DNA of 54,968 bases, filler included, from Bipalium vagum (taxonomy: Eukaryota), in NCBI GenBank assembly GCA_037834085.1. It is 3 parts of 3 records of this genome, joined end to end, with 100 filler letters (N's around TTAATTAATTAA, not from the genome) between each part and the next. Parts side by side here need not be neighbours in the genome. Positions count along the whole stretch, not along the records: positions 1 to 21,304 come from JBBMKC010239205.1; 2 more parts are not named here. The stretch is one strand, 5' to 3'. Positions 1 to 54,968 of this stretch are shown here, piece after piece (the first letter of the stretch is position 1; the number at the start of each line of letters is the position of its first letter). The position numbers and the translations under genes are program-made. Below the pieces are notes generated by a model. The model was not told where the DNA came from, made no database searches, and saw nothing but the letters and a program-made list of their open reading frames with translations.

Positions 1-399
1 GTTTAAGTATTTTTATTTTTATTGGATTAATAAAATTTTTGAAACTATGAGTGACTTCATTGAAATAGCTGCTAACACTATTCATGCTTTTGTGTTTATT
101 TTTACTTTACTTTCTCCAGATAAAATATTGTCACTACAAAAAGAAAAAATTTGAAAAATTAAAATAGTTTATAGATATAGCTCATTCTCAGATAACATCA
201 CTAAAAGTATTGAACTTCTTTTCGGTCTGCAAATTCGACATCTAAAACTCAATCACCGAAATGCAGAATTATTTATTCCAAAAACTCTTACTATCGTAAA
301 ATTTAAAGATTCACATGTTATCATGCTATAAAAGTGAAATTGAATTCAATTTTAATCTGCTGGATTGCCTTAATTTAAAACGTCTTGGGAAGGTGTTAC

Positions 400-760
400 C
401 ACACAAATTTAGGTGATGAGGAATCCAAGCAACTAATTTTTTTAGGAAAACCCATTGATCGAAGATGACAGGCGATTTTCAATCCATTAGAATTCGTCTT
501 CTTAGCCATTTCTCTACATGTTTCACTACTATCCTCCATCAAAATCAAGTTTAATTTGTCTTCGTCGAACATGGATGGCCAACCACTGCGTTGTCTTGAA
601 GATTGAAATTTAATTTTAAGAATTATCTAAACCAATCCGTAGTCGAACTCCAAGACATTGCGCCTTCTCATTACATAGCACATATATCTTGAAATACTTC
701 GCCAAATTTTTGGCCTTTGTTAAAAGTAAATAAAATTAAATGTTGAAAATGCTGTTTTAA
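400..760 (-). mobile_element. Decayed mariner transposase fragment (HTH region to WVPHEL-like motif)
   Basis: Minus-strand translation across frameshifts gives FDEDKL..EDSSETCREMA..HLRSMGF.KK..WIPHHL, matching the mariner N-terminal HTH and WVPHEL linker. Confidence 0.65.
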
Positions 761-1063
761 CCACTTCTTATATCTTTTCTAAAGTTTAAATGTTTTAAAA
801 TTAAAGGATATTGAATATGATTACTTTAATTTTTTAGAGCTGAAAAAGAAGATTAAAAAAATATACAAATAGTGATACATAAAAATAGTACAAACCAAAC
901 AGAAATTAATAAAATCATAGGAATTTGTTACAACCCAATACACAGAAATAATAAAAATATCAATAGATAACTCAAAATTTATTAATATTTTTATCTAAAA
1001 TTAAAGAGTAGAACAATATGAAACTGAGTTACACTAAAATTATACATTTAATGAAGTGCTAAC

Positions 1064-4000
1064 TTTTTTCGTTTCTGAAGGTTTTAGCTTTTGGAAAGCT
1101 GCAATTTGAGCGCGCAAAGAATTATCTGCAGCTTTCAAAGAAGTATATAATTCCTCAGTTTCATTATACTACAATATATTTCTACTCTTTACAAAATAAT
1201 AATTTGAATACTTTTTTTTGAAAATACTCTTTTTGTTCAACTTCCAACTTGTATTTATTCTGTAAATTGTTCAGACGAGATGTCTATAAATTTAAATAAA
1301 AAATATCAATTTTTAAAATTCTCACTAGATGCTTGATTTTCTTTTCTAAATTCTGTAGATTATATGCTTCATCCACAACAGATATTCCAGTGATGATACT
1401 TTTCTTTTTAGAATCATCATTGGCTGATGTAAGAGCATAATTGTTAATGCAATTATCAACATTATAATTGTTTGATCTTAGTGATGCCAATATATCAGTT
1501 TCATCCTTCCACTGAGGGCAAACATCCTCAAGATAATTCGACAATAATAAATTTTTAATAAAAATTTAAAGAATATGTATAAACTCGATTCACAATTATA
1601 TGCCAAAAATATGAATTTTTAGCTTTCATACTCCCCGGGATTTTAAAATTAACAAGACATCTGTTTTAAAAGTTTGTTTTATTAAAAAACAAAAATAACA
1701 TTTAAGATGAAATAGAAAAAAAAATATAAATAATCTCAGCTTTAGCATGATGTTTTGGTTTCGATTAATTCTTAAAGGTATAGAAAACCAGATTTATTTC
1801 ATGTTCCAAACATTTCAATTCAATTAAATTTTTTCCGAAATATCTTTTCTTCAGTAAAGACCAACAACTTTCTATTGGTTTTAAATTCAATCCATTGTTA
1901 CAGATCAAGTAGTTATCTCTCACATCATAAAAAACTTTCTTAGCTATAACGTAAGCAAAAATCTGACTGATAGACTAAAATGTGGTTAGAAATTATTTTA
2001 AGAGCAACAAATATAATCAAAGCTCAAAGATTTTCATCAGAGTTAGCAGTAAAAGCTAAATGTGATATCAGTGACACATCACAATTATCAATATTTATCA
2101 GAAGTAAAGATTTAGATATTAATATTAATGAAGAATTGGCTTCGCTAACGCCGTTAACTGGAAGAGCAACAGGTACAATGAACAAAAATTGATTATAGAT
2201 AACTTATCAATTCCATTGCAAAAAATTGTTTGCATATCAACTAATGAAACATCAGCTATATTAAGCATGAATGTAGGAGTTATGGGGTTAATATTTAATG
2301 ATTTTAAAAACTTTACGGAAGAGAAATATTTGATAACCATTGTATAATACACCAACATACTCTGCGTTCAAAAATTTTAGACATTCAAAGTATCACCAAA
2401 CCTATTATAAAACTAGTTAATTTTATCAGATCACAAGTCTTTAATCAACGACAATTTATAGAATTAAAAGATTTTTAAAATAAATATCATTATGAAATTT
2501 ATTACACAGAAATACTATGGTTAAGTAGAGGTGCAATAGTAAAAAGAATATGACTTGAAAAATGAAATTCAATTGATTATGTATAAGCAAGATCCATTCC
2601 CATACTTAACAACAAAGAATGAATGTTGGACTGGGCATCTGAAGGACTGAACTCTGGAACTTCAAGAAAAACATTATTTCATACAATATATAAATGATAA
2701 GCTTATAGCTTTTGCAAACCACCTCCAATTTTCGAAAAAACAGCTTTTGTCTAACAATACATCATATTTTCGATACTTGAATAAAAAATCTCATTAAACA
2801 AAGAAATATGAGCAAAAACATTAATAACTGTATTTGATTCAAGATTTAAAATATTTAAATTGGAAAACACAGTTCTTATATTTAATTTTTTTTCATCGAC
2901 ATTTGATAATGTGGAATCAGTTGCAGATGAATTACAAATGAAATGATAGATTTACAAAGTAATTCTGATTTGAGGAATAAATTTAATAATGTTGACGTCA
3001 AACCTTTTTACCAACCCTACATGATATTTGAAAGGCTTACACGATTAATTACGCATGCAATGCAAATTATGACATATTTTGGCATACTTGAAATTTTTTA
3101 AACGTATGTTTGAGAGCAATTATTTTCCATATTGAAATTAATTATGTGACGACTGTTGACCCACGATTGGAAAGCTGTATGCGAGTTACTGTGTCCCCAA
3201 TACCTCCTAATATATATAAAATAGTTTCAATGAAGCAATCTAAAATTTCTCACTGAAACTATTTTCGATTACAATCAATCTAGAAGTTTTCTTAATGTAA
3301 CAGGTTGTGTAAAAAGAAATTTCGATTTTGGACATAAGCTTTAATAACAATTGTCATACTATTATTATCAATCGGTTAATAATCATAATTACAAGTTATT
3401 TTTTGAATAGATTTATTAAGTGATAAAACAAATTATCTTAGACCTAAAAATTCATTTTTTATTAAATTTTAAAAATAAGTTTATTTTTAAAATTTTCTTT
3501 CATACTTTTTAAATATTTTACAATAATTAAAAAATTCCCCATGTCAGATTAGCCTCCTCATACCCCGTTCTCAAAATTCTTTTAATTTTCTTGATATTCC
3601 TCTCAATTCTTTTTCCGTTTGGCTTTTGTAAGACGTATCTTCGGTCATGAACTTTTAGAACGATCTCATATGGTCCTTCATATCTTTCATTTTCTTTTCC
3701 TTGAGTTTCGGTCTTCACTAGCACTTTTTCTTCTACAGCAAATGTCCTCTTTGCATTATCTTTTATTTCCGAAATCTGTTTCTCAGATACCTTATATATT
3801 CTATCTCTGTAGATCTTTCTACCAAACACCATTTCAGTCGGACTTATTCCGATTGTTTTCTGTAGAGCAGAATTTGAGCAAATTGTACTTCGGTAGGATC
3901 TCGGCCCAGTCGTTTGTGCCTCTTTCGCTTAAAGTTGCGTACAACAAATCGCGCACGTTCATGAATTGTCTTTCTATTTGACCATTTGTGTTGTGATGGT

Positions 4001-7000
4001 ATGAACTCAAAAAACAGAGATTGGTATTAACTTTCTTTACAAAATCTTTCATGTCTTTAGATTCAAATGCTTTACCAAAACCTACATTTATTGTTTTTGA
4101 GTTTCCGAACTTCAGTATTCAATTATTCATAATTATCTTTTGCACCGAGCTTTCATCTTTTCTTACAATCGTGGTCAAAGAAATATATTTGCTGTATTTA
4201 TCTATAGTACCAAGGATATATTTTTTTCTTCCGGTAGTTTCTCTTAAAGGTCCACATTTATCTATATATATGTCTTCAAAAAGTTCTAACACCTCTTCTT
4301 TCTGAACCTCTTCCTTGGTTCTCGTTATGACAAATTTATATCTCTTACAAGCTCCACGCGTTTTAATTATCTCCTGAACTTTTTCCTTCAAATTTGGAAT
4401 TGAGTAATTTTCTTTCATATAATGGGCCACTTTTTAAGCTCCAGCATGTGCCAACATTGCGCACTTGTATCACATTTCAGCCTTGACAGCATATCTGCAT
4501 TTGAATGTGCGATCCCTTTCCTGTATTCTAATCTCGTGTCTAAAATACTGAGATAATTGATAGAGTTTGAAATTGTGAGGTAATTGGTTTCTTTGCTGTT
4601 AGCATGAAGGTTATTGCTTTGTGATCCGAACGTTATGTGAATCGTTTACCATAAAAATAATGGTTGAGATGGTTACAGAAGTAATACACAACCAACAGCT
4701 CTTTCTTTGTCACACAGTAGCCTTCTTCATCAGTGTTCATTGAATGCGAACCATATGCTACCACTCTTTCATGACCATTTGAATCTTTCTGTGACAAAAC
4801 TGCACCAATTGTGTCGAAACTCGCATCGGTATCAAGAATGAATTCTTTATTCATATCTGGAAAGCATAATATTGGACTGGATATTAGTGCCTCTTTTATT
4901 TCTTCAAAAGCTTTATTTACTCCTGGTGTCCAAATCAATTTCTTATTATTAATTCCGCATAATCGTTCCATAGCTTTTGCTTTCTTTGCACACCCTTTTA
5001 TGAATCATCTAGTATAGTCATTGGATATACTTAAAATGCTCCTCAGGTATTTTTTTACATATTTTGGTTGCCTAAATGTTCGGATAGCATCTATTTTTGA
5101 TTGGTCTGTTTGAACACCGTCTTTGTTTACAATATGGCCGAGGAATTTGACTTCCTCTTTTAATAATTGACATATCTCGGGATTAATTCTTAACCCAGCT
5201 TCTTTGAAGTTCATTAAAACCTGATTTAAGACATTTTAATGTCTTTCTAAACTGCTCGTAAAAATCAGAATATCATCTAGATATACCTCAGTTCCTTCGA
5301 TTTTACTGATGACCTTTGCCATTACTTCTTGAAACGTTCCTGGTGCCGCTGCAATGCCAAATGGCATTCTATTAAAACAATACTGTCTATCTCTAGTAGA
5401 AAAAGCAGTATTCTCTTGTGAATCTTTGTCCAATTCAACTTGATAATAAGCATTACCCAGGTCTATTGAGCTAAAATAACGTACGCCACATAACTCCTTT
5501 AACATTTCGTCAACGTTTGGCCTTGGAAATGCTTCTCTTTCGGCCACTGCATTAAGTCTTTAAGTCTTCTAAAGTCGAGACAAATCCTAATTTCTTTCTT
5601 CTCTTTTTTCCAAACGCATATCAATATGTTCCGCGGAGAAATACATTTTCTGATTATTATCATAAAGATTCTTTATCGTCTCTTTTATCTTTTCTTCTAA
5701 ATTCATTGGTTGTTTGAATGGTTTTAAATTAATTGGCTCACGGTTCGTTTTTATTGTATGTTTTGTCAGATGGGTACACCAATATCCCATTTATCGGGGA
5801 TGAACGCGTCTTCGTTTACCTCAATTATCTTTCGTAATTTACCATCTGCATTAACATTTAATAATTTCAATGCTCTTTTCAACCATTCTCCTTTCTGCAT
5901 TGCTCTACCAAATCTTCCTTCTACATTACACAGCGTATTGCTCAAATCTTACACCTCGTTGGTTTTACTTGATGCTTCAAAACATATCCGAATTTTTTAA
6001 GAAACTCCATACCACCTATCAATTCATGGGTGACACTTTCTACAACTATGAATTTCGAAATTGACCAACGCTGACCTCTACGTTTATTGACCATCTTGTC
6101 TCTAAATAACTTCTCAGTTTTTCACCATACTGTTGAATCTAAACACCTGTCAGTTTCTGGGCAATCTTCGTATTCATTACATTAATTCCTGTTCCGTATC
6201 CAATTGAATACCCAATTCAAAATCCTGCACCTTACTCTCACACATGGAAGTCCATGCCTTCTGTCATACGAAATAACTGTCTCTTCACTTTCTGCAATCG
6301 CATCCACTTGATTACAATCTTCAATCTCAAACTGCTTCTTTAAAAATCTGTTAACCTTCTCTGCCGTTCGCGTAATAGTGGAGCCTTGTCTTTTTGGTAC
6401 ACTGATGTATTCTCACATTCTTCTCTCATGCAATCTCCTTTCGATATCACATCAATATTCTCACTAACCGCATTAATTCTTTTATTTCCATTCATCCTCC
6501 GATTACGTTCGTAAAAGTTTCTGTTTCTTCTCTGACCTCTATTTAGATTTGTGCAGCACTCAGATCCAAAACATGTGTGAAGTCTCTTCACCGGACAGTT
6601 TGGCTTATATGTCCGACACGTTTTTTCACCTCCAACATTCTATTTGTCTTTTTGTTGGGTAAACGTTTGCCATTTTTGCAAAAAGTCTAGTAACACGTGA
6701 TGCTAGTTTGACTTGCTCTACGAAATCATATATCCTGCTTCTTGTCACAAACATAAAATAAAATTAATTCATCGTAAGTCACCATCTGCTTTCATAACCT
6801 TAAGCAAACGTTTAATTGAGTGAAACCCACCATACTTTGCCCATACGATGAAGATGCTTTGCAATGGTCTTATGTTAGACTTTGAGAATTTTGGTAAGTT
6901 CACGTACTGTTTGAGAGGGTTCAGATGCTAGTCATAGTCAAAAGCTAGTGGACGTACACCACGAGGTTTTTATCTTCTAGTCCAACCATACGTTCTCTAA

Positions 7001-8654
7001 CACTGCCTCAGCAAATGCTTTTATAATGTTACTGGCTGCCTGAAATGCGAAATGGTTCAGGTTTAACTCAATACATAAATATTCTAGTTTTCTCAGAATT
7101 CATGATCATTTCAAATTTTTGTATAATAATCAATAATCTATTTAGAGTGGTATAACAAAACTTACTAATAATTTTAATTGTATTTTAATTAAATACAAAA
7201 CTTATTTCTTTAAATATTTTAAAGATTAATTATCGATTACAAAAATTTTTACACAACCTGGTACTATACGTTATTTTGTTTTACAAATCAATTTCAGATT
7301 TTCATGTTACCAATTAAATTCAGAAAAAAAAGAATATTAAGTCATTCGAGAAGCTAAACAAGACAATGCTTTTAATAAAAAAAATCAGAGTATTTTAAAT
7401 ATAAAAATAAAACAAAATTTTAATTTGAAAAATTGTAATTACCTTTAACTTTCGTATTTCCGTAACAATAGACTTCGAATACAATTCCCAGAGAATTGGT
7501 AATGGTATCCAAGTTCCTTCATTTTTATCATAATAACAATGTACATTTTGTTTTCTCTAAAATTTAACAAGCATTGTATTTTTGTGATATTCATTAAATT
7601 TTGTCTTGAAATGATTTAATGTAAAACAAAGTAATAGTTCATATTCATGATTATATTTTTTTTACTCTTATATTTCATAATTAAAAGTAAATATCCGAAG
7701 TACATAAGAATTAAACCTCAAATATATATGTTATAAATTCTCCTTTTCCGGGAACTTTAACTATTCCTTCTCTGTCATCTTTTATTCTATCATCATTTTT
7801 TTTATCTAAATTAAACTATTTTCATGGTAATCTGTAATAAAAAAATCAATATAACTTCAGCATCTCGAATTTCCATATCATCTACAACTAATACACCCTT
7901 TTCATACCAATCTTTAGGAAAAGCCAGCCATTGCTAAATTTAACATATTTAAGTTATATTTTAAAATTATTTACTCCTGATTCAAACCCATCTAAGTAAT
8001 ACCTTTCATTATTCGTAAAAATACAATAATAATTTTTTCCTGATTGATGGTAAAACGTTTCAAAAATAATTTCATCAGGATTCTGAAATCAATAAAAAAA
8101 ATTTTTATTATTTTTGATCTAAGAATACAAAGTTGCTAAACAGATAATCACACATAACCATAAATATTATTGCATTTTATTAAATTTGCTTGTATAATGA
8201 ATATAGCAAAATTAGTTTGAATTATATAAAAATTATTTTTACGTAAACAGAAATAAATAAAAAGTAATATTTGGAACAACTTTGAAAACAATAAAAAACT
8301 GTAAAATAACACCAAAAATTTAAATATGAAAATATTTGCTTTCTGTCAAAAATATTTTAAATAATATTTCAAATAAGCTAAACCATGAAAAAGAAAAAAA
8401 ATACAGATTTACAAGAACGATAGATTTACACTCACTTTATATATTGAATGAAAAGTAGCTTATCAATCATTTTGGTAATATTTCAAGTCATAAAAATTCA
8501 AAATACTTTTCAAATTATCATTAAATTTTTTTTACAAAGATTAATTTTTCAAAAATAATTATTTTACCGTTTCCTGATTATTTTCAGCTTTCCTTTTATT
8601 ACTTACTAATAACGAATGGTTTGACGAGTCTGTTCCTGGTATATTCGTATGATT
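1064..8654 (-). CDS. Multi-exon host gene: two Trp-rich repeats + UBA/CUE-like motif + coiled coil; possibly the N-terminal half of an invertebrate kinesin-14-like protein; start and end not resolved
   Basis: Eight phase-0 exons join into one open frame: 8654-8568, 8082-7975 (NPDEIIFETFYHQSGKNYYCIFTNNERYYLDGFESG), 7933-7856 (QWLAFPKDWY..), 7815-7717 (..DDREGIVKVPGKGEFITYIFE), 7556-7443 (RKQNVHCYYDKNEGTWIPLPILWEL..), 1526-1326 (DVCPQWKDETDILASLRSNNYNVDNCINNY..), 1259-1212, 1168-1064. All exon lengths are multiples of 3 and introns are GT..AG (several 40-43 nt). The kinesin link is recollection only; no motor domain is seen in the window. Confidence 0.75.
1750..3256 (+). mobile_element. Decayed hAT (Buster/SPIN, GTF2IRD2-like) transposase
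   Basis: Broken ORFs give CDISDTSQLSIFIRS..EELASL.PL.G..TG (cf. DESTDISDTAQL), HCIIHQ at ~2340, YTEILWLSRG (cf. VRWLSRG) at ~2505 and the typical C-terminus PNIYKIVSMKQSKISH* ending 3256; many stops and frameshifts. Confidence 0.85.
3300..7261 (-). mobile_element. Mariner element with both TIR ends, interrupted by a Gypsy relic
   Basis: TA|aCAGGTTGTGTAAAAA at 3300 and TTTTTACACAACCTGg|TA ending 7261 are inverted copies flanked by TA. Decayed transposase at ~7105-6770 (QAASNIIKAF, QTVRELTKIL, KHLHRMGK..WV, MVTYDE). Confidence 0.75.
3527..6720 (-). mobile_element. Decayed Ty3/Gypsy LTR retrotransposon (gag knuckle-PR-RT-RH-INT)
   Basis: Zn-knuckle remnant ~6590-6640; LDTG-like protease ~6200; RT (FSSIDLGNAYYQ, RMPFGIAAAPGTFQ, YLDD) 5236-5547; RNase H (LDTDAS..IGAVL) 4633-4971; integrase (SYHHNTNGQIER, YEGPYEI) 3527-4430. 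RT-RH-INT order is Gypsy-type. Multiple stops and frameshifts. Confidence 0.93.
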
Positions 8655-8749
8655 CTGATTAATTTTTAATTTTGACATTGACTAATAATTTATAATTAAC
8701 TAAAAATATTGATTATAGTATATAAATATTTTGATATACCATTTATAAA

Positions 8750-9560
8750 TTAATTTAATATTTCACTATTTAATATATCACTGAGTAGGCAGATTTTTTT
8801 CATGTCCAAAAAAGAAGACCAATTTTGATTTATGGCATGGAGCTCTGTCTTGTTGAAATATATTCTCTGAATCATATATTTGGAGCAATCTCTCTTCAAT
8901 ACATCCTTGTAGGCATCAGAATTCATCCGATCCGACACCTTACCAGAACTCTGGGGCCATCTTCTTTAATTGCACCCCAAACCATGATACTATTACCTCC
9001 GAATTTCACCGTTTTCGTGGTATATTTTGGACTATACCTTGATCTTTGCGGTCTGCGGACGTATTGTCTTCTTCTAGAGAACCGTTCTATGCGACTTTCA
9101 TCAGAAAAAATCACCTCATTCCAAAAAGAAGGAAGCAGTTTGCTATAATCTTTGCACCACTTTAAACGATTTTCTATATGTCGCTCGTTTAAATATGGTT
9201 TTTTCGCTGCAATTCGTCCGGATAAGCCATACTTTCTCAGAATGCGTTTCACATTACTAAGTGAGTTAGTTTGGCTTGTTTTCAAATTGATAAAAAGATC
9301 AAGTGCTGTTTTCTAGGAATTTTTCTTTGACATCCGAATAAGTGATCTTTCTGATCTTTGTGTATTTATCGGTCTACGACCACTTTTACTTAAGTTTCTC
9401 AATTTTCCATGTTGTTGCAGCTTCCGTATCATATGATGAATAGCATTCCTTGAAATATTGAGTTCATTTGAAATTTTCCTCTGGGACAAACCCTCTTTCA
9501 ATTTCTTAATCACCAGTTTCCGAATATCATATTTAACAAAAGAATTTCTAAAATTAAAAA
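8750..9560 (-). mobile_element. Truncated, decayed Tc1-like transposase
   Basis: HTH (GLSQRKISNELNISR, KSGRRP), AAKKPYL, VIFSDES, TVKFGGNSIMVWGAI, MNSDAYKDVL and an FQQD-like motif; frameshifted, C-terminus missing. Confidence 0.88.
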
Positions 9561-10686
9561 AATATATTACTTAAGCATTAGCAAAATGTTGTACATATAA
9601 ATTTTATTTATCCTTAAAATAGTTTATATATTTAAATGACATCAAAATTTTAAAAACGCCTTAACATAACAAATCTATTTTAATAAATATAAAATGATTT
9701 TTTAATGAGTTTTAAAGCTAACATAAACATATTTTTAAATTAACATAGATCGTAAAAGTTTTAATATAATTGGTAATTCAAATTTTCAAATCCTTTAATT
9801 GAGCAATTCGAAAAAATAAAAATTGAAAATCTTATGAGAAGAGTTTTATAGGATTTAAAAATGTAATATTTATTTTTATCAATTTGTATTTTGCTTATAA
9901 TTTATTCCACATTTCTTATTAATTGATAATAATAATGATAGGATGCCATAATGTTATTAATATTTTATTTCTTGACAAGAGAAAAAAAAATTATTTCTTT
10001 ATCATTAAAAAAAATGTTTTTTGATAAATCACTGTTTTCAAATCATTATACACAAAAATAAATCTTTCATTTTGGGAGGCTTCACATATAAATTATCATT
10101 AGTAGACTTCAGCTTACATCCTTAAGTGGACTATCCAGGTCGATTAAAAAACCCATATATCCCAAGTTTAAAACACCCCGGTACAATCTTTAAAATTAAG
10201 ATGAGCATTTTATACTAACTTTGTGTACACTAATCGACAATTTCTTTTGCCTAACGATAATTTCTAATTCTTATAAATGGCAATGATCTCTAACTTCAAA
10301 TATGAAAATGGTTTTTGAATAATTCAGATCGGCCAAATCATACAAGGAGCCTATTAAATGACAAATTTAATAAAGGAAAATACTCTTCTGCCACTGAGAC
10401 ACAAAAATAAATATCTAATTCCAAAGCCTTAATTTAAGATATTTATAACTTTTCTTGTATACATGTTAAAATATTATCTATAATAGAGAACGTTTTGATT
10501 TCAGAGTAACCACTTTTAAAAGGAGGATATAGTGAACAAGTATCAAATATGATTCGAACAAAATTGTTGTAATACTTTAAAATATAGTATGAACTGATAT
10601 CCAAACACAAAATAGTTATTTTTATTAAATTAATTAATTGATTTTATTTGAACTTCAAATTCCAATGGGTTCTACAATATATATAT

Positions 10687-10956
10687 TTACAAATTAGAGT
10701 GAGACCAAGCATCCAAAGCATTAAAGCAATCTCCAGATTGTTTGGTATTTGCACTTACTAGCTCTTTCATCCAGTCTTGAAAATATTCTTTTCGCTTTTT
10801 AAATAATAAATATTGTCCAAGGACAACGTAGGCCTTATCATAACCCTCGTTTGTTAGTTTTTTCCCTAGAACGTCACCGATACCAGGAAGGTCTGTAACT
10901 GGTTTTTCACCCATGGGCTCAGAAATAAAATTTGTGTGTTTGACACTAGTTGACAT
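10687..10956 (-). CDS. BANF1: Barrier-to-autointegration factor (BAF), 89 aa, intact single coding exon
   Basis: MSTSVKHTNFISEPMGEKPVTDLPGIGDVLGKKL..GYDKAYVVLGQYLLFKK..FQDWMKE..ANTKQSGDCFNAL.AW matches the BAF family over full length. A tattttag acceptor lies directly before the ATG (probable 5' UTR intron). Confidence 0.97.
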   Translation of the reverse strand: MSTSVKHTNFISEPMGEKPVTDLPGIGDVLGKKLTNEGYDKAYVVLGQYLLFKKRKEYFQDWMKELVSANTKQSGDCFNALDAWSHSNL

Positions 10957-12109
10957 CTAAAATACGCAAACAGTAATCAACATTGTAATAAAAAAGAAAT
11001 ATTTTTTCAATAATTATTTGAAATTTAATGGAGATTAAAATCACAATTGATAAATAAAACAAATATTAAAATAAAAATAAATATTTTAAAATGATATGAA
11101 ATTTTGAATTAGTAAATTATTTTTTTGTGATTACAATAAATATTTGAAGAAAATTTAAGATAAAATTTAAGAAATAATCTTAATATTAACAGTATTTCAA
11201 ATTTAACAAATTTTAGTGAATAACATTCACAATAATTTTCAACTCTTGTTCTTATATTAAACTAATTTCAAATTAATCATTAATTTAATATAATTAATTT
11301 CTTAAAAATATTATTTTTTATTACTTTTCTATTAAACCTTATAAATGATTGACTTCTTATCCTTAGTTATTAATTCTGTTCAAAGAATCGAAATTGTAGA
11401 TTTTATCTTTAAGGCTAAGACTTCAGGTATCTCGATATGATTATTGACTCCAAGCTAAATTAGAGAAACTAATATAACTGATTCTTAAGATGATGACTTC
11501 AAACTTACAACTGGCGTTTCTGAGGTATCTGGAACTTGAAGACTGGTGGATATATTAGAATTGGGTTGATCCTCACATTGGTTATGGCATACCTGAAAGC
11601 TCCTGATCCATGAAAATATATTTTGGATCCATATTTTTAGATGTCCTTACAGAAGCTCGGTCTCAATCGTTTATAGTATAAAAGCAATGGCTTCATTTTA
11701 CATGTGGTTAAGGTTGCCTATCTCCCTTTGTTGAATATTTTAAGGATGGTGTGATAATAATTCTGTCTCTTTTATGATCTGACTCCTTTATGTGAAGGTA
11801 ATGTACCAATGACAGAATTGTTTACCAGGTGTTATGATTTTAACTAAAGGTTGTTTAGTTTATAAAGATTTATTTTTAAATATAAATATTTCAAATGACA
11901 ACGTTTTAAATATGAATCCTTTTCAATATATGACAATAACACAAATTTGTACAAAATATTTATGTCCATAATAAATAATGTAGAAATTAGAATACCGAGA
12001 TTAAGTAATTTTGAAGATATATATTCTTATAATTGTATTCCTTGGTTAAAATTGATAATATAAAAATTCAACATGCAAAAAAAGGAGGAGAAAAAACAAA
12101 GAGTTAATA

Positions 12110-13335
12110 ATTAAGGCAATTTTTTTTAACCCAAAAATTTTTTTTTAATTTATTATTAAAAATTTTAATTTTTAGCGTACCTTAATACCTATTATGGCAA
12201 AATCTTTTTTAACTTAAAGAATTTTTTCAAACTTTATTATTTAAATTTTTAACCTTAAAGTACACAACAAAAGTTGTTTATTGTATTAAAATAGTCCGTT
12301 ATACGCGGCAATCACATAATGGCGTACATTATGAGGATCAAAATTCTGATCTTTGCGAACGATATGTTTAACAATAGAAAAGCTTCTCTCCACAGAGCAT
12401 GATGTTGGCTGACATGATTGAAGCAGAGCAAAAGTTGCAGATGTTACGTCATCTCTATTCCTCTTGATAATTGCACTAAGATCGTTGTTTGATAAGCGCT
12501 TTTCAATGTTTGCTGTTATATTACATGGATCATCCTGGAAAAAGAGTTTGGCTAGATCTTCTACAGCTTCGTGAATTTTATATTGAGTGCTCTTAGCTTT
12601 TACTATTAGTTTGCTTAAACTCTGGTATTTTTTTAGCTGAATAAGTTCTCCAGCCAAACTGCTGTTTGATACAGATTGCTTTGCGAGAGAAATAAGTATC
12701 CCTTTGTCTTCAAAACTTTCCACAATATGCCGAACAGTAGGCAAATATTGAGCATACCAGACATCTGCGTTTAGCCATGTACCACAAAGTTGTGTCAATA
12801 CTGACTGTGGCGACTGACCTATAGCAGCAAACTGCAAACGGTGACCTTTATTCTTAAAAGTTACCATTTTGACACAAGAAATAGCATCCTCAATTGCAGG
12901 AAAGTGCCAACGACGGCGCATTGCTCAGTTATACAGAAGGTGGCAGATACATGTTACATGAAACAGTTGGTTATACATGTTCTTTAATATAGATCCGGCA
13001 AGAATTATATATTTTTCTGCACCAGTTATTAAAAGAACAAAGTTCTGCCTGTGTGTGGCAAGAAGCCGTCAACGTACTGGCATACGCTTGCACTATTAAC
13101 GTTATTGGGTAAAGGAACGCAATCAAGTAAATATGTTGTCAAAGTAAGTAAGATATTGTCAAAAATGATTTAGTAGAACATGCTGCCTTCTTATTATTGT
13201 GCTTACCAGATTGACGATGGCTCTCTCCAAAATGACGCTTTTCATGTTTTACAATGGCGTCGCACAATTTGAGTACAGTTGATTTGTAGGAGTAGCAATA
13301 AATTCTGTCGGGTAATCAATAATGCTAGAGCCGAA
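12110..13335 (-). mobile_element. Internally deleted hAT transposase relic with CGGBP1-like N-terminal zinc finger
   Basis: N-terminal YPTEFIATPTNQL..KLCDAIVKHEKRHF.ESHRQSGKH (~13320-13190), FHVTCICHLL (~12960), dimerisation-type QPTSCSVERSFS in ORF 12286-12921; repeated TTTTAACC subterminal motifs at 12120-12260. Confidence 0.8.
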
Positions 13336-13516
13336 GGGTCGTTTCCCCAACATAAATTTTTCCCAACTTAAAAATTTTCTAAAAAAATTGGATGAATGGA
13401 ATTGTAAATCTTGTGAGAGATGGAGTATTATAGGAAATATAGATTTTACAACTTATGAAATTTTGGTTACTTTAGTAGTGGTTGAAGATTAATTTTTGTT
13501 TTTATTTTTAAAAAAT

Positions 13517-13955
13517 ATGACACAAAACTTATTAGGGTTTATATGTAAATATGGAATTAATTCAACATCAAATTTTGATTTAATAAATTTTGATGAGGAC
13601 TTAGAAATGCCCTTAAAAGTTTTTATGTGGGATGAAATCCATTGTGTTTATAAAAACACGAAAGATGAATTTAAAGAAAAAGATATTAAAAAGAAATTCC
13701 ATTAATTATTAATTATCAAAATACAAATCAAAAAGGAATTCATTGGGTTGGATATTATAAAATTTTTATTTTGATTCTTATGGTTTACCACCACTTGATG
13801 ATTTAGAAAATCATGTAAATGAGTACAACAAATTTGATTTTCAATCTGAAACAGATTTAGAGTATTGTGGATAATTAAGTTTATACGTTTTATATCAAAT
13901 ATATAATGAAAAAAAAATTGAGGAAATTTTAGAAGAGTTGGAATGTTATTTTTGA
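13517..13955 (+). pseudogene. Adenain-like cysteine protease of Polinton, copy 1
   Basis: STSNFDL..PLKVFMWDE; after a frameshift IINYQNTNQKGIHWVG (catalytic His), FDSYGLPPL, and Q......YCG (catalytic Cys); stops and frameshifts. Confidence 0.82.
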
Positions 13956-13981
13956 AAAGTTAAAATTAAAAATAAAAAAAT

Positions 13982-14640
13982 ATGGGTGATCAAGTATTTG
14001 GTAATATTGCTGAAAATGGAGAATATATTTATACCAAAGCTATAAATCATAATGATGATGACGAAGATGAAGAAATTGAAATAAAAAAAGAAGTAAATTT
14101 TATTAGAAATGTTACTGGAGATTCAATGAAAGGAATTTTAAATATGAATAATAATAAAATAATAAATATAGCTGATTCAATAAATGATAATGATGTTGTA
14201 CATTTTAAATTTATAAAAGAGATGAATTAACTGATAATATTTTAATAAAAAGAATGATCTTTCTCTTAAATATGAAGATGTTAATTTTTTTGAACATTTT
14301 GATATTAATTCAGATTTACCAAATACTCTTCAACCTATAATTAGTAAAAAATTTATGACAATAAATAATATTAAATTCGAATTAGCAAAAAAAAATAATG
14401 AAATTTCTATGAAACATTCAAATTCTGATAATTGGTTAAGTTTAACAGTTGGTTTTAAGTCTTTGTTGGAAGGAAAATATTATTCAGATATTTATAATGA
14501 TCGATAGAAAAAAGAATTTTATAATAAAGGCCTAGCTTTATATTTAGATTTCACAAAATTTATCAAATGATCTATGAAGTCATTATATATAAACAATATT
14601 TAAAAGAAATTGAATGAAGAACAATAAATAAAAAAAGAAG
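13982..14640 (+). pseudogene. Fiber-like ORF, copy 1
   Basis: GDSMKGILNMNNNKIINIADSINDNDVV resembles the GxLxMxxxKIxNLxDPxxxxDAV shaft repeat of phage tail fibres and Polinton fiber-like proteins; directly downstream of the protease. Confidence 0.55.
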
Positions 14641-14689
14641 GAGGTTATAAAATTTACAAACATTACATTAGATGGTTTTTTAGCTATTA

Positions 14690-16560
14690 AATTACATGAG
14701 TAATGAGCTGCTCCTCTATATCTTTCATTGAAGTGATCATGATCTTTAACTTTTGATTTATATTTTGCGGTTGTAAAACTTTTTTTACAGTATATACATT
14801 CTGTTGCATTATTAAAATTAACTTTATCCTTACTTTGTAATGCCAACTTCGTTGGATCTTCTTCACTCTTATACATTTTTATATTTGTTTTTAATAGTTC
14901 AATTAATTCTTTTTCCTTTTTATTTAACCATTTAAATCTTTTTTACAGTATTCTCCTGTAAATAAAATATTTTCATTCTCTTTAATTGTGGATATTTAGA
15001 TATTAATTTGCATCTTAATAAGGTACTTGATTAAAGAGATCCAACGAAGGTGGTATTACTGTGGAAGTGTCCAACAAAGTTGGCTTTACTTTGAAATCTT
15101 CTCTTTGAGAAGTCAACTTTGTTGAATCATCCTAACTATTTTGTTCTTTAACTAAAGGTAAAGCAGACTTCATCTGTTCTTCAATTTTTACATTATGAAA
15201 AGGTAAATTAACACTTTCAATATCTGCTATAATAAATGGTATTCTAATCATTTTTAATAATTAGTAAATTTTAAAATATTATTATTATATCCTCTAAATT
15301 TATTGAATTCAGTATTAGACATGTTTACCTTAGCTGGCTTATGATTTATAAATAATCTTTTATGATTTTCATGAGCTGCTAAAGTTGTTTGATAACTCTC
15401 ATCTACATCTCTTATAAAAATGTAACTCTTTATTTGGACGTAATTCATACCCCATTTCACCACGCATATGTATTTCAAAATTTTTAAATAAAATATAATG
15501 ATAATTGAGTGATTTACTTCGTTCATTATTGACTGAAAAGAAACCTTTATTATTCTTTGATACTTCCGAAGGAATTCGAACTTTGTTGGACTGGCCGAAG
15601 ATCTTGACGGCTTTGCCGGATACTAATAATAAGTCTATAGATTTTGTATTTAACTCCTCATTTAAATCTGAATAATATATTAAATCTGTTTTATAGTTTT
15701 CTCTTACATTCCCCTTACCCATTAATTCATATGCATTTATTTGTATGTTTATCTTTTTTTCAAATCGTTTTATATCATTAATTGAAACCCACTTATTTCC
15801 TGATGTAGACTCATCTAATGCTTTAAATAATACAGTATCATAAATATATCTATTTGGATCATTAGCACTTTTGTTTAAGGGATTTAAATGCACTAATACA
15901 CAATAATGAAAACATTTATTATGTGTTTTTATATTAACAAAACAATTACTTCTAGAAGGTAATTCTATAAAAGAACTCCCTTTTATTGAATTTATTTTTA
16001 CAACTTTAACTTTAATAGAATAATATTTGTCAATTATCCATCCTGATCCTTTTACTCTATCTATTTCTCTATCCAACAATTCTTGATAATTAGAAATACC
16101 ACTGATTATATCAACCTCTGTTATATGTCTATTTAGATTTATAATCTGATCAGATTCAATCTTTTTGTAACGAATTCATTATCTCTAGTATTATTTATCG
16201 TAACATAAACTATAAATTGATATTAATTTTTTTATCAAAAAAATTTATTTAACATGTTTTGTAAATAATTCATTATATTATCTGTATTATTTATTACATA
16301 TTATATTATACTAATATTTTGTGAAGAAATATCATGAATCGTTTTTCATCTATTTTAAATTGAGAAGCATTGTCATCTTCATTCACTAAAGTATCATCCC
16401 CTCGGCAAGCCAATTTCACTGGATCATTATATACTAATGGTTCTTGAACTGAATTTAGATGAAATAAATGTTTTTTGATTTTTTATGTTCACCTAATGCA
16501 TGTGATTTTTAAAAATCTTGATTACAAATTTCACATTTACATTCATTCATTTTATTCATT
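14690..16560 (-). pseudogene. N-terminal part of Polinton/adintovirus protein-primed family B DNA polymerase
   Basis: C2H2-like CEICNQDF..HALGEHKKSK.H near 16540; GSGW..GSSFIELP..NIKTHNKCFHYCVL.HLNP (ORF 15399-16079); PFIIADIES ~15230; CIYC..KVKDHDHFNERYRGAAHYSCNL (endonuclease VII-like motif, ORF 14583-14876). Truncated before the polymerase core. Confidence 0.87.
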
Positions 16561-17299
16561 ATATTTTTTATATTTCTCCCAGCGGAAGACAATTAATGAA
16601 AAATAATTATATTAAAAATGAAATCAATAATTAAAAAATTTCAAAAAATAAAATCATATAAATAATCATAATTCACAAGATAAGGAGTTAATTTCAAGTT
16701 TCTAAAAACTTCAAATCATTTGTAGTAGAGAAATATGAAAAGAAAATAAATACTAAAGAAAGTGGGATAACATCAAAAGAATTTAAGGAACTCACTTTAG
16801 AAGCAATTTTAAAATTAAATCTGAAAGAAGCTAATTCTACTCCACTCTCTTTTGAGGATTGCTTTTCAATCTATAAGTGTTTCCAATCGGTCAGTTTAGA
16901 ACAAATTATTATTGAATTAAAAAAGTAGTCAGGATTAGAAACGAAATTAAAAAATATTACTTTAGGATATAAAATACAAAATGGTAGTTATATTTAAATG
17001 TTTTACACATTTATTTTTAAAAAAATTATATCTTAATTAAAGAAGAGTTAAAATCTCAAAATATTATAATATGTAGATCAGTTTTTCATTTTACACTAAG
17101 TTTATATATAAATTTGCAAAGGAATATCCTAAAAAAGCACAATTATCGTTTTCATTACATTTCATAAAAAATAATTTTAGTGAAATAAAGAAAATTGTAG
17201 AAGAAGAAGAAACGTTTTGGAAGTTAGGATTATAATACTTTAGTGAATAAAATTAAAAAATTAAAACTTCTTTATCTTTTATTTATATTCTTTTTAAAG

Positions 17300-18040
17300 T
17301 TCATTTTTCAACTCTTTTTTAACTTCTTTATTAAGTTTTTCAATAACATTCCCCTCTTTTATCTTTTTAATATTTTCCATACATCAGTAATTAATATTTT
17401 TACTTGTTCAACTTCATCATTAGTTAAAATTTTATCTTCTAATGCTTTTAATTGAAATATATAAAGTTTATTAATTGATAATTCTATTGTTTCACAAATT
17501 TCTTTATATATCTTTTTTTTTCAAAGTAAGCCTTATACTTATTGTTTCTCCAATAAATAATTGTACAGCCCCAAAATTGATGTTGCAACTGGAATATAAA
17601 TTAATGAACTTGTTCCTAATGTTGTTATTCCTGTCACAAAGCAGTTTCAATTCCAATAATTCCTCGAATAAAAATACTTCCTAATTTTAAATTTGAATCT
17701 ATAGAAGTATATTTATATTTTAATTTTTTATAATGTTTTAAATCCTCTATAACTTGTTTCATCACAAGCTTCACGAGCTATAAGACCACTTTGCATCTTT
17801 TCCTTAAATCACCAATAGATAATTTCAATTGCATTAAAATCTTTTGAATTTGATTTTGTTAATTCAATTTGCCATTTTTTGAGATATTCAAGAAATGTTA
17901 TAAAATATTTGTTAAATTTATAATATTTTAATTGAAGATTGCTTTCAAATTCTTTCAAAATTTTTAGATCTTCTTTAGAATTATATTGTGTAATTTCTAT
18001 TTCAATTTTTTTTATTTTATTTTTTATTTTTTTTTCTTTT
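17300..18040 (-). pseudogene. Polinton-associated ORF remnant with hydrophobic Gly/Thr-rich segment
   Basis: Decayed frame reads GSIFIRGIIGIETAL.TGITTLGTSSLIYIPVATSILGLYNYLL (~17680-17550) between Lys-rich helical stretches; collinear with the other minus-strand viral genes. Confidence 0.4.
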
Positions 18041-18049
18041 TCATATTAT

Positions 18050-18375
18050 TTTAATTGACTTTTAATATTAAATAAAAGAGAATTATTTGTTCTAGTTACT
18101 ATTCTATTTATACTAATTTCATTTAATAAATCTTTTCTAATTTGTTTCATATATTTTTAATTTACAACATCATTATCATTTATTGAATCTGTCACATTTA
18201 TTATTTTATTATTATTCATATTTAAACTTCCTATCATAGTAACACCAGTAAAATTTAGAAATTTATTTTCTGATTCAGTTTGAATAAAAGTTATTTCTTT
18301 TTTTATTTTATTTTTTTAATTTTTATAATCATTATAAAAATAAGGAGTTTTAAAATATGTAAAATTATCGCTCAT
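18050..18375 (-). pseudogene. Fiber-like ORF, copy 2
   Basis: TGVTMIGSLNMNNNKIINVTDSINDNDVVN*KY, homologous to 14110-14210 in inverted orientation. Confidence 0.55.
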
Positions 18376-18479
18376 TTTTGTAGTTTTAAGTTTTCCAGAA
18401 GAACATATTTTAACTCCTTTAACATGTGATCAAAGCTCTCATGAAGCGAGCGTTTGGCTCTAGAACCTTCGGTGCGTTT

Positions 18480-18865
18480 TATTTCATTATCCTCAAACCT
18501 CTTTTTATTAAACAACTTATATAAAACATATAAAGTTAATTGTCCACAATATTGTATATGAATATTCGATTGACAGTCAATTTTATTATATTCTTTTACA
18601 TGTTTTTCTAAATCTTCAAGTGGTGGTAAACCATAGGAATCAAAATAGTGTTCATTATAATAACCAATCCAAGAATTCCTTTTTGATTTTGATTTTGATA
18701 ATTAATAATTAATGGAACTTCATATTTTATTCTTTTCTCTGTTACTTCATCTTTCATTAAAACTTTTAAGGACATTTCTAAGTCTTCAGCTATATCTATT
18801 AAATCAAAATTTGAAGTTGTATTAATAACATATTTACAAAGGAAATCAAGTAAATTTAAATTCAT
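18480..18865 (-). pseudogene. Adenain-like cysteine protease of Polinton, copy 2
   Basis: MNLNLLDFLCKYVINTTSNFDL..PLIINYQNQNQKG, then (frameshift) YFDSYGLPPLEDLE and QSNIHIQYCGQLTLYVLY; clearly homologous to copy 1. Confidence 0.82.
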
Positions 18866-18894
18866 TTTTAAAAATAAAATTTAGCTTTTTTTAA

Positions 18895-19330
18895 TAAGGG
18901 TTAAAATACAAACCACTCTCTTGCTTAATTATTTTAATTTTATTTTTACACATCTTTTGTAATAACTATTTTAATTCTTTTCTATCTGATTTACTTAATT
19001 TTTTATATTCTAAACTATTTAAAATTGAATTTCTTAACCCCTTTTCAAAATAAGGGTCATCATACAATCCCGCATCACATGTCACTTCTTTTGGTTTCTG
19101 ATTTTCAATTTCCATTTCTAACTTTGTTTTCTCTATATCAGTTTTTTGTGCTTCTTTTGCTTTTTGTACTGCAGTCGCAAATCCTTCTGCTAGACCACCT
19201 GCTGCACCTAATCCTGCAAATATTGCACCTTATATTGGTATTAATGGTAATACATCACCTTATTTTCATCTTCAATTTCATCTTAAATTTTAATTATTAT
19301 TTTTTTAGACAAATATTTTTCCTCATCATT
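18895..19330 (-). pseudogene. Polinton core/membrane-active protein-like ORF (GGFLPL-type)
   Basis: GDVLPLIPI*GAIFAGLGAAGGLAEGFATAVQKAKEAQK followed by two GLYxxPY motifs (DAGLYDDPY, ESGLYFNPY), immediately upstream of the protease. Confidence 0.65.
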
Positions 19331-20329
19331 TAATATTATCACTTTTGATTCACCAACATCAAATATTTTTTTATAATTTGTCTTCTGTAATTTTAGTCAT
19401 TTATTCATGAAACTTTTGATGCAATTTTTTTATCCTCTGGGTTACGTTAATTTATATATCATATGAAAGAGAGTTTAATTATCTTTTATTTGATATATAG
19501 ATTGTTGTAATCGGCTCGGTTGATCAAAAGTCGACAGTGATTGAATACCTTGAAGGTTTATACCCTTTTGAACTGGCACAGTGTATGTATTTCGAAGGTA
19601 TTGTAATATACTAACACCAATTTGAAACTTATATTTTTTCCTATATTGATTTGAATTAAAACATGTGCTTTGGTCATAAATTTCATATGCATATATTCAT
19701 ACTGATTTTGCAATGTGTCAATTTTTTCAATTCTCTAATGTTTATTATTGATTTTAACATATCATTCATCAATTTATTATTTATTTTTTATTTAAAAAAA
19801 TGTATAAAAATATGTATGTGAAGTTTTTAATAGAAGTATTTCAAAATATAATTAGTGCAACAATTTAAATAGAAACGTATACTTTTAAAATAGGACTAAT
19901 ATAAATACTAATGAAAGTATTAATAAAAGTATTAATGAAAGAAATAATAATGAGAAAATAAGAGAAAAATATCCGTCTATTTACAAAAAACAGGTGGTGA
20001 TTTACAAATAATATATTTTTAATTAATTTGCAACATGGAAATATCCAAGAGAATTACATTTAAAATCCTTAAACCCTTTTAATAAGACAAAATCTAGACA
20101 AAAACAAAAATAATAATGACATAAAGATAATAAATAATTAATAAGAAAAATTAGAAAACTGTTTTAGAAAAAATAATAAGATTAATAAAATTTAGATAGT
20201 TGCCAAGTAATAACACTATACAATAAATTTGTTTTACCACTACCAGGACCAATAATTAACATTCTAAATATTTGTGGTAAATTAGGATGATGATTAAATT
20301 TTGTAAAATTATCATAACATAATTTTTTC

Positions 20330-21120
20330 ATATTTTAAAAGATTTTTTTTTATTATTTCTTAATTATTATTAATTATTTTAAATTTTATTTCATTTATAT
20401 TTTTTGCTATAAAAGGAAAATAAATTGAAAAATTTGGTCAATCAAGAATTTTAAATCCTCTAGAAACAGTATTTGATGGAAAATCATAAATGATTTTACT
20501 ACGTGTAACAATAGACTGTCTCGATGTTTGTTGTTTCTCTGCTGAAAAATCCTCTTTCTAAAATATTACAATTTATTTAATAACAAAATTATACTTATAT
20601 TAGAAATATTACCTCGTTTTGAATAATAAATTTTTGCTTTATAAATTTTTTTCAGTTTCAAATCCTAAAAGAAAAGCTCTAGAGTTTTGTTTAGGCAATA
20701 CAATTTGACAATCTTTTTTTTTCATCACACAATTTGAAGAAAATGGATATGGCTTAATTTTTAAAATAATATTCTTAATCTTTTAATTCTTCTAATCCCT
20801 ATTCATATTTTTTAGTATTTTCAATTGATTTAGATATTTTTGTAATTTCATAGGAACCAGGAGATGATAATAATTCTTTTTCAACCAGTATACCTTTACT
20901 ATCTTTTAGCTATAATCTTATACTACTATTATTATTCTTATTGTTAATTTAAAAATAGTATTACAAGTTGAAGAATAAACTAAGCCTAATTCATAATTAA
21001 AATTTGAATCAAGATATGAAGGATTTTGTAAAAAAAATTTATTTCAGATTTTCATAAATATTGTTGGAAATTTTTTAATTAAATGTTAAGATATTTTTGT
21101 AGTGATTCTTCTGAATTCAT
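20330..21120 (-). pseudogene. Polinton minor capsid protein (penton) remnant
   Basis: FFLQNPSYLDSNFNYELGLVYSSTCNTIF, SPGSYEIT, NSRAFLLGF and IIYDFPSNTVSRGFKI correspond to penton motifs PIxLxxxYELGL..YNSIPNI, PxGSYEI, NSxxxLLGF and YxFxxxVPPGYKI. Confidence 0.75.
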
Positions 21121-21227
21121 TTTACATTTATTTATTTTTATAAATTAAATTTAGCTTTTACCTTACCATAATTTTTTCCTAATTGATCAAGAAAATATTT
21201 AGGCTTCTAGATATGCAATCCTTTTCA

Positions 21228-21304
21228 TTTTATTATTATTATTATTATTTTATTATTATTAGTTTATTATTATTATTATTATTATTATGATTATTTCTAT
21301 TATT
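21228..21304. repeat. Imperfect (ATT)n microsatellite abutting a gap
   Basis: Direct ATT tandem repeats. Confidence 0.9.
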
Positions 21305-21404
21305 NNNNNNNNNNNNNNNNNNNNNNNNNNNNNNNNNNNNNNNNNNNNTTAATTAATTAANNNNNNNNNNNNNNNNNNNNNNNNNNNNNNNNNNNNNNNN
21401 NNNN
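21305..21404. other. Assembly gap (100 nt) with TTAATTAATTAA linker
   Basis: N run with a central six-frame-stop linker. Confidence 0.97.
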
Positions 21405-21464
21405 TTCAGTATTAAACAATTCACACTTTTAATGTAAATTTTTAAAATTCTAAATAAAACCTGA

Positions 21465-21465
<1 letters not shown>

Positions 21466-21519
<54 letters not shown>
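21466..21519. repeat. (ATT)n microsatellite
   Basis: About 18 perfect ATT units. Confidence 0.95.
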
Positions 21520-22655
21520 GACTTTTACTAATTATGATAAACAGTGAAACCAAATCAATACTCAATAAAACCCCAATTGAGTACTTTTCCACCGGTCTTC
21601 AGTTTCGTTAATTTCAGTTACTTCTTAACGTATTATAATAAAACACTTTTTACGTTTACTCTAAGGAAAGCCTGTAAAAGCAGATTATTCGAGTTTGAGA
21701 AACGTCTTTCGTTAATATTATACTTTCATATTTTTCTGATACCCGATGTTCCTTGGTAGATCAAAGTAATTATTTTAATTTTTATGGCTGCTCATACAAT
21801 GGTTTTACTTTGATTTTCCGTCATTTCAGTTCAGCTAACCTTCTGCAGCTTACTGATTAAAACAAAAATCACATGGGGATAGAAATTCCCCTATAATATT
21901 TATGGGTTTAATCAGTGATGAATTATACATTACTGCTCCAGCTTGTAATAAATCTTTAATTTTATCAATTAAATTTTGTTTATGAGCTGGAAAATTTTAA
22001 GTGTACTAATTAATAGTTTTATGGAAATAATGATAAATTTTTCTCAATTACTCTCAAATTTGGAGTTTATATGACATTTGAGAGCAATTCCATTGAAATG
22101 ATATACTCAAGAAAATATTAGAAGGCAAATTAAATTTTGTAAATATATTTAATTCTGTTTTTAATATTTAAACAAATTCTCCATTTTTAATAAAAATATT
22201 CTTTCATTTAATAAATTATTATTATAATATATTAATACATATAAAGTTATAATTAAAATCATAATCATTTCTTCTTTTCTTCGTATTTCTTCATATCTTC
22301 ATTGAAGAAATATTCATTAATTTTTTGTTTTGTCAAATAAATTTTCCATTATTTCTTGGTTTTTTTACACCATTTTTTATTCTCCTACAAACGTTGTATT
22401 CTATTTCAAGCAATTCATATTTCTTTTCCAACATTAAAGAACCAATTATATTCTTTTATATTCCACTTTATATTTCAAAAGTATAAAAGAATCATATGAT
22501 AATTCCTACATGAATCTTACATACGAAGGGTTTCAGACGTCTTATTTTATTGACAGCAATCAAAACATTTCATCATTAAAACTAGGTCTAAGAAAATTTT
22601 ATTATTTATACACAATTTCTGCAATTTCCTTATTGTTTGTCTACACTGCAGAAGA

Positions 22656-22657
<2 letters not shown>

Positions 22658-22709
<52 letters not shown>

Positions 22710-22724
22710 GATTATTATTATTAT
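22658..22724. repeat. (ATT)n microsatellite
   Basis: Tandem ATT; source of the spurious poly-I and poly-N ORFs. Confidence 0.95.
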
Positions 22725-23699
22725 AAAAACAAAAGTATCTCGAAATTACCGAAACATTCACACATGACTTGAAGGCAGTTGAATTAAAACAAATAAATAC
22801 CACATTGAAAATTGATATCAAACTTTGGTGGATATTAAATAAAACTTTTCGTTGATGAAGACTTCTATTCCTTGTTTAAATTCATATAACATTAAAACAA
22901 AAACGATAATTTACGTTACAAAAATTGAAACACTTCAATGAAATCTAGTAAGTAATATTAAGATATCTCATATCGTTCCTGTTAAATTATTAAAGCCATT
23001 CACGTCCCAGGAGACGTCTTGAATTTTGAAACATTCACAAAAATTAATTTTCCAACCTTGACTTATTGATTTTCGATAAACAATGACGCTTGAGCAAGGG
23101 CCTCTTCACAAATGGCATTCTAGGGACCTCATTAAAATGCAATTAATTCATTATAATTTTTAGTCAGGTTTCATTGTTAATTAAGCCTATAACAGTTTCT
23201 TCAGACTTTGAATGAATACTTTGTGAAAATATACTTTACTGAATGGTGAAATGAAGAACATGTTTTTCTGAATGTCTCTTTATTTCATTAGCCTGGTGGC
23301 GAAGTCGATTAGGCAGAACAACATCGAGCCTGACTCTCATATTTCCTTTGTCAGTTTTAGGGATAGCTCCAAGTAAGAATCCACTCGGCTGTGATGTCGA
23401 AGATGAAATTTAGGTTAAATAATAAAATATGATAAAAAATGTGCTTTCTGTAAGTGAAAAAACTAAAACTAAATTCAACATCCTCGGTTCCAGAAATCGC
23501 AAACTTTTTATAGTATTAAAAGGCGTAATAGCAACGAAATCTCGCCATTTTCAAAGAATATGCACCACGTATTATTTTAATGAACTGCATCTGTTGTTTT
23601 ATTAATCTAATTTAATCATTTATCCACATTTGTGACTTATTTAAATATTAAGTAAATAATTATGAATATTAAAAATATTGCTATATGACCAAAATAGAA

Positions 23700-23790
23700 A
23701 AAATAACATTCATTAAACTATCGCACTTTCAAGGAGATGAAATAGTTGGAATTCATGAAGGTGGAATATGTTTCAGAGACATAACCCGAC
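23700..23790 (+). mobile_element. Tc1-like transposase N-terminal fragment
   Basis: KLSHFQGDEIVGIHEGGICFRDITRR resembles LSDFERGRIVGxxEAGxSxRxIARR. Confidence 0.5.
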
Positions 23791-24260
23791 GTGCGACTGA
23801 AGGCGGTTAATGGCCTCTGGGAACCCACCTTTTTTCTGTTATGATTGACTAAGTATATCCATTTTTCATCTGATTGAACAATACGTCTTCAAAAGCGATC
23901 AACTCAAGAAAGTTTTGCACGTATCAACTCTGTCCCTCGCTTGCTCTTCCCTTAGGGAGTGTGGGTCTTGTCTTGGTTTTTCGTGTATAAAATAGAGTTG
24001 ATATAAATTACACAAGAAAGTTGTTTGATGTACACCAATATTTTACAGCTACATCGCGTGAACTTGAAAAAGGATTGTCCTTCAATTAATCACCCACTAG
24101 CTCAATTAATCTCCGTTATTAAAGCGCTTGAGCCATTTAACATCAGTTCTCTGAGCAGCAATTTTTTCACCTTCAAACTCCCATATCTCCTTGCAAGCAT
24201 CCCTCGTGCTTACTTTATAGCAATATTTTATATAAAATCAATCATATATAATATTTTCAT
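23785..24260 (-). mobile_element. Decayed mariner transposase
   Basis: ACKEIWEFEGEKIAAQRTDVKWLKRFNNGD (HTH), PHSLREEQARDRVDTCK, RRIVQSDEKWIYLVNHNRKK. Confidence 0.8.
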
Positions 24261-24707
24261 TATTTGTTTTAAAATTCCTATTTTTCTCCAAATCAGTCGA
24301 CAATAGAAAGTAAACAGGATACATTTATTCTAGAATTCAATGAGCCCAGATTATTTTGAAAAACTTGGTAATTAAACCACGAAATTCTTTTCTGATCCAT
24401 TTCTTCCATTTCATAAAACATTTTGGTATCGACGTCTGAATTGGAGTGTCCCTATTATACCTAAATAACATATTATCATATCCCTATACGTTCTCGTGAT
24501 GCAAACTGATTCGTCTGAACTTTAATGGATTTAGAACTAATTAATATGGGAAATATGATTGAAGTTTTAAAAATAATAATTTTCTCTTTTTAATTATTTT
24601 TTTACTGGATTTACCATTTTGTTCTGTTCTTTTTCAGTTTCCTTAAACTTTTTTCATGAAAATATTTGCATAATCATTTCACTATTGTGATACTTCAAAT
24701 ATAATAA

Positions 24708-24768
<61 letters not shown>

Positions 24769-24790
24769 TATAATATAATAATAATAATAA
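24708..24790. repeat. (AAT)n microsatellite
   Basis: Tandem AAT. Confidence 0.95.
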
Positions 24791-25619
24791 AATAGTAAAT
24801 TTAATATTAAATAAATTATTTTAAAAGTACAAATATATATCCGAATTAATAATTAAAATTAAAAATTATTTTTAAAATATCTGCGGTTTCATGTCACGAG
24901 GAATTTATTAAAGGAAAAAGACAAGTATTTTTTATTATATTTTCCAGAGTATAATATCATTATAAAATGTGAATACTTATTCAAAATATCTCTGATATAC
25001 CCCAATTAAAGATATTAATTTATTGTTACATAAAATGTACAAAGTGACGAGAATAAATAAAAAACATGATAAATATAAAATAAGTTTTGGTGATATAGTC
25101 AATTTTTTGAACTTTTGGATTTTGGTTTCTATATCAAAAACATATTTAGAACTGTTGCTTTGGGATTTCTTCAAAACAATCTTACTCAAGGGAATCCAGA
25201 ATACTCAAGAATTAAATTAAAAATTTCAACTATTGAATATTCAAAGAAAAACCCCTCTCAGATGTGCACTGTTTCTTCTTTTCAAGGACGTTTATAACTT
25301 TGTATTGAATTAAATGGCACAAATGTTGAACATAATTAGATTTCAGTAAATAATATTTCATTAATGGTGGAATTTCGAGATTATCGCGTATAGTTTTTCT
25401 GTAATTACTTTTTGTTCCCATTGTTACTTTAAATATGTAATAATGTTCGGTTGTTCGGAAAGTTACTACGTTTTTTCGAGTTTAAGTTTTAAACATCATT
25501 TAAAGTATCAAAACAAGTTGTTAATAAAATTTTCAATATCGATTACATTAATCCATATGTCAAGTCTGACTAGTAGGTAAATTGTTTAAATATATAAAAA
25601 TAAATTTTTAAAGTGGAAA

Positions 25620-26160
25620 ATTTGAAATTAATGTTGAAAAGTTAAATTTTTGGCATATTTTACTGTTTCAGTTCCTAAAATACCACAAGAAAATTATTAG
25701 AGGCATATGCAAAACAGGCAATAACGTAATAGCAATGTCAAACGTGGTTTTCCAGATTTCGTTCGACCTTTAGCTTTGGTCGCTTTCTGGAAAACCACAC
25801 AAGACTGATGTGGATAAACTGAGTGCTGCAGTTAAAAGAGATTCATTCATCTCGGACAATTGGGAAGATGTTACATCTATCTAATTCCCCAGTTCATACC
25901 CATTTAAAGGTCTAGGTTATGTTGAAAAGCTTAATGTATTTCAGAAAATGATATTATTCAGTGCATTAACATATGAAATTTGTTATTTAAACCAAAGATC
26001 CAATCTTGAAAAGAACAGTAACGAGCGATGAAAAGTTGATTATTTACAGAAACCGCAGCCGCAAGAGATCATGAACCAGGAGAGATGAACGACCTTAACG
26101 CCAATAACATAAAATAACAAGTCTGATTCAATTATGAACACAACGTGATACATTGCATAA
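25620..26160 (+). mobile_element. Decayed mariner transposase
   Basis: HIxLFQF, QCQTWFSRFRS, HLKGLGYVEKL, KRTVTSDEKLIIYRNRSRKRS. Confidence 0.78.
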
Positions 26161-26299
26161 ATACAGCCATTACATTGGTTAAAACTGCTTAACTAACCGA
26201 ATTATCGCCCATCATCTCTCGATCAAAATCACGGGTGAACGGTGCACCAGCCTGGCTAAAATTGGTCATTCGGCCCAGCAAAAATGTCCGTTTTTTGCT

Positions 26300-26380
26300 A
26301 TGACTCTTATATAAGTCGACCTCATTTTCTTCATCAAATTTTATAAAAAAACCTTGACTTATATTCGAGTATCTACGGTA
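26300..26380 (-). mobile_element. pogo/Tigger-type terminal sequence (solo end)
   Basis: TACCGTAGATACTCGAATATAAGTC..GTCGACTTATAT, the TACCGTA..TATAAG/CTTATA end structure typical of pogo-like elements. Confidence 0.5.
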
Positions 26381-27649
26381 CATAAACGACGGTCTAATTT
26401 TTAATTTAATTATTTTGTAAAATTCTGAATGGTGGAAATTAATTTAATAATTTAATTAATAATAAATGTTTGGAAAAATTTGTTCAAAATTATTGAAATG
26501 CGTCATTTAAAAAATAAATTTATGATGTTCACAAGATTAAAAATATATATTATAATATATAATAATTCTATTTATTTTTCTTATCCAAACACGAATATTA
26601 TTACTAGACCAGTAATTAAACAATGTTGAAAGAAAATAGAAACTATGACTATTCATGACAAATTCTAAGTAGTTTTAATCCTTTTACTTCCGGCTATCGT
26701 CTTGGTATGGTCATTGAGTAATTACATGTTAGTTCCGAATGAAGCCGAGTAATTTTTTAGCTTCATATAAAGCAAAAAAAATTTAAATCTCTAATCGTAA
26801 AAGTTTTTTTTTTGTTTTTCTAATTCATTAAAAACATCTGAAAATTTTCACTGCTTAAAAAGAAAATCTTAGCATTATAAAATTAATACAAACTTTTCAA
26901 ATAATAATTGACAATTCTCTTCCAAAATCTGTCAAACCTTTGGAATAAAAATTATTTTTAATAAGAATTGTTTCTTGTTTAAAACTGTGATACAATCAGG
27001 AATTACAATTATTAATTTATAAAATGACTTCGTTTTAAATCATCTAATAATTGTTTTAATTATTTGATTACTTAATTAATTATATGTTTGAAAGCGTAAT
27101 ATTTTTCAGTTTCACAGAACATTTTCAAAGCGACCATCCTGACCAATGTCTTAATTAAAGGACCAAATATTGAAATATTTTCTTTGCAAATCACACAGAA
27201 ACCCTGTTTCAGGAGTGAGGGGTTAATTTTGAAAGAAAATCGAAATTCTTTTATTCAAAGGACAAAAATATGATTTTCAAATATATATTCATTTTTTCCC
27301 CTTTTGAACAAAGAATGAATTTCAAACGTTATTATTTTATGATAACTGAGTATGGAAAATGGAATGAATTAACACCCGTAAATATTGTTTATTTATATTT
27401 ATAATCAACTAAATTGATTCATTGGAATTGTTATCTGCGATACCAACAAAATCAGTCATATTTTGAACAATATATTTTTGAATAAATATTAAAATTGAAA
27501 TTAAATTAATTTAAAATATAATTTTTAGAAATCATTTTAAATACTCACAGGAATAATTACACTTCATGAAATAAAACAAAAAGTAAAAATAAGGTAAAAA
27601 TATAAAAAATTGTTTTGACAAACTCTGTACATAAGACTTTTTATTTTAA

Positions 27650-27693
<44 letters not shown>
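27650..27693. repeat. (ATT)n microsatellite
   Basis: Tandem ATT. Confidence 0.95.
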
Positions 27694-27696
<3 letters not shown>

Positions 27697-28199
27697 ATAT
27701 TATTTTACTCTTATTTGAGTCGTAAGATTAAAACACCTTTTATTTAAAGAAAATAAGAAAAATGCATTTAAAAATTTTTCAAACTAATCTTTATAAAAAA
27801 GATACTCAGTTAAATTCTTTTTATAGAATATTTATGAAAATCGAAATTTGGTTTAGATTTCCATATCCTGTCCCAAATTGGCCTTTCCTCTCTCAATATG
27901 TAAATTTCTTATAAATAAATGGAGGAGATTAATAGAAATGAGTGATGCGGTTGAAAAGTTCAGTTCAGAGGTCAACATTTCGAGTTCAAATGAATGTCAT
28001 CTGTCTTTTCAGAGCTCAGACTTAAAACATTAGGAATGTGTCAAGTATTTTAATGAATGGGAAAAACTTAATTGTTCTTCCGATGAATTGGATTATGTCT
28101 TATTAGTGTCAAGACATCTTTTTCGTCAACATCAAAGATTCATAATATTTATATTTTTCTTCAAAAATAAAAAAACATTAAAATACTGCTTGATCTTAC

Positions 28200-28295
28200 T
28201 TTGAAAAAAGTGACAATTCCGGTTATTCCATACGTTTTACTGAGAGCTTCAGAGTAGTTGGAATACAGTACTTTATTGTATCCATAAATTTGGAT
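28200..28295 (-). CDS. Internal exon of carbonic anhydrase-related protein (CARP X/XI-like)
   Basis: tttctag|IQIYGYNKVLYSNYSEALSKTYGITGIVTFFK|gtaag, 96 nt, phase 0; continues the 30618 exon (..YPGE|IQIY..) as in CARP GEVQLIHYN..LY.N..EA. Confidence 0.85.
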
Positions 28296-28779
28296 CTAGA
28301 AAAATAAATAATAAATATAATGGCAAAATATAATAAAAAAATAAAACAATAATATAAATAATAAAAATAATAATAATAAAATAATATTTCGTTTGTCCTT
28401 TAACACAAGGAATCCAAAATTGATCAAATATGATTGTATTAATAATTTTTCACATTTTCAGATTATTTCAAAGCAATTTTTTATTAAATTAATATCATGA
28501 TATGTGCAAGTTTTATTACTTAAAATAATTATTAATTTAATTAGTTATATTTTATTATTTTACATTGTGACTCATTTTAAATCATTCCAAGTGACTTAAA
28601 ATTTACAGTTGAGGTCCTAATTCATCATTTGAGGCCAACCTGTCATTTATTTACTCTTTTTTCTGTGGACTCCGGCTTCTTCCTCCAAATAAAACCATCA
28701 ATGCAACTGTCTATTAAACGATTCTATAAGAAAATGTTAAACACTTCCTTGTTATTAAAAATTGTAATCCTTTTTGTAT

Positions 28780-29010
28780 TTCTGCAAAAATTTTAATTGT
28801 CTTGGCACAAGTCTCCTCTCCAATTTGTCTTTCAAAATAAATTGACAAGAGACAATTGATATTTTATTTTATTTTTTTCAATATATCCGTTGACAGTTGA
28901 TATCGTAGCTTTTCCAGTTCTTTGGTCATCTTCCAGATATTTCCTGCCACCTTTAAAGAGTTTGGATCAAAGATAAATTTGTGCTTGGGACATGCATTGT
29001 TCACAAAATA
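28780..29010 (-). mobile_element. Mariner-like transposase N-terminal fragment
   Basis: MSQAQIYL*SKLFKGGRKYLEDDQRTGK resembles MSRxxVYxWxKxFKxGRESLEDxxRxGRP. Confidence 0.6.
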
Positions 29011-30617
29011 ATATCAAGTATTCCGGAAATGATGCTGACATATCGTTCGACTGACAAAATTTAATGCAAATCCGTTAATCTTTCAACACTGAGATTTTAA
29101 AATTTCCTCTTTGACTTGTTATGCGATTACTTAAACAAAGATATCTTTAAATAATAATCAGAAAGTTCTTATTTATACTTGTGAAGGTTATCGTTGAAGA
29201 CCCCAGACAAGACAACTCTCCTAACTGCTCAGAGCTCCTGCCTGTCTGCATAACCTTGTATCAAATTGGATTCTGTTATTTGGTCAACATTAGATATCAC
29301 CAGTACACATCAATACCCTCTATTGCTTAGTTCACAATGAAGATCGGTATTAACAACATCCTCTGGAATTATTTAGAAACAAATGACACTGACATCGCCC
29401 TGTCAGTATCGGTCAGTATTACAATTGACCATTGTAAACATTGGTCAGCACATCAACGATATTGTCAATAATATTTGTTGACACAAACAAAAACAAAATA
29501 TTGAAAAAAGATTCTTTTTTGTAAAAATTTACACTTTGTCACAATCAGAAAAAAGTTGAAATATTTTTATATTTTATATATATAAAATATATTAATAAAT
29601 AATTTTCTCCATATTTTCAATTAACGTTTTATGAATTTTCCACATTTTCCGATCGAAATTCACTGATATAATTTTTAAGGAATTATAAAAAAATATCATT
29701 TCAATTTTAATAATGTAAAAGGACTCTGAACATTAAAAACTCTCAATTGCTCTTGACATTTATTTCCAATAGATCGATGTCAATAAAAATTAAGATCGTA
29801 TTTTATTATAAAACAATTAATTTCCAATTTGGATTCGGTTCCATTTTCATATTCATTAATCTAAATTTTGGTTTTACTTGATTTTTATTAATAAAGCGTT
29901 TCCATCGCTTTCTCTAAAGGGATTATTTTTATTAATTTCTTTCCAAGAATTTTTTCCTCTTTTTATTTTATTAGAGCTTTTTAATAACGATTTTAAAATG
30001 GTGCCTGTCAATATTTAAACATATTTGAGCATATTTAAATGTTTAAAAAGTGCCAATATTTTTGTAAATAGATATCAAAAAAATCTTTGGTAATTTTTAA
30101 AATGGCAAGCCAAGTTGGAAATGTTTTTTCATTTCAAAATATTTTAAAAGGGGCACGTATATTAATTTATTGAATTCGTGAAAAAGTTTAAGTATTATTT
30201 TTTTTTAATGGGATTAACAAATCTGTTTAAAACTGAGGTGTGAAATTGTTGAAATTTCTACAAACATGGCCACCACTACCAGAGAATATTTTAGTCGAGT
30301 CTCTCAGATCGCAACTTACAAATTTCGACCCCTTCATGTTCATGGTAAACAAGTTCAATTGTATTTTTAGAAGATCTGATTACGTCGAGAAATTCATTAT
30401 AAAGCTTTGAAAAAAAAATGTGGAGAAAAAGAAATCGATATGTATGTGAAGAGTTAATGGTAGACAGATTAATGGAGTATGTCTGAAATTTTCGAAGTAG
30501 CAGCTATCGGTGCCTATGATTAAAACAAATATTTGTTATTGTTATCATCCAAAAAAAATAAAATATTAATAATATAAATACTTTTTAAAGGCATAAAATT
30601 CAATTCTATATTCTTAC

Positions 30618-30806
30618 TTCTCCGGGGTAAGTAAAATTGTTTATTGTATGATCCGATCCGCGGGAAGATTTCTTTCCAAATTTCAAAAGTATTCGATAAA
30701 CCTCATATTCATAAGACAGTGGTCCTCCTTTAATGATAACGGAGCCCTGTTCAACATTAAATTGAATATCTTTTCCAGTATTGAGTGCTTGAAGTTCTAG
30801 ATTTAC
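30618..30806 (-). CDS. Internal exon of carbonic anhydrase-related protein (CARP X/XI-like)
   Basis: ccaag|VNLELQALNTGKDIQF..SVIIKGGPLSYEYEVYRILLKFGKKSSRGSDHTINNFTYPGE|gtaag, 189 nt, phase 0; NTG, GGPL.Y.Y and GS.H..N...F.GE are alpha-CA/CARP motifs. Confidence 0.9.
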
Positions 30807-32436
30807 CTTGGAGAAAAAATAAAAAATCAATAAAAAAACAGAAGAATGTTATTCAATTTTTAATTAATCCCTAAATGGGAGATGTAGTAAAACGAATATT
30901 TCTTTCACAAAGTCAGTTCACAATGCCAATGATGGTCAGATGCAAGTGTTATCAATTTAATTTCTGTCATTCTCAGACGAATAATTTTCAACTAAAATGA
31001 AAGAGAAATGGAAAATAATTTTCACTGGAAAGATATACGAATAAATTGAATATAACAAACAATGCTCAACTTTTGAGAGTCCATCATAACCAGAGTTATT
31101 TTATATTTTATGAGAAAGGTTCCATTTAATATGAGTGTTATAAATAGATTCAAAAGGGTCGTAAGTTTGTTAATTACTTTGTCGATTTTTTATTATCAAT
31201 AATAACAGATTAAAATCGAAGCAAAATGATTTTATTAATATAAATTCATTATTTATTTTTTTATTTTAATTATGGGGATATATTTTTTTTTACATTTCCT
31301 TGGGAATCCTTTCAATTATTAAAATAAGAAAAAATACAACTGACGTGTCGACAAATGCCTGATATATGCTGATTAGGAATCTCTTACTTCGATACTCGAG
31401 AATAAATCGCAGCTTAGCAAAACAAAAAAAATAATTGTCCTATATTTAAAATAAAATAAATAAAATACTGCTCAATGTTTAATAATAGATATGGTAAAAT
31501 ATTTTTGAAGAGATGATCAGAAGTCCAATCCACAACGAATAAATAATTCAGAAATAGTTTGTAAATTTTTCATTTATTTTAGATTCATTAAGACTTCATA
31601 AGAATTTATATTATTTAACAAAGGATAAAATTTAATCTTTTTCCATTTCCTTTCTGAAAATGAAGATAAACTAACAAATACTTCAAAAATTAGAATTTAT
31701 AAGAATCTGGTGAAATTATTATGAATTTTAAGTTTAATAATAATAATTTTATTATTATTAATATATTACTCAAGAAAAATTATTATAATTTTAAATTAAT
31801 GAAAGAATTGAAAAAATATATTTACGGATATCTGCGATAAGGTATACCCATAAACGTCGTACAGAAATTTATTTCTTTGATATTTTAAAGATTGTCGAAG
31901 GTAAATCAATCTTAATTTAATTTATTTATAGATTCTATTTTTCATATTTATAGTTTATATTTCTAATTAATTTTTGTTCTGTTTTAGATATAATTTAATC
32001 TCTAACGTAAAATTTAAAGGTCTTCGATATCAACGGTTGAAAGGATTCTCATAAACTATAGCCAAACAAGAAACGAAGAAAGTAATGAAGTCCACAAGCA
32101 GGAGTATTATATCAAAAAAAGGTTTTGGTTGAAGGACTGAACAGCTATCATAAGGGTAAGATTTGTGAGTTAACTGAATCTTACATCAAAATATAATATA
32201 GATTACCATCAAATTTGTTAACAAAAACACTCAATTTCGATGCAGGATAAATTCAACCGATGAGAAACAATGGATATATATGGTGCCTAACAATTCTCTT
32301 GTCTTTTTTTTGTTCTTGTTAAATAAATTCTTTATTTTTTATACACATGGATAGTAATTTATAAGACATGCATTTGGTAACTTGGAGAACAGATTTTAGG
32401 TCAATTACTTAAGCTGCTTAGATTATAAACAAGATA

Positions 32437-33615
32437 CAGTGCTCCAGCTAATTATTGCCTCATCTTAACTAATTTAAAATTGAAATTATTTAAATTTAAT
32501 TATATAAATTAAACGTTTGAAAATTAAATATTAAATGTAAGTACTTCTGTCTGTCGAATACTAAGATTTTATAAAAAAATTATTTATTAAGATGAGTAAA
32601 ATTGCAAGATTAACCGACACCGAGAAAGGAATGATCTATGCCTACCACGACGGCGGAAAATCAAACAGATGGATCGGCACTAAGTTAGGGAAGAATGAAA
32701 GTAGTATAAGACACCTTTTGAAGAATAAAAATAAAAAAAAGAAGACACGGGGTCCTAAGGCGAAAATTTTCGCAGCAACGAACCATTGCATTATTAGGAA
32801 GGCCAGGAACCAAAGCATATCCTGTGCGAAAATAAAAACGCTATTCAACCTAAATGGGTCCGTAGAGAGTAAAGATTTTAAATAAATCCGGGACGATCCG
32901 GTTAAAGAAAATGTTAGTAAAACCTCTTTGAAGCCACAATATAAAATCCATTGTGTCTGATGGACTAAAGAGAAAATTTATTGGGTCACCGAATGGGAAA
33001 AGGTCATCTGGAATGACGAGAAATAGTTTAATTTGGATTGACCTAACGGTTACGAATATTATTGGCACGATTTGCGGAAGGAGGAGATATCTTTTTCGAA
33101 TAGACACACTAGAAGAGGTTCCTTGCGATTATTACCGGCAGGCTAAATCGATATGAATATAAAATGCTTTTAGGAGAACATTTACTTCCATTTATGAATT
33201 ATTTTGGCGGAGACAAACCAATTTTCCAACAGGATAATTGTCAATGCCATGTTGCACGTTCCACTTCGCAATGGCAAAAGACAGAAGTATCAATGTTATG
33301 TCTTGGCCGCTCTATTCACCAGACATGAATACCATAGAAAATATTTGAGTGATAGTAGCAAGTCGTGTATATGTTCATGGAAAACAATATGAAGCAATTT
33401 CAGAGCTGGAACGAGAGGTAAGTCGCTATTGGGAAGAAATCGATAACAGCGTCCTGCGATCACTGGTAAATTCCATGCCAAATATAATTTATGAAGTGAT
33501 TTATTCTCATAGAAGTTCAACTAAATATTAACAATCGAAAAATAATTCAAAATTAATTCTTTTGTTATGATATACGTTTTTGGTAAATATGCGGCAATAA
33601 TTAGTTGGAGCACTG
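32437..33615 (+). mobile_element. Tc1/Tc3-like element with both TIRs and TA TSD; transposase pseudogenised
   Basis: TA|CAGTGCTCCAGCTAATTATTGCCTCAT ... ATGCGGCAATAATTAGTTGGAGCACTG|TA (27-nt TIR, 2 mismatches); transposase 32592-33531 with LTDTEKGMI HTH, VIWNDE, FQQDN, SPDMNTIEN; frameshifts and an internal deletion. Confidence 0.93.
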
Positions 33616-35093
33616 TATTAATAAAACAAATTAATATACTAAATTTATGTACAGGCCTTACATAATTTTAATATGATTCTAGTGCATAGTTTAATTCTGC
33701 ATCTGTGAAGTGTGTCTATAAAACAATATCTATTCATAATGACCAAGATATTACTGTCATGTTAAATTTTATATTTTTTTTCGCTTATATAAAACAGCAA
33801 TTCTTATTATAATTGAAAATAATTCATGAAGATATAATTTCTAATACCGAATTTTATTTCACCAATACAGTGGATCACGTGTCAAGAATATCTAACATTG
33901 ACCAATAGAAAGAGGCATTCTACAAGAGAAGTATTCCGAAGAATCAATATATGCTTTGAGAAAGATGTGCAAGATGATACAACTTTCTCAAAATATTTGA
34001 AATAAATGAAAACCATTTAATTTTTAAGGTTCACTTTCTTTATTATTTAATTCTCATTAACCCATAACATTGTAAATTTATATCGTCATACAATTTTTTT
34101 GATTCTTAATTTGCATAAAATGTTATTTAAAACGAAGAAAGATCAAATTCATAAAAGTTAGTAGAAAAGCAAATTGCAAACAAGTAATTTTACGCCTCTT
34201 AAAAATGTTAATCATTAAATTAATTATTGTAAATTTCACGTTATTGAAAAATGATGTTCTCCTTTTCGAACATTATTATTTAAACGAAAATTAAATAAAA
34301 ATATTTCTTAAATTCCTTACAAAAATCTGACGAAAATTATTTACAAGTGCACTTCGTTGCCTTTATTTATCCAGAAATATTTCCGGAGACTTGTTTGCTT
34401 ATAGTCATCAATAAAAATGACTTAATATTTTGAAATGATTTTAGATTTATTTTTTATTTAACTGGATTTTATTTTCATAATTAATCTTATGTATAGTGCA
34501 AAATTTTCCAATAAATTTTATTTATATTTTAATAAAGTTGAAAAAATGTCAGGAAGCCTACATAAAATATAAATATTTTTTTAAAATTATTATATTAAAA
34601 TTAAATAAAAATTAAATTAAAACTAAATTATTTAATGTAGAAAAAAAATTTCATTATTTTTAATTTTTTTATATTACTTATTTTTAACATTATGTTAGGT
34701 TACTCATTATATTATTAAAATATTTCATAATGCTAAAAATATATAATATAAATATTAATAATTCAAACTTTTTGTGTAAAATAATTATTCAAAAAAAATT
34801 TTAATTAAGACCAGTACTTTTGAGATAAATCAATAATAAGATTTTATATTAACCTTTTTATTTTAATAATTAAATATTATTATTTGATTAGTATCGCAAA
34901 CATTTTTTCAAAAAAAATAAAAGAATTAATTTCATGAAAATGTAAAAAAATTTCTTTTAATAAATTAGTGCTTTAATGAGAAATAAATATAATATGATTA
35001 TTTATATAATAATATTATTAACTATTTTATTGTTTTTATTTTATTTTTTTAATTTTATTTATTTAATTTTAAAGTCAGCGTTTATATTATTAT

Positions 35094-35130
35094 ATTAGGT
35101 TGTCCAGAATAAAATTGCGGATTTTGAATA
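35094..35130 (+). mobile_element. Solo mariner-type TIR
   Basis: TATTAGGTTGTCCAGAATAAAATTGCGGATTTT resembles mariner TIRs. Confidence 0.5.
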
Positions 35131-35199
35131 TTATTTTTAAAAAGTCAAAAACAGCTGGTAAATAAATTTTATTAATTAAAATATTTCCCATTTTACCAT

Positions 35200-35735
35200 A
35201 TCTGTGTTGTTCTTTCGCTTATACAACCTTCATCCCATGCAGCATTAATGTTTCGACAGTTGCCTTTCACCAATTTTCTGAAGAAAAGCTATCATGCCTA
35301 TTTTGGCATTAAGCTTGGTGATCAAATCAAAGCTTTTGCACCGCACATATGTTGCGACGCTGGAGCAACGGAAAACAAAAAAGCCTCTCATTCGGTATCC
35401 CTATTATCTGGGGAGAAGGAAGAGATCAAGAAAGTGACTGCTGTTTTTGCATGACAAATCTGGAAGGCATAAATAGAAAAGCGTAACATCATATCAAGTA
35501 TCCTGATGTTCCATCTGCTTTGAAACCGGTTCCTCATGGAAACATAAACAGTATTGTACACATAATCGTAGTGTTTTTATGTAATAATATATAAAAAATT
35601 CAAATTGTTGTATCATAAAAACTAGACGTGACTGAGACAAACGAATTACTGATTTGAAATCAGCGCAAAAGTTCCTTATAGAATCTGCTTAAAAAGTTCA
35701 AACTGCATAAAAAAGTTTTCAAATGCAGACCAGTG
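35200..35735 (+). mobile_element. Internally deleted DNA transposon, probably TcMar m44-like
   Basis: YHAYFGIKLGDQIKAFAPHICC, SFGIPIIW, DCCFCMTNLEGINRK..KYPDVPSALKPVPH, then a 3' end GATTTGAAATCAGCG..AAATGCAGACCAGTG; family name from recollection. Confidence 0.75.
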
Positions 35736-37526
35736 TTATAAAACTTAATAAATATGATTATGACACAAAGAATCGGGTATACACGTTATAAGATTAATCT
35801 TAATTCTGAAAATCGTTCGTAAGATTTATTTTTTTATATTAATATTAAAGACATGAATTATATTTTTATGAAACTTATAATAAGGGTTAACATGTTTTCA
35901 AGAACCATCTTACTTAAAAGAGAATATTCATAAAACCCGGAAATGCTTTGACCATGAAATGTCTAGTGGTACTTCAGCGAAAACTGTATTAAAATATGAT
36001 TAGGTTTTCAATGTGTCCAAGAGAGAAGAATTTTAATTAAAAAATTCTTCAGGATTTTTTGTAATTAATCTGTCTAGCTCTTGTTAATCAATACGTACGA
36101 TATCTATCAATAGTAAATTAGAAAATAGGTGTGCTGATAATAATTTTATTAAAATGACACTTATCTATAACCAATATAAATAATAATAATATATATTGCC
36201 GAAAATTCTAGAAACGGTTATATCAGCCTAACGTAATCAAACCTATTTGGATCATGCTTTTTCACCAACAAGGTAAAAGTAACTGATACAATTTTGCTTA
36301 TACAAAATAAACACATGACTGTGACACTAAAATAATTTTTACTAATAAAAGTGTTATTTACAATAACATGTGATACGTTTTAAATTTTAATAATTGAAAA
36401 ATATCTTGTGGATTTTTACTTTGAATATTCGTTTTCCACATTCATTTATTAAGGTATGACTGTAGAATCCTAATAAATATTGATTTTTCAAAAAATCGAA
36501 TTTATTCTCCGTATTTATGCACCGATCTCCGTGTTTACAAAATTCATTCGATGATTCACAGTCAGATGTATTTTTGTCTTCTTTAGACAATTGAGCACAA
36601 GTTTTCATTCATCCTCATTATAATTGATCCGTACTGAACAACAGTCCTTATAATATGTAATGACAATTTTTTATCTTCTTTAAAAACATATTTGCATTCT
36701 TCGAATCATTAACCGTGCCAGAAACTCACATTTCATGGTCAGGGGCACACCCATTATAATTTTTGGTCAATAAGACAATTACCTACTTGTCGGTAAAAAT
36801 GTTTCAGTTTCTGTAATAAAAACATGATCCGACTATTTGATATAAAATATATTTTAATGAAGAATTTATTGAAAATTAGGCGTTTTAAAAATATATTTCT
36901 TTAATTTAATTTTATTTTTACATTACATTATTTTTATTGTTACATTACCTCCGGAAATAAAAATAATTGTTATAAGTAAATATAAATAATAAGCAAAATA
37001 TTTTATATTAAATATTAAAATAGTGATGTTTAATATTTAATTTATTAATGAAAAGTTTTCAGTTCAAACATATTAGAATCAAAGTGTTTGAAGTCCAAAA
37101 TTTATTTATTTCTACTAAAAATTGAAATTTCGAACAAATGTAAATATTTAATTTTTACTTTTTCTTAATTTATTGACTTAATTTAATAATACAATTTAAT
37201 TATTTAATTATTGATTTCAATAAAAATGTGTGCTTTAATCTTAGAGGTAAATTTATATTTTAAAGGAAGGATTACTTAATTTTACTAAAATTTAAAATAT
37301 TTGATATAATTATATTTTTTAATTTAAAATATATTCTTAAAGTTCTATTTTATTATATTATTGTATTACTATGATTCCGACTTTTACGAAAATGAGATAA
37401 AATTTGTGGTTCAATGAATAAATTAAATTGGTATCATATATTATTTGTAATATCATATATTAATAATTCAATAAAATATTTAACTTTATTTAAATAGATA
37501 TTTTTTAAATAACGCAGAAATTCAAA

Positions 37527-37735
37527 ATGGCCAATTTTGTTCCAAACTTCATTTGTGGAAGTAAGTTTGAATTACTATTTTTCAAAGAAAACCTGTACAG
37601 AAATACACCGCTTGTTGGTTGAAGTTTACGATAAATATCGTTACCTCATCCAAAGTATGGTTTTCCTTATTCAGAATGAAGATTGCGACATCTTTTTTCA
37701 TTAAAAAAAAGCCTGGATCAGACTAATGCAACTAT
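37527..37735 (+). mobile_element. Mos1-like mariner N-terminal fragment
   Basis: MANFVPN..KKTCTEIHRLLVEVYD..WFS, resembling the Mos1 N-terminus. Confidence 0.65.
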
Positions 37736-37756
37736 TATTGATAGTTTTATTATCTA

Positions 37757-37969
37757 CAGTGCCGTCCAAAATATTAGCAATTTTTTTAAATTAATACATT
37801 AAACAGTTTTTGTGTATGTATTTTTTAAGCAAACAAAGTTTATATGTTAATGTTTTATACATATTGATTAGTATATTGTTAACATTATTAATTATAATTT
37901 TAGAATAATTTTGTTGTTGGATAATGGGGAAAAATTCCGATATTTCATCTGAAATAGTGGCACAAATGG
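37757..37969 (+). mobile_element. 5' end of a Tc1-like element cut by the gap
   Basis: TA|CAGTGCCGTCCAAAATATTAGCAA TIR-like start, then ATG at 37924: MGKNSDISSEIVAQM. Confidence 0.6.
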
Positions 37970-38069
37970 NNNNNNNNNNNNNNNNNNNNNNNNNNNNNNN
38001 NNNNNNNNNNNNNTTAATTAATTAANNNNNNNNNNNNNNNNNNNNNNNNNNNNNNNNNNNNNNNNNNNN
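37970..38069. other. Assembly gap (100 nt) with TTAATTAATTAA linker
   Basis: N run with central linker. Confidence 0.97.
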
Positions 38070-39031
38070 TGAATAAATTAAAGGATGTAAAGGTGTCAGT
38101 TTAACATAATAATAATAATTATTATTTGTAATGGTTTCTAAAATAATATTTATACAATTAGTAATATTTCTTTCTGTAATATCTTTAGGAGAAATTCTAA
38201 ATTGATAAACTGTTCCCAGAAGTTTTTTATAATAATGAGAATTTAAGTAAGTTATTTTATTACCTTCAAAACATAAAATCATAGATTGTACTCATCATGA
38301 AATAAATCTTCAGGAAAATGACATTCTTCAAAAGTAAAAAAATATTTTTTGTAACTTGACATTCATCAAGATTGATGATTGAATTTGAGGTGTTTCGAGT
38401 AGACATTTGTTAAGAAAATTTTTGATTTTTTCAGTTTTAAATTTTTTCATTTTTTTTACTATTTTTGATGATTTTTTTAGTGATTTTTTAGTAATTTTCT
38501 TTGTTATTTTTTTATATATTTTTTTAGTTTTCTTTTTAGTTATTTTTTTATGCGACACATAGTCAAGGCAGATGCAGTTTCAGGATTTTTATAGACAAGA
38601 ATCTTAACAATAGTTTCTTCAACAGATAAGACCAAATAATCATTATCCTTAATAGCAGTATCTACTATTTGGTATACCAGCAGTATCACTATTTTCTTAC
38701 ACGTGATTAGAAATTTGACTTTTGCTAAAGTTTCTGAATTCTTCACTCAAGCTATCAAGGCAAGGCCGGCAGATTGGAAAGTCAGCGAAATCTGTTCTCG
38801 AGATTGAAACAGTTTGTCTCTCAGGGCAGATTGGACAATAGATGTCTATGGGAGAAGTCTCACAAATATTAGATGGTAATATTTCACATGGAGAAGATTT
38901 TGAAGGATTTTCAGATGTAATCTTACAATCAACTTCAGAAACATTAGACATCTTATTCAAGACAGTCAAATGTTTCAAATAAGATAGTTTAGAATTTACA
39001 AAAGCGGAAATTTGAATGATTATGCAAGAAA

Positions 39032-42000
39032 ATGCAAAATTTAGTATGTAGGAATTGTAATGAACGTTTTGCTAGGGATTGTAAAATAAAAGTTTATAAG
39101 CATTGTAATAAAAAAAGACATTTAGAAGAAACATGCTGGGCGAAAAATCTATCTCAGAGAGATAATGTGAATATCGACTGTAAGATTCAGTGTTTTAAAT
39201 GTAAACAGTATGGTCATATGGCGAGGTCATGTTTGAGTGAAAAGAAAAAGAAAAAAAAGAAGGTTGCTAAGAGACTGGCATTTGGAAGAAGCAAAGGTGA
39301 ACGCCTTAAGAGACAGATATGTTGATGCTGAAACAGAAAGGCTGAGAGTAGAAATCGAAGAATTGAAAAGACAATTGGCAAGGGTAACTGGATATGAAAC
39401 AGTATCGATGCTTAGGCCACAAGATAATGAGATCAGAGTTTTGACAAGAAATGATTCTGTAGAAGAAATGGTAGATTTAAATGGCGTAAGTAATAATGGC
39501 GTTGGTAGATTTCAATTAAGAAGACCTCAATGAACCTCCTGAAGTTTTGGAATAAGATTTTTTGTCAGAGGGCCACGAAATAAAGATAGAATTATGGATT
39601 TATTGAGTTAGGTAACAGAATTAACGGTTACTCACGGAGTTTTGGAAAGAATTGTGAAAATTATAAAACCAAGAATAACAGATTTTGGAGTGCCACAAGC
39701 AGAGATGAGATCTTTAGTACGACAATACGGAATGTATCTGAGATTAAGAAGTGTGGATCAGAGACAGATAAAAATTAGATTGAAAATGAATGGATGGGTA
39801 GATCTAGAACTGAGTCTACACTATTATGCTAGAATAAGAGCAGTCAGAGAAACAGAAAATCAGGTAATGGGTCGAGAATGGATCATGGTCATATTCTGGA
39901 GCATCTACCAGTTGGATTACGATGAATACTTTATTGATTGTGGATGCAATGCCGATGAGGAAACAATAATCTTAGCGGTACAGGTGGATAATTTTGGTCA
40001 ACCAAGATTAGCCGGACATAGATACGATGAATTATTAAATCCAATTATCCAAGAAGGAAGAGAACTACGTAAAACAACAGGAATTACTGAGGAATTAACA
40101 AGAATCGAAGTTTAGAATCCGGAATCAGTAAAGCTAGACGAGATATCAGATGAAGATATTGAAGAGCCAGAAGAATACCGCTACCAGAACGGCCAAGAGA
40201 AGAAACTCAAACGGGTAATCTCTCAATATAAATAATAGAACAGGAGGAACAGTCCAAATATATCCAGCGTTAGATGGTTTTCTTTATTGATGAAATACCA
40301 GGTGAAGAAAGAGCAGTAACTGAGTCACAAGAAGAGAGACTACAAGAACAAGAATTGGATGAAGAGGAGGTAGCTAGATTATGAATTCCAGTATATAAAC
40401 CTCGATTGAATATGCTAAGAACGACAAATCAAGGAAAATATAGAACAGACGACAAAAACTTCATAAAGATCAAGATTAATGGTAGGATTTTAAGATCACT
40501 GTTGCGTTCAGGTGCAACAGTTTCAATCATCAATGATAGAGTTCTAACGGATAGAGAGAAGAAAACGTGCAACCAGCAACAGGGGCTCAAACAGTAACAG
40601 GTCAGAGTTTAAGTTCTTAAGAAAAAGCACATGTACTGTAGAACTTGGAGGCCATAAGATAGAACATGGTCTGAGAGTGATGGCTGATTGCCCATAAGAT
40701 TTATTGATCGGAATGGACATCTTATCACAATTGCAAGGAGTGGCATTTGACCTGGTTACAGGAAATCTAATTCCCGTTCAAGGAAGCAGAGGAAAACGAC
40801 GAGCAGTAAATGATATCATATTAAATAAAAATTTGCTATTGCCACCAAGGGCGGAAACAGTATGTTTCATAACAGCTGGAGTGCAGGGTAAAGGAGCAAT
40901 GCATTGGACGATATTATTATATTTTCCATTAACGGAGACGAGCATATAAAGGACATAGTGGCAGTTTTGCAAAGACTTAAAGTTGCAGGTTTGAAAGTGA
41001 AACTCACCAAATGTGAATGGGCGAAGATTGAATTTAAATATAAGGGCCATATAGTATCAGGATTAGGAATTAGACAAGATTCGGAAAATGTAAGCAAAGT
41101 AGAGAAATTTGCGATACCTCGAAACACGAGAGAAGTTAGAGAATTTCTAGGATTGGCAGGATAATATAGAAGATTCATTAAGAATTATGTCAAAATAACG
41201 ACACCTTTGAATGATTTGTTCAAAGGAGAGACAAAAGCAATGAAAAGAAAACCCAAGCGAGAGAAGCGGGTGAATATAATAGTGAAACAAGCTGATAAAG
41301 TCTTATGCGGAGAAGAACAATAGAGAACAATTGAACAATTGAAAGAACAACTAATTCGAGAGCCAGTATTGGGGTATCCAGACATGACGAAACTTTTTCT
41401 GTTAATGATGGACGCTAGTAGTTATGCAGTTGCAGCGGTGCTAGCGCAACAGGCGGGAGGTGAGAAAGATCATGTCATAGTTGCAGTAGAGGATTGAAGA
41501 AGCACGAGCTTAATTATGCGACGATCGAGAAAGAAGCCTTGGCAGTAAAGGTTTACAGTAAAGAAGTTCAGACAGTACTTGTGGACACGGAAAACTATCT
41601 TATTTACAGACCATAGTCCCTTACAATGACTATTGAAAAACATGAATACGGCAAGTAAACTTATCCTATGGACCTTAATATTACAGAAATAAGATATAGA
41701 AATTCGGTATCGAAAGGGAAAGGCCAATGCAAACGCCGATACTTTATCCAGGATGAGATTAAGAGAATTATTATTATGCAATTTGGTGAATAAGATGAAA
41801 CTGTGTTAGCAACAATCAGAAGAGTTAATATGGTGGACACAGGAACAAATTTCATGAGTGAATTAATCAAGGAAATTTGCGAATTGTTTGCTATCTTGAA
41901 GCTCAATACATCACCATACAGATCACAAACAAATGGTTTAGTAGAACGGTTTAATGATACCTTGCTTAAAATATTATCTTCTTTTACGAACAAACACCAG

Positions 42001-44577
42001 ACGGATTAGGACGTTCATATATCCTCATTTTGGTTGAGTATAGAAACGCGGTCCATCCATCAATAGCAGAAACACCATTTTACTTGATGTATTTGAGGAA
42101 TAACAACATGCAGATTGACTTCGAGAATGTGAAGCCGATCTTGCAATATTTAGAAGAAGATTATAAAATTATTATGCAGGAGAGACTTCAAGAGGCATGG
42201 CAGAAAGCGGGACTTAATATAAAATATGGCCAGGAGAGGTACAAGGAACGTTATGACAAGACGGCGAAGGAGCATAATTTCAGAATTGGTGATAAAGTGA
42301 TGGTAGAGACACCAGAACCAATAGGAAGAAAAATGCTGAAACTTCAGAGAGCATTTAAAGGTCAGTACAGGGTAGAAAAAGTGACACCAACTAATCTGTC
42401 ACTAGGGAGCACTCGGAAATCAGGATCATCATATATAGTCCACGCCAATCGATGGAATAAATAGGTAGAACAGGTCAAGGAATGATACCCATTACGATCC
42501 CGTGAACAGCGGAATTTGGTAGCAAATGTTAAGCCATCAATATGATTTTGGCTGCCATTAATAATGATGATGATATGTCGAACAGCAGGGGAGATAGAAG
42601 CGAAAGAGGTCAACGTCAGCGTATTAAACAGCGGGATTAAAATATCAGGAAAACCTGTGGGACTTGTGGTCTAGCGCATTGATATTAAATCCGAGCACGT
42701 GCAAGGGGAGAAGAACAAATGCCGAATACCATATAGTGTCAAAGATAATATTTATATCAGCATGAAGGAGCATGTAAACAAGACCGACATTGCACAGTTC
42801 AAAGTTATCTTTTTAGGTCCCCGAGATCGAAATTGGAATGGGCATAGAATAGTAGAACTATTAATAATAGGGTTCAATACCACTTACACTCTCGTAATCG
42901 TACATATAGATAAGGAAGAGCCATTATATACTCCGAATTGTGGGTGGAAAGCACTGACAGCACAACCGTTAAAGACTGTCAATGCGAGGACTTGGACAAT
43001 CTGAAAGAAAAGGTAGAAGAAGCTGAGTCAGTGAAGAAAATCAAATTTCCAAAGGAAAATCAAATGCACATTAGAGAACAGACAGGAGTACAGAACAAAG
43101 AACATAGACTAAGAAGACCAAAATTTGAAACCACTACAATACGGACAACTAGTACAAGTGGAACAAGGACATCAACTGGAAGAACCAAGGAAATTAGTAT
43201 CAGGACAGTACAAACTAAAACAATAGTATCGACAACGAAATTGGCAGAATAAACTGAGAGAAACAGTACCAGGAAAGTGCAATCTGAGACAGTTTCAACA
43301 ACAACGGGACTAAGCAGCTGAGGTTTTATCAAAATAGATCCAATGAAAAAAGAAATCGATTGGGAAATCAAGAGAGAGGTACCAGTAATTTCTACAAAAA
43401 GAAGCTGATTGAAACAATACTCAACAGATTGACATGTTGGACATCAACTCTTCGTGCTCATGACAAGAATGGTCCTCTAGGAGCTGTCCTGTTCGATACT
43501 AAAGGAAACTTTTTCTTTCGGAGCCTAATGGCACTCAGAGCATATATAGCAGATTATAGGACAATCGGCCATGGTATCACATCAGAGATGGTCGAAGGGC
43601 AAGTTGACTAACTGACAGCAAAGTTAGAATTCTCCAGATTGCTTGAAGGTTATGAGGTAAAAAGAGAATTAGAAGCAATAAGAGTTGATAGGAGTTGGAT
43701 TTTTTGGCTACTGGGATCTTGCCACGTTACCACAAAGAAGGAAAGATGGGCTATTAACACCAAGATGAGATGGAACCGTGTCACTGCACATGTTAGTGTT
43801 TTATTATGAAACAGAAAAATGGAAAACAGAAGAGGTTGTTATGCTCTAACAAGGGATATTTCATTTATGATGAAGGTTTGGAGCAATGTAGAACCCAGGT
43901 GTGTTGAAAATATGGAAAGATCAATATTCGGACAAGAAGGAGAAGAGGAAAATAAAACAGAAGCTACGAAGAAGGGGGAATTGACAAAGAAAAAGGAAAA
44001 AAAGCAAACAAAGAAAGTGAAAAAGATATGTCAGATAGTTAACATGAGGACGGAAAGACAAGTATCAGTAAAAAGAGAAAAGCCGGCAGCCAAAAAATCA
44101 GTCATAGTGGAAGTCATCAAAATACCAGACTCACCGGCAAAAGTAGAAACTGAAAATCAGAACCGAAGAATGGACACTTCTACGATGGAGAGCGATGGAT
44201 CAGAAATCGAGTTGGAGGAAAATAGTGAAGAAGAACGAAAGAGGCTAGCAGAAGATAAGAGAATAGAAGAAAATTTTAAGAGATATAGGGAATTGTACAA
44301 ATCGCCACCAATAGATCTAGATGACAGTGATAACGAGCCTGGAGTCATCACAAGGGAAAAATATAATAAGAAACATCCAAACGACGGAAAGAGCCAGCAA
44401 GAGGAGAAGAACCTAACCACGGACTTCACGAGGAAAGTGGCAATCCGTGGATCACCAAGTCATCAAGTGCCAAAGAGAAAGCGAGAAGAAACGCTAACAC
44501 CCAGATGGGAGGACATGGTAGCTAAAGAAGATATTTTAGTATTGATCTTCAAAAATTGTTCTAATATAGAGAGATAA
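39032..44577 (+). mobile_element. Decayed Ty3/Gypsy retrotransposon with env-like region and an additional 3' ORF
   Basis: Gag knuckles (CFKCKQYGHMARSC); protease (LLRSGATVSII, LIGMDIL); RT C-terminal half (LDDIIIFS..GLKVKLTKC..VREFLGLAG); RNase H (DASSYAVAAVL, IEKEALAV, TDHSPL); integrase (DTGTNFMS, SPYRSQTNGLVERFN, FKGQYRV); then two further long reading frames. Confidence 0.92.
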
Positions 44578-44587
44578 TGTCATTTTT

Positions 44588-44615
44588 AGTGCGGCAATTA
44601 ATTTGTGTCGCACTG
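44588..44615 (-). mobile_element. Solo Tc1-type TIR
   Basis: Reverse complement CAGTGCGACACAAATTAATTGCCGCACT with flanking TA; similar to the 32437/33615 TIRs. Confidence 0.7.
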
Positions 44616-47600
44616 TATATATTAACATTATAAAAGCAATGAAAAAACCTAAGAAATCATATACTACATATTTTTTATGAAAAACACGATATGAGACGAA
44701 GAAAAAGGAATTTTAATGTTTTCCATGTTTTTATTTCTCTAATTACATGAAATACGAGACTTTTTTTCAAGAATATTTTCGAAAAATATTAATTTTTGAC
44801 GATATGCGATATGTCTGGTTCAACAAGTCTCATGAATATGAAAATTGAAGTACCCATTAATTTCTAGTGGAAAGAAAAAAACATTTTTCAACATTAACAA
44901 ATAAAAGCCCAATTAAGATTTCGTGGTAATTTCCAATTCGAAAAAATTATTTAAAATGTTTCGAAAACGCAGTAAAATGTAACATATATCCCTTTTTCCG
45001 GACACGAGAAAGAAGTTTTCGAATTAATTGAAAATAAAACGTTTTTTATTTATATAATATATCGTAAAAATTATAGTTTAATTCTAGAACATCAGACGCG
45101 GACTTGACACAAATGATGTCTAGACTTTAATTTCTATATTATCTTGCCTAATTTTCCCGATCATAATGATTAAAAGTTCATTAGTTGTTTAAAAAATTAT
45201 ATAAATATTAACTTCAATAATTTTTGTTTAACTTCACTAAAAAATAAAAGTACCGAAAATTCAATTAAATTTAATTTCTGGAAAAAAAAACGTTTAAAAT
45301 TAATAATAATCAATTAATTAATTCCCACTGAAAATCATTTAACTTTGATTTCTTTTACAGAATTCATTTCGGCCTAAAATCAATAAAAACGTGCTAAATT
45401 TCGATATATTTATTTATCTATTTTACGAAAATGTTCACTGGAAATTGATGAAATTAAATAAAAATGTCTGTTTCTTAATGGTAAAATACATGAACAATTT
45501 TTGCAATTAATCCAATTTTATAGGGGAAAATTAATCACACAATTATTATGAAAAAGTAGATATTGTACAATATGCTGTAGATAGCATCGGTTGAGGGTAC
45601 ATTTATGACATGAAATTTTCTTATCCCACCATCCGTTCATATGCAGAGAATAAAAATAAATTTCAATCGATTTATCCACAGTAAACATGTTGGATTTGAG
45701 AACCGCAACAAAAACATTCGCAACCCGGCAAAATAAGAAAATATTAATGAAATCAATTTTTAGCCAGGATGAATAATGGCACGATTTCATTGGTCCGTTG
45801 AATTTTGATCATGCATTCTCTGCATCCAACCAATGTAACCGGCTTACATGCAGTCTGTAAACATTGTAAACAAGGAACTTGTGCATGCTGACTAACCAAG
45901 CCCGTGACCACGATGCGAGACAAACATGCATACATGAATGTCAGTATCGAATACACACACGCGCACATCAAGTAATATTCAGGCGGTTATAACTAAATAT
46001 TATTATTCATACTTATTGTTCATTTATCATTTTGAGCCATTTCTAACTTACGGTATGTTTCCCGGATTATGTTTATTTTCAATTGTAATGTATTTTTCGA
46101 AATTTTATCTCATTTTATTCCGTAATTATTTTGTATAATTTTTAATATATTATTGCCATTTAATTTATGTTTGTTTTTATTAATGATTTTCAATAAAACA
46201 AAAGAATGGTTGGCCAAAAAACGTTTTGTTTTAATTTCGTACAAGTTATTGTGGAAATTAAAATGATGATCGATTAATGTTTTTTTGTACTTTTATCTCT
46301 GGAGAATTATTTTCACCATTTTTTGGATTTCAAGAAACGAATTTAATTATGTTTGTGAATTAATTTTTTTTTCTCGTTGTTTTATTGAATAGATTGAGGA
46401 GTATTTTTGAATAGAAACAAGTTCAACCGCTTTTTGTCAATTTATAATTATTGAGCAACAGAGTTTTGAAGAGCTCCACAAATATTTGAACTTTAACAGC
46501 ATTGAATGTAAACAGGCACTTGTCACCAGAGAAATAGGCATCATCATGATATTTCAGAATCATTACTAATACCAGTCTAGACACTCATAGGAGGAAGGCT
46601 AACTGGTTGTGGCATACTATTTTGTTATTGAACAACAAGTCCGAAAATAAACATTGATGTCTGGAAATGGTGGAAAATCGGAAAACAAATTATCATTGGA
46701 AAAAGTTGGTGACACCAGAACGCAATCGGGGCAAAATCCGTCCCCAATATCACATAATTCCCCATAATAATATGATATTCCATGCTTTAATTATCATTGT
46801 AAATAATTGATTTATATTTTGCAACGAGTTTTAGATTTATTATTATTATTATTATCAATTTGTAAGCAAGAATAACAAAGAGTTTCGTCAGATATTTTTT
46901 GTGTGTGTTATTGTTGAAAAAAATATCCTAAATATCACATTTCAGATTTTCATAAAAACATTTTTCCTGTAAAAAAATTGATTAAATTTTTTCTGATTCA
47001 TTTCGTTAAGGAATGAAAAATCAAGTTATAAATGGAATGTAATTTATTAAAATTAATAATAATTTTTTAAATTATAATTAAAATATCACCCATCTGAAAG
47101 TTCATACGAAATTGGTTTATTGAATTATTGAAAATTATTGAATTATTGAATTATTTTTTATAGTAAAATGTCTTAATTAAATTAATCTATCAATATTTTC
47201 TCTGTTGCAATAATATATATGGAATATTTTTTTGAAAAAAAAAACGGGGTTTTTTTTTAATAATATATTATTACCAAATTATGAAAGGAGGCCCATTTTA
47301 ATTAAATAAATTAATATCATTTCATTAATTATCTCCCATATTTCACATTAAATAAAGTATTTTCAAAGTTGATAATAATAATAATAATAATCAGGTTTAT
47401 TTATTGTGTAATAAATTCTCTTGGATTTTACTCTTTCTGAAAATATTCGAATTTCACCTGAAATGATAACAATGTTGCCAAATGTATCGGAAAAATAATT
47501 GAAGGAAAATGTGGTGTTTTTCATTCACTTTTGATTAAGGTTTTGTTAAGATATAAAATATTTATTGAACTGTCTTTTTGGACAACGTTTTGAACTGGGG

Positions 47601-48929
47601 TTTTATTGATAATACTTTTTAAATAAATAAAGTTAATTATTGATTAGTTATTTGAAACACGTAATTTTAAACACTTTCATTAATATTTCTTTATTACGAA
47701 ACGGTTTCGCACAAAAATTTTCGTACCGTATAAAACTCAGCTTAATTTTTTATATATATAAATTTTGTCAGATTAAAAGAAAACTGGAAAACCTTTCTCC
47801 CGAACTACTAACCTTCAGAACATCTTTAAAACCCCGGTTATAGGAATTGCAATCCAATTAAAACAAAAGTAAAGAGTACATATTACCTGGAATAATTATC
47901 TAATTTGTTACAACGGCGAATGTAGATCAATAATTATTTTTAAATTGGACTTTTAATCTGAAAAATTTTAATATATTTTTTTATCCATATCGTTTTAAAG
48001 TCGGAAATTTTAATTACTTTTTCCAGAACCGTTCAATTAAAATAATTTTGAAATCATTTATTTTTCTTGTTTCATTTTGAATATTATGTGTAAATATTGT
48101 TTAAATGTAAGTATCACATTATTCGAACTAGTTACATATACAATGAGTGAATTTTGTAAACATTGATGATATGCTATATATATATTTATAATATAAAGTA
48201 TTATTATTGAATTTCTCAGGTGAAACCCAAAATAATTTATTATAGATTTATTCATGAACTGAAAACAAAACAACTATAAATTTTATTCAATATTTACACT
48301 GAAATCATGGACTGGCACCATGGTTATTCATTTTTTGCTCACACAGACCCTTGTAGTTGGATTAATTGAAGGATGGAATTCATGTGAGGTATACACACAG
48401 TAAAATTTAGCATATTTACGACTTAGTCAAAAGGCCTGATAATTATCATTACATTTTTCAACAGATAAAACCTATCATATATCCATACAATATAATGGGA
48501 AATTGTTCCGTAATGGAAGAATTAGATTTTTTCCTTCTTTAAAATTTATTCTTATAGGGTCTGTCATTGTTATATGTGTCTGCTTGCAAAATTATATGGG
48601 CATTGATTTTTATTTAGTTTTCATTGTGGCTGAAGAACAACATAACACATGAATATATTCAGTTGATATAAGAATGTCCACCATTGAAACCACAAAAATT
48701 TGAAGTCTTTGGCCTTTCACATATGTGGTATTATTATCTGAAACAAATTGTGTTTCATAAAACAGTTCATCTTTCAATTATATATCTGATAAATTTTAAA
48801 TAAATCTATAAATTGAATATCTGTTTAAATGCATTTTGAATTGTTAGCACATTTTCTTGATTTATTAATCTCTCATTTTTACAATAATCTCATAATATAA
48901 TATTATTTTTTTTAAACATTCATATACAA

Positions 48930-49480
48930 ATCGTGTCTGGTGGGAAAAATGATTAAAAGACAAATCAAGCTTTGGAACCAATTATAAAATGAATGATCAA
49001 AATCCTCTGTAGAGACATATTACAAAAAAGTTCTGTTGAATTTACAGAATTTTGTCGTCCTGACCAATTTAAGTCTTGGGAATATCCAAAAGTCACTAAG
49101 TTCCGAATAGCGGGAAAATCAACTCATGTAATTATTTATTCTGGGTAAATTTTAGGCATTAAGTTACCACGTTGTGCAGTTACACTGGTATGGGAAAATA
49201 ACCATAACCATTGCTCATGGTATTTTGGACAAACTCTTTAATACTATTATGCAAAATTTTGGAAACTTATGGGCCACCGTATTTTGTTACTCGATATTTA
49301 ATAAAGATCCTAAAAGATGTTGAAATTTTTAATAATCATTACCAGATAGTACTGCCATATTATGAAACAACTCAATAGAAAATATCCCTAACACTTTCAT
49401 GTATTTAACTATTCATTGAGTAATAATGAAATACGAAAAAAGAAACTAACCCTACAGTTTTCGTTTTGTCATTGTCACCC
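48930..49480 (+). mobile_element. Heavily decayed Gypsy-type integrase fragment
   Basis: RVWWEK*LKD and SWEYPK resemble the VWWPxMxxDI and PWExPxxPW motifs; little else recognisable. Confidence 0.35.
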
Positions 49481-49539
49481 TATGAGAAAGTTAACATATG
49501 AATGAAAAAGAAAATTCCCTCTAAACCAGTTAGACACAA

Positions 49540-49920
49540 GACTTTGGAACTGTAGGCTTCTATGGCCGTTTTGTCTCACACACTGATTGTTAATAGTAAA
49601 ATGCCCATATATTTCAATTTTGAATGGTGTATCCTAAATTCATTTATTTCATTAATTAAGTATCTTTTCTCCTCCAATAGGTATTGTTTGATTGAATAAA
49701 ACTTCTTCAGTAATCAACACAGTTTCCGGATTGGCTCTGAGTACGAATTTATCCTAAAAAGTCGTTATTATCTGAAAACCAAAACATTCTAAAAGTCAAA
49801 TTGGTGTTCATTCTTCCTTATCAATAGATCAGCATCTTTGATAACAAATATCAGTTTCAAATTCTAAGTGTTGTTCATTGTCAGCCAAATGATACACTGT
49901 TGCTGGGATCAGGTATCAAT
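49540..49920 (-). mobile_element. Heavily decayed piggyBac-like transposase fragment
   Basis: HLADN (cf. LHFADN) near 49890 and GYTI..EIYG (cf. GYxxxFEIYxG) near 49620. Confidence 0.35.
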
Positions 49921-50149
49921 AGAAGAATATAAATATATAATACATAGCGACAGGAATAAAATCCAATAATAAATATTGGGTGATTATTCTGGCATATTTT
50001 TACAGGAATAATTGTGAAATCTGCAAACATTGGTTGTTGGAACATTTCCGTTGTATAAATTTCAAAAGAGCCGATTTTGGAAAAAATGTTTGTACGAACA
50101 AAAATGACATTTGATAAAAGGATACTTTGAAATTAAAGTAACTATGAGA

Positions 50150-50440
50150 CTATTTTTCCAAGTTTTTTTTGGTTGAGCTTCGATTTTCACTGCAGGTCTT
50201 TTGTCAAGTTATTTTAATATTTCTTATGTTATACAATTTTTTTAGAATCCAGACTTACAGAATGATTTTTTTAATTAGCGAAGCGTTTTGTGGGAGTTTT
50301 TTAACCTTAATAGCGACTGCTTTCGTTAAATTTAAATAATATACTATATAATTACAAAAGTAAAGCTAAAAAATTAATATTAGTTTGAGATTAAATTAAT
50401 CATTTAAAACAAAATGCTGCAGCTATATCGAATGAGATCT
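50150..50440 (+). repeat. Left arm of a ~290-nt inverted repeat pair
   Basis: Aligns by eye with the reverse complement of 52798-53080 (CTTATGTTATACAATTTTTT..AGAATCCAGACT, GAAGCGTTTT, TTTCGTTAAATTTAA, CATTTAAAACAAAATGCT). Confidence 0.85.
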
Positions 50441-52129
50441 TTTTTATTTATTTGTAAATTTTCGTTTGTTTAACTACACTATTTATATTATTGACAAATC
50501 ACATTTATTTGAAAAGTTCTTTTTGTGTTATACAAAATCGAAGTAATTGGTGTCAGTAAACAGTTCGAAACAACAATTTTAAAATCATTGATCAATGTTA
50601 TGTTACAACATAATATTATTTTATCATTATTATCATTAATAATTAATAAGAATTAGTTCGTCGAATCAGTCAACTCTTAATATTGTGGAATATCCACGCT
50701 GTAGAAATGTATAATATTTTAATTTCCCTCTTTTTTGTGTGAAACTTTTACTGAAAGGTACTGAGAAAAAATGAATTTGGAATGGTTTTGTTAATTTTTG
50801 TTTGAAATGATACAATAAAATACCAAAAAGATACAATTACTCTAGATCATTTTTGGTAAATATTGAAGATTTCCCCATAAGAAATTTTTGTTACTTTTTG
50901 TTGGGTTATTTGTTTATTATTGACAATGACCTCCTTTTTTCGATATATATGTATATAGCAAAAATATTTTTATAAAGTTTTGATTTCACATGAACTTTTC
51001 ATTTTATCTGGGATTGCCGTTTATTTCTCTTCCAATCTTGTTAAGATTAAAACAAAAAATTCATGTCAATATATTAGTCTGAAAGAGTTCCAGTTCCCAC
51101 TTTTTAATGCCTTGAAAAATCGTTTTTGTCAATTTCTAAATGGATTATTATTCCCATTGTGATTTATGTGATTATTTATTTATATTTTGCAACCTTAATA
51201 AACCTGTGCTCTCGAGGTATTCCAGGTAATTATAAATAGACATTACCAGTGTTACTCTGGTAAAATAATAAAAACAACAAAGTCTGGTCAATAGATTTAT
51301 CTGTCATATGACATTTTAAGTGCGATAATGAAATGATTTTCACTTTCATAAAACAGTGGAATATATAAAGCGAGATTTCATGTGAAAACTCTTCTGAACG
51401 AAAATAATATAATATTATTATTACTCGCAGACCGAAGATGAAGTCTGTCTGGAACACACCAGTCCGAAAATGTTAATGGAATTAGCAGGAATCTCTCTGC
51501 AAACAATTCCCCATCATCTCCCACTTTGAAAAATTGATCCAAGTCGTCGCCATGTCGATAAAATTGAAAAAATATTTGTATTAATATCCCCACAATGATG
51601 TATCAATCTCAATCTGAATAATGTTTCATTTATTATTTATTCAGTTTATTATTATTGTTATTTTTGCTTTTCGACTTACTTCAAACGAGGGTAAATTGAA
51701 ATCGGATAATCTCATTTACGAGGGAAAAATCGATATTGGTTTGAATTTTGAAATTTTCGAACCTTTCACAGAATGTTAACGGAATATTTATCGAATTCTG
51801 GAAATATAAGCCTTTCTGAATGTTTTTCTTTAATAAATTAAACAATTTTTATTAAATCATTATGGGTGACGATTTTAAAAACCGTAAATTTTAAATTGAT
51901 TGGAAAAATTATGTTAAAATAATAAAAAATTTATAATAAAAAAAAACATTTTTTATTAAAATTATTTTATAAAAAAAAATTAGGATCAATGTTTTGTTTG
52001 ATAGACTTTGTCAAAATTAATACTTGATTGAATAAAACGGCCGAAAATGATACTTTGTTTTAATTTTAAAAAAATAAGCAACGCAATTTTTTAAAAAATT
52101 TAGTAAGTAAAAAATTGTTAGGCAATTCT

Positions 52130-52250
52130 TCGATTGAGCATTGTGTCTTCACAACCATTCATGTAGATGTGAATCCAAGACATCTCCATAGACTCCCTTC
52201 ATGCCACGATCTTAGTCTTCAGTTTCCACAAAATCAAATCAATTCCTGTC
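52130..52250 (-). mobile_element. Merlin/ISXO2-like transposase C-terminal fragment
   Basis: WKLKTKI..GMKGVYGDVLDSHLHEWL*R resembles WxxLKxxI..GVxxxxLxSYLxEFMWR. Confidence 0.45.
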
Positions 52251-52797
52251 AAATAAAATACTTGGTGTAATTGACCGGTCAAAAAATGATACTAGATGGT
52301 CATTTAGGCCAAAAAAATATGATCCAAAAATTATCTTATGGTATAAAATTATATAATAAAAACAAAATAAATTATTTCTAATCATTTTAATTATTTTTTT
52401 TAATATTTAAAATATACACGTTATAATGAATAAGAAGGAAATTGTTGCTTTGGCAACTAAGAAAATGCGGATTTTTATAACGTAATTTTTCATTATACGT
52501 TTATAATCAATATATGTTAATAATCAATATTATTAATAAATATTTTTGTTTATTTAAACTGATGATAAACAATTAATATATCGTTGTTTAAATTAGTCAT
52601 TTTCAAAAAAATTCTTAGCAAATATTTGAAAGAATGGAAAACATAAATATTCATGTTTGTCACTTTATAGTTTTCTACTTTATAATAAAGAATAAATGCA
52701 ACACAAGCGTACAATGAGATGTGTGACGTATATTTGAATGAAGCCATAAAGGAAGGGAGATGATAAATTTCGCTGTGATTTTTTCAATATTGGAAAA

Positions 52798-53080
52798 GAA
52801 TTTCATTCGATAAAGCTGTAGCATTTTGTTTTAAATGACTAATTTAATCTCGTAGGAATATTAATTTTTAACTTTACTTTTGTAGCTATATAATATGTTA
52901 ATTAAATTTAACGAAAGTGGACGTTATTAGGGTTGCTGTGTTCCCATAAAACGCTTCTCTAATTAAAAACATTACTCTGTAGTCTGGATTCTAAAAAAAA
53001 TTGTATAACATAAGGAATATTAAATTAACCTTGACGAAAGACCTTCAATGATATCGAAGGTAATTTTCCGGAAAATAGTT
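52798..53080 (-). repeat. Right arm of a ~290-nt inverted repeat pair
   Basis: Reverse complement of 50150-50440, diverged. Confidence 0.85.
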
Positions 53081-54067
53081 TTTCTTTTTACAATTATAGT
53101 CCAACCTGTTTAAGTTGATCACCTTGGGACCAATATTCCGATGTTGTTCAAATAAAAAAATGTTAAACATACAAAGGGTAAATTACATAACAAAAAAGAT
53201 TACGATGAATACAAAACACTTCAAAAAATGTTCAACTTAAAAAGCGTTCCACTTGAACAGGTTTCAATGCATATTTTTTAAGAACATGCAAAATCATTAA
53301 TTTTTAGTAAATTTCAAATCTATAAATAAATAAATAATAATTACGTTATAAATAATTAATAAAATTAATCAATAATTCTTAGTTCAATTTTAGAAAAGCA
53401 CTAAAGTTATTAAAAGGACCTTTGCTTATAAGTTACATCAAATTTCCGTCTAAGTAATATTTTAATCTTTCGCGTATCATTTGAACGTTCAAGGAAAAAA
53501 CGGTAAAATATAATCAAAGTTCCAATCATGACATCATCAACTTATTTTTATCAATATAAATATTTTTGTTAATTTCTGCAGTATACGTATTTTAATGTGA
53601 CTTCAGTGTTTCACCTCCTCACGTTTCCCTCTATTTCATGGTTATCTCATTATCCTTTTTTTTTGTGTCTCATTGCTAAAAACCTTATTTTTTAATCTTT
53701 TATCTGTTGATTGATTTTTTCCTGATTTTAAAGTTTACAATTAAAGATTAACCCTTATGGACCAACACAGGTCGATTTGACCCAAACAAAATCCATCAAT
53801 CCATACATCTCTGTTGGTCTTATTCTGGTTTCAATGAGTATTGAGTATTGTTTTTGAGTATTTGTAAAGTGCTCTTTCCAACTGTGATAAAATTATTTCG
53901 AAAGGTTTTATGGTTTAAAATTAATTTGTAAAATATTTTAAAATCACATTAACGACCAAATGGGTCGAAATTGTCCAATATTTCTTTTATTGAGTTTTTT
54001 AATAACCCAAGGATAATATCAAGTATAAGTCCGTTATTCATATTATATTTAAGAAAGATTCAACGAT

Positions 54068-54650
54068 TTACTCATGGTAAGCACCTTTGAACAATGGATG
54101 GCAACACTTCTTATGATGTATATAAGAAGTATATATATGTTGGTCGATTTTAGGACCTTTGAAAGTCTGAATATTAAATTCTTTTAATATATAAAATAAT
54201 AAAAAAAAATTATTTCCCTTACAAAGTAACACCATCAATAAAAGGTTTATTGATAAATGGGTAAGTGGAAGTTCCGTGCGATTTTTAAATGGAAAGTTTG
54301 ACAATGGATCTTTGATTTTTTTATCATTATCCTTTTCAGTGTATCGGTTTTAATAAAAAATCAAATTCCATTCACCAAAATAATATTTATCAATTGATCT
54401 TTTCAATGTGATAAATTTTTGACAAGGTCCCTCGGATCATAATTATGGCAAATCGTTACATTTTTATCTTTACATTCTAAAATACGGAGACCCTTAATTT
54501 TCATAAACGTTACTGAAATTCTGAAGTTGAATTCTTTGCCACTGTCATAACAATCGTATCAATACTTGTATTTGTGAGAGCACCCCCGTCCAATAGCCAG
54601 AATTTTGTTTGACCGAAGTCTGTAGTGATCCGGACTTTGAAGTTCATCAA
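54068..54650 (-). mobile_element. Decayed hAT (hATm-like) transposase fragment
   Basis: ILAIG..G..TNT at ~54600 (cf. AIGCDGTxVNTG) plus weak downstream similarity; GGTCGATTTGACCC subterminal-type palindromes at ~53770 and ~53962. Confidence 0.35.
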
Positions 54651-54940
54651 ATAACCGGTCTCTAGTTTTCGGTATTGTATAAAATATAATCAAAAAAATA
54701 AACAGACCGAACTGAGAGTCATTGGAAGTCAATTTAACTAATCATGAACATTTTCGATCATAAAATATAAATAAAAAAATAATTCTGAGATAAAATTCAA
54801 GGTCAGTTAATATTAATAATAGTGAGGGTCAAGCGAGTCAAGTAATTATATATAAATAAAAGAATATTTTAATAAATAAGCGCATTTCACTTGAAAATAT
54901 TTCATGATTTTTATTTCCATCAATGTGTGCACAATTTGAA

Positions 54941-54968
54941 ATTATTATTATTATTATTATTATTTATT
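54941..54968. repeat. (ATT)n microsatellite at window end
   Basis: Tandem ATT. Confidence 0.9.

Follow-up and report, generated by a model that had tools for sequence, protein, structure and literature searches.

What the region between positions 13337 and 21120 of the window once was, and whether it derives from one integrated element or from several, is the question addressed here; by the window we mean the whole stretch of DNA analysed, 54,968 nucleotides with filler included. A preliminary description had taken the region for a single decayed element of the Polinton/adintovirus type. Evidence from sequence, profiles and folds bears it out as a genuine relic of one or more decayed, integrated elements of this type, and we consider it probable that its broken genes for a penton, a packaging ATPase, a maturation protease, a fibre-like protein and half a protein-primed DNA polymerase B (pPolB) are the remains of two related Polinton/Maverick elements in an animal germ line, referred to as A and B in Table 1.

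Table 1. Features of the locus and its flanks, with positions along the window
Feature	Position	Strand	Remarks
hAT-type (DUF659) transposase relic, flanking, non-viral	12286..13353	-	extent by eye; overlaps the left bound of the interval
Adenain-type protease pseudogene, copy B (element B)	13517..13955	+	three frames
Fibre-like ORF remnant, copy B (element B)	13982..14507	+	common motif 14057-14224
N-terminal half of pPolB	14640..16559	-	homologues, profile, motifs, OTU fold
ORF remnant divergent from pPolB	16590..17235	+	open stretches 16692-16925, 17077-17232
Hydrophobic ORF remnant	17320..17800	-	like accessory family F22 of relatives, by eye
Fibre-like ORF remnant, copy A	17812..18350	-	N-terminal motif 18136-18273, then Lys/Glu-rich stretch
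Adenain-type maturation protease pseudogene, copy A	18477..18865	-	frameshifted
Gly/Ala-rich 'GGFLPL-type' ORF remnant	18895..19262	-	pX-like core protein likeness by eye only
ORF remnant	19286..19770	-	open stretches
A32/FtsK-like packaging ATPase, 5' third	20116..20340	-	Walker A at 20230-20250
Penton (single jelly-roll minor capsid) pseudogene (element A)	20340..21120	-	three frames, several stops
Spacer of the assembly gap: 12-base linker between two runs of N	21305..21404		preceded by TTA microsatellite; right limit of readable sequence

Gene content and state of decay

On the right side of the locus, the penton pseudogene is matched by a 266-residue protein from Logan (P0156; E 3.1e-17), of which residues 36-240 align by tblastn to 21022-20381; the profile match is slightly longer (20354-21053). 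The model of this intact relative matches the mavirus penton (E 3.1e-11) as well as adenovirus penton bases, and the presence of a single jelly-roll penton at the locus is confirmed. The three penton motifs named in the preliminary description each occur once in the window, on the minus strand: YELGL at 20981-20995, PGSYEI at 20844-20861, in a frame other than that of YELGL, and NSRAFLLGF at 20660-20686. The alignment is collinear, with 205 residues over 214 codons, which leaves no room for introns; what interrupts the frame are stop codons and small indels. Spliceosomal introns were rejected on this ground, and an active, intron-bearing Maverick is scarcely conceivable, as is the snap-back derivative considered below.

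The packaging ATPase, previously thought to be deleted or to lie across the gap at 21305, is in fact present with its 5' third, including the Walker A motif (profile iE 3.5e-6; in a second profile search the match spans positions 10-66 of 228 only; Pox_A32 E 0.019); its remaining two-thirds were not detected at the locus.

For the pPolB N-terminus, a word-based search of the ORF against longer proteins had returned 0 of 1170 candidates, a result overturned by an exhaustive search that yielded 899 homologues at E<=1e-3 (best 1.6e-25), and the profile matches over positions 150-540 of 1210 (iE 4.8e-50). In order, the fragment comprises a C2H2-like start (by eye), a presumed terminal-protein region, a vOTU domain that retains its Cys and His, then Exo I and a zinc finger of the endonuclease VII type (Endonuclease_7, E 2.7e-4), the last of these domains recurring in 15 of 20 homologues scanned. 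The predicted fold of the stop-free pPolB ORF is that of an OTU (Z up to 7.4, hence below 8; rmsd 3.1 over 100 aligned; a weak match in Foldseek, best E 3.5e-3), a domain that has been described in polinton pPolBs (PMC11161782). The gene ends before Exo II, at profile position 540, and therefore has no catalytic core; Exo II/III and Pol A, B and C motifs find no match anywhere in the window.

Protease and fibre-like remnants are both present in two copies. Two profile searches detect protease copy A (iE 2e-7 and 5.7e-10) and copy B (4.6e-8 and 7.3e-10), the first value of each pair being scaled to 1000 targets and the second to 100, in neither case to a database; one of the profile families, F3, is a mixture of protease and PLA2 ORFs (the member from locus L010 is a PLA2). 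By tblastn, copy A also matches the protease ORFs of the related loci L006, L012, L018 and L082, and that of L012 carries Peptidase_C5 (E 2.6e-4); in copy B, His-Trp, Phe-Asp-Ser and Cys-Gly motifs are visible. The conserved N-terminal motif of the fibre-like ORF is found by profile in both copies (iE 8.9e-7 in A and 6.1e-6 in B), and relatives of this ORF carry F5/8-type or T7 tail-fibre domains, from which we infer the label 'fibre'.

The iE values of the ATPase, penton, pPolB and fibre searches are likewise scaled to 1000 targets and those of the second ATPase search to 100, again not to a database. The reversed window reached 0.018 at best in the ATPase/protease search and gave no row in the penton/pPolB and fibre-motif searches, so that ATPase, protease and fibre-motif matches are all better than these controls. 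Of the gene set proposed earlier, the penton, the N-terminal half of pPolB, the protease and the N-terminal motif of the fibre-like protein thus stand well beyond chance, but the 'GGFLPL-type' ORF does not: the literal GGFLPL is absent, the sequence being GDVLPL with a run rich in Gly and Ala after it, and no statistical support was obtained for a resemblance to the pX-like GGFL family of relatives (hhalign probability 0.3%; atlas best 0.89). The hydrophobic remnant scores similarly against F22 (hhalign probability 0.8%) and has no profile match, and neither of the two ORFs has a supported match to membrane-active accessory genes of the PLA2X or the GasderminX/Cupiennin classes. The remnant at 19286-19770 gave no match in repeated searches, Pfam included, and that at 16590-17235 none in Pfam. 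An Rfam search returned 0 matches. The host is an animal with AT-rich DNA; elsewhere in the window lie a BAF gene (10687-10956) and an exon resembling carbonic anhydrase (about 30612-30806).

Two inverted protease-fibre copies

The locus carries two oppositely oriented copies of the protease and the start of the fibre-like gene, at about 13517-14230 and 18136-18865, with 74-86% nucleotide identity. The copies share a common centre near 16185, with mirror ends at about 14230 and 18140. Beyond the common motif, the 3' part of fibre-like copy B is unlike that of copy A, and the sequences upstream of the two proteases are unrelated to each other. Over 371 aligned positions we counted 57 differences, of which 27, 19 and 11 fall on codon positions 3, 1 and 2, a test that is by itself modest (p 0.018-0.034). 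On 121 codons, in four blocks picked by eye from the two-sequence alignment, dN/dS is 0.40 (bootstrap pN/pS 0.29-0.75). A dN/dS of about 0.4 together with unrelated flanks makes it likely that two related elements, rather than the single one of the preliminary description, abut here tail to tail.

An internal duplication in one active element, followed by selection, yields the same signal. Accordingly, one Polinton-like element might have duplicated its protease-fibre cassette in inverted orientation while still active, and later have decayed and lost its ends. The common centre near 16185 fits such a history, a dN/dS below 1 is expected also of paralogues under selection, and the relatives L006 and L012 each carry two fibre-like genes. 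We nevertheless regard it as unlikely, because pPolB is cut mid-gene exactly where the plus-strand piece ends, because none of 35 listed related loci has two protease labels, and because the regions upstream of both proteases are unrelated. It is more doubtful still that the junction is an artefact in which two collapsed Maverick fragments were mis-joined in a short-read scaffold: repeats do assemble poorly, and gap spacers interrupt the scaffold at 21305 and 37970, but there is neither an N run nor a microsatellite at the 14600 junction, and copies only 74-86% alike are too divergent for easy collapse. The snap-back derivative, a palindromic Maverick, has the inverted arms in its favour, but the mirror ends at about 14230 and 18140 and its two arms differ considerably. 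When 13200-16199 was compared with the right side in 10 tiles, only three matched clearly above shuffles; near-identical mirror halves throughout were thus not seen, and a snap-back hairpin was rejected.

On the two-element reading, which the small share of matching tiles also favours, two related Polinton/Maverick (adintovirus-like) elements would each have integrated into the animal germ line, would likely have been fused tail to tail at about 14600 by deletion or nested insertion, and would probably have been in decay ever since.

Boundaries, missing genes and integration

Viral homology starts at about 13500. The leftmost 160 bp of the interval belong to the hAT relic, whose start, by eye, takes up 13337 to about 13350; its DUF659 match at 12928-13068 (E 0.0028) lies below Pfam's cut-off. 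An AGTAGT near 13476, a word of the kind found at Polinton ends, was rejected as an end, since by our estimate several chance occurrences are expected at the local base composition. The window has no inverted pair flanking the locus, within which the protease-fibre pair alone makes a long inverted match. Nor was a target-site duplication seen; no ends survive, and on the right the sequence runs into the gap.

A double jelly-roll major capsid profile from 17 locus ORFs reached only iE 0.74 in the window, and DJR-like_dom was found in none of 107 stop-free stretches; heavy decay could conceal a remnant. RVE integrase profiles match only LTR-retrotransposon relics in the window (3888-4247 and 41830-42392), and a Polinton integrase may once have been encoded in DNA now deleted or in the gap at 21305. 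The earlier expectation that missing genes lie just across this gap was not borne out, as 21405-28030 contains no capsid or integrase signal; the gap itself is unreadable. Without a major capsid gene, a Polinton integrase or terminal repeats in the window, the locus is a Polinton-derived fossil and not a complete member of the group. As the catalytic polymerase core, capsid gene, integrase and ends were all not found, it would be inert today.

With neither capsid gene, integrase, terminal repeats nor target-site duplication detected in the window, the mode of integration can be read from relatives only. By analogy with their family, the parents would have replicated by protein priming, with the terminal protein cleaved off by the vOTU domain, would have inserted by means of an RVE integrase, and would have packed their DNA into capsids of double-jelly-roll proteins, with the protease acting in maturation. 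That no integrase, terminal repeats or duplication were detected in the window would also fit an integrase-less adenovirus-like or Polinton-like virus captured accidentally through DNA repair. Animal viruses of such size without integrase exist (PMC8502044), and five of the 35 listed related loci, each with at least three labelled gene types, show no integrase in the sequence examined. However, the other 30 have one, and those five may be cut loci; moreover, the integrase-less viruses of Hydra and Anelosimus are, according to the same source, without detectable OTU, unlike the pPolB of the window with its OTU Cys and His. We therefore hold accidental capture to be very improbable.

Relatives and lineage

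With animal Polintons/Mavericks (adintoviruses; PMC8502044, PMC8097293, PMC4028283), the locus has in common the penton, A32/FtsK-like ATPase, adenain protease, OTU-bearing pPolB and fibre-like gene; it differs in that no major capsid gene, integrase, terminal repeats or target-site duplication were detected, in its truncated pPolB and ATPase, and in its two inverted protease-fibre cassettes. Degraded Mavericks are the commonest state in animal genomes, and the locus reveals no new mechanism: 96% of vertebrate copies are defective (PMC8097293) and a degraded relic is located on human chromosome 7 (PMC8502044).

The loci L004, L006, L012 and L082 (IMG/VR and metagenome) have the same pPolB type, and in L006, L012 and L082 the fibre-like gene directly follows the protease, as here. 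Unlike our locus, they are intact, with capsid genes and, save L012, integrase, and their ATPase precedes the penton, whereas here the penton lies upstream. The pentons of L004, L006 and L012 are about 26-30% identical to P0156. Scans of viral contigs with the pPolB ORF of the window and of metagenome contigs with P0156 gave no confirmed relative.

Sf-Maverick 1 and 2 of Spodoptera, compared by description rather than by sequence (PMC5803895), resemble the locus in the Recombination endonuclease VII domain of pPolB, the A32-like ATPase and the adenovirus-like protease; no PLA2 gene was detected at the locus. The same source reports a match of Sf-Mavericks to B. mori densovirus at 6e-58. As to Alpha or Beta PolB type, the Alpha class is marked by a pfam03175-type PolB strongly similar to that of bidnaviruses. 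Sf-Mavericks are apparently Alpha-PolB adintoviruses and share the endonuclease VII domain with the locus, where the polymerase core on which such typing depends is missing; among the 20 homologues scanned, four carry DNA_pol_B_2.

In the pPolB tree, P0003 and P0005 (ENA) are nearest to the window (clade support 0.92) and are joined by the partial NCBI MAG protein P0072 (0.94). DHDH and DIE motif variants are shared, with identities to the window of about 33% at best and a long branch for the window (1.49); the next clade includes the Macrostomum lignano protein P0027. The locus points to a sub-lineage of pPolB and penton that has been little sampled and has unnamed database proteins as its closest relatives. 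It also indicates that two or more related members, alike at the base of the fibre-like gene but not in its 3' half, entered one germ line. Tentatively, it may record an unnamed animal Polinton lineage, possibly of freshwater flatworms, of which two members with swapped fibre tips were fused at one site. This lineage would be that of the small pPolB clade with P0003, P0005 and P0072, with a penton that is divergent and accessory genes for which no search gave a match. Mavericks/Polintons have already been reported in triclads, where their expansion is reported from repeat annotation; if the host is a triclad, the locus would add gene-level detail to it.

Polymerase remnant and its relatives

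The viral region (13337–21120) is riddled with stop codons and frameshifts, and its longest open stretch comprises 258 codons (15402–16175). Searched against 1.84 billion representatives, the frame of the protein-primed DNA polymerase B (pPolB; 14640–16175, read with X) retrieved 899 relatives at E<=1e-3 (best 1.6e-25). Twenty of the 150 hits listed were scanned for domains, which showed Endonuclease_7 in 15 and DNA_pol_B_2 in four. A pPolB profile (36 hits) matched over positions 150–540 of 1210 (iE 4.8e-50) and found no match in the reversed window. The relic keeps the vOTU Cys and His, Exo I and the zinc finger; the match stops just ahead of Exo II, and the Pol A, B and C motifs are absent. 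For the predicted structure of the window's own stop-free pPolB ORF (pLDDT 68.9), OTU proteases head the result lists of Foldseek (best E 3.5e-3) and VIA-align (Z 7.4, rmsd 3.1, 100 aligned) alike.

In a FastTree phylogeny of 228 of 260 sequences (32 covering less than 75% of 330 columns were left out), the window groups, on a long branch, with the relatives P0003 and P0005 (support 0.92) and then with P0072 (0.94); a neighbouring clade includes a Macrostomum protein. Of the 20 relatives looked up, three bear names: one is from Stylophora pistillata, one from Macrostomum lignano, and the third is a partial protein with a MAG label. P0072 itself (NCBI MCG8431126.1), a close relative on a 1782-bp contig, is labelled a Candidatus Omnitrophica MAG protein and is probably a mis-binned eukaryotic viral fragment. 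Polymerases bearing endonuclease VII, as here, are known from Sf-Mavericks (excerpt of PMC5803895).

At 15559–15624, within the pPolB ORF and in frame, a 6-bp direct repeat encloses a 54-bp insert of 52% GC, in surroundings averaging 22%; the arrangement resembles a very small, later insertion that duplicated its target site. Five related loci (L002, L015, L020, L021, L023) share the polymerase type but have their ATPase, protease, penton and capsid from other families (F4, F8, F9, F12), which points to an exchange of modules between relatives.

Virion genes and the inverted protease–fibre copies

The three penton motifs noted in the preliminary description lie where they had been placed, spread over two frames. 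The penton frame retrieved one intact relative, P0156 (E 3.1e-17), which is collinear with the window across 21022–20381 and falls among viral minor-capsid-like clusters in the atlas; its predicted structure (pLDDT 74.5) matches the mavirus penton (E 3.1e-11) and also adenovirus penton bases. Profiles built from 26 IMG/VR loci sharing the polymerase type likewise matched the penton C-terminus, a protease at 13740–14000 and 18477–18704, and an ATPase at 20116–20340 (iE 3.5e-6, spanning only profile positions 10–66 of 228), their best match in the reversed window being 0.018. The expected profile matches to penton, protease and pPolB were all found above controls, and this much of the original observation stands, but the literal GGFLPL of a further reported ORF is absent. 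By eye, that ORF and a hydrophobic remnant at 17320–17800 resemble the relatives' accessory genes; hhalign gave no support for either (0.3% and 0.8%). Accessory family F22, which the hydrophobic remnant resembles by eye, may correspond to GasderminX. Among the names for such genes, pX was taken from Pfam Adeno_PX, and Cupiennin and GasderminX from an excerpt of PMC8502044.

A putative fibre-like gene, so labelled from domains carried by relatives, is represented by two copies of its N-terminal motif (profile search, iE 8.9e-7 and 6.1e-6). It directly follows the protease in three of the five related loci with both labels (L006, L012, L082); one of the five, L010, is mislabelled.

The plus strand at 13500–14220 mirrors the minus strand at 18140–18880 with 74–86% identity. 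Further inward the resemblance breaks off, with 3 of 10 tiles matching. The two fibre-like genes are unrelated in their 3' halves, as is the DNA upstream of the two proteases. In four hand-chosen blocks, the copies differ at 57 of 371 positions (27 third, 19 first and 11 second codon positions), with a dN/dS of 0.40 over 121 codons (bootstrap pN/pS 0.29–0.75); given this skew and ratio, part of their divergence took place under selection, while neither copy was yet broken. These observations fit two elements joined by deletion or nested insertion, and the truncation of pPolB coincides with the end of the plus-strand piece, in agreement with such a junction. That a duplication within one element was kept under selection appears improbable to us, and that the sequence was mis-joined somewhat more so.

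Status of the locus

The locus derives from, and works like, Polinton/Maverick. Its earlier reading as a decayed Polinton-type relic survives as a Polinton-derived fossil, but the ATPase considered deleted or beyond the gap is matched, and two elements fit better than one. Integrase and major capsid genes had been thought either deleted or placed across the gap at 21305; profiles detected neither a major capsid gene nor a Polinton integrase anywhere in the window, and neither turned up among 107 stop-free stretches of 12213–14942 and 16309–28030. No terminal inverted repeats were found. As integrase, major capsid, polymerase core and terminal repeats were all looked for and not found, we class the locus among Polinton-derived fossils rather than complete members.

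Fossils of this type are common, and this locus adds another to a known kind. Excerpts of the literature report 96% defective copies among vertebrates (PMC8097293), a degraded adintovirus relic on human chromosome 7 (PMC8502044), expanded Mavericks in Dugesia (bioRxiv 10.64898/2025.12.11.693146), polintons as piRNA targets in a planarian (PMC8532177) and Orthopolintovirales-related insertions in flatworms (bioRxiv 10.1101/2025.04.19.649669); related work, also seen in excerpt, includes bioRxiv 10.1101/2023.08.22.554363 and PMC4028283.

Having no whole gene for copying, integrating or shell building, the locus would today do nothing. Judging by their family, the parent elements likely replicated by protein priming, integrated via an RVE integrase and built jelly-roll capsids. 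Of 35 related loci with at least three labelled gene types, out of 107 non-duplicate loci, 30 have this integrase.

Neighbouring sequence

The window is animal DNA, AT-rich (mostly 20–30% GC per kb) and with TTA microsatellites. Together with the Macrostomum protein in the adjacent pPolB clade, these traits make a triclad flatworm a possible host, at roughly even odds.

Features in the sequence around the viral relic
Feature	Position	Strand	Evidence
Barrier-to-autointegration factor (BAF) ORF, intact, intronless	10687–10956	-	SAM_BAF E 1.6e-38
Carbonic-anhydrase-related gene exon	about 30612–30806	-	Carb_anhydrase E 1.4e-11; splice signals by eye
hAT-type transposase relic	12286–13353	-	DUF659, weak
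Decayed LTR-retrotransposon relic 1	3530–6640	-	RVT_1, RT_RNaseH, zf-CCHC; integrase matches
Decayed LTR-retrotransposon relic 2	about 39000–44600	+	RVT_1, RT_RNaseH, zf-CCHC; integrase matches
Tc1/mariner transposase remnant	8926–9570	-	HTH_Tnp_Tc3_2
Tc1/mariner transposase remnant	32565–33128		HTH_38
Inverted repeat pair, 270 bp, 2.3 kb apart	50178–50443 and 52794–53059		84% identity

The BAF ORF, a host gene or retrocopy, sits among transposon relics, and an identical sequence is absent from a 15-billion-sequence collection. The closest solved relative of the carbonic-anhydrase-like exon is carbonic anhydrase-related protein. The 5' end of the hAT-type relic, which retains a 212-codon open frame (12286–12924), adjoins the left viral piece, and the second LTR-retrotransposon relic has long 3' ORFs (42675–44577) of unassigned kind. 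The inverted repeat pair probably marks both termini of a DNA transposon of the non-autonomous type. The identical 100-base spacers (21305–21404 and 37970–38069), N runs around a 12-base palindromic linker, are an artefact that registers as a repeat.
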